Origin: Verrucomicrobiales bacterium
GTDB lineage: Bacteria > Verrucomicrobiota > Verrucomicrobiia > Verrucomicrobiales > DEV007
Direction of reading: 5' to 3'
Assembly: GCA_017991025.1 (NCBI GenBank)
Contig: JAGNMT010000001.1
Coordinates: 1 to 50,188, forward strand
Length of the DNA stretch: 50,188 nucleotides
In this document: positions 1-50,188 of the stretch, one piece after another
How the letters are laid out: the number at the start of each line of letters is the position of its first letter
Numbering within the stretch: the stretch's first letter is position 1
Position numbers and translations under genes: made by a program
Notes under the pieces: generated by a model
The model's input: the letters and a program-made list of their open reading frames with translations, nothing else
What the model was told of the DNA's origin: nothing
Database searches by the model: none

Positions 1-53
1 GCAGCGGGCCGTTGCGTGGATACATTCCCAACCCGCCTCTTGCGGCCCTATGG

Positions 54-126
54 GCCAACTTAGCTCAGTTGGTAGAGCAGCTGATTTGTAATCAGCCGGT
101 CGTCGGTTCGAGTCCGACAGTTGGCT
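54..126 (+). tRNA. tRNA-Thr (anticodon TGT), CCA not encoded
   Basis: Acceptor stem GCCAACT/AGTTGGC, D-arm TAGCTCAGTTGGTAGAGC, anticodon arm CTGAT-TTGTAAT-CAG, T-loop GGTTCGAGTCC. Confidence 0.97.
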
Positions 127-177
127 TTCTTATTTTCAACGAGTTACGGAGAATCGCAAGCAGGGGCTGGAGACCTT

Positions 178-198
178 GTAACGATTAAGTAACGATTA
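178..198 (+). repeat. Tandem direct repeat GTAACGATTA x2 (candidate integrase arm-type sites)
   Basis: GTAACGATTA at 178-187 and 189-198, between the tRNA 3' end and the integrase start. Confidence 0.6.
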
Positions 199-237
199 GG
201 AATTGATTTTTCCGAAGTTCTCTGATTTCCTGAGGGC

Positions 238-1542
238 ATGAAGCCGCCCCGGAAAACGGACAATTTGGGCGCTCGGATCGGGAATCGCGTCTCGATCCGG
301 AAGCTCGAGAGGCTCCTTGAGGATGGAACCAAAGTGCAGACTCACGCCCGCTACCGATGGCGGGCCAATTACGTCGAGGGCGGTCAGCGCAAACAGAAAT
401 ACTTCAAGACGAGGAACGAGGCCGACGAGTGGGCGGCGGACCGCGAGAAGGTGGCCCTGGTCCACGGAACGGATCTCGCCATCTCCCCGGCGGAGCGAGC
501 AACGATCAACGACACGCGGGAGGCTCTCGCCGAAGTCGGATTGACCCTGCGGGAAGCGGTCGAGTTCGCGATCGAACATCAGCGAAAGGTCCTCGCGTCC
601 TGCACCGTCTCCGAGATGATCGCCGACTCGCTGGCAGTGCGGAGGCGATCGGGGCTCTCAAGTCGTCACATCCGGGACATGCAGGGAAAGCTGGGCCGCT
701 TCCAGGAGGTGTTTGGGAAACGTTCGGTCGCCACCATCAACCGGAAGGAGGTCGAGGACTGGTTGCATGGCTTGAAGCTCGCTCCGGCTTCGGTGAACTC
801 CTACAGGAGGATTCTCGTGGTGGCCTTCAACGATGCGAAGCGCAACGGTTACCTCGACCAGAATCCCGCCGAGCTGGTGCGGCAGGCGAAAGTGATCGAG
901 ACCGAGGTCGGGATCCTCACGCCTCGTGAGGCCGCCATTCTTCTCACGGGTGCCGATGACGAGATCCGCCCCGTCATCGCTCTCGGTCTCTTCGCCGGCC
1001 TGCGGAATTCTGAACTGGAACGACTGAACTGGTCCGAAGTCCACCTCGACCTGGGGAACGTGCGGGTCCTGGCCGCCAACGCCAAGAGCGCCCGCCACCG
1101 GATCGTGCCCATCCCGGAGAATCTGGCGGCCTGGCTGAAGACGAGCAAGCGCCGCTCCGGCAGCGTTTGGCCCGAGAGCCATCAACGTGGTCGCAAGAAG
1201 ATGGAAGCCGCCCATCGCGCGGCCGGGTTCGGAACCACTGACGAAGTCCGGAAGTATGAGGCGAAGGTCAAGAAACTGATCGAAAGCGGCGACGAGGCAG
1301 CCGCCAAGGCGCTGCCAAAACTCCGGAAGTGGCCTGGCAACGCCCTCCGCCATTCCTACGGGACCTACCACCTCGCCCATCACGAGAACGCAGCCGCCCT
1401 CGCCCTGCACCTCGGCCACACGAACACCAACCTCATCTTCGCCCACTACCGGCTTCCGGTGACGAAGGAAGTGGCGGCAGGCTACTGGACAATCACGCCG
1501 GAGAATGCAGGAGAGATCGCAAAGGGGAAACCGTCGGAGTGA
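238..1542 (+). CDS. int: Tyrosine recombinase/integrase
   Basis: Catalytic motifs GLRNSE (R), AKS (K), NALRHS, LGH, AHY; SAM-like core-binding region; adjacent to tRNA. Confidence 0.93.
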   Translation: MKPPRKTDNLGARIGNRVSIRKLERLLEDGTKVQTHARYRWRANYVEGGQRKQKYFKTRNEADEWAADREKVALVHGTDLAISPAERATINDTREALAEVGLTLREAVEFAIEHQRKVLASCTVSEMIADSLAVRRRSGLSSRHIRDMQGKLGRFQEVFGKRSVATINRKEVEDWLHGLKLAPASVNSYRRILVVAFNDAKRNGYLDQNPAELVRQAKVIETEVGILTPREAAILLTGADDEIRPVIALGLFAGLRNSELERLNWSEVHLDLGNVRVLAANAKSARHRIVPIPENLAAWLKTSKRRSGSVWPESHQRGRKKMEAAHRAAGFGTTDEVRKYEAKVKKLIESGDEAAAKALPKLRKWPGNALRHSYGTYHLAHHENAAALALHLGHTNTNLIFAHYRLPVTKEVAAGYWTITPENAGEIAKGKPSE

Positions 1543-1572
1543 CCCAAAGACCGGTTCTGGATTCGTGGTAGA

Positions 1573-2292
1573 TCACTCGCCCACTTTGAACCGCAGCGCC
1601 GCATGATCCGAGATCGGAGATTTGGACTTCTCCCCGGCGAGGTGGCGGTCTCCGATGCGGGTGAGGTATTCTACCTCGGTGACCACCACGCCGGGGGTGT
1701 GGACGACGTGGTCGATCTTGTAGCCTTTGCCGGAGTGGGAGAGGTAGCTCCAGTCGCCAGTGGGATTCGGGACTTGGTAGCCGGAGGCGAATGGAAAGGA
1801 GCACCGTATAGCACCCTCCTGCTTCGCCTTCACGAAGGGGTCGAAGTTGATGTCCCCGGCAAAGAGGATGGAGGGGTTCCTGACTGAATCCATGATCTGA
1901 CCCAACTCCGCCCAGTAGGCCTTGCGGTCGGCGGCCTTCTCGTAGGCCGGGGCACGCAAGCCGACCATCTCGAAGGGGAAATCCCTGAACTTGAGGTGGA
2001 GGAAGTTCGAGATCGCCGACCCGTCGAACTGCGGTGGTCGGAGGTCTCCGACGTCGAAGGCGTGCTTCGACGCGGCAAAGATCTGGTTGTGCCGTGCTGG
2101 CGTCGCCGAGACGGCCTGATGGCGAAAGCCAGCCTCCCGCATCGCCGCCTTGAAAGGTTCTCGGCTCGGGTCGTCCACGTATTCATTGAAGAGGACCGTC
2201 TCCGCTTCGAGGGACAGGATCACTTCGACGAGATCGTCAGGGATGGGACGGACCTTAATTTGGTGGGCGAGGTTCCAGGCAATGGTAATCAT
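1573..2292 (-). CDS. Endonuclease/exonuclease/phosphatase (EEP) family protein
   Basis: EEP motifs in order: IAWN, FNEY, AGDIN, IDH, C-terminal SDH. Confidence 0.85.
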   Translation of the reverse strand: MITIAWNLAHQIKVRPIPDDLVEVILSLEAETVLFNEYVDDPSREPFKAAMREAGFRHQAVSATPARHNQIFAASKHAFDVGDLRPPQFDGSAISNFLHLKFRDFPFEMVGLRAPAYEKAADRKAYWAELGQIMDSVRNPSILFAGDINFDPFVKAKQEGAIRCSFPFASGYQVPNPTGDWSYLSHSGKGYKIDHVVHTPGVVVTEVEYLTRIGDRHLAGEKSKSPISDHAALRFKVGE

Positions 2293-2358
2293 AGCTCGGG
2301 GAAGGTGAGAGACCGATGTCCTAGAACATCCTCGCTGCTTTTGTCTCGTGATAAGTTC

Positions 2359-3267
2359 TCAGGAAATCAGCTTGAGCTTCTTGGCAATGGGACGGATCTC
2401 GTGAAACTCGATTGGACTGCCAGCCCCTAAAGCACTTTGAAACGCCGCGTCCTGTCCATCCGCGAGGACCAGTGCGTGGACTTTGCGCTTTCCTGAGACG
2501 TGCTTTCTTATCCAGCCGAGATAAGAACAGATCTGGCCATAGGTATCCCTCTTCGCTTTCACCGTCTTTAATTCCAGAAGGACAAAGTCTTGTGTTTTCC
2601 GGTCGACGCAGAGGAGATCCATCCGGCCCCCGGCTTCGGGACAGGGAAGTTGACGCCCTTTTACACCATCGGGTGAGGTCCAGATCTTCAAGTCCCGCCC
2701 TAGAGCGCGCCCCACGGTTTTCAAGTTTTTCGCAAACGCGCTTTCGATCACAGATTCTAGAGGCAACTCGGTGGTAGGTCGGGATTTCTTGAGAATGGTG
2801 GAGACTGACGGAGGGAGTCGTCCATCCATAAGGCGCCACAGTGCCATAGAGTCCTGCGAGCTGACCCGGAAGAAGGAGCGCTGCATTCTACCCCGCAGCG
2901 CCGAAAAATTTTCCAGATCCGGGCAATCCCTCATTTCTTGAATCGAAATCGGGGGTGTGATCCGGGCAAGCACCTCAAACTCCGCCATGTAATTCCACTT
3001 TCCCCGAGTTCCTGTCTTAGGCCGCCACTTCTCATTAATCATCGCCGGTCCCACTGTGCGCAGCAGGTAGGCGATGTCCTTCTTCGGCGTAGTGCGGTAA
3101 AGGATCACGAGCTGACCGGGTTCCGTGTCCGGATGACAGGTGCCAACGCAGCGGGATTTCCGTCCGGGAAGGAGAAGGCGAGTCTCTTTTCCGTCTGCGT
3201 CGAGGTAGAAGTCCGGCTTCCAGATCCAGATCCATTCGAGGGGCGCTTGGGGCTTCTTCGTTGGCAT
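2359..3267 (-). CDS. EVE/PUA-like domain fused to a NucS-like PD-(D/E)xK nuclease (putative modification-dependent restriction enzyme)
   Basis: N-terminal EVE-like pattern (PGQLVILYRT...PISIQEMR...MQRSFFRVS); C-terminal GRMDLL...LLELK...GQICSYLGW. Start set at MPTKK (3267) because the longer ORF overlaps mcrB. Confidence 0.75.
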   Translation of the reverse strand: MPTKKPQAPLEWIWIWKPDFYLDADGKETRLLLPGRKSRCVGTCHPDTEPGQLVILYRTTPKKDIAYLLRTVGPAMINEKWRPKTGTRGKWNYMAEFEVLARITPPISIQEMRDCPDLENFSALRGRMQRSFFRVSSQDSMALWRLMDGRLPPSVSTILKKSRPTTELPLESVIESAFAKNLKTVGRALGRDLKIWTSPDGVKGRQLPCPEAGGRMDLLCVDRKTQDFVLLELKTVKAKRDTYGQICSYLGWIRKHVSGKRKVHALVLADGQDAAFQSALGAGSPIEFHEIRPIAKKLKLIS

Positions 3268-3462
3268 ATGACTTTCAGAGCCCAAAGAAGCAAGATGAGC
3301 GTTGCGTGTCAATACTCTTCGGGTAATGCATTGATAGCTTCGGACGGATTCAATCTCCAAAAGCAAGCGCTCAGATCCAATGCCGGCCACATACCTTTGA
3401 CCTGCTAACGACAGAAATCGGAGGGTGACTTTCGCTGGGGCATACCGTATCACGGAGGCGTC

Positions 3463-6108
3463 ATGTTCACCTGGATTCCCATTCACGAAGAAGCTGCCAA
3501 GCAACTGCTTGAGTTCAAGGACCGAAATCACGAGTTGGTCCAGATTCTCGGGCGGATGCACGAGGCTGGGCTCAAAGCCACCCCGATCACCGACCGCGGC
3601 AGCGATGGCTCGGAGTTTCCACTGAAGGAGATCGATCCATTTACCTTCCTGGGCAGTTTCAACCGGGGGGTCACGGATGAGAATCGCCGCGCCCTCTGGA
3701 AGGCTCTGAAGTCGGAATGGAATCTCGAGGCCCCTATTCCAGATGACTTCGACGGCATCCCCTTGGCGAATTCGCAGAACTCCTGGCTGATGCCTTTCGC
3801 CAAGGAGCGATCAGCCGGGCATGTCCAGCTCCTGTGGCAGTTCTTCGAGCACATCATGTCCGCGACGCCGGAGACACTCGACACGGATCTGATGAAGCAG
3901 TGTCTCGAACTCCACAAGGTCGGCTTTGCCACTCTCACGATGGGGATGTTCTGGGCGTGCCCGCAGAAATGGATTTCGGCCGACGCGAAGAACCTTGGGT
4001 TTTCGGAGACCAGGGGCCTTCCGGAACCACCTAAGACGGCGGCAGGATACGCCGTGTGGCTTCCGAAAGCGTTGTCCATGGTTAATGGAGACATCGTGGA
4101 ATTCTCACGAGAAGCCCATCTCTGGGCGACGGGTGCCGAAAAACCTCAATTCGGACCGCCTTTCGACAAGCTCTTTCCCGACCACGAACCTGACCGCGCC
4201 TTAGACTACTTCGCCAAGGTCCTCTTGGTGCTGAGGGACGAAGCCGAAAATCCCGAGGAGCTTCTATCAATGACTCTTCGCAAGCGGGGAGGCGGGGCGT
4301 TGCAGATTCGCATCAATATCTGGTGGTGGGCAGTCGCCACGATTTCGGTGAAGCCCGGACGACGGCGCATCGAGTTTCTCGTTCCTTTCGATCATCCGGA
4401 ATCCGTGCGCTACCGGAACGCGGAAAAAGAAGCCGGGCGGAAGGAACCCAAAGCGTTTTCGCAGTTGATAGACGGAGTCAGCTACGGCCTCCCGGACCTC
4501 GATGAGGCAGAATTCTTTGATCGGTTCGATGAACTTTGGCCTTCAATCAAGACTTCTCTGTCGGCCTTGTCGCGTTACTGTTCTGGAAAGCGGTCACCTT
4601 GGTTGGCGAACCATCGTCAGGAATTGGAGGCCCTTTGTTTGGATCCGGATCGGAGGACGGAGCTTCTCGAAGCCGGGCTTTCGTTCCACGCTAAGTCCGA
4701 CCCACACCCGACGGAGAATCGACGGTATTGGCTCATTGCTCCCGGGGAGGGTGCACGAAAATGGGAAGAATGGACCGAACAGAACATCGCGGCTCTTGGA
4801 TGGGATGAAATCGGCGACCTTTGTGCCTTCGCGACAAAGGCAGAAATCCAGCAGGCTTTGGAATCGGCCTATCCCAGTGACAAGTCCAAGGTGCAAGTGG
4901 CTCACATGCTCTGGAATTTTTCGCGGATCATGAAAACGGGAGACGTGGTTTTCGCTAAGTTGGGTAAGTCGGAAGTCATTGGTTGGGGAGTGGTTGAGGG
5001 GCCGTTCTCTTACAATCCAGAGCTCGAAGAACACGTGAATGTAGTCCCTGTGAGTTGGGAGGAGAAAAAGGCGTTCAAGCACCCAGAGCGGAATCGATTG
5101 CCCACAAAAACTCTGACCGACATCACCGACGACCGAGAGCTTCTCAAAATACTTGCCGGCGCCTATCCTGGGGTTCCCGGCCTTGAATCGGCGGAGGAGG
5201 ACATAGAGGACCCGGTGCCCGAACTTGAGGAAGGCCCACCCGCCTACGGCATCGAAGACGCCCTTTCGGAACTTTTCATGTCTCGCGACGCACTGACTCA
5301 CATCCTCGAGCAGCTCAGGCGGAAGAAGAATATCATCCTGCAGGGTGCCCCCGGTGTGGGGAAAACCTTCATCGCGAAGCGTCTGGCCTGGCTTCAGCTG
5401 GGAGTTCGTGACGAGTCCGCCGTCGAGATGGTACAGTTCCATCAGTCCTACACCTACGAGGATTTCGTCCAAGGCCTGCGACCGACGAAGGACGGCCACT
5501 TCGCAGTGAACGACGGCTGCTTCTACCGGCTTTGCCGCAAAGCTCTCGCCAACCCGGGGCAGGAATATTTCCTCGTCGTCGATGAGATCAATCGAGGCAA
5601 CCTCAGCAAGATTCTCGGCGAGCTCATGATGCTGATCGAGACCGACAAGCGCGGGCAAGAGATGACCCTCGCCTACAGCGAAGAGCGATTCACGGTACCT
5701 GAAAACCTCTACCTGATCGGCACGATGAACACCGCCGATCGGTCCCTCTCGTTGGTCGACTACGCCCTGCGTCGCCGATTCGCTTTCCTCACGCTCGATC
5801 CAGGCTTCGAGACAGAGGCCTTCGCATTTCACCTTGGCGGCCACGGCATCACCCCTCACCAGATTCAGCACATCCGGGAGCAGATGGCGGCACTCAATCA
5901 CGAGATTTCCAAAGACGAAGCCAACCTCGGGACCGGCTACCGGATCGGGCACAGCTTCTTCACCCCGGTGGGACCGGTTACGGATTTTCGGAAGTGGTTT
6001 CAGGCCATCGTCCGCTACGAGATCCTGCCGCTGTTGGAAGAATACTGGATCGACGATCCCAAAACGGTCCAGCAGTTCCGTCTCGCCCTTATCGAGAGTA
6101 TGCCCTGA
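3463..6108 (+). CDS. mcrB: McrB-family AAA+ GTPase with multidomain N-terminus
   Basis: Walker A GAPGVGKT, QFHQSYTYEDF, Walker B VVDEINRG, McrB signature MNTADRS, ALRRRF; followed by mcrC. Confidence 0.93.
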   Translation: MFTWIPIHEEAAKQLLEFKDRNHELVQILGRMHEAGLKATPITDRGSDGSEFPLKEIDPFTFLGSFNRGVTDENRRALWKALKSEWNLEAPIPDDFDGIPLANSQNSWLMPFAKERSAGHVQLLWQFFEHIMSATPETLDTDLMKQCLELHKVGFATLTMGMFWACPQKWISADAKNLGFSETRGLPEPPKTAAGYAVWLPKALSMVNGDIVEFSREAHLWATGAEKPQFGPPFDKLFPDHEPDRALDYFAKVLLVLRDEAENPEELLSMTLRKRGGGALQIRINIWWWAVATISVKPGRRRIEFLVPFDHPESVRYRNAEKEAGRKEPKAFSQLIDGVSYGLPDLDEAEFFDRFDELWPSIKTSLSALSRYCSGKRSPWLANHRQELEALCLDPDRRTELLEAGLSFHAKSDPHPTENRRYWLIAPGEGARKWEEWTEQNIAALGWDEIGDLCAFATKAEIQQALESAYPSDKSKVQVAHMLWNFSRIMKTGDVVFAKLGKSEVIGWGVVEGPFSYNPELEEHVNVVPVSWEEKKAFKHPERNRLPTKTLTDITDDRELLKILAGAYPGVPGLESAEEDIEDPVPELEEGPPAYGIEDALSELFMSRDALTHILEQLRRKKNIILQGAPGVGKTFIAKRLAWLQLGVRDESAVEMVQFHQSYTYEDFVQGLRPTKDGHFAVNDGCFYRLCRKALANPGQEYFLVVDEINRGNLSKILGELMMLIETDKRGQEMTLAYSEERFTVPENLYLIGTMNTADRSLSLVDYALRRRFAFLTLDPGFETEAFAFHLGGHGITPHQIQHIREQMAALNHEISKDEANLGTGYRIGHSFFTPVGPVTDFRKWFQAIVRYEILPLLEEYWIDDPKTVQQFRLALIESMP

Positions 6109-7172
6109 TGGCTACCCTTATTCCCATCGCGAACCTTTATTACCTCCTCTCCTACGCCTGGGATCACCGGCTGAGTGAGGCGGAGATGGTGTCGGTCGAT
6201 GCCGACTCCTGCCCGGATCTGAACAATCTCTTCGCCAGGGTTCTCGCCGCCGCCACCCATCGGCTTCTTCGGGGAGGGCTTGATCGCAGTTACCTTTCAG
6301 TGGAGGAGGAGACACCCCGGATCCGAGGGCGCATCGATTTTTCCGCCAGCGAGAAGAATCAGACCCGCACCCGTGGCAAGCTTGTCTGCACCTACGACGA
6401 ACTCAGTCCGGATGTCCTTCACAATCGCATCGTCAAGGCGACGCTCCGACTTCTCCTGCGCGACACTGTCGTGAAGCTGGAAACTCGTAGGGCTCTCCGA
6501 AAAGCGCTTGATGGCTTTGCCGAGGTGGGGGATTTGCGGGTGACCGCGCATCACTTCCATCGGGTCCAGTTGCACCGCAACAATCGATCTTACCGTTTCC
6601 TGCTCCACCTTTGCGAACTCATCCACCGGTCACTGCTTCCCGAAAAGTCTGCCGCGGCAGCGAGGCGCTTCCGGGATTTCACCCGGGATGAGAAACTCAT
6701 GGCCAAGGTCTTCGAGGATTTCGTCCAGAACTTTGCCCGCCGGCATCTCAAGGGCGCGGTCGTTTCCGCGATGCACATTGACTGGCTCGCTTCGCACCTG
6801 GGTGAGGGGACTCGTGCCACGCTGCCCCGCATGATCACCGACGTCACCGTTTCCTGGCCTGATCGAAAGCTCATCCTCGACTGCAAATACTATCAGGAGG
6901 CTCTCGTCTCCCACTACGACGCCCTTCGCTTCCGTTCCGGCAACCTCTATCAGCTCAACGCTTACCTGACCAATAAGGCGGCGGAGCCCGGTTGGGAGGA
7001 GGTCGAGGGGATGCTCCTTTATCCGAGCAACGGGTATCATTTAGACCACCGGTTTACTCTTCACGGTCGTCACCGTGTCTCGATCCGCACAATCGACCTT
7101 CAACAGCCGTGGACCGAGGTCGAGGCGAATCTGTTGGAGCTGTTTTATCCTGAATCGTCATTCGCCCTCTAA
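6108..7172 (+). CDS. mcrC: McrC-family nuclease subunit
   Basis: IPIANLYYLLSYAW start, IRGRID, FEDFV, TDVTV...ILDCKYY, LYQLNAY, GMLLYP; TGATG overlap with mcrB. Confidence 0.92.
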   Translation: MATLIPIANLYYLLSYAWDHRLSEAEMVSVDADSCPDLNNLFARVLAAATHRLLRGGLDRSYLSVEEETPRIRGRIDFSASEKNQTRTRGKLVCTYDELSPDVLHNRIVKATLRLLLRDTVVKLETRRALRKALDGFAEVGDLRVTAHHFHRVQLHRNNRSYRFLLHLCELIHRSLLPEKSAAAARRFRDFTRDEKLMAKVFEDFVQNFARRHLKGAVVSAMHIDWLASHLGEGTRATLPRMITDVTVSWPDRKLILDCKYYQEALVSHYDALRFRSGNLYQLNAYLTNKAAEPGWEEVEGMLLYPSNGYHLDHRFTLHGRHRVSIRTIDLQQPWTEVEANLLELFYPESSFAL

Positions 7173-7364
7173 CGGAGCGGCCGGTTGCGATTGAGAGGTC
7201 GTGGCGATCTGGCCCAGGAGCATCGGTTCGACGGCAGGAACCAGGTCGTCTGAAGGGAACCGCCGTGGCGAGGTGATCCCGCCAGAGGACGTTGAATCGG
7301 CTGTTGCCCTTTTGGGGGCTACTGAGCTCGCTCGGCCGGAATGGTTTCATGCGCATTGGAGGCA

Positions 7365-7390
7365 AGTTGGCTTTTCCAACTACAGTTGGA
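7365..7390. promoter_or_regulatory. Interlocking inverted repeats (AGTTGG/CCAACT half-sites), candidate operator upstream of the HTH-hsd operon
   Basis: AGTTGG-CTTTT-CCAACT (7365-7381) overlaps the palindrome TCCAACT-AC-AGTTGGA (7375-7390). Confidence 0.35.
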
Positions 7391-7510
7391 GTGGGGTTGC
7401 CGGTGACTCGCTGGCCTCCCCCTGTAGCAGTCCCACTCGGGGCAGTTTTTGAGCTGGTGAGTGACATTCTCCTTGCCTGAACCCCTTCCATCTGGTTCCT
7501 ACAAGGCCGG

Positions 7511-7717
7511 ATGACTCGATCAGCGATATCAGGAACCGAGCTCACGGCTTGGCGGACAAGGATTGGCAAACCACGAAGGTGGCTCGCCGAGCGTCTCGGC
7601 GTTTCTCCCAAGACGGTCGAGTCATGGGATTACGGCACGCGGAACCCGGGCGGACCCGCGCTTCGGCTGTTCCGTCAGTTGATGGCCAGACACCTTCGGA
7701 AAGAGGCACACCAGTAA
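7511..7717 (+). CDS. Small XRE/Cro-like HTH regulator leading the Type I RM operon
   Basis: LAERLGVSPKTVESWDYGTRNP is a classic XRE HTH; stop 1 nt before hsdM. Confidence 0.8.
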   Translation: MTRSAISGTELTAWRTRIGKPRRWLAERLGVSPKTVESWDYGTRNPGGPALRLFRQLMARHLRKEAHQ

Positions 7718-7718
7718 A

Positions 7719-9212
7719 ATGGAATCCCTCACCCTTTCCCAACTCGAGTCCCATCTTTGGGAGGCCGCCAACATCCTCCGCGGGCCCGTTGATGCGGCCG
7801 ACTTCAAGACCTACGTCTTCCCTCTCCTTTTCTTCAAGCGACTCTCCGATGTCAATGACGAGGAGCACGCAGCGGCTCTGATCGAATTCGACGGCGATGA
7901 GGAGTCCGCGTTATTTTCTGAGAATTACAGCTTCCAGATTCCCGAGGGCTGCCATTGGCGGGACGTGAGGAAGGTCGCCACGAATGTCGGTCAGACGCTA
8001 CAGACCGCCTTGCGTGGAATCGAGCAGGCGAATCCCCACACCCTCTACGGCATCTTTGGAGACGCCCAGTGGACAAACAAGGACCGGCTCTCCGACGCGC
8101 TCCTGCGGGATCTCATCGAGCACTTCTCCCGGCTTTCGCTGGGCAACACCGACGCCAAGGCTGATGTGCTGGGGCAATCTTACGAATACCTCATCAAGAA
8201 ATTCGCCGACGCAACCAACAAGAAGGCTGGTGAGTTCTACACCCCGCGCTCGGTCGTGCGGTTGATGGTGGAGATCCTTGATCCACGGGCGGGCGAGTCC
8301 ATCTACGATCCCGCCTGCGGCACCGGCGGCATGTTGCTCGAGGCCATTCATCACGTGCAAGAGACCCGGGGCGATGTCCGCACGCTCTGGGGCAGGCTCT
8401 ACGGCCAGGAGAAAAACCTCACCACCTCCGCCATTGCCCGCATGAACCTCTTCCTGCATGGCGCGGCGGACTTCCAGATCGTGCGTGGCGACACCCTGCG
8501 CAGCCCCGCTTTCTTCCTCGGTGACAGCCTCGCGACCTTCGACTGTGTTATCGCCAATCCGCCCTTCTCGCTGGAGAAATGGGGCGACGAGGTCTGGTCC
8601 GCTGATCCCTACGGCCGCAACTTCGCCGGCATGCCGCCCGCCAAGACCGGCGACTTCGCCTGGGTGCAGCACATGATCAAATCCATGGCTCCGAAGACCG
8701 GGCGCATGGCAGTCGTCCTCCCGCACGGCGCCCTCTTCCGCATGGGCAAGGAGGGCGAGATCCGCAAGAAGCTTCTCGGCATGGACCTGCTCGAGGCCGT
8801 CATCGGGCTTGGCCCCAACCTCTTTTACGGCGCCGGCCTCGCCGCCTGCATCCTCATCTTCCGTCAGACGAAGGCCAAGGACCGTAGGGGTAAGGTGCTC
8901 ATCATCGATGCCTCGAAGGAGTTCAAAGCCGGTCGCGCCCAAAACGAACTGCTGCCCGAGCACGTCGAGCGCATCCACGGCTGGGTCCGAGATTATGTGG
9001 ATGTCGCGGGCGTTGCCCGCCTCGTCACCCTCGAAGAGATCGCCGCCAACGATCACAACCTCAACATTCCCCGGTATGTCGAGCCTGTAGTCACGAGCGA
9101 GGCGCTCTCCGTGGAAGAAGCGATGAAGCGCTTACAAGAGAGCGCTGACGCGGCGTTTGCGGCTGAGGAACGGCTGGCTTGTATCCTTAAACGGGAGGGC
9201 CTGCTAAGCTAA
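7719..9212 (+). CDS. hsdM: Type I RM methyltransferase M1 (NPPF, predicted m6A)
   Basis: HsdM N-terminus LWEAANILRG, GEFYTP, motif I YDPACGTGG, motif IV IANPPF, NLNIPRY. Confidence 0.96.
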   Translation: MESLTLSQLESHLWEAANILRGPVDAADFKTYVFPLLFFKRLSDVNDEEHAAALIEFDGDEESALFSENYSFQIPEGCHWRDVRKVATNVGQTLQTALRGIEQANPHTLYGIFGDAQWTNKDRLSDALLRDLIEHFSRLSLGNTDAKADVLGQSYEYLIKKFADATNKKAGEFYTPRSVVRLMVEILDPRAGESIYDPACGTGGMLLEAIHHVQETRGDVRTLWGRLYGQEKNLTTSAIARMNLFLHGAADFQIVRGDTLRSPAFFLGDSLATFDCVIANPPFSLEKWGDEVWSADPYGRNFAGMPPAKTGDFAWVQHMIKSMAPKTGRMAVVLPHGALFRMGKEGEIRKKLLGMDLLEAVIGLGPNLFYGAGLAACILIFRQTKAKDRRGKVLIIDASKEFKAGRAQNELLPEHVERIHGWVRDYVDVAGVARLVTLEEIAANDHNLNIPRYVEPVVTSEALSVEEAMKRLQESADAAFAAEERLACILKREGLLS

Positions 9213-9225
9213 GCATCTGACACTG

Positions 9226-10446
9226 ATGGAAACTTTGTTCACCAAGTATGACCTTAGTGGGACCTTGCGAAACCAGCCAAAGGGCATCAGAGACGAAATT
9301 GAAAAGCTGGATGAAAACTACCTACTAAATGTATCCGAGGACGATCTTGGAGCAGCGTTGGCACCCAAATTCTTATGGGATCCGCCCGTTCTTGGCGAAC
9401 CACAGATCGCGAGTCATAAAGAGGTTTTTCAGGAAGTTACTGAAATGGATGATCGCTTCTTGGCTCGTGGTGAGTCGTATCAAGTTCGCCTTACTCGAAT
9501 CATCGTCCATGTCCCATATGTCGGAGACACCTCGTTTTTCCGAATGCTGCCCCCTCAAAGCCACTGGACTCCGCCGAGAGCAAGCATTCAATCTAATTAC
9601 CTTGAAATCGTATATGACGTCGATCCGAAGAAGGGGATCCACATTCGCGAATCAATCGAAAAATTTGTGTCCGATGTCCGATATCACCTCGACCAGATAA
9701 CAAAGGTTTCGCATGAACACAATGCGACGCTACCCCAGCATATACGAACGGAGATCCAAGCGCGCAAAGCTAGAATTCTTGATCGGCGGGACTTGGTAGC
9801 AAGCATTGGCATCCCGCTGCGAAATCGGGATGACTCACCGAAAACCTATGCGGTGCCAAGCATACGAAAGAAGCCCGAAGTCAAACTTCCTCAGGCTTCT
9901 CACACCCCTTTTGTTCCCGAACCGGTCTTGGATGAAAAGGAGTATGAGAATATTTTGACGATCATGCGGAGCATGGTTCGCGTGATGGAAGCCAGTCCCC
10001 ACGCGTTCTCGACCATGAAAGAAGAGGATTTGAGACAGCATTTTCTCGTCCAGCTAAACGGTCAGTACCAAGGAGGAGCAACTGGCGAAACCTTCAACTA
10101 CGAAGGGAAGACCGACATCCTTATCCGCGAGAAAGAGAGGAACGTCTTCGTCGGGGAATGTAAATTCTGGAAAGGGCCGGAATCACTTAAAAGCACCATT
10201 GACCAATGCCTTGGATATCTCCACTGGCGTGATACCAAGGCGGCGATCGTAATGTTTAACAGGAACAAAGATTTCACCAATGTCCTTGCTCAAATTGAGC
10301 CCACCGCCAAAGTGCATCCAGCGTTCAAAAGGTTCGTGCGCCAAGCAGGAGAAACCGAGTGGAGGTTCATTTTCTCGAACAAGGATGACTCCAACCGTGA
10401 GGTCCACCTCGCCATTATGGCGTTTGATATTCCAAAAGCCCCATGA
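9226..10446 (+). CDS. Hypothetical protein with C-terminal PD-(D/E)xK-like nuclease domain (RM-embedded cargo)
   Basis: 406-aa ORF, lower GC than flanks, ATGA-coupled to hsdM2; motif EEDLR...GKTDILI...GECKFW...QCLGY. Confidence 0.7.
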   Translation: METLFTKYDLSGTLRNQPKGIRDEIEKLDENYLLNVSEDDLGAALAPKFLWDPPVLGEPQIASHKEVFQEVTEMDDRFLARGESYQVRLTRIIVHVPYVGDTSFFRMLPPQSHWTPPRASIQSNYLEIVYDVDPKKGIHIRESIEKFVSDVRYHLDQITKVSHEHNATLPQHIRTEIQARKARILDRRDLVASIGIPLRNRDDSPKTYAVPSIRKKPEVKLPQASHTPFVPEPVLDEKEYENILTIMRSMVRVMEASPHAFSTMKEEDLRQHFLVQLNGQYQGGATGETFNYEGKTDILIREKERNVFVGECKFWKGPESLKSTIDQCLGYLHWRDTKAAIVMFNRNKDFTNVLAQIEPTAKVHPAFKRFVRQAGETEWRFIFSNKDDSNREVHLAIMAFDIPKAP

Positions 10447-11930
10447 CCCGCATCACCCAACAAAACCTCGAATCCTACCTCTGGGGAGCCGCCGTGCTCC
10501 TTCGAGGCACGATCGATGCGGGGGACTACAAGCAGTTCATCTTCCCGCTCCTCTTCTACAAGCGGCTCTGCGACGTCTATGATGAGGAAACCCAGACCGC
10601 CCTTCGCGAGTCCGAAGGCGACATGCTCTTTGCCCTCTTCCCGGAGAACCACCGCTTCCAGATCCCGGCCGAAGCCCATTGGCGCGAGATCCGGAAGGTC
10701 AACCGCGATGTGGGCCGAGCCTTCCAGCAGGCCATGCGGGCCATTGAGACCGCGAACCCCGACAAGCTCTTTGGCATCTTTGGCGATGCGCAGTGGACAA
10801 ACAAGGACCGCCTGTCCGATGCCATGCTGCGCGACCTCATCGAGCACTTCTCCACGCTCGAACTCACCGTCGCCAACCTGCCGGAGGACGAGCTCGGCCA
10901 GGGCTACGAGTATCTCATCAAGAAGTTCGCCGACGACTCCGGCCACACTGCAGCCGAGTTTTACACGAACCGCACCGTCGTCCACCTCATGACCGAGATG
11001 CTCGACGTGCAGCCCGGTGAGTCCGTCTATGACCCCACCTGCGGCTCCGGCGGCATGCTGCTCTCCTGCATCGCCCACCTGCGGAATCAGAAGAAGGAAT
11101 GGCGGAACGTGAAGCTCTACGGTCAGGAGCGGAACCTCATGACCTCGTCCATCGCCCGGATGAACTGCTTCCTCCACGGCATCGAGGATTTCCGCATCGA
11201 GCGGGGCGACACCTTGGCCGAGCCGAAGCTCGTCGAAGGCGACCGGCTCCAGCGCTTCGATGTCGTGCTGGCCAATCCGCCCTACTCCATCAAGCAGTGG
11301 AACCGCGAAGCCTTCGCCGCCGACCCCTGGGGGCGCAATGTCTTCGGCGTCCCGCCGCAGGGCCGCGCCGACTACGCCTTCCAGCAGCACATCCTGCAAA
11401 GCCTCAAGCCCAAGACCGGCCGCTGCGCCGTCCTCTGGCCACACGGCGTTCTTTTCCGGAAAGAAGAGGCGGAGATGCGCCGCAAGCTCATCGAGGCCGA
11501 CCTCATCGAGTGCGTCCTCGGCCTCGGTCCGAACCTCTTCTACAACTCGCCCATGGAAGCCTGCGTCGTCGTCTGCCGCACGCAGAAACCCAAAGCCCGG
11601 CGCGGAAAAATTCTCTTCATCAACGCGGTGAACGAAGTCACCCGCGAACGTGCCCAGAGCTTCCTCACCGACGAGCACCTCCAGCGCGTCGTCCGCGCCT
11701 ATCAGGATTTCAAGGACGAGCCCGGCTTCACCCGCGTCGTGCCCATAGCGGAGATCCGGGCGAAGGAGGGCAATCTGAGCATCCCGCTGTATGTCGGCGG
11801 TGAAACGCAGGCGCAGACCGATGCCGCCGCCGAGACCGCTACCACCGCCCTGCCCGATGCGCTCGCGAAGTGGCTGGAAAGCTCGGATGCCCTCCGGGAC
11901 TCGCTCCAAACCCTCCTTTCTGGGAAATGA
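10443..11930 (+). CDS. hsdM: Type I RM methyltransferase M2 (NPPY, predicted m4C)
   Basis: Paralogue of M1 (shared GIFGDAQWTNKDRLSDA); motif I YDPTCGSGG, motif IV LANPPY. Confidence 0.95.
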   Translation: MTRITQQNLESYLWGAAVLLRGTIDAGDYKQFIFPLLFYKRLCDVYDEETQTALRESEGDMLFALFPENHRFQIPAEAHWREIRKVNRDVGRAFQQAMRAIETANPDKLFGIFGDAQWTNKDRLSDAMLRDLIEHFSTLELTVANLPEDELGQGYEYLIKKFADDSGHTAAEFYTNRTVVHLMTEMLDVQPGESVYDPTCGSGGMLLSCIAHLRNQKKEWRNVKLYGQERNLMTSSIARMNCFLHGIEDFRIERGDTLAEPKLVEGDRLQRFDVVLANPPYSIKQWNREAFAADPWGRNVFGVPPQGRADYAFQQHILQSLKPKTGRCAVLWPHGVLFRKEEAEMRRKLIEADLIECVLGLGPNLFYNSPMEACVVVCRTQKPKARRGKILFINAVNEVTRERAQSFLTDEHLQRVVRAYQDFKDEPGFTRVVPIAEIRAKEGNLSIPLYVGGETQAQTDAAAETATTALPDALAKWLESSDALRDSLQTLLSGK

Positions 11931-12013
11931 AGGTGTGACTTTCCAATCAAAGTGCGACTTCGACCTTCAAAAACATGAACAAGCCATGTGAATTGTTTTG
12001 ACCCATTCGGGCT

Positions 12014-12349
12014 ATGCAGGTATTCTTTCGCTCCAAGAAGCTCCAGAAGACGTGTTCCTCCGCAAGGGAGATTCAGAAAGTCTTCGGAGTGGCTCGGGCC
12101 AAGAAGCTCCAGCAACGGTTGCTGGAACTCAGTGCCGCAGACCATCTTGGACAAATCTCCCGACTCCCTCCCGCCCGATGCCATGAAATGACCGGTGACC
12201 GCCAAGGCCAGCTTAGTGTCGACCTCGACCAGCCCTACCGGTTGTTTTTTATCCCCGCCGACGATCCCGTTCCCCGCAGGGCGGACGGTGGCCTCGACTG
12301 GGACGCAGTAACTGCGATCGAGATCATCGAGATCGACGATCCCCATTGA
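12014..12349 (+). CDS. higB: HigB/RelE-like toxin
   Basis: Typical pattern LQK.C...AKKLQQRL...RCHEMTGDRQGQLSVDLDQPYRLFFIP; upstream of higA. Confidence 0.85.
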   Translation: MQVFFRSKKLQKTCSSAREIQKVFGVARAKKLQQRLLELSAADHLGQISRLPPARCHEMTGDRQGQLSVDLDQPYRLFFIPADDPVPRRADGGLDWDAVTAIEIIEIDDPH

Positions 12350-12363
12350 ATTTCCCGACCCCC

Positions 12364-13455
12364 ATGAAAGCCAAACGCCAGAATCCGTTCGAGCCGGACT
12401 ACGCCATCCCCCCGGGAGCCACCCTGGAGGAGACGATGGAGAGCCTTGGCATGACCCAGCGCGACCTTGCCAATCGCACTGGTCTGACCGTGCAAACCCT
12501 GAATCGCATCTTCAAGGGCGAGCAGCCCATCACCTACGAGACGGCCAACCGCCTCGAACTCGTCACCGGCACGCCGGCTGCCTTCTGGAACAATTTGGAG
12601 GCCCAATACCGCGAGCAGCTCGCCAAGCTAGACGAGAAACGGGAGCTGGAGGAACACCTCGACTGGCTCAAGGCGATTCCCACCCGGGAGTTGGTCCAGC
12701 GTGGTGCCATTCCTCCCTGCGAGGAAAAAGTCGTGCTCCTGCGGGAAGTGCTGCGCTTCTACAGCGTCAGCTCGACCGCTGCGTGGCGCGCCGTGTGGGA
12801 GGAGCCAGCCGCTGCGGCGCGTCGTTCGACCTTCTTCGCCTCCAGTCCAGGCCCCACGTCGGCATGGCTGCGGCTCGGCCAGATGCGGGCCCGCGAGATC
12901 GTCTGTCGATCCTATGACAAGAAGACCTTCGCGGCCAACCTCCAGACCATCCGTGGATTCACCACGCTGACACCCGAGCAGTTCGTTCCGAAGATGGAGC
13001 GTCTCTGCGCCGAGGCCGGGGTGGCCTGCGTTCTTGTGCCTGAGATCAAGGGAGCGCCCTGGAGCGGAGCCGCCGAGTGGCTCACGCCGACCAAGGCCAT
13101 GCTGCTCTTGAATCTGCGGGGGAAGGCCGAAGACAAATTCTGGTTCTCCTTCTTCCACGAGGCCAGCCACATCCTCAATGACAGCAAGAAGGAAACCTAT
13201 CTCGATGATGGCAAGCGCTACGAGGACGATCCCGCCGAAAAATGTGCCGACGAGTTTGCGGCGGAGATGCTGGTCCCGAGGAAGTTTGATCAGGTGATCC
13301 AGCGGGCAAAATCCGCCGAGGAGATCAAAGCCCTTGCGAAGCAGATTGGCGTCAGTGCCGGGATCGTGGCCGGGCGGTTTCAGCATCTCACTAAGAGGTG
13401 GTCGCATTTTAAGGGACTTATCCGCCGTTTGGAGTGGCAACAGGACGCCGTATGA
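12364..13455 (+). CDS. higA: HigA-family antitoxin, XRE HTH fused to ImmA/IrrE-like metallopeptidase
   Basis: IPPGATLEE...MTQRDLA HTH, TANRLE...FWNNLE; HExxH (FHEASH) and E..AD.FAAEML. Confidence 0.88.
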   Translation: MKAKRQNPFEPDYAIPPGATLEETMESLGMTQRDLANRTGLTVQTLNRIFKGEQPITYETANRLELVTGTPAAFWNNLEAQYREQLAKLDEKRELEEHLDWLKAIPTRELVQRGAIPPCEEKVVLLREVLRFYSVSSTAAWRAVWEEPAAAARRSTFFASSPGPTSAWLRLGQMRAREIVCRSYDKKTFAANLQTIRGFTTLTPEQFVPKMERLCAEAGVACVLVPEIKGAPWSGAAEWLTPTKAMLLLNLRGKAEDKFWFSFFHEASHILNDSKKETYLDDGKRYEDDPAEKCADEFAAEMLVPRKFDQVIQRAKSAEEIKALAKQIGVSAGIVAGRFQHLTKRWSHFKGLIRRLEWQQDAV

Positions 13456-13766
13456 GCGGACAAGGACTTTCGACTCGCATGGCTTTCACCGATTCAACCC
13501 TCTCACATCTCCGGCCCAACCCTCTTTGGTCGGAGTTGCCGGAATTCGACCGCAGCGGCTGGAAGCGCTTCCAGTTTGGCAAGATTGCCGAATGCATCGG
13601 GGAGCGGGTTGAGAAGCGGGATGAACCAGCAAAAGCGGTTATGCAGGCCCAGACCGACGCAGCGACTGAGTCGGTCATCACGGCGCTGCCGAATGCCCTG
13701 GCACATTGGGTTCAAAGTGCTGGATCCGTTCTGATACAGCTCAACACTCTCATCTCAGCCAAATGA
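13452..13766 (+). pseudogene. Chimeric remnant ORF: hsdS 5' fragment fused to hsdM2 3' fragment
   Basis: NPLWSELPEFDRSGWKRFQFGKIAECIGERVE matches HsdS NPAWASLPLFDRTGWKRMAFGDFAQSIGERAE; QAQTDAATESVITALPNALAHWVQS...TLISAK* matches HsdM2 QAQTDAAAETATTALPDALAKWLES...TLLSGK*. Confidence 0.88.
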
Positions 13767-14737
13767 ATCTTTCGAAGGAGCAAAACGACGCCGTGGGTTT
13801 CTATGACCAGCACTATTCTATCGTCTTCGATAGCGAACTGACCGTGGGCCGTCACATCAAGTTAGCGGACCAACAAGGCATAGAAGACCGCATTTGTCGG
13901 TTTTGCGGACTTGGAAAGCCAAACGTCACATTCCGTAAAGTTGCCCATGCGGTCCCCGAGTTCCTTGGAAACAAATCGCTCGTCTCCCAAAATGAGTGCG
14001 ATGCCTGTAATGAAAAACTGGCCGACGAATACGAGGATCACCTTTCCAAGTGGTTTGGTCCGATGCGCACTGTATCTCAAATAAGGGGTAAGGGCGGTGT
14101 GCCGACTTACAAGAACAAGGACATTCGTATCGAGATGGGCGAGAAGGGTCTCGAGATTGGAATCATTGGAGAGGAGCTGGAGTCATCTCTAAACTTTGAT
14201 GGCCCGTTCACCTTCAAGATTCCGGTTCCCACTCCTGCCCAAGCGCATGTGCCTTTGAGGGCTGCGAAAGCTCTGTTGAAAGTGGCTTGCTCGATTTGCC
14301 CGCCAGAGCTTTTAAGCGAATGCCAACCGACTATCGAATGGCTTATGTCCCGCGTGAATGCGAGCCTTTCGATGTTTCCCGTGCTGTTTGCGTTTACACC
14401 AGGGCCAAACCCTTATTGCGACGGTAAAGTGTTTTTGCTCCGACGGAAAAGCGATGCGAAGCTGCCTTTCCTTTGGTGTATCTTGGCCACAGCGAATTAT
14501 CGGTTTCAATTCTTCGTCCCGTTCTGCCCGTCAGATACATGGATCACTCCGGGTGAACCCGTCGAACTAACGCCTCCGCATTTTCCTGACGTTTTTGGCG
14601 ACAAGTGGCCACACGGAAAAACTGGATTCGGGGTCTTCGACTGGTCGGGAACCGAACCGGTGGTTCGAGAGCAGTCAGTGAGCTTCAATGTCGATAGCGT
14701 GGAGAAGGTGGACATCAAACCCGACTCTGAAAACTGA
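13763..14737 (+). CDS. HNH endonuclease-like protein (RM-embedded cargo)
   Basis: CRFCG...AHAVPEFLGN...ECDACN zinc/HNH motif; ATG at 13763 overlaps the upstream stop (ATGA); TGATG overlap with hsdS. Confidence 0.78.
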   Translation: MNLSKEQNDAVGFYDQHYSIVFDSELTVGRHIKLADQQGIEDRICRFCGLGKPNVTFRKVAHAVPEFLGNKSLVSQNECDACNEKLADEYEDHLSKWFGPMRTVSQIRGKGGVPTYKNKDIRIEMGEKGLEIGIIGEELESSLNFDGPFTFKIPVPTPAQAHVPLRAAKALLKVACSICPPELLSECQPTIEWLMSRVNASLSMFPVLFAFTPGPNPYCDGKVFLLRRKSDAKLPFLWCILATANYRFQFFVPFCPSDTWITPGEPVELTPPHFPDVFGDKWPHGKTGFGVFDWSGTEPVVREQSVSFNVDSVEKVDIKPDSEN

Positions 14738-15963
14738 TGACATCCGTTGCTCCATTAATTGGGTCCCTCAAGTCAAACCCCGCTTGGGCCTCCCTCCCGC
14801 TCTTCGACCGCACGGGCTGGAAGCGCATGGCCTTCGGTGACTTCGCTCAAAGCATCGGGGAACGGGCGGAGCCGAAGGATGCGCAGGAGGAGATTTATGT
14901 GGGGCTGGAGCATCTGGACCCGCAGTGCCTGCACATCCGGCGCTGGGGGAAGGGCAGCGATGTCATCGGTGGCAAGCTGCGCTTTCGGAAGGGCGACATC
15001 ATCTTTGGCAAACGCCGCGCCTATCAGCGGAAGCTGGCCGTGGCGGAGTTCGGCGGCATCTGCTCCGCACATGCCATGGTCATTCGGGCCAGGCCGGATA
15101 AGGTGCTGCCGGAGTTCCTGCCCTTCCTCATGATGAGCGACCGCTTCATGAACCGCGCCGTCGAGATTTCCGTGGGCTCGCTCTCACCCACCATAAACTG
15201 GACCACGCTCAAGCTGGAGACCTTCGACCTCCCGCCGCTCGACCAGCAGCGGCGCATCGCGGAAATCCTCTGGGCGGTGGATGCAAGCCTGGGTGCGAAT
15301 GATGGGCTTGAATTGTCACTCTTGGAATATCGGCAGGGACTCCTTGATTCAATCGCCCACGAGTATTCAGAGTCCCACGCACTTGCTCCTTTGGACTCTG
15401 CGATCGAGCAAGGCAGACCGATCTGTTATGGTATCCTAATGCCAGGTCTTGGAATTGAGAATGGAATCCCCGTCGTCAAAGTCCGCGACTTTCCTGACGG
15501 TTTTATTCGCGAAGGAGATTTGCTGCAAACTACCCCGGAAATTGAAGCTCCGTATAAGCGGTCGCGATTAAAGAGCGGAGACCTCATCATTTCAATTCGC
15601 GGCACAATCGGCAGAATGGCCGAAGTCCCACCGTCGCTTGATGGTGCAAACATTACACAGGATACGGCGAGACTCTCGATAGCTCCCGAACACAACCGTG
15701 GTTACCTGCGAGCTGTTTTAGAGTCGCGATTTGTTGAGAGACAAATTCAGTCCCGCATCACCGGTCTTGCCGTAAAAGGTATCAACATCGGTGAGTTGAG
15801 ACAAATTCAGATACCACTTCCATCGCGTCGTAAACAGGACGGAATCGCGGAAAAGCTCTCCACGATTTCCACAGCGCAGAGAGCAGCAGCGGCCAATTCG
15901 GCGCAGGTGCGCAGTGTTATAGCCGCCAGCATTGAAAACCTACTTGGAGGACATTCACGATGA
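14737..15963 (+). CDS. hsdS: Type I RM specificity subunit
   Basis: Two TRDs (KGDIIFGK...; SGDLIISIRGTIG) each followed by conserved helices (LPPLDQQRRIAEIL; IPLPSRRKQDGIAEKL). Confidence 0.93.
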   Translation: MTSVAPLIGSLKSNPAWASLPLFDRTGWKRMAFGDFAQSIGERAEPKDAQEEIYVGLEHLDPQCLHIRRWGKGSDVIGGKLRFRKGDIIFGKRRAYQRKLAVAEFGGICSAHAMVIRARPDKVLPEFLPFLMMSDRFMNRAVEISVGSLSPTINWTTLKLETFDLPPLDQQRRIAEILWAVDASLGANDGLELSLLEYRQGLLDSIAHEYSESHALAPLDSAIEQGRPICYGILMPGLGIENGIPVVKVRDFPDGFIREGDLLQTTPEIEAPYKRSRLKSGDLIISIRGTIGRMAEVPPSLDGANITQDTARLSIAPEHNRGYLRAVLESRFVERQIQSRITGLAVKGINIGELRQIQIPLPSRRKQDGIAEKLSTISTAQRAAAANSAQVRSVIAASIENLLGGHSR

Positions 15964-16001
15964 ATTTTACCAAATCCAACACCGTGGAGCTGACGCAATG
16001 A
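15960..16001 (+). pseudogene. 13-codon remnant of the hsdR 5' end
   Basis: Translates MNFTKSNTVELTQ*, versus the true HsdR start MGFNESNTVEQ; overlaps the hsdS stop and the next ATG (ATGA at both ends). Confidence 0.7.
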
Positions 16002-16909
16002 ATAAAAAGCTTTCACCAGCTTTTGTGGAATTGACCCAGGACGCCCTTCTCAAGGCGATCTGGTTCAAGGGGAGTTTGCGGATGTTCTTGATTCAGCATC
16101 AGATCTCAGAGTCAATACTGGCTCAATGGCAGGCCGACCAATCTAAGCGTGATTTTATTAACTGGCTCTGGCCAAGGCTCGTCAAAGACGAGAAGGGTCA
16201 GAACGCGATCTTGGCGATGGCGAGATCGCTCGCCGAAATGAGGCACTTCCCAGACCTCGAGCGAAAGGAAGATACGAAGGAACGGATACCCGAAGCAGTC
16301 GAAGCAATAAATCGACTCAGAGTTGTTGTCTCTGCGGTGAACGAGACAATAAGTGAAACAAAGGCAGCAGAGAAGCGAAGGCAAACTGCACGGGAACAGA
16401 CATCACAGCTACTAGCTGCGATGCAGTCGCTGGAAAAGCTTCAATCCGATCTGAACGCGCTTACTCCAAAAATCGGAACACAGCCAGGTGGATATGAATT
16501 TGAGAAATGGCTCTATGATCTCGCCATATTCTTCGAGCTTGATGCGAGGCCCGGCTACAAGGCCGCTGGTCGTCAAATTGACGGCGCAATTACAATCGAA
16601 GGAACGACATTCCTCCTCGAAGCAAAGCTGGTCAATGCTCCAATCGGATCACCCGACATCGACATCTTCATGGCTAAAATCGAATCGAAGGCAGACAACA
16701 CGATGGGTCTTTTTGTTTCCCTCTCCGGCTTTAATGAGGGCGCTAAGCTGGCTGCGTCAAAGCAACGCACGCCGATGTTGTTACTGGATTCGGGGCACAT
16801 CTTCACCCTGATAATGCGGGGGATCATGACTCTTCCTCAGGTAGTATCACGAATCAAACGTCACGCGCACCAAACCGGCTCCTCCTACCTCAGCGCCGCT
16901 GACTTTTGA
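15998..16909 (+). CDS. Mrr-like restriction endonuclease (RM-embedded cargo)
   Basis: C-terminal Mrr_cat-like pattern YEFEKWL...QIDG...LLEAK...GLFVSLSGF; helical N-terminus. Confidence 0.8.
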   Translation: MNKKLSPAFVELTQDALLKAIWFKGSLRMFLIQHQISESILAQWQADQSKRDFINWLWPRLVKDEKGQNAILAMARSLAEMRHFPDLERKEDTKERIPEAVEAINRLRVVVSAVNETISETKAAEKRRQTAREQTSQLLAAMQSLEKLQSDLNALTPKIGTQPGGYEFEKWLYDLAIFFELDARPGYKAAGRQIDGAITIEGTTFLLEAKLVNAPIGSPDIDIFMAKIESKADNTMGLFVSLSGFNEGAKLAASKQRTPMLLLDSGHIFTLIMRGIMTLPQVVSRIKRHAHQTGSSYLSAADF

Positions 16910-16911
16910 CC

Positions 16912-19902
16912 ATGGGCTTCAACGAATCCAATACCGTCGAGCAGATGATCCTCGACGCCGCAACCAGCCTCGGTAGCGGCTCAGGCTCATCCCTCGTTAG
17001 CGAAGGCCCACCTGCGGGCTGGAGTGGTTCCTTGGGCGAGGAATTCAAGCCTTCGCGCTGGACCTACGAGCCTGCCACAGTGCTACCCCGTCAACCCGGC
17101 GAAGTCATGGTGGAGCCCTGGGTGCGGGAGTCGCTCATCGCCCTGAATCCCGAGATCGCTGAACAACCCGATCGTGCAGACGAGGTGATCTACGCTCTCC
17201 GGGCCATCCTGCTCTCCGTGCAGGGCGACGGGCTGGTGCGGGCGAACGAGAACTTCATGGCCTGGCTGCGCGGGGAGAAGACGATGCCCTTTGGCCCGAA
17301 CGGCGAGCATGTGGCGGTGCGGCTGGTGGATTTCACCCAGCCCGCGAAGAACCGGCTGACGGTGACGAACCAGTGGACCTACCAGACGGGCACCGTGGTG
17401 AAGCGCTTCGACGTGGTCTTTCTGGTGAACGGACTGCCGCTGGTGATCGGCGAGGCGAAGACGCCAACGCGCAGCGCGGTGACGTGGTTCGACGGGGCGT
17501 ATCAGGTGAACGAGATCTACGAGAAGGAGATTCCGGCCATGTTTGTGCCGAACGTTTTCTCCTTTGCCACGGAAGGCCGCGTGCTGCGCTACGGCAGCAT
17601 CCGCATGCCCATCGACCTCTGGGGGCCGTGGCGCGATGAGGAGCATCAGGAGGAGGGCAACCTGGGCCATGTCCGCAAGACGGTGGAAAGTCTCCTGCGG
17701 CCCGGCGTGGTGCTGGACATCCTGCAGAACTTCACCCTCTTCGCCACGGACAAGAAGCACCGGCGCATCAAGGTGATCTGCCGTTACCAGCAATACGAGA
17801 CGACGAACAAGATGATCGCCCGCGTCGTGGCCGGGTATCCGAAGAAGGGCCTCATCTGGCATTTCCAGGGCAGCGGCAAGAGCCTGCTGATGGTCTTCGC
17901 CGCGCAGAAGTTGCGGATGCACCCGAGGCTGGGCAATCCCACGGTGCTGATCGTGGTGGACCGCATCGACCTCGACACCCAGATCAGCGCCACCTTCAAC
18001 GCGGCGGACGTGCCGAACATGGTGGGCGTGGGCGACCGGCAGGAACTGCAACGGCTGATCAATCAGGACGTGCGCAAGGTGCTGATCACGACCATCCACA
18101 AGTTCGGCGAGGCCACGGGCGAATGGAACGCCCGCAAGAACATCATCGTGATGGTGGACGAGGCGCACCGCACGCAGGAGGGCGACCTGGGCCGCAAGAT
18201 GCGCGAGGCGTTGCCGAATGCCTTTCTCTTTGGCCTGACCGGCACGCCTATCAACCGGGCCGACCGCAACACTTTCTGGGCCTTCGGCGCGGACGAGGAC
18301 AGCGCGGGCTACCTCAGCCGCTATTCGTTCCAGGATTCCATCCGCGACAAGGCGACGCTGCCGCTGCACTTCGAAGCGCCGACGGTGAAGCTCAAGATCG
18401 ACAAGGCGGCCATCGACGAGGCCTTCAAGCAGATCACCGACGACATGAGCGAGCAGGATCGCGACGATCTCGCGAAACGCGCCGCGAAGATGGCCGTGCT
18501 GGTGAAGAACCCGGAACGCGTGCGGGCCGTGGTGGAGCACATTGTGCAGCATTACCAGACCAAGGTGGAGCCGAACGGCTTCAAAGCGCAGGTGGTGTGC
18601 TTCGACCGCGAATGCTGCGTGCTCTACAAGCAGGTGATGGACGAGATCATCGGCCCCGAGGCCAGCGCCGTCGTCATGAGCTCGGGGCAGAAGGATCCGC
18701 CGGGATGGAGCGTCCACCTCCGCGACAAGGACGCCGAGGAGAAACTGCTCGACCGCTTCCGCGATCCAGTCGATCCGCTGAAGTTTGTCATCGTGACGAG
18801 CAAGCTGCTCACCGGCTTCGACGCGCCGATCCTCCAGGCCATGTACCTCGACAAGCCGATGAGGGATCACAATCTCCTCCAGGCCATCTGCCGGGTGAAC
18901 CGCACCTACGGCCAGATGAAGACCCACGGTCTCATCGTGGATTACATCGGCATCTTCGACGACGTGGCCCAGGCCCTGGACTTCGACGAGAAGGCGGTGC
19001 AGCAGGTCGTGAGCAACATCGACGAGCTGCGCAAGGCCCTGCCAGTGCAGGTGCAGAAGTGCCTGGCCTTCTTTCCCGGTGTGGACCGCAGCGTGGGAGG
19101 CTACGAAGGCCTCATGGAAGCCCAGCAATGCTTGCCGGACAACGCCACCCGCGACAAGTTCGCTGGCGAATACAGCGTGCTCGGCACGATCTGGGAGGCC
19201 CTTTCCCCCGACCCCTGTCTCGGAGCCTATGCGCCGGACTACAAATGGCTGACTCAGGTCTATGAATCGGTGAAGCCGGTGAGCGGCAACGGAAAACTGC
19301 TCTGGCATCGGCTCGGCGCCAAGACCATCGAACTCATCAACGAGAACGTCCACGTCGAAGCGGTGCGCGACGACATTGAGGCCCTCGTCCTCGACGCTGA
19401 CATTCTCGACGGCATCCTCGGCGACGCCAACCCTTCGAAGAAGGCCAAGGAAGTCGAGATCAAACTGATCGCCCGGCTCCGCAAGCACGCCGGCAACCCC
19501 AAATTCACCGAACTCGGCGAACGACTCGAAAAGGTGCGAGAGCGCCACGAACAGGGGCTGCTCAACAGCCTGGAATTCCTCAAGGCAATCCTCGAGATCG
19601 CCAAGGAAGTCGTCGAGGCCGAGAACCGGGTCGATCCCGAGGAGGAACAGGACCGCGCCATCGCCGCGCTCACGGAGCTGTTCAACGAAGTGAAAAACAA
19701 AAGCACGCACGTCATCGTCGAGCGTCTCGTCGCCGACATCGATGCGATCGTGCGGCAGATTCGCTTCGACGGTTGGCAGGCCACCTCCGCCGGGGAGCGC
19801 GAGGTGCAGAAGGCGCTACGCTCAACTTTGAGGAAGTTCCAGCTTCACACTGATCAGGAACTCTTTGAGAAGGCCTACGGATACATTCGGCAGTATTATT
19901 GA
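16912..19902 (+). CDS. hsdR: Type I RM restriction subunit
   Basis: Nuclease FDVVFLVNGLPLVIGEAK, Walker A WHFQGSGKS, VDEAHR, LTGTP, LLTGFDAP, LLQAICRVNR. Confidence 0.96.
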   Translation: MGFNESNTVEQMILDAATSLGSGSGSSLVSEGPPAGWSGSLGEEFKPSRWTYEPATVLPRQPGEVMVEPWVRESLIALNPEIAEQPDRADEVIYALRAILLSVQGDGLVRANENFMAWLRGEKTMPFGPNGEHVAVRLVDFTQPAKNRLTVTNQWTYQTGTVVKRFDVVFLVNGLPLVIGEAKTPTRSAVTWFDGAYQVNEIYEKEIPAMFVPNVFSFATEGRVLRYGSIRMPIDLWGPWRDEEHQEEGNLGHVRKTVESLLRPGVVLDILQNFTLFATDKKHRRIKVICRYQQYETTNKMIARVVAGYPKKGLIWHFQGSGKSLLMVFAAQKLRMHPRLGNPTVLIVVDRIDLDTQISATFNAADVPNMVGVGDRQELQRLINQDVRKVLITTIHKFGEATGEWNARKNIIVMVDEAHRTQEGDLGRKMREALPNAFLFGLTGTPINRADRNTFWAFGADEDSAGYLSRYSFQDSIRDKATLPLHFEAPTVKLKIDKAAIDEAFKQITDDMSEQDRDDLAKRAAKMAVLVKNPERVRAVVEHIVQHYQTKVEPNGFKAQVVCFDRECCVLYKQVMDEIIGPEASAVVMSSGQKDPPGWSVHLRDKDAEEKLLDRFRDPVDPLKFVIVTSKLLTGFDAPILQAMYLDKPMRDHNLLQAICRVNRTYGQMKTHGLIVDYIGIFDDVAQALDFDEKAVQQVVSNIDELRKALPVQVQKCLAFFPGVDRSVGGYEGLMEAQQCLPDNATRDKFAGEYSVLGTIWEALSPDPCLGAYAPDYKWLTQVYESVKPVSGNGKLLWHRLGAKTIELINENVHVEAVRDDIEALVLDADILDGILGDANPSKKAKEVEIKLIARLRKHAGNPKFTELGERLEKVRERHEQGLLNSLEFLKAILEIAKEVVEAENRVDPEEEQDRAIAALTELFNEVKNKSTHVIVERLVADIDAIVRQIRFDGWQATSAGEREVQKALRSTLRKFQLHTDQELFEKAYGYIRQYY

Positions 19903-19939
19903 GCAGCAGCTCGTCAGAGAAAAACTCGAAAGAGATCCA

Positions 19940-20872
19940 ATGCCCTCACACTGCGACATTAACGAACGATGCATCAGTCAGCTTCGCAATGTAGGCCTCG
20001 AGGGATATTTCGCAGTAATTGGTTCAGGGCCTTCAAGTCGCTTTATAGCGAGCATTGAGAAACTAGAGGAAAAGCTGGGATCGCTCGTAGGGATTGAAAA
20101 AAAGCAGGAACAACATTTCTGGGACTACACCCAGGACGTTTTCGATGCGCTGCAAGGAAACACCAATCAATATTTTTCTGCAATTCGAGAAACCTACGGC
20201 GATTCCTTCCAATGGACGGCACGAATTTATGAACAGATCGCCTTTCTTCCAGTAAAGGGCTTTGCAACCCTAAATTATGATGATCAACTACCACATGCCT
20301 TTCGGCTACGCCATGAAGATCGCGAAGCTAGACGCTTTTACCTTTATCCGCATCCCGCTGTAAATTTTCCGCGGTCACTTAGCGACCTACTCAGCGATCA
20401 ACCACAGCTCATAGCACTTCACGGTTACGCTGACGAAAACAACCCCACTTGGGAGAGGGAGATAATCCTTAAGCGGTCGGATTACAACAGGTATTACTCT
20501 GGCCATGGCGCACCCCTCGCGTCATGGTGGCGCGAAATCCTCCTCAACATCCCCTGTCTTTTCATTGGAACAAAGCTTTACGAACCGGGAATCAAACTGG
20601 TTATTAACCAGTTCGACGACCGTGACCTTGAGCGGCTTCGATCACAAAAACACGTTCACCTTGTCGGAGTGAACAAATCCTCGGAGATCGATACTTCAAA
20701 AACCTTCGGTCTAATTGACAGAGTGTCTTACAAAAAGCTCGATAGAGATCACAAAGGGCTTTGCAAAATCCTTTCAGACCTGAACGGACTACCTCCTTAC
20801 TCAGTGCATCAATCTCTCCCGACACCGTCCTCAATTAATCCTGGCTTCGATCCGAATGCTTCTATCTTATGA
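19940..20872 (+). CDS. SIR2-like domain protein (putative NADase effector)
   Basis: VIGSGPS, TLNYDD, LHG, ILKRSDY, LFIG.KL.EP.I follow the SIR2_2 motif order; start uncertain (ORF open from 19865). Confidence 0.8.
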   Translation: MPSHCDINERCISQLRNVGLEGYFAVIGSGPSSRFIASIEKLEEKLGSLVGIEKKQEQHFWDYTQDVFDALQGNTNQYFSAIRETYGDSFQWTARIYEQIAFLPVKGFATLNYDDQLPHAFRLRHEDREARRFYLYPHPAVNFPRSLSDLLSDQPQLIALHGYADENNPTWEREIILKRSDYNRYYSGHGAPLASWWREILLNIPCLFIGTKLYEPGIKLVINQFDDRDLERLRSQKHVHLVGVNKSSEIDTSKTFGLIDRVSYKKLDRDHKGLCKILSDLNGLPPYSVHQSLPTPSSINPGFDPNASIL

Positions 20873-23835
20873 GCCTGCGTGAAAAATTGAACAGAATCCG
20901 ACAGGAGGCCCACTCTCTTGATTCATGCCCTCAACCTGATGTCCTCGTCGATTTGATTGAAGAAGGCAACCCATGGGACCTTATGTTCTTCCGGGAGCTT
21001 CGTGATCCGAGGTGGCTTCCAATCCTCCAGCGGGCGGGCTTCTTTGATCGCTTACCCACAACGATTATCGACCTTGAAGGACGCGAAACCTATCCCTATA
21101 GCTTGCCACTTACCGGACTCTACAACATCGCAGAAACTGCGCCCGTTGACGTAACCCGCACATTGTTGCGTCTAAAACTTACGCCGAACCCTGTCGTCCT
21201 CGATCAAGTTCTCCGAGTAATTGCGAAGATCCAAGATCAAATGTCCATACATTTAGTCTCGGCCATTGTCTGCGTGATTGCCTCAGCCCCCAGATTCTCG
21301 AACATCCTTTGGCTCGAAGAGGTCTTAAAGAAGTGGATCGAGACGAACAACCACGCCACCGCGTTAGATGCCCTAAATAATCTCTTTCTTGCAACGGCGG
21401 GATTATCCCCCAAGGAGCTGTCTCGAGTAGATGAGTCCAGATTACTGGAAATCGATAGTGAGGTTTTTTCAAAGGTTTGCGAGGTCCTCCCGCACGAATC
21501 GGCCGAAGTCGCTTTTCGAGCATTACAAAAGTGGGCTGCATCCCAGAGGACCGACGATGACCGAGACACGTTATCGATTCCACAGAATCAACTCGAGGAG
21601 TGGGGGCCGGATTTTGATAACCCGGGGACCTTCTGGCTTAGGGATTTCACTTCTAGATCCGCGAATGAATTCTCGATCGAGACCACCCTGTCCCATCGTC
21701 TTTACGCGGCAGTCGATCTGGTTTTTAGCCGTGGTCTCGACGTAGAACGAGTCGATCGAATGCTCCGTTCTGATCCTTGGCATTTGTTCCGCCGTCTCCG
21801 CTGGAAGATATATTCCGTCCACCCGGCAGCCTCCCTCGATTGGGCCCGGGAAGAGGTTCTTATTAGGGCCGTCTATTTTAACCGTATCGATCACAAGCAC
21901 GAGAGCGAGTTTGCGGAAATGGTGGAGCGTTTCTCAGAAGATTTTGGGACGGCCTTTCTCAATGAATCTCAGGTTGAGATAATTTGTGAAACGATTCATT
22001 CTGGCCCACTCACTGAGACCGGAACATTGGATGAAGACGAAAAGTATCGAAAGCGATTTTTCCGAGATCAGTTGGCTCCATTTGCGAACCTTTTCGATAC
22101 ACCGCAACTTGAGTTTTATAAGAATCTGATTGAGAAGGCGGGACAAGCGCCCGAATACGATGGTTCATGGAGTGGTGGTACGGTCGAGTTTCGAGAGATC
22201 CGCGAGGCATCCCCGTTTACGGAAGCGCAGCTGTCAGAAATGGAGATCTCAGTCTTGTGGGGCACTCTGAATGACTGGAAGCCGTCTCAACAGCAGAGAA
22301 ATAGGAGTGAATGGTGGAGGGAAGAGTCGGAGCGGGCGCTCGCCACAACCTTCTCAGATTTGGTGTTCAACAATCCCGCTAGATTCTCTTTGGAATCGCA
22401 GTGGTGGACAAACATCAGCCGTCCTTCTGTTTTAGAGCGGATCATTGATCGGGCGACAGATCGGATAGGAAAATCTGAATCGAGCGAGTCCAATGCCACT
22501 CAGTTCTTCGACCATGGAATAATATTTCCCATCTGCCTGAAGCTAATGGAATGCGCGGAAAAATCGCGAGATGAGGCATTGACTAAAGAGGGAAGCAAAA
22601 ATGAACTTTTGAGAGTCTGGGATTGGCCTCGCCTGGCCGTCGCGCGATTTATTTCAACGGCTTTGGAGTCAAAGGAGTTCAAATGGCAGGACTACGAGCG
22701 AGAGTTGAAGTCTCTGCTTCCCGGGTTGCTCGACTGCCGACACCGATCAACACAAACTGCTGGCCGGTCATGGCTTCACGACTGGTACACGACTGCGATT
22801 AATTCGGCATCCGGCATTGCATTCGAAGCGCTTCTTAGGCTAACTCATCGACAGAAGGAATCTGGTGCATCCCTAGAACCATCCTCGTGGGCGCTTGATA
22901 TGGCGAATACGTCTTTGAAACAGAAAGTAGAGTGCGAGGAAATTTATGCGGTTGCCGGAGCACGGCTTCGACTCATGGCATATCTTTTTCCTGATATGGT
23001 GAAAGAGGTAACAAGATTAGGATTTCGACAGGATTCTAAGGATTTGGAATTCATCTTAATCGTATCACATATGTGTTACGACCAACCAAGTCCCCAACTT
23101 TTGGAGCGTGTTCCGGGTCTCCTTGAAGAATCAATGCGCTGTCTTCGAGATTTCTCAGAAATCGATGAAAAGACGGATCATCGAACCCGCGATTTCGGAT
23201 TTCGATTCGGCTATCATTTATCGTGGTATTTTTGGAATAACTTTCTACCTGAGTCAGATGCGGATCGTCTTTTGGATGAGTATTTTTCTACAGCAGATGA
23301 ATCCAGTCGAAGGAAACTGATCAGTCAGATTGCTAGTATGTTTCGGGATGTCGCGAGTGCGGAGGAACAACCCCTTGTCTCCCGCGTCATGAAGCTCGGG
23401 CGCAGGAGATTTTCGGCGATTCAAGAAGCCGTTGAAGCAAGCCCCGAACTGGCTTCCGGATTCAGTGGAGAACTAGAGGAGTTTCTTGACTGGGTGGAAT
23501 GTGACTGCTTTCCGTTCCAGTGGCGAATCGATCTCGCACTCGATGCGACGCGCTATCTCGCGAGAGCTCCCCAGGCATTTTTGCTGTTTGATAAACTTGA
23601 AGAGTTCTCCAGGGACCCTGATAAGCTGCCAAGCGTGCTAGAACTTCTAAGTAAGCTAGTTTACCTCGATTCGAATGAAATGCGGTGGGCCTACAAAGAT
23701 GGGGTGGTTAAAGAGATGCTCGTGCGAGCATATGCGTCCATGAATTCAAGATGCCGCAATCTTGGTGAAAGAATTCAGGAGAAACTCTTAATGGAGGGCT
23801 TCTTTGACTACCTTGATATCGACCCAGGCAGTTGA
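20869..23835 (+). CDS. Large (988 aa) predicted alpha-helical hypothetical protein coupled to the SIR2 gene
   Basis: Long open frame, ATGA overlap with the SIR2 gene, Trp/Leu-rich helical pattern, no P-loop seen. Confidence 0.8.
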   Translation: MSLREKLNRIRQEAHSLDSCPQPDVLVDLIEEGNPWDLMFFRELRDPRWLPILQRAGFFDRLPTTIIDLEGRETYPYSLPLTGLYNIAETAPVDVTRTLLRLKLTPNPVVLDQVLRVIAKIQDQMSIHLVSAIVCVIASAPRFSNILWLEEVLKKWIETNNHATALDALNNLFLATAGLSPKELSRVDESRLLEIDSEVFSKVCEVLPHESAEVAFRALQKWAASQRTDDDRDTLSIPQNQLEEWGPDFDNPGTFWLRDFTSRSANEFSIETTLSHRLYAAVDLVFSRGLDVERVDRMLRSDPWHLFRRLRWKIYSVHPAASLDWAREEVLIRAVYFNRIDHKHESEFAEMVERFSEDFGTAFLNESQVEIICETIHSGPLTETGTLDEDEKYRKRFFRDQLAPFANLFDTPQLEFYKNLIEKAGQAPEYDGSWSGGTVEFREIREASPFTEAQLSEMEISVLWGTLNDWKPSQQQRNRSEWWREESERALATTFSDLVFNNPARFSLESQWWTNISRPSVLERIIDRATDRIGKSESSESNATQFFDHGIIFPICLKLMECAEKSRDEALTKEGSKNELLRVWDWPRLAVARFISTALESKEFKWQDYERELKSLLPGLLDCRHRSTQTAGRSWLHDWYTTAINSASGIAFEALLRLTHRQKESGASLEPSSWALDMANTSLKQKVECEEIYAVAGARLRLMAYLFPDMVKEVTRLGFRQDSKDLEFILIVSHMCYDQPSPQLLERVPGLLEESMRCLRDFSEIDEKTDHRTRDFGFRFGYHLSWYFWNNFLPESDADRLLDEYFSTADESSRRKLISQIASMFRDVASAEEQPLVSRVMKLGRRRFSAIQEAVEASPELASGFSGELEEFLDWVECDCFPFQWRIDLALDATRYLARAPQAFLLFDKLEEFSRDPDKLPSVLELLSKLVYLDSNEMRWAYKDGVVKEMLVRAYASMNSRCRNLGERIQEKLLMEGFFDYLDIDPGS

Positions 23836-23855
23836 CTCATTTCTAGATTTCCTCA

Positions 23856-24671
23856 TCAACTCGCCATCTCGTCCTGCACATACCGTCTGAACTCCCCGAC
23901 TGCCGTGAAGCACCTGAAACCGGCCTGGCTCGCGAACCAGTCGAGGTTGAAGTGAAAGTCCGCCTTGGCCCAGTCCTTCAGTTTGGCCTTCATCGCGTCG
24001 CGTCCCTCGGGCCATTCGGCGCAGATCTTCGCGAGGGCGAGATCGCCTTTGGAGAGCTTGGTGCCGCCACTGTTGACCCGGTTGAAGATATCGACCACGA
24101 CATCCAGCGACTTGTCGGCACCCGTCACTTCCTCGATGTGAAGGTCGATGTCAGTGACGCCAAGAAGACGGCTGAGACGCGCCACGTAGTCGCCAACGCG
24201 GGTGACGTGGACGGGATCGGCGCTCAAGCGGGTAACAAACTCTCCGAGTCCGGCGGTGCCCTTCTTCATCAGTTCCGTCACATCGATCCAAAGCGAATCG
24301 TCCTTCATCTTCACCGGCTGGTAGAACTCGAAGCTCTCAGATTCCAGGTGGAAGCGGAGGCCGGTGAAGGCCTGCGCGTTGCCGTCGAAAAACTTCGGTG
24401 GTCTTCCGCGAACGACTCCGTAGAGTGATGTCATTCTTTGCTGTCCGTCGAGGAGCAACTTCACGACGCCGGCCGCGAGAACTCCATCACCCCGGTGGGT
24501 TGCGCTCTTGGATTCGGTCGCCCAGACGAGGAGACCGCCGACCGGGTGGCGACGATAGAGGGAATCGAAGAGACCACGGACCTGCTCCCGGTTCCAGACG
24601 TAGCCGCGCTGGAATTCTGGGAGGGCCATGTGGCCGCTGTCGATGTGGTCAAGGATGGTGGAGATCTTCAT
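23856..24671 (-). pseudogene. DUF262 (GmrS-like) gene, probably 3'-truncated
   Basis: LPEFQRGYVW, LLDGQQRMTSL, IFNRVNSGG.KL motifs; family-like sequence stops after FHFNLDW (~23940); no DUF1524/HNH part follows. Confidence 0.7.
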
Positions 24672-25042
24672 GAAAGGTCGATTGTTCGTCAGACTGGGGG
24701 GACCGCTGGCAGGTGGGTTTGTTTCGGAGGCAGGGAGCAATGGCGGGATTTTCCCGGGCCCGATGTTTGTGTCTCGTGTGGAGGGCCCACCGAGGGTTTA
24801 GCGGGAGACAAGAGATGGCGCAACGAAAATCCGTCTTCGCGGTCGCGGCAATGTGGCTCTCAATCACAGAGGAAAACTATTACAATAACTCAGGGGTGGG
24901 ACCGCCGTGGGGTCACACTGAGACGATTTTTGAAATGAGCCCTGGTGCTCTCTGGGGGCTGACGGCACCTGATTCAGGTGATTGAACCGAAACGATTGAC
25001 AAGGTGGGCTCTAACCTTCAACTAAGAGGGCCGCCGTGACTC

Positions 25043-27040
25043 ATGAATTGGGATTCTCTCTTGCCAAGCCAGTATAGTTTTTTCGACGCCATTCAATCGA
25101 TGGCTAACGGCGAGGCATTTCTCCAAGGATTAACGGACCTCTTCATCCTTGCCACTTGGTGGCTCGGTGCGGTTGTTTTCGTCTGGGCCTTGATCGTGAC
25201 GGCGCTTTCTTTCTCGCGGACCCGTAGGTTCGAACGAGGGCTGCCCAAACCAGGGGGTGCCACTCGTTTTGAAGAGATCAGGGCGGAATGGGTGAAGAGA
25301 AACGGCTCTTTGGCGCACGCCTTTGATGAGTTGCTGGTCGAAGTTCCACGGCCGGGCGCGTCACTTGAACGTGAACTGAGGCGCACCGGAAGTGCCGAGG
25401 AAGTCTTCAACGAATCGAGTCTTGCCCGTAGGATCATCGGGAACCGACTCTTCATGGCAACCCCAGGGATTTTGACAGGGATCGGGGTTCTTGGAACCTT
25501 TGTGGGTCTCGCCTTGGGTATCGGTGCACTTAAACTCGAAGGGTCCGCTATCGAGGATCTCAATTCCAGTATCCTGCCGTTGATTCAGGGTAGTGCCACG
25601 GCCTTCTCAACCTCGGTCTGGGGGGTGGCCACCAGCCTGGTCTTCATGATCCTCGAAAAGTTTCTTGAGGGAGGGGCGCGTTGGCCAATCCGTCGCCTCC
25701 AGGACCGTCTCAATCGTCTCGTTCCGCGTTATCTTCCCGAGCAAAGCATGATCGACCTTCAGCGGTCTTCGATTGAGTCCGAACAGCAACTGAAAGGCTT
25801 GGCGGTGGCGATCGGAGAGCAGATGCAGAAGGCGCTGGATCGGATCGGGACCAGTGTCACAGAGGCAGTGAAGGAGGCTCTCGGTGGCCAAGCGCAGGAT
25901 CTGGGCGAGCAGAGCGCCAAGCTGATGTCCGAGGTGCTGACCCAAGAGCTGGACAATCTCAAGACTGCGATCCTGGACATGGGCGAGGGATTCAAGAGCG
26001 AATTTGGTGGTGCCAATGCCCAGCTCCAGGCAACCGTTTCCGGCTTCGAATCCGTCGTAACGGGACTCAATGCTGCTGTCCAGACAACCCAATCGTCGGT
26101 CGAAAGTGCAGTCAAGCGGCTCGAGGGACACGAGACTGTGGTCACCGCCCTTGGCAGTGCCGCTGTGGCGCTGGACGATGCGGCCGTGAAACTGAGCGCA
26201 ATGCGCGAGACCTTCGAACTGTCGGCCCAACGCAATGCCGAAGCGGCCGAGGCACAGGAGTCTGCTGCCACCAGCAATGTCGCGGTGGCCAAACAGTTTG
26301 AAGAGATCGGTGAGAAACTGCCAGAGACCCGGGATGTAATCAGGGACGCGGCACAGATCATCGGGTCACTGGGGCAGCCGCTTCTCGAACTGAAAGAGAT
26401 CCTCGCGACTACTCCTGAAGTTTTCCAACAGCAAGCGGAGCGTCAGGCCGAAAATGATGAGCTAAGGGCCACACGTCTCCTGACTCAAACCGAGTCGCTC
26501 GCAAAGGCCGTGGCGGAAGCCGCCGAAAAATTTGCCCAGGTCGAGACCATTGGGGAATCCCTCAGCCGGTCCGCAGAAAGTCTGGAATCGGCGGGTGCCT
26601 CCCTCTCGGCCTTTGGCAGCCAGTTTCAGATCGCCTCCGAGTTGCAGGCGGAGTCCGCCGCCTCCGCGGAAAGAGCGGCTGCTTCAAGCGAGAGAGCCGC
26701 CGCAAGCCTGGAACCCATTCCGGATTCCATTGAAAAGCTTGGAGGCGGTCTCCAACTGGCTGGCGCCTCGATGAAGACCGGTGCCGAGGCGGCCCGCGAC
26801 GCCTATGTAACTCTCATTGAGCATCAGAAGCTCTGGTTCCAGGGGGTGGAAACGGGCCTCATGACCATGCGGGATCGTCTGCAAGAATTAATCGAAGCCT
26901 ACGGACAAACCGTCGAGGGTGTGACTCAGGAACACATGAACAACTGGGTGAAGGCTGTTGAAGAGAGCCTGCAAAAATTCTCCGTGCAAGTGGAGTCGCT
27001 CGAAGGAGCACTTAGCGAATTTAACGAAAATCGCTCGTAA
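25043..27040 (+). CDS. zorA: Zorya ZorA (MotA-like membrane subunit with long cytoplasmic tail)
   Basis: Three hydrophobic segments including TGIGVLGTFVGL and AFSTSVWG, then a long Ala/Ser/Glu-rich helical tail; upstream of a MotB-like gene. Confidence 0.9.
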   Translation: MNWDSLLPSQYSFFDAIQSMANGEAFLQGLTDLFILATWWLGAVVFVWALIVTALSFSRTRRFERGLPKPGGATRFEEIRAEWVKRNGSLAHAFDELLVEVPRPGASLERELRRTGSAEEVFNESSLARRIIGNRLFMATPGILTGIGVLGTFVGLALGIGALKLEGSAIEDLNSSILPLIQGSATAFSTSVWGVATSLVFMILEKFLEGGARWPIRRLQDRLNRLVPRYLPEQSMIDLQRSSIESEQQLKGLAVAIGEQMQKALDRIGTSVTEAVKEALGGQAQDLGEQSAKLMSEVLTQELDNLKTAILDMGEGFKSEFGGANAQLQATVSGFESVVTGLNAAVQTTQSSVESAVKRLEGHETVVTALGSAAVALDDAAVKLSAMRETFELSAQRNAEAAEAQESAATSNVAVAKQFEEIGEKLPETRDVIRDAAQIIGSLGQPLLELKEILATTPEVFQQQAERQAENDELRATRLLTQTESLAKAVAEAAEKFAQVETIGESLSRSAESLESAGASLSAFGSQFQIASELQAESAASAERAAASSERAAASLEPIPDSIEKLGGGLQLAGASMKTGAEAARDAYVTLIEHQKLWFQGVETGLMTMRDRLQELIEAYGQTVEGVTQEHMNNWVKAVEESLQKFSVQVESLEGALSEFNENRS

Positions 27041-27045
27041 GGAAC

Positions 27046-27951
27046 ATGTTCGGATCACGAGCCAGCACAAAGCCGCGAAACGGGGAGGAGGAAAACCCTT
27101 TCCTACTTTCCTTTTCCGACCTCATGGCGAGTCTGCTCGCGATCTTCATTTTGGCTTTGATCGTGATGATGATTCAACTTCATCGCAAGCAGCAGGAGCT
27201 GGATCGGGAGACCAAACGGATCAAACTCACCCTGGTCGAACTCCTGGGCAGCCTGGAGGAGATCAAAGAGACCCAGGATGCGATCGACAGCGCTCTGAGC
27301 GGTGTCAGCCTTCGCGAACAGAGTCTCACCGCATTGTTGGAGGGCGTGCAGAAGGATCTGAAGGAAAAGGGAATCGAAGTCATCGTCGCCGAGAACGGAT
27401 CTGTTCTCCGAATTCCAGAACAGGCCCTTTCCTTCGGGCTTGGTAAGTTCGAGATTCAGGAGCAGTTTCATACTACGGCCGATGCGATTGGAACCGCCCT
27501 ATTGGCGGCTCTGCAACGCCCTGAAAATCTTGTCTTACTCGACACCGTCTTCATCGAGGGACACACGGACGCCGTCACGAACCGGCAAGAAATGGGCAAC
27601 TGGGGTCTGAGCGCCTATCGGGCGATTTCGCTTTGGAAATTCTGGACGGAGCTACCCGGCAACTGCGCGCCTTTGAAGGACCTGAAGACCGCCGACCCGA
27701 CCGGAATCGGTGGGGAGAAACCTCTTATCTCAGCGAGTGGCTACGCCGAGACTCGACCCACGGGAATCCCCTCGTCGGAGCCTCAGGTCGAAGGAAGGCC
27801 GAATGCTAATTCGGCAGATCGGCGAATCGACATCCGATTCACCTTGGCCTCTGCCGAAAAGAAAGACCTCGAAGGGCTGGGGGAAAAGGTCTCGGAGATG
27901 CGCGAAAAGACCCAGAAGCTGATTAATCGTCTCAAGGAAAATGAACCCTAG
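27046..27951 (+). CDS. zorB: Zorya ZorB (MotB/OmpA-like)
   Basis: TM helix with conserved Asp (SFSDLMASLL); peptidoglycan-binding motifs EGHTD, NWGLSAYRA, RRIDIRF. Confidence 0.92.
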   Translation: MFGSRASTKPRNGEEENPFLLSFSDLMASLLAIFILALIVMMIQLHRKQQELDRETKRIKLTLVELLGSLEEIKETQDAIDSALSGVSLREQSLTALLEGVQKDLKEKGIEVIVAENGSVLRIPEQALSFGLGKFEIQEQFHTTADAIGTALLAALQRPENLVLLDTVFIEGHTDAVTNRQEMGNWGLSAYRAISLWKFWTELPGNCAPLKDLKTADPTGIGGEKPLISASGYAETRPTGIPSSEPQVEGRPNANSADRRIDIRFTLASAEKKDLEGLGEKVSEMREKTQKLINRLKENEP

Positions 27952-29365
27952 GCTACCTGCCAACGAGATTTATGAGCTGAGGCCGCTACGGAACCCGCGG
28001 CTGTCGGGTAGTCATGCCCTGGCCTCGATCCTGAAGCTACAGGAGATCACTCCTGACTGCGACGGAGCCGGCGCTGAGAATATGAAGAACCGCGTCGAAG
28101 AGTTGAGACATCGTCTGCAGACATCCAGACAGAACGGGTGGAGCTGGTGGGACGCAACGAATGTCCCACGACGCGAGTGGACCCTGCTGCGACTCTACTC
28201 TCTACACTTGGGAACCACAGGATCAGACGAGTGGCTTTGTGAGCTTGACGATACGGTTGCGGAATCAGTGCTGGGAACAGACGGTCGAAGGTGGCACCCA
28301 TCCCGCCGCCGTGATGTGACGAACCTTTTTTTTGTTCAGTTCGACCGAATCGCCGCCCTTCGCTACGTCGCCCACCTGTTGGTTAAGGCGTGGCAAGCTG
28401 AAGAGAAAGTTTCGCGTGACGAGTCATCCCGGATCTGGAAAGAAAAAGCGGGAATACTTTTCGATTTGGATGGACCGAATCGTGTCGCGGGTTTTTGGCA
28501 GGAGGGAGAAAATGTCGACAATTTAGCTGATCGTTTTGCCATTCCGAAAACTTCACTATTTCGTGAGATGCTCTTCCAATCTGTCCTGCTCCGACGATTG
28601 CGTGCGATCCGTCTCTTCGAGGTCAATCGAGAGCTTTTTCGGGAGATTGAGAATTCCAAGGAGACCAGATTCCGACACGGTCGCACGCTCGGAAGTTGTG
28701 CAGTCGAGATTCTTGTGGAGCGAGTTATGAAGGAAGCAAAGGAACTCTGGGAGCCCGCCTGGAGCAGACAACTCGTTCCCTTCGCTTGTGATCCGAGAAC
28801 TTTGAATTTGGCTGAACGCGAACGTTGGTGGGGCTGGGCTAATCAGGATCAACGCAAAGCAGCGGTGAAAGCGCTGACTGGACTGAATATCAAAGAGTTC
28901 ATCCGCCTGCTCAAGGATAGCCTCAGTGAGACAGGGAACGAGCATCAGTTTAAGCGCCGAAGCGATTTCTTACTTTGGATGTTCGCGAGTGGCCTGATTG
29001 AGGACGCCAAACTCGTCGTCCATGCTGATTTGTACGGAAACATCGACACGGCGACAAAGCAGAGTCTCCAACCCTCACGCAGTCAAGGCGGCGGGCAGCG
29101 GACGAGTTTCGTATGCCTGAAATGTGCCGGAGGGGTCAGTTTGATCGAAGGCACTCACAACTTTGGTCTTCGTGGATTTCGGGAAGGGCGATTCCCGATC
29201 AACAATTTCTGGGAGTTGGCTCCTCGGGCATTCGAGGATGGGTCTCTTCGGGTGAGTGAAAATCGATGCGACATCTATCAGCGGCATTCAGGTGAGTGGG
29301 AGAGCTCGTTTCTTGATAAACTCCGAAGAATACTGCGTATCGAATGGCCACGCTTTAGGAGATAA
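27941..29365 (+). CDS. zorC: Zorya ZorC (EH-signature protein)
   Basis: Position between zorB and a SNF2 helicase; DPR, RRSDFL, IEGTHN and terminal H.G.WE motifs. Confidence 0.8.
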   Translation: MNPRLPANEIYELRPLRNPRLSGSHALASILKLQEITPDCDGAGAENMKNRVEELRHRLQTSRQNGWSWWDATNVPRREWTLLRLYSLHLGTTGSDEWLCELDDTVAESVLGTDGRRWHPSRRRDVTNLFFVQFDRIAALRYVAHLLVKAWQAEEKVSRDESSRIWKEKAGILFDLDGPNRVAGFWQEGENVDNLADRFAIPKTSLFREMLFQSVLLRRLRAIRLFEVNRELFREIENSKETRFRHGRTLGSCAVEILVERVMKEAKELWEPAWSRQLVPFACDPRTLNLAERERWWGWANQDQRKAAVKALTGLNIKEFIRLLKDSLSETGNEHQFKRRSDFLLWMFASGLIEDAKLVVHADLYGNIDTATKQSLQPSRSQGGGQRTSFVCLKCAGGVSLIEGTHNFGLRGFREGRFPINNFWELAPRAFEDGSLRVSENRCDIYQRHSGEWESSFLDKLRRILRIEWPRFRR

Positions 29366-29372
29366 GTTCTCG

Positions 29373-32300
29373 ATGAAATTCTTTGCTAAAGAGGACCGGT
29401 TTGGGTGGGCTCGCAGTGAGCGCGGACTTTCCATTTTTTTCACCAAACAGGGGATTTACGAAAAGGCCTTGGCTGGGCGGGGACCGGATTGGGCAGACGA
29501 GGCGGCCCTCTGGATGCAGCGACTCCTGGAGTGCGGTGATGCGGATTCATCCTCTTCCCACGAGGGAATCTGGATTGCCTCGGATGACGCAGTTCGCCTC
29601 GATGAGGTGACACGAGATCGCTTCGAACTACCGCCGATCTGGCCAGGCAGCTTGCGTCTCGATTCCCGAAGCGTGCCGAACCTCCGTGATTTTGACGCGG
29701 CGCTCTTTGTGATCGATGAGAGGGACAGGAGCGTCCCACGTTGGCGGCTCGAGGGCCCCATCCTCGTCGTGGGAGAAGACGAGTTCTACCTGCCAAGCCC
29801 CGAGCACTATGCGTGCCTGAGAGCCTTTCAACAATGGCGGGCTCAGGAGAGCCGAACTGAAAGCGATCACTTACGGCTGCTCCTCTCTCTCGGTGAGGCG
29901 GCCAAATCCGGGACGAGGATCGACCTTAGCCGCGCTCCCGATGTTGATGTCGTGGATGGAGGCGAAATCATCATCTCGATGACTGAACACAGCGACGGTT
30001 CGGTCGAACTCACCCCGATGTTCGCGAATCTCCTGAGGGGCGCGAGCCCGGAGTCGTGGGAAAGTCTCCGGCGAAAAGTGACAGAACGCCTGCACCATCT
30101 CGAGGGTGATGAAGTCGAGGGGATCGTCAGGGTCGGCAATAAGATCGTTCTGCTCGATCCAGAACAAACGACCACGGCTCGCGCGGTTGCCCGCAGACAA
30201 AGAGTCCCCGCCTCCGAAAAGAGCCAGTTTCTTCGCGAGCCTGAAGCATGGATGGCTGACCATGTTTTCATCCACGGAGAGGTGGAGTTTCTTCCCCGGG
30301 TCGTAGGAATCGGAGAATGGAAAGGGGGGTATCTCGGAGGAGGTGGCGAATTGGGGGAGGCTGTCGATTGGTTCGACAAGAAACCAGACGCTCTTGGGTC
30401 GGATGAAGATGAAGGCGAAACCTGCGAGGACGAAGAGGCAGTTGGAGGTGAATCCGGGAGCGCTTCGACGGAAGGGCTCGACGGGCTCGACGAAGACGGA
30501 AACATACCAGAGGACGAGGAAGATCACGACACCAGTGGGGTAAGGGACGACGCCGAATCGACTGGAGCTGATGCACCGGATTCGCCCATAGGCCCCCTCG
30601 TTCCCATGATCGAGACGAATGACGAGGAGCTGCGATGGGGTGTTCCGTATGGCGAATTCAATCCGAGTGAAGACTGTGGTCTGGAACTAGATTTCGACGG
30701 ATTCCCGAGGAAGCCGTATCCCCATCAGATCGGTGCGATTCGTTGGTTGGCAAATCACACGGTGAGAGCAGGCGAGCCCCGGCGTTGGAATACAGGAGAC
30801 ACGGCGTGGGGTGCCGGTGCATTGCTCGCTGACGACATGGGTCTGGGAAAGACCCTGAGCACACTCCTTTTCATTGGTCTCTGGTATGAGCGATGGAGAC
30901 TGGCATCCGGAAAGGAACCTTCCGCCTGCCTCGTGGTGGCACCTCTTTCTCTGGTCGAAAACTGGAAGGAAGAAACCCTCAAGTCATTCCCCGAAGATCG
31001 GCTCCCTTTCTCAAGAATGATCTGCGCCATTCCGGCCGCGGACCTGGGTCGCTACTACGCCACTCAAAACGGCCGTGACCGCGTTGCGGCAGACGGGAGT
31101 CGGGTCGAGGAGTACGGGCTCAAATTCGGTGACGGCACCGAGGCGAGTCTCGATTGTCCAGGATCCCTTGTCATCACGACCTACCAGACCTTACGCGAGT
31201 TCCGCTTCTCCTTTGCCGGTTGTGACTGGGGCGCGACCATTTTCGACGAGGCCCACAACATCAAGAATCCGAATGCCCTGCAGACAATCGCGGCGAAATC
31301 GTTGAAAGCCTTCTTCCGAGTCGCTCTCACCGGAACTCCGGTGGAGAACCACCTCGGGGATCTCTGGAGTCTCATGGATGCGGTCGAGCCCGGTGCCCTG
31401 GGGTCCTTCGCCGAGTTTCGTGAAAAGTGGATCCGGCGCCTCAGGATTGATCCCACCCAGATGAACGAAGTGGGACAGCAACTTCGAGACTACCTGAGCA
31501 ACCTGATTCTGAGAAGGACAAAGGAAGAAGAGCTGAAGGGGCTCCCGCGGAAAACTCTCCGTCCGGTCAAGATTCCCATGACGCCATCCCAGCTCGAACG
31601 CTATGACGAAATCTTACGTCTCGCCAAGAGCACTTCACCCGATGACGCGGAGAAGAAGCGCACCAACCACCACCTCGCCTGCATGTGGGAGCTGCGGCGC
31701 ATCACGCTCCATCCGGACCTCGTCGGCGGCGGATTGGCGTGCGCTCCGTCGAGTGAACGGGCATCACGGACATATCTCGCAGAGTCCGGAAAACTTCGGT
31801 GGTTGCTGGAGAAGCTCGATGAGATCCAGAGCCGTGGGGAGAAGGCGTTGATTTTCTCCATCCAGAAGTCCCTGCAGGACATGCTCGTGACCCATTTGAG
31901 GCAAATCTACAAGATTCCTGTTCCCCTCATCAATGGAGACACGAAAGCGACCTCTCAAACTCGCCCGAACGACACTCGCCTGGGCTTGATCCGTCAGTTT
32001 TGCGATCGCCCCGGATTTGGCATCTGCGTCCTCTCTCCGATCGCGGCGGGCGCCGGTCTCAACATCGTGGCGGCCAACCATGTCATTCACCTCGAACGGC
32101 ACTGGAATCCGGCGAAAGAGGACCAAGCCACGGACCGGGCGTATCGGATCGGACAAGAAAAGGAGGTGGAGGTCCACATCCCGCTCCTGGTCCATCCGAA
32201 CCGTCCCCAACTCACGACCTTCGACCTTGGACTCGACAAATTGATCGGTAATAAGCGCTCTCTGGCCGGTTCGCTTGGCCTGATCCCGGTCGCACCGGTT

Positions 32301-32819
32301 TCTGCCGATGAGCTCTTTTCGGAAGTTTTTGGCGATGGAGCTCCAGAGGGAGCTCCGACCAAGGCGACTCGTATCAGTATTGACGAAGCCCTCAAACTGT
32401 CCTGGGAGTTGTTCGAAGCACTGATTGCCGAAATCTATGGGCGGGAGGCCAACTCTGTGATCCTGACTCCGAAGGGGCGCGACGGTGGTGCCGATGTCAT
32501 CGTTCGGGAATTCGGCCCTGAATCCAAGAACATTCTGGTTCAGTGCAAAATGACGGGACGGTCAATCCTCGACAGTGACCACGCCGTGCGTGAAGTAATC
32601 GGAGCAAAACCCGGCCATGCCCGGAGCCTGAATCTGCCCTATCTAGACGGAGCGGTCCATACGACCGCGAAGACCTTTTCGAAGAGAACAAAACGAGCTG
32701 CCAACCCCGAAGGGATCGAACTTCACGGTTCACGCTGGCTTAAAGATGCTCTCGCCAGACACGAGGTGACACTGACTCAAATCTTGCGACGGAATCGGAC
32801 CAGGAAGCGCGTGGTTTGA
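29373..32819 (+). CDS. zorD: Zorya ZorD (SNF2 helicase with C-terminal Mrr-like nuclease)
   Basis: LADDMGLGKT, FDEAH, LTGTPVEN, WNPAKEDQATDRAYRIGQ; C-terminal FEALIA...DGGADV...VQCK. Confidence 0.9.
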   Translation: MKFFAKEDRFGWARSERGLSIFFTKQGIYEKALAGRGPDWADEAALWMQRLLECGDADSSSSHEGIWIASDDAVRLDEVTRDRFELPPIWPGSLRLDSRSVPNLRDFDAALFVIDERDRSVPRWRLEGPILVVGEDEFYLPSPEHYACLRAFQQWRAQESRTESDHLRLLLSLGEAAKSGTRIDLSRAPDVDVVDGGEIIISMTEHSDGSVELTPMFANLLRGASPESWESLRRKVTERLHHLEGDEVEGIVRVGNKIVLLDPEQTTTARAVARRQRVPASEKSQFLREPEAWMADHVFIHGEVEFLPRVVGIGEWKGGYLGGGGELGEAVDWFDKKPDALGSDEDEGETCEDEEAVGGESGSASTEGLDGLDEDGNIPEDEEDHDTSGVRDDAESTGADAPDSPIGPLVPMIETNDEELRWGVPYGEFNPSEDCGLELDFDGFPRKPYPHQIGAIRWLANHTVRAGEPRRWNTGDTAWGAGALLADDMGLGKTLSTLLFIGLWYERWRLASGKEPSACLVVAPLSLVENWKEETLKSFPEDRLPFSRMICAIPAADLGRYYATQNGRDRVAADGSRVEEYGLKFGDGTEASLDCPGSLVITTYQTLREFRFSFAGCDWGATIFDEAHNIKNPNALQTIAAKSLKAFFRVALTGTPVENHLGDLWSLMDAVEPGALGSFAEFREKWIRRLRIDPTQMNEVGQQLRDYLSNLILRRTKEEELKGLPRKTLRPVKIPMTPSQLERYDEILRLAKSTSPDDAEKKRTNHHLACMWELRRITLHPDLVGGGLACAPSSERASRTYLAESGKLRWLLEKLDEIQSRGEKALIFSIQKSLQDMLVTHLRQIYKIPVPLINGDTKATSQTRPNDTRLGLIRQFCDRPGFGICVLSPIAAGAGLNIVAANHVIHLERHWNPAKEDQATDRAYRIGQEKEVEVHIPLLVHPNRPQLTTFDLGLDKLIGNKRSLAGSLGLIPVAPVSADELFSEVFGDGAPEGAPTKATRISIDEALKLSWELFEALIAEIYGREANSVILTPKGRDGGADVIVREFGPESKNILVQCKMTGRSILDSDHAVREVIGAKPGHARSLNLPYLDGAVHTTAKTFSKRTKRAANPEGIELHGSRWLKDALARHEVTLTQILRRNRTRKRVV

Positions 32820-32853
32820 TTCAAGTGAACTTTCCGCTTCCTTTCTCCAATCG

Positions 32854-34338
32854 ATGCGCAGCCTCTCCAAATCCAAGTTGATCGCCTTCCGCCAATGTCA
32901 AAAGAGACTTTGGCTGGAGATCCATCGACCGGAGCTCCGCGACGACTCTGGGTCCGAGGTGGTCTTCCGGATCGGAAACGAGGTCGGCGAGGTCGCCCGG
33001 AAGGTCTACGACCCGGATGGCACCGGCACGGTCATCGACATCGGCGATCTGGGCTACGCCGAGGCCTTCCGACGCAGCGCCCAGGTCCTGAAGACCGGAG
33101 AAGGTCCAATCTTCGAGGCTGGGTTCCAGATCGACGGAGCGCTGGCCTTCGCAGATGTGATGGTGCCAGTGGTGTCCTGCGGGGACCTGAGTTGGCGAAT
33201 GCTCGAGGTGAAGTCCACCACCGGAGTGAAGGACTACCACCGCGACGACCTCGCCATCCAGAACCATCTCGCAAGGAAGATGGGGGTGGCCATCGACTCC
33301 GTCGGGATCGCCCACATCGACAACAGATTCGTGTATCCCGGGGAAGGGGATTATCGGGGGCTTTTTCACGAGGTCGATCTCACCGAAGAGACGAGGTTCC
33401 GTGGAATCGAGGTGGACGAGTGGATCGAGGACGCTCAGGCGACCGCGGCCCTGCCGTCGGAGCCGGAGTTCGCGATGGGACCCCAGTGTTCCGATCCTTT
33501 CGACTGTCCGTTCGCCGCCTATTGTTCCCGCGACCAGCCGGTCGTGGAGTATCCGCTTTCGTCGCTCCCGAACTTCAGCGGCCGGAGACGAGAAGCGGTC
33601 GAAGCACTCGGGATCACCGACCTGCGCGAGGTGCCGGACGAGCACCTCACCGCCGCCCAACAGTGGGTCAAAGAGGTGACCATTTCCGGGGAGACTTGGT
33701 TCGATGCGAATGGTGCCGCTGCCTCACTTGCTCCCCATGGCTTTCCGGCCTGGTTCCTCGACTTCGAGACCGTCTCCCTGCCAGTGCCCATCTGGAAGGG
33801 GACTCGGCCCTACCAGCAGATCCCGTTTCAGTTCAGCCTGCACCGGGTCGGAGAAGACGGAACGCTGACCCACGAGGCCTTCCTCGATCTCGGGGGTGAC
33901 GATCCGTCAAGAGCCTTGGCCGAAGCGCTGATCGACAAGGCGGGAGGGACCGGCCCTGTATTTGCCTACAATGCGACGTTCGAGCGTATGGTCATCCATC
34001 AACTCGCCGCAAGATTCCCCGATCTCGCCGAGCTGCTCGTCTCCCTCGCGGCCCGGATCGTCGATCTCCTCCCCATCGCCAAGGCGCACTTCTATGCCCC
34101 GAGCCAACACGGCAAATGGGGTCTGAAATCGGTCCTGCCGGCCGCTTGTCCGGATCTTTCCTACGACACCCTCGACGGCGTCGCTGATGGCAATATGGCC
34201 GTGGAGGCCTACCGCGAGGCCATCGCCGCTGAGACGACGCTAGAGCGCCGAGCCGAGATTGAAAGGCAACTGCTCGCCTACTGCCACCTCGACACGCTGG
34301 CGATGGTGCGCTTGTGGGAATTGTTCCGGGGTGGGTGA
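32854..34338 (+). CDS. DUF2779-like protein (Cas4/RecB-like nuclease plus RNase H-fold exonuclease)
   Basis: LSKSK...QC.KRLWL, ADV...EVKS, C...DCPF..YC, LDFET, PYQQIPFQFS, YNATFE, YC.LD. Confidence 0.82.
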   Translation: MRSLSKSKLIAFRQCQKRLWLEIHRPELRDDSGSEVVFRIGNEVGEVARKVYDPDGTGTVIDIGDLGYAEAFRRSAQVLKTGEGPIFEAGFQIDGALAFADVMVPVVSCGDLSWRMLEVKSTTGVKDYHRDDLAIQNHLARKMGVAIDSVGIAHIDNRFVYPGEGDYRGLFHEVDLTEETRFRGIEVDEWIEDAQATAALPSEPEFAMGPQCSDPFDCPFAAYCSRDQPVVEYPLSSLPNFSGRRREAVEALGITDLREVPDEHLTAAQQWVKEVTISGETWFDANGAAASLAPHGFPAWFLDFETVSLPVPIWKGTRPYQQIPFQFSLHRVGEDGTLTHEAFLDLGGDDPSRALAEALIDKAGGTGPVFAYNATFERMVIHQLAARFPDLAELLVSLAARIVDLLPIAKAHFYAPSQHGKWGLKSVLPAACPDLSYDTLDGVADGNMAVEAYREAIAAETTLERRAEIERQLLAYCHLDTLAMVRLWELFRGG

Positions 34339-34450
34339 CGGTCCCTATCCCAGCGCCCAGGCAGCAGTTCGACACCCCGCAATAAGCGCGATCGTGAAAC
34401 CCGGTCTTGAGAGGGTGACAAGACGACGGCACTCTGTCTCCCCGATCTGA

Positions 34451-34786
34451 ATGCCTTCTACCTCCGACTCCTCTACCCCTCCTGACCTGCGCCTCCGCTA
34501 TCTGGTCCAGGTGTGTTTCCCCGAGCCGCGGGAGGAAGAGGAGTGGGAGACTATCAACTCCTTCGCCACTCCCCTGGAAGCCCTCCGGGGATGCTCTCAA
34601 AGCTACGACATCGTACGTGACCTGCTCGACCTCCCGTTCTGCCAGGATATGGAGCCTGGCTTCGTGAAAATCCGCATTCTCGATGCCGAGGAACAGCGGG
34701 TGATTCTCTGGGAGAACGAAACCGGAGGTCTCGTGGAGAAGGCGGAGGCATTTCGACCCGATGACGGATCGACGGGTCATGATTGA
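34451..34786 (+). CDS. Small acidic hypothetical protein
   Basis: 111-aa ATG ORF filling the gap between convergent genes; plausible composition. Confidence 0.5.
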   Translation: MPSTSDSSTPPDLRLRYLVQVCFPEPREEEEWETINSFATPLEALRGCSQSYDIVRDLLDLPFCQDMEPGFVKIRILDAEEQRVILWENETGGLVEKAEAFRPDDGSTGHD

Positions 34787-34857
34787 CCGGATTCCTCTCT
34801 TACGGAATGGTCCCGACATTTCCTGATGCAACCGAATCGTTCAGTCCGGTCCATGGT

Positions 34858-37800
34858 TCAGTCCATGGATGCCACCCATTCGCCGACCACCACCAATTCC
34901 GGACCTTCGTGTGCGGCGACGGGGATGGGATCGTAGTCCGGGTTCAGGGGGAGGAGTTCGATGCGGTCGTGCTGCCAGGCGTCTTCGGAGACGGTTTTGG
35001 CGGAGTGGTATTTTTTTAGGGTGAAGCGGCCGCCGTTTTCCGGGTCGCCCATGGAGTTGAACTGGACGAGGACGATGCGGCCCTCGCGGGAGCCCGCCGG
35101 GCAGGGGCGGAAGAGGTTCCAGGAGCCGTCCTTGATCTTGGGCTCCATCGAGTGGCCGCGGACGCGGGCGATGAACATGCCGGGTTTGATCGCGGTTCCG
35201 CCGACCTCGGCCCAGCCGATTTCCTCGGGGGTGCTTTCCGGTCCCCACAGGCCGGCGGCGGCTTCGAGGCTGTAGACTGGGACGAGGCGGGTGAACTTGT
35301 CCCCGCCGGTGGGGGATTCGACGAAGCCGGGGAGGCTGCGGTTTTCGCGATGCTCGATTTCCCCGGTTTCGGGGCTGGCTTCCACGACCCGCAAGGGGGT
35401 GGCGACGGCGACCGGTTCGACGGTCCAGCCGGTTTCGGACTTGGTGAAGGCGACCTGATAGTTGGTGCCGGGAGCCCCGGCGTTCTCGCCGAACCAGCCA
35501 CGGAGGAGCGGGAGGATCTGGTTTTCCTCGCTGCCGAGCGGTGAGGCGACGTTGCAGGCAATCTTGACGAACTTGAACACCCACTGGCTGCCATCGGGAA
35601 GGGTGGCGGTCGTCGGGCCGATGGGTCGGCCGGGCAATTCCTCGACGGTGGGAAGCCGTAGGATGGGTTTGCCGCCGGAATGGCTGACTTTGGCAACGAA
35701 GCGGCCTGCGGTGAGTTCGGCGGGTTTCTCGATGCGGGTCTTCGCATAGTGGGCGAGACGGTAGTCGACCAGCTCGGCGGTCATCGTTTCGAAGTCGGGC
35801 CGAAGGTTTTCCGGGCACGGGAAGGCGGCGAGGAAGCGGTCGCCCTCGCGCTTGAACCAACGGCGTCCGGCCTGCTCGTCCATCCAGCGGGACAGCGGCC
35901 ATTCGAGCCACCACTTGGCCCATGCTTGGATCGGTGCCTTGGCGGGATCAGGAAACTGTTGGGTGGGCGGCAAGTCGTGGCGGAGCGTCGGGTGGGAAAG
36001 GAGGAACTCGCGGCAGGCGACGGCGAGTTTTTCGATTTCCATGCCGTCCCACAATGCGTCACGGTCCAGCAGCACGCGCAGGACGACCATCTTGTAGGAC
36101 TTGTTGAGGTTGGTGCCCTCCAGCATGGTGAGCCAGGACTCGAAGGAGGCGAAGACCAGTCGCTCGTTCTCGGTGAGATCGTCCTGTTCGGAAATGAAAC
36201 CGAACCATGAGTTGAAGCGGGCGGCGAGGGTGCGGGGCAGGTAGCCGTGATGGAACAGCTCGCTCGGCGAAGGTCGGCGACCGAGTTCATCGCGCATGCT
36301 GCGGTAGGCTTCGACAACGGCCGAGCCGGTATTGGGCACGAGGCGCAGCATCAGCTCCTTGGCCTCGACTTCGAGATCGAGCAGGCAGCCCTCTGGCAGA
36401 TCCGGGGTACCGCCTTTGAGGAATTTCTTCAGGTCCGTCCAGGTCGCGGAGTGATTGCCGAGCGAAAGCAGGTGAGTGAGGCGGCTGGCGAAGACACGGT
36501 GATTGCCGACGAAGTCGATGACTTTCAGCCGCAGCTTGTTTTCCGCGGCGCGGAGGCCCCGGCCGAGTTGTTGGAGAAAGATGACCTTGGATTCGGTGGG
36601 GCGCAGCATGACCACGCGGTCCACATCCGGGACGTCGAGGCCTTCGTTGAAGAGATCGACCACGCAGAGGGCCTGGAGTGCGCCATCGATGAAATCGGAC
36701 AGGCTGTCGCTGCGCGGATCGCCGCCGGAGCCGGAGAACACGGCGGCGGCGCGGACCTGCCGGCGACGGAGCCAGTCGCGGGTGTAAAGCGCGTGGCGGC
36801 GGGAGCAGCAGAAGACGAGCGTGCGGGCATCGGGATCGGTCTGCCATGCGGTCCACAAGCGTTCCATTCGCTCGCTGTTTTCGAGTTTCTCCTCCAGCGC
36901 GGTAGGATCGAAGCGGCCGTTGCGCCACGGGATTTGCTCGAAGTCCACACCGTCCTTGAGACCGAGGTAGTGGAATGGAACCAGCGAGCCTTCCGCAATT
37001 CCGTCGCCGACAGTGGCCTGCCACGCCAGGACGTCATCGAAGAGAGAGGCGACATCCACGCCATCGGTGCGCTCCGGAGTGGCGGTGAGGCCGAGGATGA
37101 AGGTGGCATTCAGCCGGGTCATGACCCGCCGGTAGCTGGGTGCTTGGGCGTGGTGGACTTCGTCGATGACGGCGTAGTCGAAGCGCTGGCGATCCAGCTC
37201 GGCGAGGCCTTCGGGACGCGTGAGTTTTTGAACCGACGCGACGACGAGGTCGCCGCTCATGTCGCTGTTCGCACCGAGATACCAGGTGACGCGGGTTTCC
37301 TCCCACTCCGACTGCATGGCCGTGCGGATGGTGGCCTCGGCTTGGATCAGGATCTCGGCGCGGTGGGCGATGATCAGGACGCGGGGCGGGCGGTTGAGTG
37401 ATTTGCCGACAGCCAGAACATCGAAAGCGGCGAGCCAGGTTTTTCCGAGCCCGGTGGCGACAGCGACGAGGGCGCGGCGGTAGGCGTTGGAGCGGATCAG
37501 ATCGAGGGATTCCAAGGCGCTGCGTTGCCAGGGACGCGGCAGGTAGAGAATCGTGGGGAGGTCGACGGATTCCGGTGGGAGGAATTTCCGATGAGCCTCC
37601 TTGGCATGCTCGGCGTAGCGGGAAACGACCGATTCATCGAGCGGCGTGGCCTGGTGCCAGAGATCGGTAAAGGCGCGGGCGAGTTCACGGTCGATGGGCT
37701 CCGATCCCGTAGTCTGCCTGATCAGGTTCCATTCGACCCCGGTTTCGAGGGCGGCCTTGGAGAGATTACTGCTGCCAACGACGAGCAAGCCGCCGGAGGA

Positions 37801-38568
37801 ATCGACGATGCGCCATGCCTTGGGGTGGAAGGAATCGGGTTTGGAGGGGAGTTTCGAGATTTCCGCCAAGCGGACTTCGAGCGAGCAGCTTTCGCCAATG
37901 TCATCGGCCAGCGACATCCACCCTATCAATCGCCTGAGGGCTTCGGCAGAAGTGATGTAGAGATAATCGCCGACGAGGATGCGAATGCTTGCCTCGGCCC
38001 GGAGGGCGGCGAAGATCGATTGTTGGATGAGGTCGAGGCCGGAGGGCTGGATGAAGGAGGCGAGGAGATCGATTTCCGCGGCGGCGGAAACGCGCTGGCC
38101 GATGCGTTTCCAGAGCGGCGCGGCGGGGTGGCCGGTCGTGAGAGTGAGCGCAGGGGACGCAGGGGATTCCGGATTCTTTCCCGTGAGATAATTCCCCTTG
38201 TCCGGGATGACATGGCGGACGCCGCCGCGAGGATCGGCCATGTCACCGAGATAGCGCGGGATGACGTGGATGTGGACGTGAGGGACTGTCTGGCCGGAGG
38301 CGGCACCGGAGTTGAAGCCGACGTTGTAACCGTCGGGTTTTGGATCAAGGTTTAGATCGAGGAGGTGTTTGACGTCTTTCACCAATGCCATCAGTGCGGA
38401 CTGTTCCTCGTCTGTTGCCTCGAACCATGTTTCAACGATGCGCCGGGTCGTGACGAGGACATGGCCCGGAGAAACGGGAAACCCATCGAAGATCGCGAAA
38501 GCCAAGGCATTCGAGCAGAGCCAATGGTCCGCCGAAACGGCGTGGAATGGTGACTCGTAATCGGTCAT
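34858..38568 (-). CDS. HIT + PLD nuclease + SF2 helicase + S24 peptidase-like fusion (SauUSI-like core)
   Basis: HIT HVHIHVIPR; PLD FHPKAW...GSSNLS; helicase ATGLGKT, DEVHH, LTATPER, QQLGRGLR; C-terminal VRGHSMEP...TLKKY...LLPLNPDY. Confidence 0.88.
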   Translation of the reverse strand: MTDYESPFHAVSADHWLCSNALAFAIFDGFPVSPGHVLVTTRRIVETWFEATDEEQSALMALVKDVKHLLDLNLDPKPDGYNVGFNSGAASGQTVPHVHIHVIPRYLGDMADPRGGVRHVIPDKGNYLTGKNPESPASPALTLTTGHPAAPLWKRIGQRVSAAAEIDLLASFIQPSGLDLIQQSIFAALRAEASIRILVGDYLYITSAEALRRLIGWMSLADDIGESCSLEVRLAEISKLPSKPDSFHPKAWRIVDSSGGLLVVGSSNLSKAALETGVEWNLIRQTTGSEPIDRELARAFTDLWHQATPLDESVVSRYAEHAKEAHRKFLPPESVDLPTILYLPRPWQRSALESLDLIRSNAYRRALVAVATGLGKTWLAAFDVLAVGKSLNRPPRVLIIAHRAEILIQAEATIRTAMQSEWEETRVTWYLGANSDMSGDLVVASVQKLTRPEGLAELDRQRFDYAVIDEVHHAQAPSYRRVMTRLNATFILGLTATPERTDGVDVASLFDDVLAWQATVGDGIAEGSLVPFHYLGLKDGVDFEQIPWRNGRFDPTALEEKLENSERMERLWTAWQTDPDARTLVFCCSRRHALYTRDWLRRRQVRAAAVFSGSGGDPRSDSLSDFIDGALQALCVVDLFNEGLDVPDVDRVVMLRPTESKVIFLQQLGRGLRAAENKLRLKVIDFVGNHRVFASRLTHLLSLGNHSATWTDLKKFLKGGTPDLPEGCLLDLEVEAKELMLRLVPNTGSAVVEAYRSMRDELGRRPSPSELFHHGYLPRTLAARFNSWFGFISEQDDLTENERLVFASFESWLTMLEGTNLNKSYKMVVLRVLLDRDALWDGMEIEKLAVACREFLLSHPTLRHDLPPTQQFPDPAKAPIQAWAKWWLEWPLSRWMDEQAGRRWFKREGDRFLAAFPCPENLRPDFETMTAELVDYRLAHYAKTRIEKPAELTAGRFVAKVSHSGGKPILRLPTVEELPGRPIGPTTATLPDGSQWVFKFVKIACNVASPLGSEENQILPLLRGWFGENAGAPGTNYQVAFTKSETGWTVEPVAVATPLRVVEASPETGEIEHRENRSLPGFVESPTGGDKFTRLVPVYSLEAAAGLWGPESTPEEIGWAEVGGTAIKPGMFIARVRGHSMEPKIKDGSWNLFRPCPAGSREGRIVLVQFNSMGDPENGGRFTLKKYHSAKTVSEDAWQHDRIELLPLNPDYDPIPVAAHEGPELVVVGEWVASMD

Positions 38569-38904
38569 GCCGCTTTTGCGCGCTCACGGCTCAATCCATG
38601 TCCTCGTATAAGGTTGTGGTCCGGGTTTTCGTCTTCCATGGATGGGTTTAGGCAGAAGCGTCAGGATTGTGAATCGTGGAGTTGCTGCTAAAGGAGATCA
38701 AGCCCAAACCGGTTCCCACCAGGGACAGCGGCGAGCATCTACAGCCGATCCACCAGGCGAAGGCATATCGGCGCACCGTAGACGAGTCGCACGAGAAGGA
38801 CGCAAGCCATTGCGCCTCCACACAAAGAATTCCCGTGCGATCCAGAAGTCGGACTTTCGTTGGCTACTCCTTGCGCTGAATCGCTCTCACCTCATCTTCC
38901 CCGC

Positions 38905-40377
38905 CTAGGCCTCCTTCAGACAAAATCCCGCAAACCCCTCCGCCAACGCCACCACCTCTTCCCGCTTCGCCAGAGCCTCAACCCATTCTACAGGGATTGC
39001 GCCCTCTCCGTGAATGAGCCCCGCCAACCCACCGGCGACGCAGCCCGTCGTGTCGGTATCGTCGCCAAGATTGACGGCATGGAGGACGGCGTCCGAGAAA
39101 TCGTCGTTGCGCGCGTTGACCCAGAGGGCGGCTTCGAGCGTGTCGATGACATGACCGCTGGAGCGGATCTCGTCTTCATCGCGGGTGAAGAGCCGGTCCG
39201 GGTGCAGGGCCTCGAAGCGGTGGCGCTCGGCGGGCGAGAAGGTCCAGCGATGATCGAGGATCTCCCAGGCGAAGGCCGTGGCCTCCTCGATCGTGCCGCC
39301 GTGCAGGAGGTCGCCGGCGACGAGGCAATAGAAGGCGCAGCAAAAGCGGGAGCGTTCGTGGGCGTGGGTGACGGCGGAGATCTCGGAGGCTTTGACTATG
39401 AGATCGGGATCATCGGCGTAGGCGAGGGCGATCGGAAGAATGCGCATGAGCGCCCCGTTGCCGTTGGAACTTTCCGAGGTGCCGCCGCATTCGAGCGGGG
39501 GAGTGCCGGAACGGAAGCGGGTCAGGGCCTCGCGGGTGGCGTTTCCGATGTCAAAGACGACGCCGTGCGCAGTGTGTCGGGCTTTGTCCATCCACAGGCC
39601 AAACTGGCGCATCACTGCGGCCGGGTCGTAGCCGCCGGATTCGATCAAACCCGTCATGGTCGCGAGGATCATGGAAGTGTCGTCGGACCAGGTCCCGGCG
39701 GGTTGATGGTGGGTGCCGTAGGCGCGCATCCCCGTGACCGGGTCCGCCTTCCGGGCGGAACGTCCCTGGAACTCGACCGGCACGCCGAGGGCATCACCGA
39801 TGGCGGCACCGAGGAGGGCGGCGCGGACGACGGAGGGAGTGACGGTGCCGGCGGGATTCCATTCGCGGACGTAGCGCCGTTGTTCGTCGGTCTCGGGGCT
39901 CTCTGAGAAGGCGGCTTTGGCGCAGGCCTGCCAGCGCGAGGAGAGGACCGCGAGGGACTCGTCGCCACGATGGCCGAAGAGGTCGTTGAGGACACAAGCG
40001 GCCACGGTGCCGGTGCGACCGCGTCCACCCCAGCAATGGAGATAAAGGGTGCGGCCCCGGTGTCGCTCGCGCCGGATAGTGCGGAGGATGTCGCGCATGT
40101 CCTTCGTCCGCTGCGGCACGGACATGTCGCGGATGGGATGGCGGAGAAAGGTGAGCTCCCCGGGATCGATGCCGAGCGAGACGGCGGTGGCCAAGGCGAT
40201 CTCGCGGTAGGGTTTCAGTTCGCCTTCCTCGGTGAGGTCGAGAAAGACGCGGACTCCGGCCGTGAGGATCGCGGTCATGCCCTCGTGATCCTCGAGGTCG
40301 TCAAAGTCGCGGGGGTATTCGCCGCAGAGGATGCGTCCAGGCTCGAGCCAGTAGCTGTTGAGGAAGGGTGGGGTCAT
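38905..40377 (-). CDS. Dual-specificity phosphatase fused to ADP-ribosylglycohydrolase (DraG-like)
   Basis: CX5R loop HCWGGRGRTG, PETDEQ; ARH motifs GDALG, WSDDT, GNGALMR, GDDTDT. Confidence 0.9.
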   Translation of the reverse strand: MTPPFLNSYWLEPGRILCGEYPRDFDDLEDHEGMTAILTAGVRVFLDLTEEGELKPYREIALATAVSLGIDPGELTFLRHPIRDMSVPQRTKDMRDILRTIRRERHRGRTLYLHCWGGRGRTGTVAACVLNDLFGHRGDESLAVLSSRWQACAKAAFSESPETDEQRRYVREWNPAGTVTPSVVRAALLGAAIGDALGVPVEFQGRSARKADPVTGMRAYGTHHQPAGTWSDDTSMILATMTGLIESGGYDPAAVMRQFGLWMDKARHTAHGVVFDIGNATREALTRFRSGTPPLECGGTSESSNGNGALMRILPIALAYADDPDLIVKASEISAVTHAHERSRFCCAFYCLVAGDLLHGGTIEEATAFAWEILDHRWTFSPAERHRFEALHPDRLFTRDEDEIRSSGHVIDTLEAALWVNARNDDFSDAVLHAVNLGDDTDTTGCVAGGLAGLIHGEGAIPVEWVEALAKREEVVALAEGFAGFCLKEA

Positions 40378-41267
40378 GCGGAGGGATCGCATCCGAAACG
40401 GTTCTGTGAACCGTTGGCAGCCGAAAGGAACTCTTGGAGGAGGGGCGTGAAGGCGGACTCGGGAGCTTTTTCAAATAGTTCCTCGAAGCTGAGGTGTTGC
40501 AGGGTGAACCGGTTTGTGAGGATATCGAGGAGGTGGTCATTCTCGGGATACTTCCAGTCGGAATGCGAGCGCTTGGGCATGCGCCGGTAGGAGCGTTGCC
40601 ATTCGCGCAGGAGGATCTCCGGGTTCTTGTATTCCTCGAGCTTGTAGTGATAGAGCCGGGATTTCGGCTCGGTGCCCACAAAGATTCGCGGGGTGACAAG
40701 AGTGACGGTGATCCGTTCCACACACTGCTTGTTGATCTGGAAGGTGACGGCATTCTCGATCACGCGGGAAAGCCGGTTGCGGTGTTGATCATGGGTGACG
40801 TTTTTGGAGATGTCGGAATACCACTTCATCTCACAGAAGGTGATGGACGAACCAAGCGTCGGGTCGTAGGCGATCCCTCCTTCCTTGGCGGGACGATCCG
40901 TTGTGTCCACCTTCACGGAGGGACGATCGGTGATCGCACCGATGGCGAGATCGACGTTCGTGTTGCCTTCCTTGCTCCGCGGCGGCATGGGCAGGGCCTC
41001 GAGCCGGATGGGATGCTGGGCCGACGGATCCACCGCGGTGCCGGAAAGGAGGGATTCGAGCTTTCGGATTCCGTCCCAGCCGGACGCCGCGTAGGAAATT
41101 CCAAGGAGAAACGTCCAGACGACCTCGTCGTAGAAATCGGGGCGGCCGGCCTCCAGTTGATCGTTGAGCCGTCGAACGAGGTGGCTCCAACGATCGTCCG
41201 TGATCCGGAAAAAGGTGCGAAGGTGTTTGGTTTCCTTTTCAATCCAGCTTTGCATGAGATGATCCAT
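40374..41267 (-). CDS. Hypothetical protein, PD-(D/E)xK-like
   Basis: EGNTNVDLAIG...FCEMKWYSD...RNRLSR motif; overlaps the WYL gene end and is ATGA-coupled to the downstream gene. Confidence 0.65.
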   Translation of the reverse strand: MDHLMQSWIEKETKHLRTFFRITDDRWSHLVRRLNDQLEAGRPDFYDEVVWTFLLGISYAASGWDGIRKLESLLSGTAVDPSAQHPIRLEALPMPPRSKEGNTNVDLAIGAITDRPSVKVDTTDRPAKEGGIAYDPTLGSSITFCEMKWYSDISKNVTHDQHRNRLSRVIENAVTFQINKQCVERITVTLVTPRIFVGTEPKSRLYHYKLEEYKNPEILLREWQRSYRRMPKRSHSDWKYPENDHLLDILTNRFTLQHLSFEELFEKAPESAFTPLLQEFLSAANGSQNRFGCDPSA

Positions 41268-42300
41268 GATAGAGTTTCTTCGTCGTGGTGAGTGCTTCGA
41301 GGATTTCGGTCCGCAGCTCCGGCGGTGACAACACCTCCACCTGCGGCCCCCAACTCAGGATCCAGCGCCGGATCTCTTCGAAGCTGCTGAGTTCGAGAGT
41401 CATGACGAGCTCCTCGGCCTGCTTTCCCTTCCACTCGATCTGCTGGCTGGGATGCCAGCGACGCTCCGAGACAAGGCGGGCGGCCCATCCGGTGAAGCTG
41501 AGCCGTATGCGACTTCGTTTGCCTCGTTCGCCTGGACTATGCCAGACTCCGAAGCTGCCGCCAAGGTGGTCGTTCAGGGAAAAGTCGGCGGGACGGAGGA
41601 AGCGGACTTTCAGGGGGCGTGCCCTGCGGATGCGCTGAAGGGCAAAGGTTCGCCGGGCCTTGCGGTCGGGATCGAAGCCGATGACGTACCAGCCGCCGTC
41701 GAACTCGGTGAGGTGGTAGGGCTGGAGGCGACGTGGTTCCCATTCCTCGCCGTCGATCTTGCGGTAGTCGAACTTCAGCTCGCAGGTCTCAAGGATGGCC
41801 CTAGCCACCTTTTCGAAAAGGACGACATCCGCGGGAACGACCCCGGAGTCCCGCGCCGAGAACACTTCGTCGAGATCCGACCAGTGGAACGACACCTCGC
41901 CGACAAGGGTGGAGGAAAGGCGACGGAAACTTTCCCGCAGAGTCTCCTCGAGCGGGGATCCGTGGATAGGCGTGATCGCCTTCCGGGCGAGGAAGAGGGC
42001 GACGACGTCCCCCACCGACACCTTGAGCAGGGGGAAGTCCTGCACGGGCCGCGCATAGTGGTAGCCGTGGCGGAGGCTGTCATATTCGATGGGCAAGCCG
42101 AGGTCCTTCTGCATGAAGGTGACGTCCCGCTGGATCGTCTTCGGGATCACCCCGATCTGTTCGGCGAGGGTGCGGCAGTTCGGGAAACACCCGCTTTGGA
42201 TGGCCTGGTGAATCTCGAAGATCCGCTCGATCGGCCTCCGGGTTTCACCATAACGTTTCTCAGAGAGAGGTGGTTTCCGGGCGGAGGCTCGTTTCTTCAT
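41239..42300 (-). CDS. HTH-WYL-WCX transcriptional regulator (PafC/BrxR-like architecture)
   Basis: wHTH LAEQIGV.PKTIQRDV; WYL region RRLQPYHL...WYVIG...RTFALQRI; C-terminal WILSWG..VEVLSPPELR. Confidence 0.92.
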   Translation of the reverse strand: MKKRASARKPPLSEKRYGETRRPIERIFEIHQAIQSGCFPNCRTLAEQIGVIPKTIQRDVTFMQKDLGLPIEYDSLRHGYHYARPVQDFPLLKVSVGDVVALFLARKAITPIHGSPLEETLRESFRRLSSTLVGEVSFHWSDLDEVFSARDSGVVPADVVLFEKVARAILETCELKFDYRKIDGEEWEPRRLQPYHLTEFDGGWYVIGFDPDRKARRTFALQRIRRARPLKVRFLRPADFSLNDHLGGSFGVWHSPGERGKRSRIRLSFTGWAARLVSERRWHPSQQIEWKGKQAEELVMTLELSSFEEIRRWILSWGPQVEVLSPPELRTEILEALTTTKKLYHGSSHAKLD

Positions 42301-42377
42301 CGGTGGGATTCTAGCACCGATCGCGGCACTTTTTTCACTTTTTGAAAGGGGAGGGTCCACGGCAGTCCCACCCCCTG

Positions 42378-42386
42378 TGGTAAATT
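42378..42386 (+). promoter_or_regulatory. Extended -10 element, probable leaderless promoter of the vWA gene
   Basis: TGg-TAAATT ends 6 nt before the ATG at 42393; no Shine-Dalgarno. Confidence 0.5.
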
Positions 42387-42392
42387 GTCCCC

Positions 42393-43094
42393 ATGAGCAA
42401 GAAACCGAACCCAGCCAAACCGACCCAGAAACCCACCACCGAGATCGCCTTCATCCTCGACCGTTCCGGGTCGATGCAGGGGCACGTCGCCGCCGCCATC
42501 GGTGGCTTCAACGAATTCCTCGCCGACCAGCAGCAGGTCGAGGGCCTCGCCCGTCTCACCCTCGTGCTCTTCGACGATGTCTTCGAGACTCCCTTCGACA
42601 ACATCCCGATTTGCGAGGTCGTCCCCCTCGACACCCGCACTTACACGACGCGGAACACCACCGCCCTCCTCGATGCCATCGGACTGACGATCGAATCCTT
42701 CGAGAGACGCATCAAGGCACTGCCAAAGACCTCGCGCCCCTCGCAGGTGATCTTCGCGATCTTCACCGACGGCCTCGAGAACGCCTCGAGCCGCTACACC
42801 TGGAAGGACGTCGCCGCGAAGATCAAGGAGCGGCAGGAGAAGGACGGGTGGCAGTTCCTCTTCCTCGGTGCCAACCAGGATGCCATCGCCACGGCCGCAC
42901 AGATGAACATCCACGCCCACAATGCCGCCACGGCATCCTATTCGGACAAGGGGGTGCAGGGTTCGGCTCGGGCCTTCAGCCGGAAGGCCACGGCGCTGCG
43001 CGAGTCGCTCATGGCCGAGGGACCGTCACAGCTCAATCAGGACCTCAATCGCTCCATGGACCAGATCTTGCGGGAGGAGGAGGGGAGGGAATGA
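42393..43094 (+). CDS. von Willebrand factor A domain protein
   Basis: MIDAS DRSGSM, TALLDAIG, IFTDGLENAS, WQFLFLGAN. Confidence 0.9.
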   Translation: MSKKPNPAKPTQKPTTEIAFILDRSGSMQGHVAAAIGGFNEFLADQQQVEGLARLTLVLFDDVFETPFDNIPICEVVPLDTRTYTTRNTTALLDAIGLTIESFERRIKALPKTSRPSQVIFAIFTDGLENASSRYTWKDVAAKIKERQEKDGWQFLFLGANQDAIATAAQMNIHAHNAATASYSDKGVQGSARAFSRKATALRESLMAEGPSQLNQDLNRSMDQILREEEGRE

Positions 43095-43216
43095 CCCGAA
43101 CGGAATTCGGGGATTGCCCTACGGGGAGCTTCGCGGTATATCAGGCGCGTGATCCGATTTGAAGAGTCCGAATCGCACTCAAGCGGACCATTCGAGACGT
43201 TCTCATTAAGAATCCT

Positions 43217-44401
43217 ATGAGTCTATCCGATCACTCAGCACCCGGCAGTAACGCCGGATTCAGCTTTCAATTTGAACGTGCGCTTCAGTATCTCGCTACG
43301 GCGACGGCGGGCAGTCTGGTCGGCGTGGAAACAGATGATGATGTTGCAGTTCGCCGTGCTGATGGGACGCGCTTGTTGGAGCAAGACAAACACTCCATAA
43401 GGGAGAACGCCAAGCCATTCGGAGATCGGTCGAAAGATCTGTGGAACACACTGAAGATTTGGGTCGAAGCGATAGACTCGGGAGAAGTTCTTCCTGAGAA
43501 AACGCTTTTTTTGATGGTTACTAACAAGGAACTTCCCCAATGTATCGCCCATAAAATTGGAGCTGCGAAGAGCCAGAAAGAGGTCGATGCATGCATTACC
43601 GAACTAGAAACGGCTGCGATCTCCCCGCCTGAGGGCATTCAAACTATTGTTGCCCGCGTCTTGCGAAGTGAATCCCGCACCAATCTACAGAAGTTAATTA
43701 AACGCTGCCGGGTGGCCGATTCTACTGCGGAAACTGCAGGTGACGAGCTGCGTGTAAAGACGATTAGCCACCTACAGTTGCCGGAATGGTGTGCGTGCCA
43801 TGCGAATTCCATTTTTGATGAACTCTTGGGCTGGATGCACCGGACTGCATTGACGAGTTGGCAGCAGAATGAGCCTGCTTGGATCAAGCGGGATCATTTC
43901 GTAAACCAGATCCACGCGATCATTGATCTTCGGAAGCGACGAATCATTCGCGAGCGCGCCGAGCATCTCATTCTGGTGAGCGACGACAAGGTTGGTGAGG
44001 TGAAGGGGAGCAATTTCGTGAAGCAGATTCATCTAATATCGGATGACGACAGCGTCGCCGATACTGCCATTCGAGAATTCATCTGTTGTAACATCGAAAA
44101 GGCACGCCTATCAACCGAAGGAAATATCACCGACGACGATTGGTTGACCTTTGAATCCACCTTATTAACCCGCTGGTCCAAGATCCGCGCTCGAATCCTC
44201 CGAATGCGGAATAACGAAGCGGAGAGAGACGTTGGTTTCGAAGTTTTCACCGACACTACGGAAGCACACTGTGAGAAACTCGCAGGCAGCGATACTGAGC
44301 AAATCTATCTGACGTCGGGGTCTTACCACCGTTTGGCGGAACACCTTCAGGTCGGATGGCATCCGCGATTTGAAGAACTAATGCGGCAACCGAGCGAATG
44401 A
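43217..44401 (+). CDS. lmuA: Lamassu effector LmuA (Cap4-like nuclease plus ABC-3C C-terminal domain)
   Basis: AGFSFQF, ETDDDV...EQDKHS nuclease motif, DLWNTL..W, C-terminal GSYH.LA...VGWHP. Confidence 0.82.
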   Translation: MSLSDHSAPGSNAGFSFQFERALQYLATATAGSLVGVETDDDVAVRRADGTRLLEQDKHSIRENAKPFGDRSKDLWNTLKIWVEAIDSGEVLPEKTLFLMVTNKELPQCIAHKIGAAKSQKEVDACITELETAAISPPEGIQTIVARVLRSESRTNLQKLIKRCRVADSTAETAGDELRVKTISHLQLPEWCACHANSIFDELLGWMHRTALTSWQQNEPAWIKRDHFVNQIHAIIDLRKRRIIRERAEHLILVSDDKVGEVKGSNFVKQIHLISDDDSVADTAIREFICCNIEKARLSTEGNITDDDWLTFESTLLTRWSKIRARILRMRNNEAERDVGFEVFTDTTEAHCEKLAGSDTEQIYLTSGSYHRLAEHLQVGWHPRFEELMRQPSE

Positions 44402-44889
44402 TGATGGATATACTTTTTGAGCAGAAGGTGATCCAAAACACCGGCCTTGCGGCGGAGGCAATTTGGCAGGCGGTGCAAGAATCTTATGAATCTAAGGGCC
44501 GCTCCGAAGGCGTTTCGTTCCCTCTGGTGTTTCTTGTCCTTCCCCTCACATTTCATAAACGAACAGCCACGAGTCTTGCGACGAAGGCTCAACCTGGCGC
44601 GCTTTTTAAAGCACTTGGCGATGATCGTGAAATCACGGTCGGACTTCAGGAGCGGATGCAGGCGATGTCGGACCGCACCTTCCAAGCGCTATCGATCGGG
44701 TTCCAGTCCGGACTGATTCTGCTCGATCACGATCGTCAACGTCAAATCATTCCCGGCAGAAAAACGACACCAGTTTCTCATGTTACGGAAGACGTAAAAT
44801 TGGTTTTGAACGCGGCTAAACGTGTTGGTCAAGCCTTTGCAGAAATGACTGCCGTCCAACTTTCGACACATTTGAACATCCGATTCTGA
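44398..44889 (+). CDS. lmuC: Lamassu LmuC (ABC three-component middle component)
   Basis: 163 aa, N..LAA, FLVLPLTFH motif; coupled between lmuA and lmuB. Confidence 0.8.
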   Translation: MMMDILFEQKVIQNTGLAAEAIWQAVQESYESKGRSEGVSFPLVFLVLPLTFHKRTATSLATKAQPGALFKALGDDREITVGLQERMQAMSDRTFQALSIGFQSGLILLDHDRQRQIIPGRKTTPVSHVTEDVKLVLNAAKRVGQAFAEMTAVQLSTHLNIRF

Positions 44890-46881
44890 ATGAAACTGGC
44901 GATACTGAAAATCATTCTTTGGCCGAAGGACCCGAACCTCGATCCACGCATTATCGAATTTTGTCCTGGTCGGATCAACGTAATCACTGGTGAAAGTGCG
45001 ACAGGGAAATCCAGTCTGACGTGGATTATCGACTACTGCCTCGGCAGTGACAAATGCTCGATACCAGTGGGATTGATCCGAGATGTCACGGGTTGGTTCG
45101 GGCTACATCTCCAGCTTGCAAACACCGAAATGATTGTTGCCCGCCGAAACCCGGAGGATCAACAGACCACCTCTGATCTATTCTGGGACGAGGGGCTGGA
45201 ACTCAACGTTCCCCCGATCGTGCGAAAAAACGCACGCGTTGAGGATTTGAAGAATCGATTCAATCAAATCTCCCATCTGCCCGCCCTCGACTTTTCTCCC
45301 GAGGAAGGCAGCGGGTTCGGAGGGCGTCCGAGCTGTCGGGATATGGCAGCATTTAACTTTCAGCCGCAACACATAGTTGCCAATCCATACACGTTCTTTT
45401 TCAAAGCGGACACATCGGAGCACCGCGAGAAGCTGCGAATAATTTTCCCGCTCGTGCTCGGTGCCATTGACGCTGGAACTTTAGCCAAGCAGCGCGAATT
45501 AAGAGACACCGAGCGAGAACATGATCGCCTGCAACGGGAGCTTACCGCCCGCCTCACAGCGGCCCGCGCTTGGGAGGCCGAAGTGGAAGCGTATTACTTG
45601 CAGGCACGAACGCTCGGGCTTTTACCGGATTCTCCAGTTCCCCAGTCAGGGTGGACGTTGGACAGATACATTATGGAACTGCAGAAAGTCCCGGGCTCAG
45701 TTCGGACAATGGACCTTCCCGATATTCAGGAAGGAACGGGGGAGGCTGCGGTTGCAGAGTTGACTCGCCTGATCAACGATGAGGACGAGTTGGGACAGGA
45801 GATCGGCTCAGTCCGGAGGCGATTAGGCAAGATGGATCAGTTGTCATCATCGGTCGATGATTATGGTGCGGCGCTGACTGCTCAGGAGGACCGCCTGCAA
45901 AGTGTCGGATGGTTCCAGAGTAAGCTGCAAACCCCTCACGAATGTCCAGTGTGCTCCGCCGTGCATGTGGATGGGAATCCGAGGCTGGTGGAATTGCAGA
46001 CGCTGGCCACCGAGTTGAAGACTCTTACTGAGAAGGTACATGAAGCGCCCGCAAAGTTGGATCAAGAGGTGGCGACGTTGCGACAGGAGCTTCGAACTCT
46101 TGAAGGCGCCATAAACAAAGCGCGACAAAAGAGAAAGTATTTGGAGAATCAATCAAACGAACATGCGGCTCAACGTCAGCGCGTCCGACAGATTTATCTT
46201 TTTGTTGGTCGTGTTGAACAGGCGTTGGAGAATGTCACGGCGAGCAGCAATGTGGATCAGCTTCGCGAGAAAGTAAAAATACTCGCGAGCAAGATCACAG
46301 AGCTGAAACACGATCTTGATCCTGCTGTTCAAAAAAACCGTCTGAATGCAGCGATTGACTCTGTCTCGGCCACGATTTCGGATTACGCAAGGTTATTGCG
46401 TCTAGAACATGCGAATGAAAATGTGCGACTAAATGTCCGTGAGTTGACGCTTCAGTTTAGTCCGCTGTCCGGCCGCACAGACTTCCTTTGGGAAGTCGGG
46501 AGTGGTCAGAACTGGGTTGGCTATCACATTGCCGGATTGCTTGCGCTGCATGAGCACTTTCTTCGCTCAAATCAGAATCCCGTGCCGAGCTTTCTTGTGA
46601 TCGACCAACCGAGCCAGGTTTATTTCCCGGAGGCCTGGCCAGCGTTAGATCGAACTGCGGAAACAGATTCGATGGTCGACAGGTCCGCTGACATTGAGGG
46701 AGTCCGGAGAATTTTTCGCGCTCTTTCACATTTTAGGGGGAAAGTCTCGGAGCGTTTTCAGATCATTGTCACTGAACATGCCGGTTCAATCACCTGGGAG
46801 GGGATTCCGAATGTACACATCGTGGGGAATTGGCGCGAGGATCACGACGAGTTCTTGATTCCGAAAGCGTGGAGGAAATAA
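44890..46881 (+). CDS. lmuB: Lamassu LmuB, SMC/Rad50-like ABC ATPase (DUF3732-like)
   Basis: Walker A ITGESATGKS, Q-loop FQPQ, coiled coils with CPVC zinc hook, signature GSGQNW, Walker B VIDQPSQ, H-loop TEH. Confidence 0.9.
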   Translation: MKLAILKIILWPKDPNLDPRIIEFCPGRINVITGESATGKSSLTWIIDYCLGSDKCSIPVGLIRDVTGWFGLHLQLANTEMIVARRNPEDQQTTSDLFWDEGLELNVPPIVRKNARVEDLKNRFNQISHLPALDFSPEEGSGFGGRPSCRDMAAFNFQPQHIVANPYTFFFKADTSEHREKLRIIFPLVLGAIDAGTLAKQRELRDTEREHDRLQRELTARLTAARAWEAEVEAYYLQARTLGLLPDSPVPQSGWTLDRYIMELQKVPGSVRTMDLPDIQEGTGEAAVAELTRLINDEDELGQEIGSVRRRLGKMDQLSSSVDDYGAALTAQEDRLQSVGWFQSKLQTPHECPVCSAVHVDGNPRLVELQTLATELKTLTEKVHEAPAKLDQEVATLRQELRTLEGAINKARQKRKYLENQSNEHAAQRQRVRQIYLFVGRVEQALENVTASSNVDQLREKVKILASKITELKHDLDPAVQKNRLNAAIDSVSATISDYARLLRLEHANENVRLNVRELTLQFSPLSGRTDFLWEVGSGQNWVGYHIAGLLALHEHFLRSNQNPVPSFLVIDQPSQVYFPEAWPALDRTAETDSMVDRSADIEGVRRIFRALSHFRGKVSERFQIIVTEHAGSITWEGIPNVHIVGNWREDHDEFLIPKAWRK

Positions 46882-46986
46882 GCGGAGGGAGTTCAGCGGA
46901 GGCCAGGTTCCGATAGGGCATCGGGGCCACGATGTAGAAGGAACCGCAGTTGAATTCGTAACGGCTGAGGCGACGCTCTTCGTGCG

Positions 46987-48078
46987 TCAGAACCCGCCTT
47001 CTGCACCTTTTTCTCCGCAACAAAAGCGAACCTTCATTCCGCTCCCGCAGGGGCACTCGGAGTAAGCCCAAATTGAGTCATGACTGTTGGCGATCATGTG
47101 TCGGATAACCTTTTGTGTCAAATGCATCAGAGGTTTCTTGAACTCCTCGAACTCTTCGAACAAAACATTCAGTCGAACCAAGCTCGCCGCGACAATCTCG
47201 AATACCTTACCCATGGGCTGTGCGCATTCTTTCAAAAATCCCGCCGGAGCACCGGGTCCCAACTCCTTTTCGACCCATCGAAATCCATACCTTTCGTCGG
47301 TAACCGGCGTTGCTGAGCGGCTGAATGCGAGCATCAACCCAACATTTGGATGACAGAATTCACAAAGGATCTCATAAACCGCTCGTGCCCCCTGCACCTT
47401 TTTCTCAAGGAGATCGATGCCATTGAGCACCTGTGGAGCCGAGAGATCAGTTCCCATTTCGTCTGGCCTGTATTCTACGTCTTTACGCGACAGCTTTGCC
47501 GGAAGGTCTTCAAGGGAAATCTTTTCCCAGTGAATCCGCGTCCCTCCGAGGGCAAGGGCAATATCTTCACGGATTGCAATCAGTAAGTTCGATGCTTCGC
47601 TGAAGGGCTCGGGTATTCCCGGAAACACCAACTTCTTTCGTATGGATTCAAAATGCCCCACATGTTCCAGAATCCCCCGAAAACTCGTCATGAGCACGAG
47701 AAGATTCTCAGATCGGATCGAGTAGACTGAGGCATCCAGCAAACTAGCCACTCCCATTCCCTTGACCTCGACGAATTCAGGAAGCATTCGCGAAGCACTC
47801 CCATTCTGGTAAAGAAGAAACGCCTTCTCGGCCTGAGAAAAAGTCACCGTCTTCTTGAGTTCTCCCCCGCTGATGTAGCCGTTGGAAACCAGACTCTTGC
47901 AGAAGTCTTTCATCTGATTGCCGCTTACATTGCGGTGGATGTAGCCGTCGGAAACACGTCTCGAAAGGGTCTCGATTGATTCCGCAATCTGTTTCAAAGC
48001 AGCCACTACCGGCGGGCCCATTCCCGTCAACCATTCAGCATCTGTCAGCAGCGCGCGTATTTTCTCTTCTTCGCTCAT
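46987..48078 (-). CDS. Hypothetical helical protein with C-terminal SEC-C motif
   Basis: CPCGSG.K...CCG at the C-terminus; R..LE and Y..LCEF.HPN motifs; start chosen at MSEEEK (frame open to 48156). Confidence 0.7.
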   Translation of the reverse strand: MSEEEKIRALLTDAEWLTGMGPPVVAALKQIAESIETLSRRVSDGYIHRNVSGNQMKDFCKSLVSNGYISGGELKKTVTFSQAEKAFLLYQNGSASRMLPEFVEVKGMGVASLLDASVYSIRSENLLVLMTSFRGILEHVGHFESIRKKLVFPGIPEPFSEASNLLIAIREDIALALGGTRIHWEKISLEDLPAKLSRKDVEYRPDEMGTDLSAPQVLNGIDLLEKKVQGARAVYEILCEFCHPNVGLMLAFSRSATPVTDERYGFRWVEKELGPGAPAGFLKECAQPMGKVFEIVAASLVRLNVLFEEFEEFKKPLMHLTQKVIRHMIANSHDSIWAYSECPCGSGMKVRFCCGEKGAEGGF

Positions 48079-48149
48079 AGATCTCACGAGTCCATTCACC
48101 AACGTGCGCCTATTATCTTTGAGGTCAATAGATTGGCACCTTGCGCCGA

Positions 48150-48359
48150 ACGCCATATCGTGGCGGCTGATAAGGAGTTCGTCGGACTGGAGGACCTCTT
48201 CGTTGGCCTGCTTGTCCCCCTCGCCAAGATCCCCCTGTCGCCTCAGTGGTGCCGGTGGAGAATCCGGCGCAACTCGTACTCCGCCAAACGTTCCGCCGCC
48301 CCGGCGGACGCATAGACCTCCTCGAGGGGAAATCGCGGTTCCATGAGGCGGTAGGGCAT
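48150..48359 (-). pseudogene. Degraded small mobile-element-type gene (RH..GDWGDL..DK.ANE pattern)
   Basis: MPYRLMEPRFPL...ILHRHH*GD then a frameshift in a G-run to DLGEGDKQANEEVL...LISRHD; internal TGA at 48243-48245. Confidence 0.55.
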
Positions 48360-48469
48360 GGGGTGAAGCATGAACCTGACGAGAGTGAAGATCATGTCGC
48401 CGGAGTGCTTGCCCAGAAAGAGGATACCGTCGATTTCCTTTTTCGGATTTTCGCCCTTAATTTTCCACC

Positions 48470-49174
48470 ATGCCGACACCCCCATCCGATGCTCCCGCCA
48501 ATCCCGGCGATGATCGTCCCGAGGCGCACATTTCCTTCCGTGACGAAAAATGCGGAGATTGCGGCGCTCCGATAATGGAAGGAGATCTCTATGTTTACGA
48601 AGCGGATCGTATCGTCTGCCTGGCCTGCGCCGGGTTGGATCGTCTGATTTTTCTACCCAGCGGCAACACCGCCCTGACACGCCGAGCGACGAAACACTCC
48701 ACGCTTTCCGCCGTGGTCGTGAAATACAGCCGCCGGAGGAAGCGGAACGAGCGTCAGGGTGTCCTCGTCGAGCCGACCGCGCTTGAGACGGCGGAAGCCG
48801 CGTGCCTCAGTGATGAGGATGCCCGCTCGCGAGCCCGGGAGCGAGCCGTCGTGCGTCGGGAAGTGCTGGAGGGCGAGTATGTGAAGCAATTCGAGGCCCG
48901 GCTCCTGAAGATGTATCCCGGTTGTCCGCCGGAAGAGGCCCGGTCCATCGCCGAGCATGCCTGCGAGAAACACAGCGGCCGCGTCGGTCGCAGCGCCGCC
49001 GCAAAAGAACTTGCCGACGATGCCATCTCGCTTGCCGTGCGAGCCCACATCCGCCATCAGCATACTCCCTACGATCAATATCTCTCCGACGGGTTGGATC
49101 GCGAATCTTCCAGGAGACTGGTGCGCAGCCGGATCGACGAAGTGGAAGCGGAATGGTCGGGCGTCAGAGATTGA
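48470..49174 (+). CDS. DUF2293-like protein
   Basis: CxxC...CxxC N-terminus, GNTALTRRA, ERQGVLVE, SGRVGRSAA, LAVRAHIRHQHTPYD. Confidence 0.82.
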   Translation: MPTPPSDAPANPGDDRPEAHISFRDEKCGDCGAPIMEGDLYVYEADRIVCLACAGLDRLIFLPSGNTALTRRATKHSTLSAVVVKYSRRRKRNERQGVLVEPTALETAEAACLSDEDARSRARERAVVRREVLEGEYVKQFEARLLKMYPGCPPEEARSIAEHACEKHSGRVGRSAAAKELADDAISLAVRAHIRHQHTPYDQYLSDGLDRESSRRLVRSRIDEVEAEWSGVRD

Positions 49175-49312
49175 TTGCTGCCGGCACGGAATTCATCTTC
49201 CCCTTCCCCCCATTCGGGAGGCAACAGTCGAAGCGTTCCATGTCGCTTAAAGCCGGCCAACAGCGAGTCCGCCTTTGAACTGGGTGCCGGGAAGAGTTAC
49301 ACTGCTTCCATC

Positions 49313-49396
49313 ATGATACGGGAATTTTTCTTCTGTTTGGCGTTGATCGCGCAGTTGGTGCCCTTGGTTTTGATCATCATGTCCTTCTTCATGTAG
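49313..49396 (+). CDS. Possible 27-aa single-TM peptide
   Basis: MIREFFFCLALIAQLVPLVLIIMSFFM*; TACACT -10-like hexamer shortly upstream. Confidence 0.3.
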   Translation: MIREFFFCLALIAQLVPLVLIIMSFFM

Positions 49397-49751
49397 GAGG
49401 TAGGGAACAGGTGGATGCCGGGATCACTTCCTTTGCAAGGAATCTTCGAGATACCCCTCGACGAAGGGATCGTTGCTGTCAGCGATATGTTCCGCCCGGG
49501 CCACCCATTCCCCGGTCGCGGTCCCGTCGATTCCGTCCTTCACCACCCGTGTCCGACATTCCGCGATGAATTCCCTCGGACAGTTCGTCACCCCCATCTG
49601 TACTCCCTCACAAATCCTCCCTCTGTTCATGGCCAATGCGCGCCCCTTATGGCACTCGCGGCGACCTGGCGCTCCGCGGCGGCGACATCCACCTTTTCGA
49701 TTTCCGCCGACTGGACGTCCTGAGATTCGGGGCCTGCGGCCATGGGATGAA

Positions 49752-50188
49752 TCACGCCAACCGGTTGATGGTCGTGCGAAAACGCGCGAGTGCGATGGTG
49801 TAAAACACCAGGCCGATGGCAAGCAGCAGGACAAACGGCTGCCACACCACTTTGAGGCCCGCGCCGCGATAGAGGATGGCGCGGGATGCTGAGATAAAAT
49901 GGGTCGTAGGTGCAGCCTGCATGATGTTTTGGACGAATTCCGGCATGCTTTCGCGCGGGGTCATGCCTCCGGAGAGCATTTGCAACGGCAGCAGGACCAG
50001 GATGAGCAGCAGGCCGAACTGCGGCATGGTGCGCGCCAGCGTGGCCATGAAGATTCCCATGGAAGTGGTGGCAAACAAATGCAGCACCGCGCCGGTCAGG
50101 AACAGCAGGATGGAACCCTCGATGGGCACATGCAGCAGGCCTTGAACGACGAACAGCAGGGAGAGTGTGGTCGCGACGAGGACGACGA
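49752..50188 (-). CDS. ABC-2 transporter permease (YhhJ-like), 5' part outside window
   Basis: Multi-TM sequence TTSMGIFMATLARTMPQFGLL...LSGGMTPRESMP...PTTHF...ILYRGAG. Confidence 0.88.
   Translation of the reverse strand, partial: VVLVATTLSLLFVVQGLLHVPIEGSILLFLTGAVLHLFATTSMGIFMATLARTMPQFGLLLILVLLPLQMLSGGMTPRESMPEFVQNIMQAAPTTHFISASRAILYRGAGLKVVWQPFVLLLAIGLVFYTIALARFRTTINRLA

What the first reader, a model, noticed from the sequence alone, without database searches (positions are those of the whole stretch)
9226..23835. Every slot of the hsd operon holds translationally coupled cargo
Seen: order M1-[406 aa]-M2-[higBA]-scar-[HNH]-S-scar-[Mrr-like]-R-[SIR2]-[988 aa], all on one strand and mostly joined by ATGA/TGATG overlaps. 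Most cargo is visibly more AT-rich than the hsd genes. Established: Type I RM loci can host backup effectors such as PrrC that respond to RM inhibition. Inference: the hsd genes act as conserved recombination anchors for a multi-slot defence hotspot, and some cargo may guard the RM complex.
Basis: partly seen in the sequence, partly recalled or inferred. Interest (0 to 1): 0.75.

Follow-up and report, generated by a model that had tools for sequence, protein, structure and literature searches.

The report
Restriction operon with swappable defence slots
This DNA-restriction operon carries different extra genes, likely anti-phage ones, in each gap between its four core genes, and the short leftover gene ends between them likely mark where versions were spliced together and would keep ribosomes reading through to the passengers.

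Summary
Observation confirmed, with corrections. The core is a known two-methyltransferase type I system (M1 NPPF, M2 NPPY, S, R; closest solved relative PacII). Only 7 of 12 junctions overlap, higBA is not AT-rich, and SIR2 plus the 988-aa gene lie after hsdR, not in a slot.

In 152 homologous loci the three slots vary widely; 12 of 74 complete loci fill all three. Of 46 recurring cargo families, 44 keep to one slot (shuffled mean 10). Embedding in type I operons is published (Payne 2024; Morgan 2016 for this subfamily).

Added here:
- An empty slot 2 is an in-frame M2-S fusion that switches repeatedly on the M2 tree.
- A copy of the hsdR start follows hsdS in 17 of 31 filled slot-3 loci, and its frame ends at the cargo start in 15 of 24 cases (other frames 2 and 2).
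- SIR2 plus the 988-aa solenoid looks like a split DSR1.

Best model: RecA-type swapping between hsd flanks plus one-sided joins, with in-frame scars favoured. Guarding of the RM complex is unsupported for this window's cargo. The scan noted similar scars on other DNA before.

The parts
7511..7717 (+). small HTH protein directly before M1, likely a regulator
   Evidence: weak HTH Pfam hits below cut-off; homolog before M1 in 1 of 160 fetched loci
7719..9212 (+). HsdM1 (NPPF motif; m6A methyltransferase by family)
   Evidence: N6_Mtase + HsdM_N; best PDB match 7vru_A, E 2e-175
9226..10446 (+). slot 1 cargo: 406-aa PDC-S54 candidate with a C-terminal PD-(D/E)xK-like motif
   Evidence: PADLOC PDC-S54 E 8e-147; motif read from sequence; stop overlaps M2 start
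10443..11930 (+). HsdM2 (NPPY motif; m4C methyltransferase by family)
   Evidence: best PDB match 7vru_B, E 8e-198
12014..12349 (+). slot 2 cargo A: HigB-like toxin (weak call)
   Evidence: no Pfam/NCBIfam hit; 6 of 8 weak PDB matches (E 0.3-0.7) are HigB/killer proteins; lies before higA
12364..13455 (+). slot 2 cargo A: HigA HTH fused to an ImmA/IrrE peptidase (PD-lambda-2B-like), HExxH present
   Evidence: HTH_3 + Peptidase_M78, TIGR02607 above cut-off, PD-Lambda-2_B E 1e-29
13452..13766 (+). scar: hsdS start fused in frame to hsdM2 end, 104 codons, ATGA overlap at both ends
13763..14737 (+). slot 2 cargo B: 324-aa HNH endonuclease
   Evidence: HNH_5 E 1.5e-8; 63% homolog directly before hsdS in L033
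14737..15963 (+). HsdS; first recognition domain close to that of PacII
   Evidence: 7vru_C E 1.6e-60
15960..16001 (+). scar: 13-codon copy of the hsdR start, ATGA overlap at both ends
   Evidence: 27.6 bits against background maximum 8.5; same length and overlaps in L016 and L182
15998..16909 (+). slot 3 cargo: 303-aa protein with a C-terminal Mrr-type nuclease domain
   Evidence: Mrr_cat E 7e-6; slot 3 in 9 of 9 loci that have it
16912..19902 (+). HsdR, nuclease, Walker A and DEAH motifs intact
   Evidence: TIGR00348 above cut-off
19940..20872 (+). SIR2-like protein, likely NADase effector of a split DSR1-like pair
   Evidence: SIR2_2 E 4e-11; a SIR2 gene precedes the solenoid homolog in L175 and L176
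20869..23835 (+). 988-aa alpha-solenoid related to the C-terminal part of DSR1, likely sensor
   Evidence: Dsr1 model hit in 32 of 42 aligned members, best E 4e-48; model pLDDT 86, nearly all helix

Best explanation
This is a two-methyltransferase type I restriction operon whose three inter-gene gaps hold variable passenger genes, likely anti-phage, that are likely exchanged by host recombination using the conserved hsd genes as anchors. Shown: core identity, slot variability, slot fidelity, scars, M2-S fusion when slot 2 is empty. Inferred step 1: a cargo enters a gap once, usually taking over the ATGA junction, and then moves between loci by crossovers in the flanking hsd genes, so it stays in its slot. 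Inferred step 2: when only the downstream crossover is homologous and the upstream one is a chance join, the recipient's old gene start is left behind and cargo stacks up; this gives the hsdR-start copy and the hsdS::hsdM2 chimera. Inferred step 3: joins that leave an open mini-frame from the upstream stop to the cargo start are favoured, because they would keep the cargo translated. The cargo likely act as independent defences that share the operon's expression, not as guards of the complex.
For: Slots: slot 1 82 filled/50 empty; slot 2 59 filled/30 fused/5 empty; slot 3 31 filled/45 empty. 44 of 46 recurring families in one slot (5,000 shuffles: mean 10, max 18). 195 of 198 slot ORFs of 200 aa or more are co-oriented; 201 of 212 have lower GC3 than their M2. 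34 of 85 cargo representatives hit defence models (36 PADLOC hits minus an HsdS fragment and an IstB), e.g. AbiE, Gabija, Hachiman, BrxU, pAgo, DRT. Loci sharing a cargo show excess identity in the last 40 codons of M2 (+4.4 points, p 0.002) and last 27 of M1 (+3.2, p 0.006). The window's closest hsdR genes (L082, L012, L002; 89-92%) have slot 3 empty, while Mrr carriers are 73-83% identical. hsdR-start copies follow hsdS in 17 of 31 filled slot-3 loci and vary from about 11 to 112 codons, which does not fit one fixed cut site. In-frame coupling 15 of 24 against 2 and 2; by family 6 of 10 against 0 and 0. Fused/split state needs 18 changes on the M2 tree, at least 8 forced by strong branches.
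Against: All comparative; no exchange event was caught between near-identical strains (one search showed no slot-skipping contig among the rows shown). Of 20 flank windows tested only the M2 3' end survives Bonferroni; none near the hsdR start is significant. Slot fidelity can also come from inheritance plus loss. Kin are not independent, so p values overstate. Loci were the best 80 hits of two collections. 12 of 31 filled slot-3 loci have no detectable hsdR copy, and slot 1 shows an hsdM2-start scar in only one locus (L145). 49 of 85 cargo representatives have no PADLOC hit at E 1e-10. Translation of the scars was not measured.
Confidence: 0.7

Rival explanations
1. Tandem duplication then deletion: two whole hsd loci with different cargo come to lie side by side, and deletions remove the redundant core genes while the cargo is kept. 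The scars are the deletion ends.
For: L002 and L008 carry an hsdM2 end, cargo and an hsdS start upstream of an intact M1; L005 carries an hsdS start there. This gives the same S::M2 chimera as in the window.
Against: hsdR remnants are short (about 11-112 of about 1,000 codons) and sit right after hsdS, whereas random deletions should often leave long pseudogenes. It does not explain the in-frame excess without added selection.
Confidence: 0.2
2. Site-specific cassette array: the conserved hsdR start acts as an attachment site for a recombinase, as attC does in integrons, and slot-3 cargo is inserted and excised as circles.
For: Several loci alternate hsdR-start copies with cargo (L007, L010, L054, L058, L146). 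The motif is well conserved in DNA and holds a 7-bp inverted repeat around 9 bp in the window's hsdR (I22 arm). A tyrosine integrase lies at 238-1542.
Against: Scar lengths vary widely. Synonymous conservation at the hsdR start (+0.08) is matched by internal windows. The window's integrase found no match in 160 loci. Slots 1 and 2 lack the motif.
Confidence: 0.07
3. Guard model: the cargo is held inactive by HsdMSR and fires when Ocr, ArdA or Stp-type inhibitors hit the complex, as PrrC does.
For: Ocr and ArdA inhibit PacII, this family's prototype (PMC9613975, passages). Relatives hold ABC-ATPase cargo (PDC-S06, Gabija, AriA-like). The Mrr-like family is slot-3-only in 9 loci and lies between S- and R-like genes of another type I family in L185.
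Against: None of the window's cargo resembles PrrC/RloC. 0 of 5 genomic homologs of the 406-aa gene have hsd matches within 1.5 kb; SIR2/solenoid pairs lie away from hsd genes in 2 of 2 other genomes; an Mrr homolog stands alone in L184.
Confidence: 0.15
4. Neutral sink: the gaps simply tolerate insertions, and the cargo and scars are hitch-hiking debris with no selected function.
For: A few slots hold transposase or integrase genes and fragments (L116, L045). The S::M2 scar has drifted at the protein level.
Against: Strong co-orientation, intact frames, overlap junctions (41 of 71 first cargo starts in slot 1), defence enrichment and in-frame scars.
Confidence: 0.08

Closest known systems
m4C/m6A two-methyltransferase type I RM systems (PacII, DbaKI; PMC5100572, PMC9613975; PDB 7vru)
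   Same: M1 NPPF, M2 NPPY, order M1-M2-S-R; the paper notes interspersed ORFs (6 of 10 between the M genes, 2 M2-S, 1 S-R) and one M2-S fusion.
   Different: All three gaps are filled here. In the passages read, the paper does not treat the ORFs as slot-specific cassettes, mention scars, or link fusion to slot content.
Defence genes embedded in type I RM, BREX, DISARM and Hma (Payne et al., 10.1101/2024.01.29.577857); DarTG2 between hsdS and hsdR (PMC12255303)
   Same: Co-oriented defence cargo between core genes; the 406-aa gene is their candidate PDC-S54; the hsdS-hsdR gap is called a potential recombination hotspot in PMC12255303.
   Different: No mechanism, slot fidelity or scar analysis in the parts read (parts 1-4 of 5; passages).
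PrrC in EcoprrI and Ronin (PMC12707154, 10.1101/2023.04.06.535777; passages)
   Same: Effector gene inside or beside an hsd locus.
   Different: Those effectors depend on Hsd proteins; this window's cargo has unrelated domains and mostly occurs without hsd genes.
DSR1 defence-associated sirtuin (10.1101/2021.12.14.472415; passages)
   Same: SIR2 domain plus a long helical region that matches a Dsr1 model.
   Different: Two genes here, one protein in DSR1; other relatives fuse the same solenoid to PIN or pPIWI-nuclease-like domains.
PD-lambda-2 (10.1101/2022.05.12.491691; passages)
   Same: HigB-like toxin plus HigA-HTH fused to a peptidase.
   Different: The third component (P4-antitoxin-like) was not detected after higA.
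Homology-facilitated illegitimate recombination (recalled; only a reference title seen) and integron arrays (recalled)
   Same: A one-sided homologous anchor adds foreign DNA; arrays of cargo separated by repeated sites.
   Different: Here the repeated sites are decayed ends of the operon's own genes, and no linked integrase was found.

Membership tests
m4C/m6A type I RM | two related MTase genes, upstream NPPF and downstream NPPY | tested here: met
   window sequence; NPPY in 152 of 152 M2 regions, NPPF in 123 of 132 M1 regions, none found in the other 9
m4C/m6A type I RM | order M1-M2-S-R, each subunit closest to its PacII counterpart | tested here: met
m4C/m6A type I RM | m4C on one strand and m6A on the other | not testable with these tools
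   needs methylome sequencing
RM-embedded defence genes | variable, co-oriented genes between hsd genes, including known systems | tested here: met
RM-embedded defence genes | anti-phage activity of this window's cargo | not testable with these tools
   domain matches only
PrrC-type guard | ABC-ATPase/anticodon nuclease effector | tested here: not met
   no such hit in the 7 cargo proteins
PrrC-type guard | found almost only inside hsd loci | tested here: inconclusive
   not met for 406 aa, HNH and SIR2/988; Mrr-like is hsd-linked in 3 of 5 genomic matches
DSR1 | SIR2 domain and DSR1-type C-terminal region | tested here: met
DSR1 | single polypeptide | tested here: not met
   separate genes in the window, L175 and L176; no SIR2 fusion among 42 long homologs
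DSR1 | NAD+ depletion on infection | not testable with these tools
   needs an assay
PD-lambda-2 | three genes A, B, C | tested here: not met
   only a B model hit; A is a weak call, C not detected
Integron-type cassette array | linked integrase and a fixed recombination site | tested here: not met
   variable scar lengths; window integrase not matched in 160 loci

The most novel reading that the evidence does not exclude
The leftover hsdR starts are working parts, not debris. Each is both a portable homology arm, which lets a slot-3 cassette move between loci whatever hsdS allele lies upstream, and a ribosome relay that couples the cargo to hsdS. Together with an M2-S gene that is split whenever slot 2 is loaded and re-fused when it is emptied, the operon is an integrase-free, self-expressing cassette array for defence genes, shared across bacterial phyla and methanogens.
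Probability: 0.3. Interest if true: 0.7.

Novelty: new variant of a known kind. Interest (0 to 1): 0.45.

Why it matters
Payne et al. state that the significance of embedding remains to be explored. This family gives measurable handles on how it happens: slot fidelity, short co-moving flanks, in-frame scars and a fusion that tracks slot content. Each can be tested with small constructs. The slots are also a source of untested defence candidates (49 of 85 representatives without a PADLOC hit), and the split DSR1-like pair with exchangeable effectors is a ready candidate for a phage screen.

Tried and rejected
Exact-repeat search found only M1/M2 paralogy and chance repeats; the scars are too diverged for it. 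The promoter/terminator scan was at chance level (5 against 5.9; 16 against 19.2). DNA-level constraint at the hsdR start was not beyond internal windows. No co-transfer signal at the hsdR 5' end, and only one window at the M2 5' end (p 0.014). The single-sequence fold of the 406-aa protein failed (pLDDT 35) and was not used. The fold search of the 988-aa model gave generic HEAT/importin solenoids (TM 0.25 or less); the profile search of PDB sequences gave nothing significant. The complex prediction of SIR2 with solenoid residues 1-640 gave no verdict. No fused SIR2-solenoid form was found (weak evidence). SIR2 and Mrr had no plasmid matches. Contigs of four runs showed no slot-swapped strain among the rows shown (33 joints not shown). 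The open S::M2 frame alone is weak evidence: it would stay open in 8-31% of neutral simulations. Literature searches (hsdR truncated/remnant/fragment, illegitimate recombination, translational coupling, M-S fusion, integron-like) listed no paper describing such scars or relays, judged from titles and abstract starts; one search listed none on a split DSR1. The library lacks most subscription papers, and supplements of the bioRxiv preprints (PDC tables) could not be seen; they may cover PDC-S54 contexts.
Full report
Observation. Seven of 12 junctions overlap; the rest have gaps of 2-83 nt. Five of seven cargo genes have GC3 in the lowest 3% of the genome's long ORFs, higB and higA do not, and M1, M2 and R are at the top. 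Contigs of runs X14 and X17 bridge the scars almost without differences. The closest hsdM2 relatives are mostly Verrucomicrobiota, so the host is probably one (inference).

The core. M1 has NPPF and M2 has NPPY. M1, M2 and S each match their counterpart in the PacII structure 7vru best. Morgan et al. (PMC5100572, passages) define this subfamily, show that NPPF makes m6A and NPPY m4C, and already note interspersed ORFs and one M2-S fusion. HsdR motifs are intact.

The cargo. Slot 1 holds PADLOC candidate PDC-S54 (E 8e-147). Slot 2 holds a HigB-like gene (weak call) with a HigA-peptidase fusion resembling two of the three PD-lambda-2 genes, then an HNH nuclease. Slot 3 holds an Mrr-type nuclease. 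After hsdR lie SIR2 and a 988-aa alpha-solenoid. Of 42 aligned solenoid members, 32 hit a Dsr1 model. In both other genomes with the free-standing solenoid a SIR2 gene precedes it, away from hsd genes. Long relatives carry PIN or pPIWI-nuclease-like N-termini instead (6 of 20 long proteins scanned had such hits); two PIN-fused ones lie downstream of the hsdS of another type I family. I read this pair as a split DSR1-like system beside the operon, not in a slot.

Homologous loci. I fetched 160 loci with M2 (best 80 of each of two collections) and kept 152 including the window after removing 9 near-duplicates. A slot counts as filled at 120 nt or more. Slot 1: 82 filled, 50 empty. Slot 2: 59 filled, 30 fused, 5 empty. 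Slot 3: 31 filled, 45 empty. Of 74 loci with all three scored, 12 have all filled and 14 none. Of 46 cargo families seen in two or more loci, 44 occur in one slot only (shuffles: mean 10, max 18); one exception is a loosely chained cluster. I scanned 85 of 91 listed representatives (two already covered by the window's genes and four fragments left out). 36 hit PADLOC at E 1e-10, 34 after removing an HsdS fragment and an IstB. Co-orientation is 195 of 198. Payne et al. (10.1101/2024.01.29.577857, parts 1-4 of 5 read) describe embedding in type I RM in general and leave its significance open.

Slot 2 and the M2-S fusion. Among loci whose M2 is at least 72% identical to the window's, slot 2 is filled in 55, fused in 30 and 'empty' in one, which reads like a frameshifted fusion. 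Of the 30, 29 have hsdS in frame; one is an M2::R deletion. On a quick IQ-TREE tree of 125 M2 proteins (first 445 residues) the fused state needs 18 changes, at least 8 forced by strong branches; it is still more clustered than shuffles (mean 27). A few labels are uncertain because of frameshifts (L070, L103, L127). Loading slot 2 therefore goes with splitting the gene, repeatedly.

Scars. A 27-nt matrix from 58 hsdR starts never exceeded 8.5 bits in 1.93 Mb of minus strand, yet found extra copies in many loci: within 70 nt of the hsdS end in 17 of 31 filled slot-3 loci, anywhere in the slot in 19. Some loci alternate copies and cargo. hsdS-start scars lie in slot 2 of L031, L034, L149 and the window, hsdM2-end scars in L031, L080, L135 and the window (the window's just above background), and such pieces lie upstream of M1 in L002, L005 and L008. 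The window's chimera is about 65-70% identical to the best intact alleles and shows more amino-acid changes than silent ones, so it is old or from distant donors. After removing 4 frameshifted true starts, 30 hsdR copies remain, 24 with a cargo downstream. In 15 the hsdR frame stops within -8 to +6 nt of a cargo start, against 2 and 2 for the other frames; by cargo family 6 of 10 against 0 and 0 (an earlier, looser count gave 18 of 34 against 6 and 6). Before the Mrr-like gene the scar is 13 codons with ATGA at both ends in the window, L016 and the separately found L182, while its letters differ.

Flank signal. Pairs of loci sharing the first cargo have excess identity in the last 40 codons of M2 (p 0.002) and last 27 of M1 (p 0.006), not deeper; nothing significant appears at the hsdR start. 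Only the first survives correction for 20 windows.

Mechanism. Best reading (0.7): host recombination swaps cargo between conserved flanks; one-sided events stack cargo and leave gene ends; in-frame joins are favoured. Exchange of defence islands by homologous recombination after transduction is shown in S. aureus (PMC12829572, passages). The one-sided mechanism is recalled knowledge; I saw only a reference title. Rivals: tandem loci with deletion (0.2), guarding (0.15, not exclusive), neutral sink (0.08), site-specific array (0.07). Guarding is plausible for the family, since Ocr and ArdA inhibit PacII (PMC9613975, passages), but this window's cargo lacks PrrC-type domains and mostly occurs without hsd genes; one plasmid homolog of the 406-aa gene does lie downstream of an hsdS and higBA.

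Novelty. The system and embedding are known. The scan's own notes describe similar scars in other genomes (unchecked on their DNA). Look-ups for the fusion switch and for the 988-aa protein returned nothing. Not found in my literature searches (listings and abstract starts only): slot fidelity, in-frame scar relays, the fusion switch, split DSR1. Verdict: new variant of a known kind, interest 0.45.

Noticed in passing
window 3463-7172: McrB-like AAA protein and McrC directly upstream of the hsd operon; not matched in the 160 related loci.
   Followed up: partly
window 238-1542: Tyrosine integrase near the contig start, possibly the island's integrase.
   Followed up: partly
window 23856-24740 (-): 294-aa ORF with only the GmrSD N-terminal domain, convergent with the 988-aa gene; possibly truncated.
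   Followed up: no
window 25043-32819: Type I Zorya (ZorA-D); ZorD carries a C-terminal Mrr domain.
   Followed up: no
window 34858-42360 (-): HIT/PLD/helicase/S24 fusion of 1236 aa, a phosphatase-ADP-ribosylglycohydrolase fusion and a WYL regulator.
   Followed up: no
window 43217-46881: Lamassu (LmuA, LmuC, LmuB) system.
   Followed up: no
L002 4960-6518, L008 3603-5953, L005 6786-6848: Slot-2 remnants (hsdM2 end, cargo, hsdS start) stranded upstream of an intact M1.
   Followed up: partly
L075 12703-13377: An hsdR-start copy fused in frame to a 224-aa ORF; it looks like a transposase by recall, with no Pfam hit at 1e-5.
   Followed up: no
L016 9103-12481: UG9 reverse transcriptase plus PolA-like gene in slot 2.
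   Followed up: no
L037 9992-13297: 1101-aa M2-S fusion with about 200 extra residues between M2 and S.
   Followed up: no
L010 14735-15330: Three hsdR-start copies in a row before a PDC-M23 pair.
   Followed up: partly
P0003, P0014-P0021, P0071, P0075: The DSR1-like solenoid is fused to about 200-aa PIN or pPIWI-nuclease-like effectors in about 42 long relatives: a modular sensor-effector family.
   Followed up: partly

What the first reader, a model, noticed from the sequence alone, without database searches (positions are those of the whole stretch)
13452..13766. hsdS'-'hsdM2 chimeric scar recording two stacked alleles of the same cargo slot
Seen: ~13507-13613 is a diverged copy of the hsdS 5' end, and 13643-13766 is a diverged, equal-length copy of the last 124 nt of hsdM2 (11807-11930; both end AAATGA). 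They are fused in frame with ATGA overlaps on both sides, giving M2-[higBA]-S'::'M2-[HNH]-S. Inference: two versions of the M2-S slot from related loci were concatenated, a route for accumulating cargo. The open frame may persist because it relays translational coupling, and the duplicated ends could allow recombinational loss of either cassette.
Basis: partly seen in the sequence, partly recalled or inferred. Interest (0 to 1): 0.8.

Follow-up and report, generated by a model that had tools for sequence, protein, structure and literature searches.

The report
Gene-stacking scar relaying ribosomes
A short open reading frame made of leftover ends of two restriction-system genes marks where two defence-gene cassettes from related gene clusters were likely joined in tandem, and it is likely kept in frame so that ribosomes are handed on to the next gene.

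Summary
The scar is real. 13452-13766 is an open 104-codon frame: an hsdS head (75/115 nt like the intact gene) fused to an hsdM2 tail (79/124). Contigs of five runs bridge it. It lies in the M2-S slot of an m4C/m6A-type two-methyltransferase Type I R-M operon. Both single-cassette parents exist in relatives: M2-higBA-S (L034, L187) and M2 followed directly by HNH (L115). The scar's tail is closest to L115's (91/124; best of 48), so it came with HNH rather than by local duplication. Four of 36 other loaded slots carry such remnants. The scar has lost invariant residues yet stays in frame. Across 27 head remnants, 10 of 10 that can reach an ATGA stop do so in the head frame; hsdR-derived bridges of 8-35 codons sit before Mrr, including at 15960-16001 here. 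This favours a translational-coupling relay (inferred, untested); a pre-stated replication gave only one new scar, uncoupled. Recombinational loss through the repeats is unsupported (exact matches 8 and 12 nt). No fixed crossover, so no dedicated capture machine. The scan noted similar hsdM/hsdS scars on other DNA before. New variant of known R-M cargo slots.

The parts
7719..9212 (+). hsdM1, NPPF motif (m6A-type subunit)
   Evidence: Pfam N6_Mtase and HsdM_N; motif in translation
9226..10446 (+). cargo gene in the M1-M2 slot, PADLOC candidate PDC-S54
   Evidence: E 7.7e-147
10443..11930 (+). hsdM2, NPPY motif (m4C-type subunit); last 124 nt (11807-11930) are the intact counterpart of the scar tail
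   Evidence: best PDB match 7vru_B E 8e-198
12014..12349 (+). cassette A gene 1, HigB-like (weak)
   Evidence: PF05015 E=0.02; HigB chains at E 0.3-0.7; 78% identical to the gene after M2 in L034
12346..13455 (+). cassette A gene 2, HigA-type HTH plus IrrE-like peptidase (ATG at 12364)
   Evidence: 70% identical to L034
13452..13766 (+). chimeric scar frame, 104 codons, ATGA overlap at both ends
   Evidence: no homolog but itself among proteins of 57-182 aa
13479..13623 (+). hsdS 5' remnant (S'), may extend to about 13636
   Evidence: 86/145 nt to 14737-14881; spacing of native starts
13624..13642 (+). junction, 19 nt not assigned; possible 12-nt in-frame tandem repeat nearby (9/12 alike)
13643..13766 (+). 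hsdM2 3' remnant ('M2), imported with the HNH gene
   Evidence: 79/124 to own tail, 91/124 to L115 tail
13763..14737 (+). cassette B, HNH_5 protein, 324 aa, no SD-like pairing upstream
   Evidence: 84% identical to the gene after M2 in L115; SD check
14737..15963 (+). intact hsdS, start overlaps HNH stop (TGATG)
15960..16001 (+). second scar: 13-codon hsdR-head mini-ORF bridging the hsdS stop and the Mrr start by two ATGA overlaps
   Evidence: 26/39 nt like the hsdR start
15998..16909 (+). cargo in the S-R slot, Mrr_cat nuclease
16906..19902 (+). hsdR (ATG at 16912)
   Evidence: TIGR00348 above cut-off

Best explanation
The stretch 13452-13766 is an in-frame fusion of an hsdS head and an hsdM2 tail that likely arose when an M2-higBA-S operon and a related M2-HNH-S operon were joined, and its frame is likely kept open so that ribosomes finishing higA reinitiate onward to HNH and hsdS. 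Shown: the chimera, both parental arrangements in relatives, the tail's closer likeness to the HNH-linked tail, loss of invariant residues, and frame-keeping in sister scars. Inferred: cassettes normally swap by homologous recombination in the conserved M2 and hsdS flanks; here one end recombined by homology and the other joined illegitimately (or two operons were co-integrated and the part from the first hsdS head to the second M2 tail was deleted), so both cassettes stayed. Inferred: HNH has no ribosome-binding site of its own and was coupled to the M2 stop in its parent, so of the possible joins the in-frame one was retained; the peptide itself is a by-product. Which operon was the recipient is not resolved. 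About 0.85 for the two-parent origin, about 0.65 for origin plus relay.
For: Parents: L034 M2(93%)-higB(78%)-higA(70%)-S with the same ATGA at higA-S; L187 a distant second case; L115 M2(91%)-HNH(84%) with the same ATGA; L150 M2-HNH(44%); HNH directly before hsdS in L061, L117, L143. Tail origin: scar vs L115 91/124, last 60 nt 49/60, like the HNH genes themselves (782/975), while the window's own tail vs L115 is 33/60; L115 ranks first of 48 native tails. Differences to the own tail fall 13/7/25 on codon positions 1/2/3, as for divergence inside working genes. Sequence relaxed: tail Arg (47/47 natives) is Leu, LP[LI]F-type motif (L or I in 36/36) is LPEF; profile score above only 2 of 47 tails and 1 of 36 heads. 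Frame kept: in 27 head remnants the head frame stops within 8 nt of the next ATG in 15, the other two frames in 8 of 54; where an ATGA stop is the first stop in some frame it is the head frame in 10 of 10 (8 of 8 without the window; about 7 unrelated downstream genes). In 7 of 8 Mrr loci the hsdS stop is bridged to the Mrr start by an ATGA-to-ATGA mini-ORF of 8, 13, 13, 13, 18, 26 or 35 codons. L044 has a drifted M2-tail frame of 81 codons, gap-free over 66 aligned codons, ending ATGA on a reverse-transcriptase gene (score 74 vs shuffle maximum 33). Stacked cassettes of L044, L059 and L108 have homologs (46-63%) that stand alone in the slot elsewhere. ATGA pairs were strictly coupled in 13 of 14 tested cases (PMC6728339, passages).
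Against: No expression data: RNA-run contigs reach only to 13495 and cannot show level or strand. For this scar alone, chance is not negligible: one join in three is in frame, and simulated neutral drift leaves each half stop-free in 29-71% of runs. The 27 remnants were picked by hand, are related by descent, and 12 were scored uncoupled. The pre-stated replication on 42 further loci (many redundant or short) gave one new scar, L192, and it is not coupled. Two M2-tail remnants (L059, L108) are out of frame with what precedes them. The tree of tails does not resolve scar plus L115. L115's hsdS is itself truncated, so it is a proxy, not the donor. No native hsdS head is a close match to S' (best 100/157). 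Many genes here lack SD pairing, so its absence at HNH is weak evidence.
Confidence: 0.65

Rival explanations
1. Same two-parent origin, but the scar is neutral: both ATGA overlaps were inherited, and the in-frame join and lack of stops are chance.
For: Overlaps exist in L034 and L115; AAATGA also ends M2 genes where no gene is coupled, including the window's own; stop-free survival is 29-71% per half in simulation; L192, L059-tail and L108 scars are not coupled.
Against: 10 of 10 frame choice across about 7 downstream gene families and five different bridge lengths before Mrr; the uncoupled tails in L059 and L108 precede cassettes that also stand about 55-80 nt away from M2 in single-cassette loci.
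Confidence: 0.2
2. The 104-aa product is a working mini-protein: its M2 tail helix could bind the HsdS coiled coil as a decoy and tune assembly.
For: M-subunit C-terminal tails form a four-helix bundle with the S conserved regions and are needed for assembly in PacII (PMC9613975, passages); the scar keeps the Trp of the tail helix.
Against: Invariant Arg and near-invariant Leu of the helix are lost; no homolog of the chimera among proteins of similar length; sister scars differ freely in length and content.
Confidence: 0.07
3. One cassette was inserted in place with a long target duplication of the M2/hsdS junction and the spare copies then decayed.
For: Such insertions are known for R-M loci, often spanning start or stop sites (PMC2853133, passages).
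Against: Reported repeats are nearly identical, these are 64-65%; the scar tail is closer to another locus (91/124) than to its own operon (79/124), with a third-position bias.
Confidence: 0.05
4. A dedicated, site-specific cassette system (integron-like) adds units bounded by M2 tail and hsdS head.
For: The slot is loaded in 37 of 56 close loci with very diverse cargo; a tyrosine integrase lies at 238-1542.
Against: Remnant ends vary: hsdS heads end at profile positions 85-254, M2 tails start at different points, hsdR heads run about 35-160 nt; no conserved crossover or recombinase beside the slot.
Confidence: 0.03

Closest known systems
m4C/m6A Type I R-M systems with two methyltransferases (PMC5100572; PacII structure PMC9613975)
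   Same: M1 NPPF, then M2 NPPY, then S, then R; extra ORFs between subunit genes, including M2-S (2 of 10 systems there) and one M2-S fusion (passages).
   Different: The passages seen report interspersed ORFs only. Here the slot holds two stacked cassettes with a chimeric remnant, and in the close clade it is either fused (18) or loaded (37), never split and empty; split-adjacent forms appear in more distant relatives.
Insertion of R-M genes with long target duplication (PMC2853133)
   Same: Direct repeats of variable length that span start or stop sites and leave the target gene intact (passages).
   Different: There the R-M system is the insert and repeats are nearly identical; here the R-M operon is the host and the repeats come from two diverged donors.
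Translational coupling by termination-reinitiation at ATGA overlaps (PMC6728339); EcoKI hsdM-hsdS coupling (PMC3510504, search listing and start of abstract)
   Same: ATGA and TGATG overlaps chain the operon; dependence on upstream translation is the proposed effect.
   Different: Here the upstream partner is a non-functional gene remnant kept only as a frame.
Defence genes embedded in Type I operons, such as prrC in ecoprrI (PMC12707154, passage)
   Same: Defence or toxin-antitoxin cargo carried inside an hsd operon.
   Different: No functional link between this cargo and the R-M enzyme was tested; the finding concerns how cargo is stacked and expressed.
Homology-facilitated illegitimate recombination (recalled; a search gave no paper tying it to such slots in the 20 listed)
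   Same: One homologous anchor and one illegitimate join would give exactly M2-A-S'::'M2-B-S.
   Different: Not distinguishable here from co-integration followed by deletion.

Membership tests
m4C/m6A two-MTase Type I R-M | M1 with NPPF upstream of M2 with NPPY, then S, then R | tested here: met
   translations and order
m4C/m6A two-MTase Type I R-M | M1 and M2 about 45-55% identical; M2 closest to M2.PacII-type chain, with NSPME loop | tested here: met
   54.8% over 454 aa; 7vru_B E 8e-198, loop aligned; range from PMC5100572
m4C/m6A two-MTase Type I R-M | m4C on one strand, m6A on the other | not testable with these tools
   needs a methylome
Insertion with long target duplication | near-identical direct repeats copied from the resident target | tested here: not met
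   64-65% identity; tail closer to L115 than to the resident M2
Integron-like or site-specific cassette array | fixed crossover site shared by cassettes | tested here: not met
   remnant ends vary between loci
Integron-like or site-specific cassette array | dedicated recombinase next to the array | tested here: not met
   nearest integrase 238-1542 is about 12 kb away; its target was not tested
Termination-reinitiation coupled gene pairs | ATGA or TGATG stop-start overlap | tested here: met
   13452-13455, 13763-13766, 14735-14739
Termination-reinitiation coupled gene pairs | downstream translation depends on upstream translation | not testable with these tools
   only comparative support
HigBA toxin-antitoxin (cassette A) | HigA antitoxin above family cut-off | tested here: met
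   TIGR02607 52.2 vs 47.7 bits
HigBA toxin-antitoxin (cassette A) | HigB/RelE-type toxin upstream | tested here: inconclusive
   PF05015 15.8 bits vs cut-off 27; PDB HigB E 0.33-0.66

The most novel reading that the evidence does not exclude
Type I R-M operons of this family grow defence cargo by a general rule: each illegitimate join leaves a remnant of a subunit gene that selection trims in steps of three bases into a ribosome-relay mini-ORF, so promoterless, SD-less genes are expressed at once and the downstream hsdS and hsdR stay supplied. The operon's own gene ends act as expression adaptors for captured genes, with no recombinase.
Probability: 0.45. Interest if true: 0.62.

Novelty: new variant of a known kind. 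Interest (0 to 1): 0.42.

Why it matters
Genes inside hsd operons are well known, but how they pile up and get expressed is mostly not traced. This locus records one step, with both parental arrangements found, and sister loci suggest that remnants survive as frames rather than as proteins. If so, hsd slots can be mined for new defence genes (cargo seen: AbiEi/AbiEii, Xre-RES, HipA, AAA-RloB, RT plus PolA, Schlafen), many tiny 'hypothetical' ORFs in defence islands are coupling adaptors, and the idea can be tested with one stop codon. Searches listed no paper describing such remnant relays; the library is partial, so this is not proof of novelty.

Tried and rejected
Homolog search with the chimera: only itself (1 of 1 candidate). 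Promoter scan 7100-17000: 3 sites vs 2.7 expected, none in the scar or HNH; no information. Tree of 16 tails: 11 of 13 forks open, no verdict. First coupling control started the other frames at the scar's start and used a wide window; replaced by the junction-based control. In one search L082-13343 is scored uncoupled because the script took an upstream ATG; one search shows it coupled; counts were left as printed. Left out of the 27: L143 (frameshifted hsdS), L032 and L028 (deletions in hsdR), two L038 copies at an N gap, hits that are true gene starts at locus edges (L060, L063, L067, L085, L086, L115 second head), and M2-tail-only remnants (treated apart). Replication by genome sampling was low-yield: M2 matches in 6/401, 5/251, 4/251, 1/246 genomes; plasmids 3 records, not fetched. 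HNH in 6/401 and HigA in 12/401 genomes gave distant homologs; of those HigA loci only L162 lies in R-M remains. RNA runs X15-X17 hold small shares and scattered pieces; no evidence either way. One X8 joint 11581-15223 comes from a contig with 29 differences in 218 letters, so it was read as a relative's locus, not a loss (2 joints were not shown). My early idea that the slot is never split and empty fails for relatives at 73% M2 identity or less. No structure or complex prediction was run; no supplementary files were read.

Full report
Observation. The 124 nt 13643-13766 match the last 124 nt of hsdM2 at 79 positions without gaps, and the part before them matches the hsdS 5' end (75/115); both beat 1000 shuffles by a wide margin. 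The two halves form one open frame of 104 codons with ATGA overlaps on higA and on the HNH gene. Contigs from runs not flagged as a source (X12, X13, X14) bridge it with 0-3 differences, so it is not an assembly join.

Setting. The window is a defence island (integrase, McrBC, GmrSD, Zorya, ABC-3C). The operon is M1(NPPF)-cargo-M2(NPPY)-cargo-S-cargo-R, the layout of m4C/m6A Type I systems, for which ORFs between subunit genes and an M2-S fusion are described (PMC5100572, passages). The closest M2 relatives are mostly Verrucomicrobiota records. Of 80 loci plus the window, 76 had a scorable M2 and 56 also an hsdS: 18 have M2 fused to S, 37 have 968-6741 nt of cargo between them, 1 is frameshifted, none is split and adjacent. 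More distant relatives are often split and adjacent. Cargo is varied and largely toxin-antitoxin or defence-like (58 proteins scanned).

Origin. They do. L034 has M2-higB-higA-S with higA overlapping hsdS by ATGA; L187 is a distant second case. L115 has M2 overlapping an 84% identical HNH gene by ATGA, followed by an hsdS head; of 41 HNH loci, five lie in such operons (L115, L116, L117, L143, L150), all four at 65% identity or more to the window's HNH over its length or close to it being among R-M loci except none known otherwise, while the more distant homologs mostly showed no hsd genes in the DNA held. The scar tail matches L115's tail at 91/124 and 49 of the last 60, about the identity of the two HNH genes (782/975), whereas the window's own tail matches L115 at 33 of 60; likeness begins at 13643. 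L115 is the best of 48 native tails, though a tree does not resolve it. So the tail travelled with HNH. This fits one homologous and one illegitimate join, or co-integration and deletion; relatives show such deletions between subunit genes (L027, L028; remnants upstream of M1 in L030, L033, L036). The direction is not resolved.

Recurrence. Four of the 36 other loaded M2-S slots hold remnants: L044 (M2 tail), L059 (M2 tail and hsdS head), L062 (hsdS head), L108 (M2 tail); L115 adds a truncated hsdS before more cargo. Cassettes stacked in L044, L059 and L108 have homologs standing alone elsewhere. hsdR-head remnants are frequent in the S-R slot, and the window has one at 15960-16001. Ends vary, which argues against a site-specific system. 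Only the window's scar shows both halves clearly.

Why the frame is open. The scar has lost residues invariant in 47 tails and 36 heads and scores near the bottom of both sets, so the protein is not under the usual constraint. On its own the open frame is only suggestive (one in three joins; 29-71% survival per half), and both overlaps are inherited. The family is more telling. In 27 hand-picked head remnants the head frame stops within 8 nt of the next gene's ATG in 15, against 8 of 54 for the other frames; in all 10 cases where an ATGA stop is the first stop of some frame it is the head frame. These 10 lead into about 7 unrelated genes; one third to the seventh power is about 0.0005 (arithmetic; kin and hand-picking weaken it). 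Before Mrr, 7 of 8 loci bridge the hsdS stop to the Mrr start with mini-ORFs of five different lengths. L044's tail has drifted far yet keeps 81 open codons ending ATGA. The two out-of-frame tails (L059, L108) precede cassettes that stand apart from M2 in single-cassette loci too. Against: the pre-stated replication found one new scar, uncoupled, with a GGAG before the next gene, and no expression data exist. ATGA pairs are usually coupled in experiments (PMC6728339, passages).

Loss by recombination. Longest exact matches are 8 and 12 nt, short of what RecA-type exchange needs (recalled), and no clean loss appears in the listed joints. This part is not supported.

Comparison and verdict. The host is a member of a known family; the scar fails the tests for long target duplication (PMC2853133, passages) and for integron-like arrays. 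A decoy role through the M tail helix (PMC9613975, passages) is possible but unlikely. PMC12707154 and PMC10275272 were seen as passages, PMC3510504 as a listing with the start of its abstract. The scan's earlier notes describe similar hsdM-tail and hsdS-tail scars in other genomes; they are leads, not support. Verdict: a real, well-explained stacking scar with good comparative but no experimental evidence for a coupling relay; new variant of a known kind; interest 0.42.

Noticed in passing
window 15960-16001: 13-codon hsdR-head mini-ORF joining the hsdS stop to the Mrr start; an RNA-run contig (X15 record 6) carries the same bridge and Mrr start behind a different upstream sequence.
   Followed up: yes
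L029-L108 (loci): In the close clade M2-S is either one fused gene of about 880-1100 codons or split with cargo; split hsdS genes share an N-terminal extension ending in an NP.W motif that most fused linkers lack.
   Followed up: partly
window 9226-10446: PADLOC candidate PDC-S54 fills the M1-M2 slot; this slot also varies from 0 to about 3400 nt in relatives.
   Followed up: no
L044 9226-12481: Reverse transcriptase plus DNA polymerase A-like pair as cargo in the M2-S slot, behind a drifted M2-tail frame.
   Followed up: partly
L038 14731-15318; L026 14209-17983: Three successive hsdR-head remnants in one S-R region, suggesting repeated stacking; L038 has an N gap there.
   Followed up: partly
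L030 4966-6518; L036 3603-5954; L162 822-4044: Cargo left between an M2 tail and hsdS or hsdR fragments after the host operon decayed; in L030 and L036 just upstream of an intact operon.
   Followed up: partly
L027 8126-8548; L028 7968-8820: Deletion chimeras between subunit genes: M1 head to M2 tail in frame, M1 head to hsdR tail out of frame.
   Followed up: partly
L065 9995-13297: M2-S fusion of about 1100 codons with an extra unidentified domain in the linker.
   Followed up: no
window 19865-23835: SIR2-like gene and a 988-aa gene with a weak Dsr1 match directly after hsdR.
   Followed up: no
window 238-7717 and 23856-46881: Integrase, McrBC, small HTH gene before M1, GmrSD_N, Zorya type I-like genes, HIT-helicase, ADP-ribosylglycohydrolase, WYL and ABC-3C genes: a large defence island.
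   Followed up: no
L059 about 12340-12360; L108 about 5940-5980: Short inverted repeats just upstream of cassettes that follow out-of-frame M2-tail remnants, possibly operators (seen by eye).
   Followed up: no

What the first reader, a model, noticed from the sequence alone, without database searches (positions are those of the whole stretch)
19940..23835. SIR2 effector plus separate 988-aa helical partner: candidate two-gene (split DSR-like) defence system
Seen: a stand-alone SIR2-like gene with TLNYD and LHG motifs, ATGA-coupled to a large Trp-rich helical protein with no NTPase motif (notable segments FFRELRDPRWLPIL..AGFF and TTAINSASGIAFEALL), directly after hsdR; together ~1300 aa. Established: SIR2 NADases are effectors in Thoeris, DSR1/2, SIR2-HerA, SIR2-pAgo and Avs, but no TIR, HerA, pAgo or STAND partner is present here. 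Inference: the big protein is a sensor/scaffold resembling the non-catalytic body of single-chain DSR-type proteins (from memory, unverified), here encoded separately. This is my strongest candidate for an undescribed system.
Basis: partly seen in the sequence, partly recalled or inferred. Interest (0 to 1): 0.85.

Follow-up and report, generated by a model that had tools for sequence, protein, structure and literature searches.

The report
Split Dsr1-type anti-phage sirtuin pair
Two overlapping genes encode, as separate proteins, a sirtuin-type enzyme and a large helical protein related to the phage-capsid sensor of the known one-protein defence system Dsr1, so they likely form a two-piece version that is predicted to destroy the infected cell's NAD+: a real but recurring variant of a known system, not a new kind.

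Summary
Both genes and the ATGA overlap are real. Contigs of 4 of 4 runs cross the junction without an indel. All 20 related loci whose helical gene starts on its own carry a coupled SIR2 gene upstream, so this is no frameshift. The 988-aa protein is an all-helical solenoid homologous to the non-catalytic body of Dsr1: 38 of 48 relatives hit PADLOC Dsr1, and profile matches to a fused Dsr1-type protein and to a STAND-protein sensor reach 98-99% probability. Lee et al. 2026 (PMC13581612) show that Avs7 and Dsr1 share this sensor and are triggered by phage major capsid protein; their methods mention 'split proteins'. Likely mechanism: capsid binding by the sensor switches on the separately made SIR2 NADase. 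Binding, trigger and defence are untested here. One twist: this sensor is much closer to nuclease-fused sensors (31%) than to a Dsr1-clade sensor (19%, patchy), so the pair may be an effector swap, not a simple fission. The scan noted split Dsr1-like pairs in at least 7 other genomes. Verdict: new variant of a known kind; interest 0.3.

The parts
19940..20872 (+). SIR2 (sirtuin) NADase-type effector gene, 310 aa; an alternative TTG start at 19865 overlaps hsdR, but homologues begin near the ATG
   Evidence: Pfam SIR2_2 E 3.7e-11; AlphaFold model pLDDT 84.7; best folds ThsA Z 19.8 (rmsd 3.4, 251 aligned), KomC Z 18.6, Avs5 Z 16; alignment A5
20273..20275 (+). Asn112 codon; aligns with DSR2 N133, a residue mutated to inactivate DSR2
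   Evidence: profile alignment to DSR2 chain 8wkt_A (numbering counted by hand); mutant named in 10.1101/2021.12.14.472415
20420..20422 (+). His161 codon; aligns with DSR2 H171; invariant in 18 of 18 paired SIR2 sequences
20786..20869 (+). Proline-rich, low-confidence C-terminal tail of the SIR2 protein (about residues 283-310), kept in the family; candidate docking tail (inferred)
   Evidence: family alignment, consensus, pLDDT about 50 and no secondary structure
20869..20872 (+). ATGA stop-start overlap (translational coupling)
   Evidence: bridged without indel in 4 of 4 laid runs; gaps of -4 to +5 nt in related pairs
20869..23835 (+). 988-aa all-helical solenoid, homologue of the Dsr1/Avs7 sensor domain, with no effector or NTPase of its own
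   Evidence: PADLOC Dsr1 E 4e-5; 38 of 48 relatives hit it, best 4e-48; hhalign 99.1% to a fused SIR2 protein and 98.5% to a STAND-protein C-terminus; model pLDDT 90.5, pTM 0.81
16906..19902 (+). hsdR of the type I restriction-modification cluster just upstream (context, not part of the system)
   Evidence: Pfam HSDR_N and others; 84% DNA match in a same-genus genome ends at the hsdR stop, where a different gene follows

Best explanation
The two coupled genes encode, as separate chains, a SIR2 enzyme and a helical protein homologous to the Dsr1/Avs7 sensor, and they likely work as a two-piece Dsr1: the sensor is predicted to bind phage major capsid protein and would then switch on the bound SIR2, which would hydrolyse NAD+ and block phage replication. 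Shown here: two intact genes, conserved pairing and coupling, sensor homology, sirtuin fold with the catalytic Asn and His, and a place in a tRNA-integrated defence island. Shown in print for relatives: capsid triggers EcDsr1 and SeAvs7, and DSR1 depletes NAD+ (transiently, in the one system tested). Inferred: that the two chains form a complex, probably through the SIR2 C-terminal end and the first helices of the sensor, where fused relatives are joined; that capsid-driven clamping of the two lobes frees or oligomerises the SIR2; and that this lineage senses capsid. Rough odds by step: natural two-gene unit 0.95, Dsr1/Avs7-sensor homology 0.93, anti-phage NADase 0.85, direct complex 0.75, capsid as trigger 0.6.
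For: Pairing: of 66 loci classified, 18 have a stand-alone sensor with a SIR2 gene directly upstream. Two more binned 'other' do too (L014; L075, contig-cut). That is 20 of 20 loci whose sensor starts on its own, or 17 distinct complete pairs after duplicates, one in a single-contig genome (G060). Identities to the window are 19-40% for SIR2 and 18-33% for the sensor. Homology. Boundary: in Vibrio coralliilyticus pOCN014 and in G442 the two genes tile the Dsr1 model as 5-301 plus 311-1213 and 5-301 plus 310-1206. Modularity: 29 of 66 loci fuse the sensor to a pP_pnuc_1-like domain and 2 to PIN. Haloarchaeal NTPase proteins carry it from about residue 556, like the SeAvs7 sensor at 561-1523. 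Effector. Context: tRNA and integrase, McrBC, type I R-M, PDC-S54, Zorya I. Literature: PMC13581612 sections 6, 8, 10; 10.1101/2021.12.14.472415 passages.
Against: The window's own sensor scores weakly against Dsr1 (19.5 bits), and 10 of 48 relatives do not hit at E 0.01. Its SIR2 hits no Dsr1 model and is closer to ThsA by profile and fold; six other members of its clade also hit no Dsr1 model, while L014's more distant SIR2 does weakly. At about 18-20% identity the sensed phage protein may differ from that of EcDsr1. No Dsr1 or Avs7 structure came up in the fold searches. Two close pairs (L044, L046) have Asp in place of the catalytic Asn. One contig (L043) joins SIR2 and sensor in frame through a 248-nt deletion.
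Confidence: 0.72

Rival explanations
1. Toxin-antitoxin (guard) logic: the free SIR2 is active by default and the helical protein holds it off; phage binding to, or loss of, the helical protein releases it. Parts and output are the same, but the sign of control is reversed.
For: Separate chains with translational coupling suit stoichiometric neutralisation. Apo Avs7 is autoinhibited by contacts of the sensor C-lobe with the effector (PMC13581612 section 10). In 401 phylum genomes the strong SIR2-clade hits (above 200 bits) were only the three beside a sensor, though these three were in the profile.
Against: The SIR2 gene comes first, and fused relatives cannot release the effector from the chain. 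No toxicity data exist.
Confidence: 0.15
2. A two-gene anti-phage NADase system whose sensor has drifted to a trigger other than major capsid protein (another structural protein, or a host factor).
For: Only 19% patchy identity to a Dsr1-clade sensor and 15-19% in profile alignments. The fold searches give only generic helical-repeat matches, including Avs4, a portal sensor, at Z 10.5, rmsd 9.9, 677 aligned.
Against: Capsid sensing is kept between SeAvs7 and EcDsr1, which fall in distinct sensor clades (PMC12803255 passage), and recognition rests on broad shape complementarity.
Confidence: 0.1
3. Sequencing error or recent frameshift in a single fused Dsr1 gene.
For: The two ORFs sum to about 1,300 aa, a Dsr1 length; in-frame fused SIR2-sensor proteins exist; L043 is an in-frame join within this clade.
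Against: The junction is intact in 4 of 4 runs. The same split, with its own start codon and a -4 to +5 gap, holds in 17 distinct pairs at 18-40% identity. L043 equals L044/L045 minus 248 nt and loses the last conserved strand and helix of SIR2 and the first sensor helices. None of the 42 long sensor relatives has a SIR2 N-terminus.
Confidence: 0.02

Closest known systems
Dsr1 / DSR1 (defence-associated sirtuin 1; PADLOC PDLC04166; Garb et al. 10.1101/2021.12.14.472415; Lee et al. PMC13581612)
   Same: N-terminal SIR2 followed by a homologous helical sensor of about 920-990 aa without an NTPase; same domain order and boundary; defence-island setting.
   Different: Two genes instead of one. The window's SIR2 does not hit any Dsr1 model, and its sensor is closer to nuclease-fused sensors than to the Dsr1 clade.
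Avs7 (STAND capsid sensor; Lee et al. PMC13581612)
   Same: Shared sensor by the paper; here the sensor profile matches the C-terminal 900 aa of haloarchaeal NTPase proteins of the same layout. I did not test that these are Avs7.
   Different: No STAND NTPase, so ATP-driven tetramerisation cannot apply; NADase, not Cap4 nuclease.
NTPase-less HEPN-like/PIN-fused Avs7-sensor proteins (noted in PMC13581612 and PMC12803255)
   Same: The closest relatives of the 988-aa protein with a different layout (31% over 967 aa).
   Different: Their effector is a fused nuclease-like domain (pP_pnuc_1 mostly below the Pfam cut-off, or PIN_12), not a separate SIR2.
DSR2
   Same: SIR2 NADase with the same Asn and His, regulated by a helical sensor of a phage structural protein.
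   Different: No sequence or fold match of the 988-aa protein to DSR2 chains came up; DSR2 is single-chain and senses tail tube.
Thoeris ThsA, SIR2-HerA, SPARSA, Kongming KomC
   Same: Separately encoded or modular SIR2 effectors; ThsA and KomC are the best fold matches of ORF1.
   Different: ORF1 has no SLOG domain, and no TIR, HerA, pAgo or HAM1 gene showed in the family scans of neighbouring ORFs.

Membership tests
Dsr1 | N-terminal SIR2 domain with intact catalytic Asn and His | tested here: met
   Pfam SIR2_2 above cut-off; N112 and H161 align with DSR2 N133 and H171
Dsr1 | C-terminal helical sensor homologous to the Dsr1/Avs7 sensor | tested here: met
   PDLC04166 hit by the window protein (E 4e-5) and 38 of 48 relatives, across model positions 286-1219; hhalign 97-99%
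Dsr1 | Single polypeptide (SIR2 fused to sensor) | tested here: not met
   Two ORFs in different frames; junction intact in 4 of 4 runs; split conserved
Dsr1 | SIR2 domain of the Dsr1 sequence clade | tested here: inconclusive
   No Dsr1 model hit for ORF1; profile matches to Dsr1-type SIR2 domains only E 4e-8 and 7e-9; no tree could be built
Dsr1 | Bilobed, sharply bent sensor fold as in Avs7/Dsr1 | tested here: inconclusive
   The model is an all-helical solenoid with one low-confidence linker at 433-438; the fold searches listed no Dsr1 or Avs7 chain to compare with
Dsr1 | Activation by phage major capsid protein and NAD+ depletion on infection | not testable with these tools
   Needs experiments; shown for EcDsr1 (PMC13581612) and for DSR1 in B. 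subtilis
Avs7 | STAND NTPase between effector and sensor | tested here: not met
   No NTPase family in either ORF; the sensor starts at residue 1
DSR2 | DSR2 middle and C-terminal sensor domains | tested here: inconclusive
   The 85-row sensor profile hits no DSR2 chain, although DSR2 chains are in that library; DSR2 not listed in the fold searches
Thoeris | ThsA with SLOG or Macro domain plus a TIR (ThsB) gene | tested here: not met
   ORF1 is SIR2 only (310 aa); no TIR among the neighbouring ORFs scanned

The most novel reading that the evidence does not exclude
This lineage is not a broken Dsr1 but a capsid sensor from the nuclease-fused branch that lost its fused nuclease and took on a separately encoded SIR2, docking through a conserved proline-rich tail. 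The sensor would then be a plug-in receptor whose effector can be swapped in trans, reached at least twice independently: by fission in Vibrio-type Dsr1 pairs and by recruitment here.
Probability: 0.35. Interest if true: 0.55.

Novelty: new variant of a known kind. Interest (0 to 1): 0.3.

Why it matters
How Dsr1-type sensors without an NTPase switch on their effector is not worked out in the paper sections I read, which resolve only the Avs7 mechanism. A natural two-chain version lets the enzyme and the sensor be purified, titrated and swapped separately, so it can be tested directly whether the sensor activates or inhibits the NADase. In practice, single-gene Dsr1 models score this pair weakly or not at all, so such pairs are likely undercounted. 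It does not open a new class of defence.

Tried and rejected
Frameshift or assembly error: rejected. DSR2-like body: no sequence or fold match; absence from a fold list does not exclude it. Fold searches of the 988-aa model gave only generic HEAT/ARM solenoids (best Z 11.7, Foldseek TM 0.24 or less); the Avs7 structures named in the paper (9YIX, 9N00, 9N01) did not appear, and I could not check whether the libraries hold them. Caspase-9 hits at E 0.1 or worse are noise. DUF4020: no hit on the window protein, and no paper in the library holds the term. Fused forms of this SIR2 clade: a 'longer' search found 1 weak hit, which the tool calls weak evidence. Viral contigs and phage records: no relative found. 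E. coli genomes, DNA search with the Vibrio pair: no match. Promoter and terminator scans were at shuffle level. No RNA holder listed. Complex prediction of SIR2 with the sensor was not available, so there is no verdict on binding. No family tree was built, so the fission-versus-recruitment question rests on pairwise and profile scores only. The upstream genes of the 16 distant stand-alone sensors of alignment A4 could not be read, so other separately encoded effectors are not excluded. Supplementary Table 8 of PMC13581612, which lists 9,097 sensor proteins and may already class split SIR2 forms, was not among the readable files; the 7 readable files hold none of 'split', 'Dsr1', 'SIR2'.
Full report
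Observation. The window holds a 310-aa ORF at 19940-20872 and a 988-aa ORF at 20869-23835, both on the + strand, joined by an ATGA overlap and starting 37 nt after the hsdR stop. ORF1 hits Pfam SIR2_2 (E 3.7e-11). ORF2 hits nothing in Pfam or NCBIfam, and one PADLOC Dsr1 model weakly (E 4e-5, residues 440-725). Each is single-copy in the assembly. Their GC (47%, 50%) is below hsdR (62%) and the genome (57%).

The junction is real. 19 of 24 listed runs, from 10 studies, hold at least 90% of the sampled words; 14 are flagged as possible sources. I laid 4 of them, from 4 studies: each has a contig crossing the junction with no indel, and there is one substitution in all. These are contigs of possibly the same strain, so the stronger proof is conservation.

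Family of the large protein. A full-library search gave 359 hits at E 0.001 or better. Of the proteins then held (the 150 listed plus earlier ones), 44 were 900-1,049 aa and 42 were 1,050 aa or longer. I scanned 39 of the 42 long ones: 8 have PIN_12, 21 have a weak pP_pnuc_1 hit (2 above the cut-off) and 10 have neither. None matched my SIR2 profile. Calling the pP_pnuc_1-like domain 'HEPN-like' is my inference, prompted by the paper's HEPN-like example.

Gene neighbours. Of 66 loci classified, 29 have the sensor fused to the pP_pnuc_1-like domain, 2 fused to PIN, 18 stand-alone with a SIR2 gene directly upstream, and 17 'other'. Of those 17, L014 has a more distant SIR2 upstream, L075 has the cut end of one, L043 is a deletion join (below), and 14 are fragments or broken genes without an intact start. 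So 20 of 20 loci with a free-standing sensor start have SIR2 upstream; dropping L045 and L058 as duplicates and L075 as cut leaves 17 distinct complete pairs. Gaps are -4 to +5 nt; for L024, L044 and L045 I corrected the start by hand from the -104 and -97 printed. The search patterns came from stand-alone sensors alone, not from SIR2. Named hosts of the closest split pairs are Verrucomicrobiota MAGs, and one pair lies in a single-contig genome (G060). Against: L043 is 100% identical to L044/L045 except for a 248-nt deletion that fuses SIR2 and sensor in frame while removing conserved parts of both; I read it as an assembly artefact or a damaged allele.

What the large protein is. AlphaFold gives an all-helical solenoid, pLDDT 90.5, pTM 0.81, with one soft linker at 433-438. 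Fold searches return only generic helical repeats; the Atlas lists unnamed bacterial clusters of 955-974 aa first. Sequence profiles settle it. 38 of 48 relatives hit PADLOC Dsr1 PDLC04166, best E 4e-48, across model positions 286-1219, that is, all but the SIR2 part. The family profile aligns over 872 columns to residues 319-1317 of a fused B. mycoides SIR2 protein (99.1%) that is a strong Dsr1 hit. It also aligns over 760 columns to residues 560-1380 of a haloarchaeal NTPase protein (98.5%; AAA/STAND hits).

Literature. Lee et al., Nature 2026 (PMC13581612; I read the abstract, outline, sections 6, 8, 10, 52 and passages) report that the Avs7 sensor is shared by Dsr1 and other NTPase-less defence proteins, that major capsid protein is the sole activator of SeAvs7 and EcDsr1 in a ZL19 gene screen, and that capsid binding clamps the two sensor lobes and relieves autoinhibition in Avs7. 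The preprint versions (passages only) add that the NTPase-less proteins carry NADases, nucleases and kinases. [quoted passage not shown] Garb et al. (10.1101/2021.12.14.472415, passages) show transient NAD+ depletion by DSR1 without culture collapse, and name the DSR2 mutants N133A and H171A. PMC10952713 (passages) lists DSR1 as a Sir2 system. Eight searches (listings only) showed no paper devoted to a two-gene Dsr1; most subscription papers are not in this library.

The effector. The SIR2 model (pLDDT 84.7) matches antiphage sirtuins best: ThsA Z 19.8, KomC 18.6, Avs5 16, ahead of deacetylases at about 11. N112 and H161 align with DSR2 N133 and H171. H161 is invariant in 18 of 18 rows; the Asn is Asp in two. 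A proline-rich unstructured tail of about 25 residues is kept through the clade. It sits where fused relatives have their linker, so a docking role is plausible but untested.

Split forms recur. A Vibrio coralliilyticus plasmid pair (WP_040122581.1 and WP_040122582.1) and a pair in G442 tile the Dsr1 model at 5-301 and about 310-1210. G623 has a stand-alone sensor at E 9e-290 behind a damaged-looking SIR2 ORF, and G568 has another pair. G647 and G227 carry fused forms. These look like direct fissions of Dsr1. The window's lineage differs: its SIR2 clade hits no Dsr1 model, and its sensor is 31% identical over 967 aa to a nuclease-fused sensor but 19% over 227 aa to the Dsr1-clade sensor of G623. 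This favours an independent origin by effector exchange, but without a tree the direction is not established.

Distribution and setting. The sensor profile matched 8 of 401 genomes of the window's phylum and 17 of 401 of a second phylum. None of the listed matches from 39 relatives falls inside the two genes. In G403, similarity ends at the hsdR stop and a different ORF begins at the same 37-nt distance, so this is a variable cargo slot. The window is a tRNA-integrated defence island: tRNA 54-126, integrase, McrBC, type I R-M, PDC-S54, Mrr and HNH genes, Zorya I, ABC-three-component genes.

Mechanism. Most likely the sensor binds newly made capsid protein between its lobes, and the change in shape activates or clusters the docked SIR2, which hydrolyses NAD+. 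The parts, pairing and homology are shown; complex formation, trigger and defence are inferred. The main rival keeps the parts but reverses the logic, with the sensor as antitoxin.

Verdict. It works like Dsr1 but fails the single-chain criterion, so it is a new variant of a known kind. The scan's own notes list split Dsr1-like pairs in at least 7 other genomes; these are unchecked AI notes, found after my reading was fixed, and a sequence look-up found none of them similar to this protein. Interest 0.3.

Noticed in passing
window 54-1542: tRNA gene followed by a phage-type integrase: the window looks like the left end of a tRNA-integrated defence island.
   Followed up: partly
window 25043-32819: Complete type I Zorya (zorA-D by PADLOC), with a long 1,187-aa ZorD ORF ending in an Mrr-like nuclease.
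   Followed up: no
window 7719-19902: Type I R-M cluster with two hsdM-like genes (read from the translations, not scanned) and cargo between its genes: PDC-S54 (9226-10446, E 8e-147), a toxin-antitoxin-like HTH/IrrE pair (12014-13455; the small gene had no Pfam hit), HNH_5 (13706-14737) and Mrr_cat (15932-16909).
   Followed up: no
window 23856-24740 (-): ORF with only the GmrSD N-terminal (DUF262-type) domain, apparently truncated just after the sensor gene; a same-genus genome (G423) matches 23934-24672 at 74%.
   Followed up: partly
window 19903-19939 and L112:4510-4546: In the window and in G403 similarity stops at the hsdR stop codon, yet the next, different gene starts after exactly 37 nt in both; may be chance or a cassette slot.
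   Followed up: partly
window 34858-38568 (-) and 38905-40392 (-): A 1,236-aa HIT-helicase-HNH-S24 fusion and a phosphatase-ADP-ribosylglycohydrolase fusion beside a WYL regulator (41239-42360), inside the island.
   Followed up: no
window 43217-46881: ABC-three-component genes (CTD7 and DUF3732/AAA_23); calling them Lamassu-like is from memory.
   Followed up: no
L011:183-5119 and L110:3001-6861: Sensor-family genes interrupted by insertion sequences: a nuclease-fused one in G369 (transposase read from its translation) and one on a Legionella plasmid (IS3 annotated).
   Followed up: no
L044:2832-3755 and L046:2807-3724: Paired SIR2 genes with Asp in place of the catalytic Asn of the TxNYD motif.
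   Followed up: no
L152:3669-4631: ORF that fuses a PemK/MazF-like N-terminus to a partial SIR2 upstream of a stand-alone Dsr1-clade sensor; looks damaged or misassembled.
   Followed up: no

Follow-up and report, generated by a model that had tools for sequence, protein, structure and literature searches.

A gene set of the kind described here has been predicted to be an anti-ADP-ribosylation system, by which a host would undo ADP-ribosylation by phages (Iyer, Burroughs, Anantharaman and Aravind 2022, PMC9503650, section 3.8); in that prediction vWA proteins act as peptide-binding adaptors or chaperones, and ARPP-1, a YbjN-type chaperone and a phosphatase are among the named parts. Our literature search did not find an experimental test of this prediction, and the main text gives no DNA site for the regulator; the promoter box reported below is new here. 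Several WYL-type activators are known with their sites. In mycobacteria, PafBC recognizes the motif tGTCgg(N10)tA(N3)T (PMC8635444) and SiwR activates adjacent genes from a site at -26 (PMC10693628). The homodimeric DriD of Caulobacter binds the pseudo-palindrome CGxC(N7)GxCG (PMC10853764), and DdaA of the Moraxellaceae, which governs recA together with core repair genes, has its binding site some 50 bp before the start site (PMC12392091).

Gene organization and conservation

The window (the whole stretch analysed, 50,188 nucleotides of a Verrucomicrobiales contig) carries overlapping minus-strand genes for a WYL regulator, a PD-(D/E)xK-type protein and a phosphatase-ADP-ribosylhydrolase fusion (DSP-ARH), with a divergent vWA gene 92 bp away (the shared gap is 42301-42392); this is the layout that an earlier note on this DNA had described, and our analysis confirms it. 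Since the 38500-47000 region is kept with a word share of at least 0.94 in 18 DNA runs (15 of the 18 flagged as a possible source), and identity to L337, a relative from a metagenome, is 88% across 38921-43097, almost exactly the limits drawn in the earlier note (38905..43094), the module is a real, co-inherited unit. Its genes also co-occur elsewhere, the full four-gene set being present in 4 of the 19 close WYL loci that have enough flanking sequence. The core is the WYL/vWA pair (vWA is divergent to WYL in 15 of 24 close loci), and the nuclease is variable cargo (5 of 22 close loci). No DSP or ARH gene lies downstream of WYL in any of 45 more distant WYL loci, so the putative eraser stands outside the wider regulator unit. 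The module is located in a defence island with fast turnover of cargo. Neither an ADP-ribosyltransferase nor a sirtuin gene was found among the module genes or their direct neighbours; a SIR2_2 gene lies 18 kb off in a separate operon.

Proteins encoded by the module

The DSP-ARH gene (38905..40377, minus strand; its ATGA overlaps the nuclease stop, and its upper limit becomes 40392 if a longer start is used) encodes a protein of 490 amino acids, a Cys-phosphatase (DSP/PTP-SAK) fused to an ADP-ribosylglycohydrolase (Pfam PTP-SAK, E=5e-14, and ADP_ribosyl_GH, E=1e-77). The phosphatase motif H114-C-x5-R121 and the ARH motifs GDALG, SDDT, NGALMR, TH and DTDT are intact. The best PDB matches are Lmo0067 (E=5e-62), 2cwc, 6dre and the DraG-type 2woc; scores against the NCBIfam Tri1 and DraG models are below their cut-offs (184 against 490 and 127 against 337, respectively). 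The suggestion in the earlier note that the protein erases modifications is thus upheld as a prediction from sequence, with its catalytic motifs intact and the same idea already published (PMC9503650).

The second gene is a 297 amino acid ORF (40374-41267, minus strand) that overlaps the WYL stop and is predicted to encode a PD-(D/E)xK-type nuclease; in the database gene call and in homologues it starts at the ATG at 41255, giving 293 amino acids. In the latter numbering its catalytic set is D43-E44, D102 and E142-x-K144. D102, E142 and K144 do not vary among 41 sequences of the family, in which the conservation of D43/E44 is 90% or more, and the alignment together with an AlphaFold model (pLDDT 87.8) places the E..D..ExK set on helix 1, strand 2 and strand 3 as in the PD-(D/E)xK superfamily. 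Structural matches to this model include Can2, the 2vld repair endonuclease, Card1 and type II REases, with a best Z of only 5.3 (rmsd 4.5, 144 residues aligned); nearly all of the 50 matches listed are, judged partly by their titles, what we take to be PD-(D/E)xK-fold nucleases, at low Z. Foldseek returned no match at E up to 0.001, and no Pfam family was matched. Identity with REase-ARP (PF22558) was rejected, as none of the 41 members matches that profile at E up to 1 (the profile is in the Pfam copy searched) and hhalign against a true member gave a probability of 0.1. This unnamed family has 537 representatives at 50% clustering and is a further candidate effector.

The regulator (41239..42300, minus strand; ATG at 42300, stop at 41239) is a 353 amino acid HTH-WYL-WCX transcription factor (Pfam WYL, E=3e-19; WCX, E=4e-15). 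Its helix 3 contains K54-T-I-Q-R58-D, and this KT[IV]QRD recognition-helix motif, basic pair included, is found in 57 of 66 homologous sequences. Among solved structures the regulator most closely matches the chains 7p5x/9fnd (E=5e-13) and PafBC 6sj9 (E=1e-11), followed by WYL-domain chains such as 7tzv. The WYL motif, R217-T-F-A-L-Q-R223, does not have the full F-R-x-x-R ligand pair; it reads F219-A-L-Q-R223, and Ala replaces the first Arg in nearly all homologues as well. Because the SiwR R204A-R207A double mutant loses activation (PMC10693628), this replacement suggests that the ligand may differ from ssDNA.

The vWA gene (42393..43094, plus strand), the conserved divergent partner of the WYL gene, encodes a stand-alone protein of 233 amino acids that is recognized by its MIDAS, its fold and its match to phrog_7371 (E=7e-53); the Pfam match is below the cut-off (E=0.003). 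MIDAS residues D23, S25, S27, T90 and D126 are invariant among 21 homologues, and the protein model resembles vWA folds (Foldseek, best E=7e-8).

A promoter box between the WYL and vWA genes

The divergent gap contains a one-directional box facing vWA (42352..42386 with its -10, plus strand; GTCC core at 42365-42368, TAAATT at 42381-42386). The consensus, T-N3-CC-N6-TGTCCYACCCC, is followed by a weak -10 and is not accompanied by a -35; each of 23 strong boxes matches TTGACA at 3 of 6 positions at most. The module site, which was left out when the matrix was trained, is the best match in its genome (30.7 bits with the full model, 18.4 with the box only), and a Markov null gave no match at 25 bits or above in 16 Mb. 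The core lies 28 nt before the vWA ATG here and 27-28 nt before it in 18 of the 20 core-bearing vWA upstream regions (25 examined). In a held-out test, nAnnnT stood at the fixed spacing in 20 of the 23 strong boxes, which had been chosen blind to the -10 (mean 2.2 at control offsets). With transcription starts placed from ATG positions, the vWA gene is likely to be leaderless.

Searching 250 genomes of the order for the exact box-plus-(-10) pattern gave 101 sites, 9 of them training sites, in 65 genomes, against 6 for a reversed control pattern. This WYL subfamily is encoded by 60 of those 65 genomes, and the pattern occurs in 5 of 149 genomes without the subfamily; within one genus the box is present in 25 of 34 genomes with the subfamily and 2 of 20 without it, although these kin are not independent. 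Comparing coordinates, we find a WYL gene directly behind 39 of the 101 sites, on the opposite strand, so that these sites fall within its immediate upstream region. The exact pattern is missing from 41 of 101 WYL-positive genomes, and the module's own site also misses it (0 matches in this genome).

The WYL-nuclease-DSP-ARH operon has no forward box at its promoter. An extended -10, TG-C-TAGAAT (42308..42316, minus strand), lies 7 nt before the WYL ATG and is likely the leaderless promoter of the operon; TATACT, TATAGT or TAGAAT occupies the equivalent position in many close relatives. Since the box faces vWA and the operon has this promoter of its own, the inducibility that the earlier note proposed for the eraser seems doubtful.

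Genes preceded by the box

Nine of 22 strong boxes (loci L189-L214) lead into RM, Cas12b, Cas3, DISARM, BREX or PDC operons; of the rest, three precede SbcCD-like, AddB-like or helicase genes, three vWA genes and seven other or unknown genes. Distal boxes stand before type I RM, Cas3, Cas12b, DISARM, BREX and AddAB-like genes, and PADLOC matches at 20 weak-match control loci are generic only and confined to four of them. ARPP-1 and YbjN-type chaperone genes are also found behind boxes, and a phosphatase follows vWA in four loci. Many box-led genes have no known function or no relation to defence. No box was found at recA, where the best upstream score is 2.0 bits (in this one genome).

A second copy of the box, with TATTGT (24882..24915, minus strand; core GTCC from 24902), is present in the window 17 kb from the module, between a GmrSD remnant and Zorya; it faces GmrSD-N, back to back with zorA, and scores 24.8 bits (box only); the Markov null gave no match at 20 bits or above in 16 Mb. 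A DUF2779 gene convergent on the module (32854..34338, plus strand) is a recurring companion that has a box in relatives, not here; in L337 a similar box adjoins DUF2779.

The earlier note proposed that the WYL regulator may also control the flanking Lamassu and HIT-helicase genes. Wider control is supported by the box before many defence operons, but a fixed link to these two neighbours is not: a Lamassu homologue is in none of the fetched loci, the HIT-helicase is next to the module in none, and neither has a box of its own in this window (best scores -4.4 and -3.7 bits). The Lamassu operon (lmuA-lmuC-lmuB, 43217..46881, plus strand; PADLOC) starts 122 bp past the vWA stop and has a GC3 of 0.51-0.57 compared with 0.74-0.86 for the module; it is a recently acquired neighbour outside the conserved module. 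In L337 the vWA end abuts sequence that matches 49421-49531 of the window. No terminator-like site was found between vWA and lmuA, and Lamassu may be transcribed by read-through from the vWA promoter.

A model for the regulator and its alternatives

We put a probability of roughly 0.55 on the reading that the module is a Verrucomicrobiales version of an ARH-centred conflict module whose WYL protein is a ligand-gated activator of vWA and of box-led defence genes; the recurrence of the module box before many anti-phage genes makes it likely that WYL switches on defence genes under attack. A WYL dimer would read the GTC core through K54/R58 (compare PafB R46/R50 and DriD R37/R41). A ligand produced by damage or infection, most likely nucleic-acid fragments, would bind it, and the ligand-bound protein would help sigma-70 RNA polymerase to initiate where the -10 is poor and a -35 is missing. 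Within the window vWA would fire, with Lamassu through read-through, as would the GmrSD remnant. Transcription of the WYL-nuclease-DSP-ARH operon would begin at the operon's own extended -10 and would probably stay basal and auto-damped. The products of the operon would form a second line, made up of an exchangeable nuclease and an eraser that removes ADP-ribose and phosphate marks. We advance only tentatively, as possible but doubtful, the stronger proposal that this is an activator devoted to immunity, which senses an infection signal other than plain ssDNA (possibly ADP-ribose-bearing fragments made by its own ARH/phosphatase), activates RM, CRISPR-Cas, DISARM, BREX and Lamassu in a PafBC-like way, and whose vWA box promoter is a landing pad for new defence systems.

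A rather unlikely alternative is repression: WYL bound at the box would keep the two divergent extended -10 promoters shut until the binding of ADP-ribose or of a nucleotide fragment makes it leave, and the eraser operon and vWA would then be induced together. Box promoters have TG at the extended -10 position with a frequency of about 0.7 and might for that reason need no activator, the box being an operator; the box spans the -35 zone of the TG-extended promoter, the changed Arg pair could suit a ligand that is not DNA, and L033, L047, L061 and L063 each have a reversed box 35-37 nt in front of the WYL ATG. The order also has ARH operons headed by NrtR, with differing sets of DSP, NADAR, Macro or NAPRTase genes (L040, L042, L043, L046, L048 and L087), and PMC9503650 calls such factors negative regulators, with NrtR as the alternative. 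That the box is asymmetric, with a single orientation and phase relative to a poor -10 and no convincing inverted repeat in the 92-bp gap, and that PafBC-type activators are the nearest solved relatives, both argue for activation instead. Also against repression, the main text of PMC9503650 contains neither "operator" nor "activator", and we found no promoter analysis there.

Sigma-factor promoters, too, are two-part motifs with a constant spacer, and the box might be read by an alternative sigma factor or by a second, pspA-linked WYL paralogue, with the four genes merely island cargo that uses it. Most members of the genus carry this paralogous clade, whose helix is near-identical, boxes occur in genomes showing only that clade, and five box-positive genomes showed no WYL of the present subfamily. 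We nevertheless think such a reader very improbable, as the box tracks the subfamily across and within genera, with the many sites adjoining WYL genes noted above, and no reversed box precedes any of the ten pspA-linked copies in the tree. We give equally little credence to a regulon that is mainly a clean-up response to nucleic-acid damage, in which ARH and the phosphatase strip broken ends of DNA or RNA of their ADP-ribose and phosphate and the defence genes are late recruits. EEP, HAD_SAK_2, AddAB-like, RecC-like and SbcCD-like genes do lie inside the operons or behind boxes, the phosphatase is of the Swiss Army Knife family (Pfam), and PafBC, DriD and SiwR are damage regulators; the boxless recA of this genome, the 9 to 3 ratio of defence to repair-like operons among the 22 boxes, and the rapidly changing defence island around the module speak against it.

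The box supplies a candidate DNA site and a candidate direction of control, both missing from the 2022 prediction, and makes the choice between activation and repression directly testable.

Relationship to known systems

BrxR and CapW are repressors that act on inverted repeats. The present protein is like them a WYL regulator within a defence island, but no such inverted repeat is found here and they are not among the eight PDB matches listed. Like the ADP-ribosylhydrolases Tri1, DraG and Lmo0067, the ARH domain keeps every metal-binding motif; unlike them, it has sub-cut-off NCBIfam scores, a phosphatase fusion and a module that lacks a partner transferase.

The ARG-centred systems of PMC9503650 have a WYL or Nudix factor, an ARG-rhodanese-type Cys phosphatase fusion, a predicted vWA chaperone, a variable REase and no coupled ADP-ribosyltransferase; here too we find an ARG domain, its metal site and TH motif preserved, a fused Cys-phosphatase, a WYL factor, vWA and a gene for a putative REase-fold protein. 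The differences are that Verrucomicrobia are absent from the lineages named in that text, that the nuclease is not REase-ARP, that WYL/vWA is the core here and ARH a lineage-limited cargo, and that repression, released by ADP-ribose, is assumed there whereas the promoter geometry here leans to activation.

With PafBC and SiwR (PMC8635444, PMC10693628) the regulator shares the HTH-WYL-WCX architecture, an HTH basic pair four residues apart, a GTC core near -26 and a -10 without a -35. It differs in being one gene rather than a PafB/PafC heterodimer, in a box (TGTCCY(N10-11)nAnnnT) whose spacer is usually one base longer and which has extra upstream and C-rich conservation, in the first WYL Arg changed to Ala, and in targets that are largely defence genes. 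DriD (PMC10853764), which reads its site with R37/R41, is a WYL activator that binds its own promoter too, as the present protein may, though at a pseudo-palindrome and not a one-directional box. Control of recA is a feature of PafBC, DriD and DdaA that has no counterpart in a recA box here. DdaA (PMC12392091), like the activator proposed here, is a WYL protein whose motif precedes defence promoters, in its case those of RM, CRISPR-Cas and Zorya, but the box here is at about -29 to -24. The promoter geometry thus resembles that of the PafBC/SiwR activators and the regulon that of DdaA; if our reading is true, this would be the second lineage, after the Moraxellaceae, in which many unrelated defence systems are under a single WYL protein, here with a PafBC-like promoter geometry, with recA apparently left out, and in a phylum in which the regulation of genes has been little studied.

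Module genes and their products

The four-gene layout described in the earlier note was borne out by the coordinates. The WYL gene (42300–41239, minus strand) overlaps at its end with the next gene, a nuclease-like ORF (41267 or 41255 to 40374, minus) whose two ends overlap its neighbours; the DSP-ARH fusion gene (40377–38905, minus) overlaps this ORF in turn, and a 92-bp gap separates the WYL gene from the divergent vWA gene (42393–43094, plus). The closest named homologues of these genes are from Verrucomicrobiales. The WYL protein has an HTH-WYL-WCX architecture, and structure comparison gave PafBC-type chains as its best solved relatives. Motif checks found the HCx5R of the phosphatase part and every metal-binding motif of the ARH part of DSP-ARH intact, and the fusion protein scores under the Tri1 and DraG cut-offs. 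The vWA protein has an intact MIDAS and vWA fold and matches a PHROG family; a single-protein query found no close relative of it in viral contigs.

The 293-aa nuclease-like protein, whose family has 537 representatives, carries D102 and E142-x-K144 that are invariant in 41 sequences, and its confident structural model best matches PD-(D/E)xK nucleases, with low Z scores (up to 5.3). No Pfam family matched it, REase-ARP (PF22558) included, and membership in REase-ARP was ruled out by profile search and by comparison against a true member.

Gene neighbourhoods and the surrounding island

In de-duplicated counts over loci with enough flank, close WYL homologues (at least 60% identity) have a divergent vWA gene in 15 of 24 loci and, downstream, DSP in 12/22, ARH in 10/22 and the nuclease gene in 5/22; all four genes occur together in 4 of 19. 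The co-occurrence elsewhere that the earlier note made a check of its reading is thus present. Neither DSP nor ARH lies downstream of any of 45 more distant WYL homologues; a vWA gene adjoins 27 of these 45, a biased figure since the presence of a box (below) was the reason for fetching most of these loci. The nuclease is mostly found away from ARH and is present in 2 of 59 relatives; WYL, DSP and ARH together stand beside it in only 3 of 66 family loci, which rules it out as a dedicated ARH partner. The fetched loci likewise rule out a fixed system of the module with Lamassu or the HIT-helicase: none contains a Lamassu homologue, and in none does a HIT-helicase adjoin the module. A metagenome relative (L337) is 88% identical to the window over 38921–43097 and past the vWA gene runs into sequence that matches 49421–49531, which makes the Lamassu block a likely insertion; its GC3 (0.51–0.57, against 0.74–0.86 in the module) agrees with this.

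Some relatives carry further genes at the module. At L345 (16387–18645) the four genes have a second WYL gene, a stand-alone PTP-SAK and a true REase-ARP as neighbours, and an inserted Kinase-PolyVal gene separates nuclease from DSP-ARH. L032 has an Uzume-like (UzuA) gene, another nuclease-type cargo, directly after DSP-ARH (7394–8212), and a cluster with a Tubulin_2-domain gene recurs behind the vWA gene or a box in L063, L065, L213 and L342.

A single long defence island, anchored at tRNA-Thr, takes up 53–46881 of the contig. It contains an integrase, McrBC, a type I RM system (two HsdM genes with HsdS and HsdR), PDC-S54, an XRE-M78 regulator, HNH, Mrr, SIR2_2 with a 988-aa low-GC partner, a GmrSD-N gene, Zorya I, a HIT-PLD-helicase-S24 fusion and Lamassu. 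The GmrSD gene (23856–24671, minus), beside the low-GC SIR2 block, encodes the N-terminal domain only (271 aa) and looks truncated. An EEP-family gene (1573–2292, minus) is 66–71% identical to genes that five relatives carry in the orientation of their WYL gene, 1–5 kb downstream of its start; the window copy is 36 kb off, as if island cargo had been inserted in between.

A promoter element upstream of vWA genes

Upstream of the vWA genes lies a one-directional element, T-N3-CC-N6-TGTCCYACCCC followed by nAnnnT, which we call the box. It was first seen by eye and then anchored by regular expression, so it is the held-out tests that carry the weight; a de novo Gibbs search of the vWA upstream regions locked onto start codons. 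The core is present in 20 of 25 such regions, and in 18 of the 20 GTCC stands 27–28 nt before the ATG, a spacing that would be compatible with a leaderless vWA transcript. With a matrix trained without the window, its box (42352–42386, plus) ranks first in the 4.1-Mb genome at 30.7 bits. The same matrix found a second strong box at 24902 (24882–24915, minus), behind which lies the GmrSD-N gene and on whose other side lies zorA, and a third on another contig (C274:3272), before a vWA remnant of 41 aa with an internal deletion, in the vicinity of genes that by sequence reading are kinase-like, HNH-like and PLD-helicase genes. Also in this genome, a 24.7-bit box (C52:6012) precedes what by the same kind of reading is an apparent PIN-type toxin-antitoxin pair. 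Just before zorA (about 24996–25018, plus), a short inverted repeat, AAGGT-N8-ACCTT, shares bases with a perfect TTGACA; the two could serve Zorya as a promoter and operator of its own.

Among 23 held-out boxes, 20 have a −10 at fixed spacing, whereas the mean at control offsets was 2.2. No box of this set has a −35 element. A consensus promoter scan, which requires a −35, found no module or box promoter. The full model gave one 23-bit match in a reversed genome, and 16 Mb of Markov sequence gave one match at 22 bits or more and none at 25 or more. A loose box-only pattern was largely background: over 60 genomes it matched 150 times, and its controls 90 times. The 40 regions fetched around its matches were selected visually, with only the 23-nt match in view.

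The exact box-plus-(−10) pattern, which the window's own site misses, has 101 sites (9 of them training sites) in 65 of 250 genomes of the order, against 6 control matches. The WYL subfamily is present in 60 of the 65 box-positive genomes, and only 5 of 149 genomes without it have the box; within one genus the box is present in 25/34 genomes with the subfamily and 2/20 without, all these counts being inflated by relatedness. Of the 101 sites, 39 abut a WYL gene, and in the fetched loci most of these point at vWA.

Genes behind the boxes

Twenty-two strong boxes in fetched loci (L189–L214) point at defence genes in nine cases (type I RM in three, Cas12b, Cas3, DISARM, PDC-S26, PDC-S02, and BREX, reached through a vWA remnant), at repair or helicase-like genes in three (SbcCD-like, AddB-like and helicase), at vWA in three and at other or unknown genes in seven. 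When 20 weak-match control loci were searched in full (70 genes, at a stricter E-value than the box loci), PADLOC matches occurred in four of them, all to generic domains. In a further locus set the targets included Cas3, AddAB-like, RecC-like, SNF2, ARPP-1 and YbjN-type genes, and many others were unknown or had no relation to defence, RCC1-repeat proteins being one example.

In four loci (L256, L257, L258, L301) the gene behind the box encodes a WYL-only protein of just 97–113 aa, divergent from the full regulator in three; it could be a ligand-binding modulator. A conserved ORF of 52–57 aa, without a Pfam match, starts 32–37 nt after strong boxes in L279, L327, L328 and L330–L332.

A proposed regulatory model

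Because its K54/R58 resemble the basic pairs of the activators PafBC and DriD, and the box resembles the sites of PafBC and SiwR, the WYL protein would activate the box promoters. The earlier note had suggested that it may also control the flanking HIT-PLD helicase and Lamassu genes; neither lmuA nor the HIT-helicase has a box of its own, and recA lacks one too. Lamassu might instead be transcribed by read-through from vWA, since no terminator-like site was found in the vWA-lmuA gap; the fold of this gap is not unusual (z 0.87). In the WYL operon promoter the extended −10 is better and a forward box is absent. Together with a reversed box that covers its −35 zone in several relatives, this points to a basal level of expression that the operon's own regulator would damp.

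Against activation stand the TG extension in the box promoters and the alanine in place of the first WYL arginine. A WYL paralogue could also share the box sites: a second clade in our tree (a quick version without bootstrap; L073–L082 and L197, 44–50% identity) lies mostly in a conserved region adjoining a PspA/IM30 gene. It has no box upstream, and a weak one downstream in two genomes. RNA runs yielded scraps, mostly from relatives, that are uninformative on expression. Activation by the module's own WYL protein, like every regulatory step here, is read from sequence.

Relationship to known systems

The gene module belongs to a type of system already predicted in 2022. The ARG-centred systems of Iyer et al., as set out in section 3.8 of PMC9503650, bring together a variable REase, a chaperone such as vWA, a Cys-phosphatase that is either fused or adjacent, and a regulator of the WYL or Nudix type. 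Their proposed role is to reverse the ADP-ribosylation made by phages, with the regulator acting as a repressor; the predicted products of the module fit this template. NrtR-led operons in the same taxonomic order (L040, L042, L043, L046, L048, L087) are this system in its Nudix-regulated version; they contain ARH with varying sets of DSP, NADAR, Macro, KptA, NAPRTase, isochorismatase and microbial PARG. The literature searched, mostly without subscription papers, held no experimental test of ARG-centred systems and no account of the box or of a WYL regulon in Verrucomicrobia; the box and its putative defence regulon would set the module apart as a variant among WYL-activator systems.

Among those activators, PafBC is described as reading tGTCgg(N10)tA(N3)T with R46/R50 (PMC8635444), DriD as reading its site with R37/R41 (PMC10853764), and SiwR as likewise requiring a −26 site (PMC10693628); the corresponding features of the window's WYL family are K54/R58 and TGTCCY(N10-11)nAnnnT. 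DdaA, reported to activate RM, CRISPR-Cas and Zorya promoters (PMC12392091), is the functional precedent, but its site lies about 50 bp upstream of the start site and its targets include recA.
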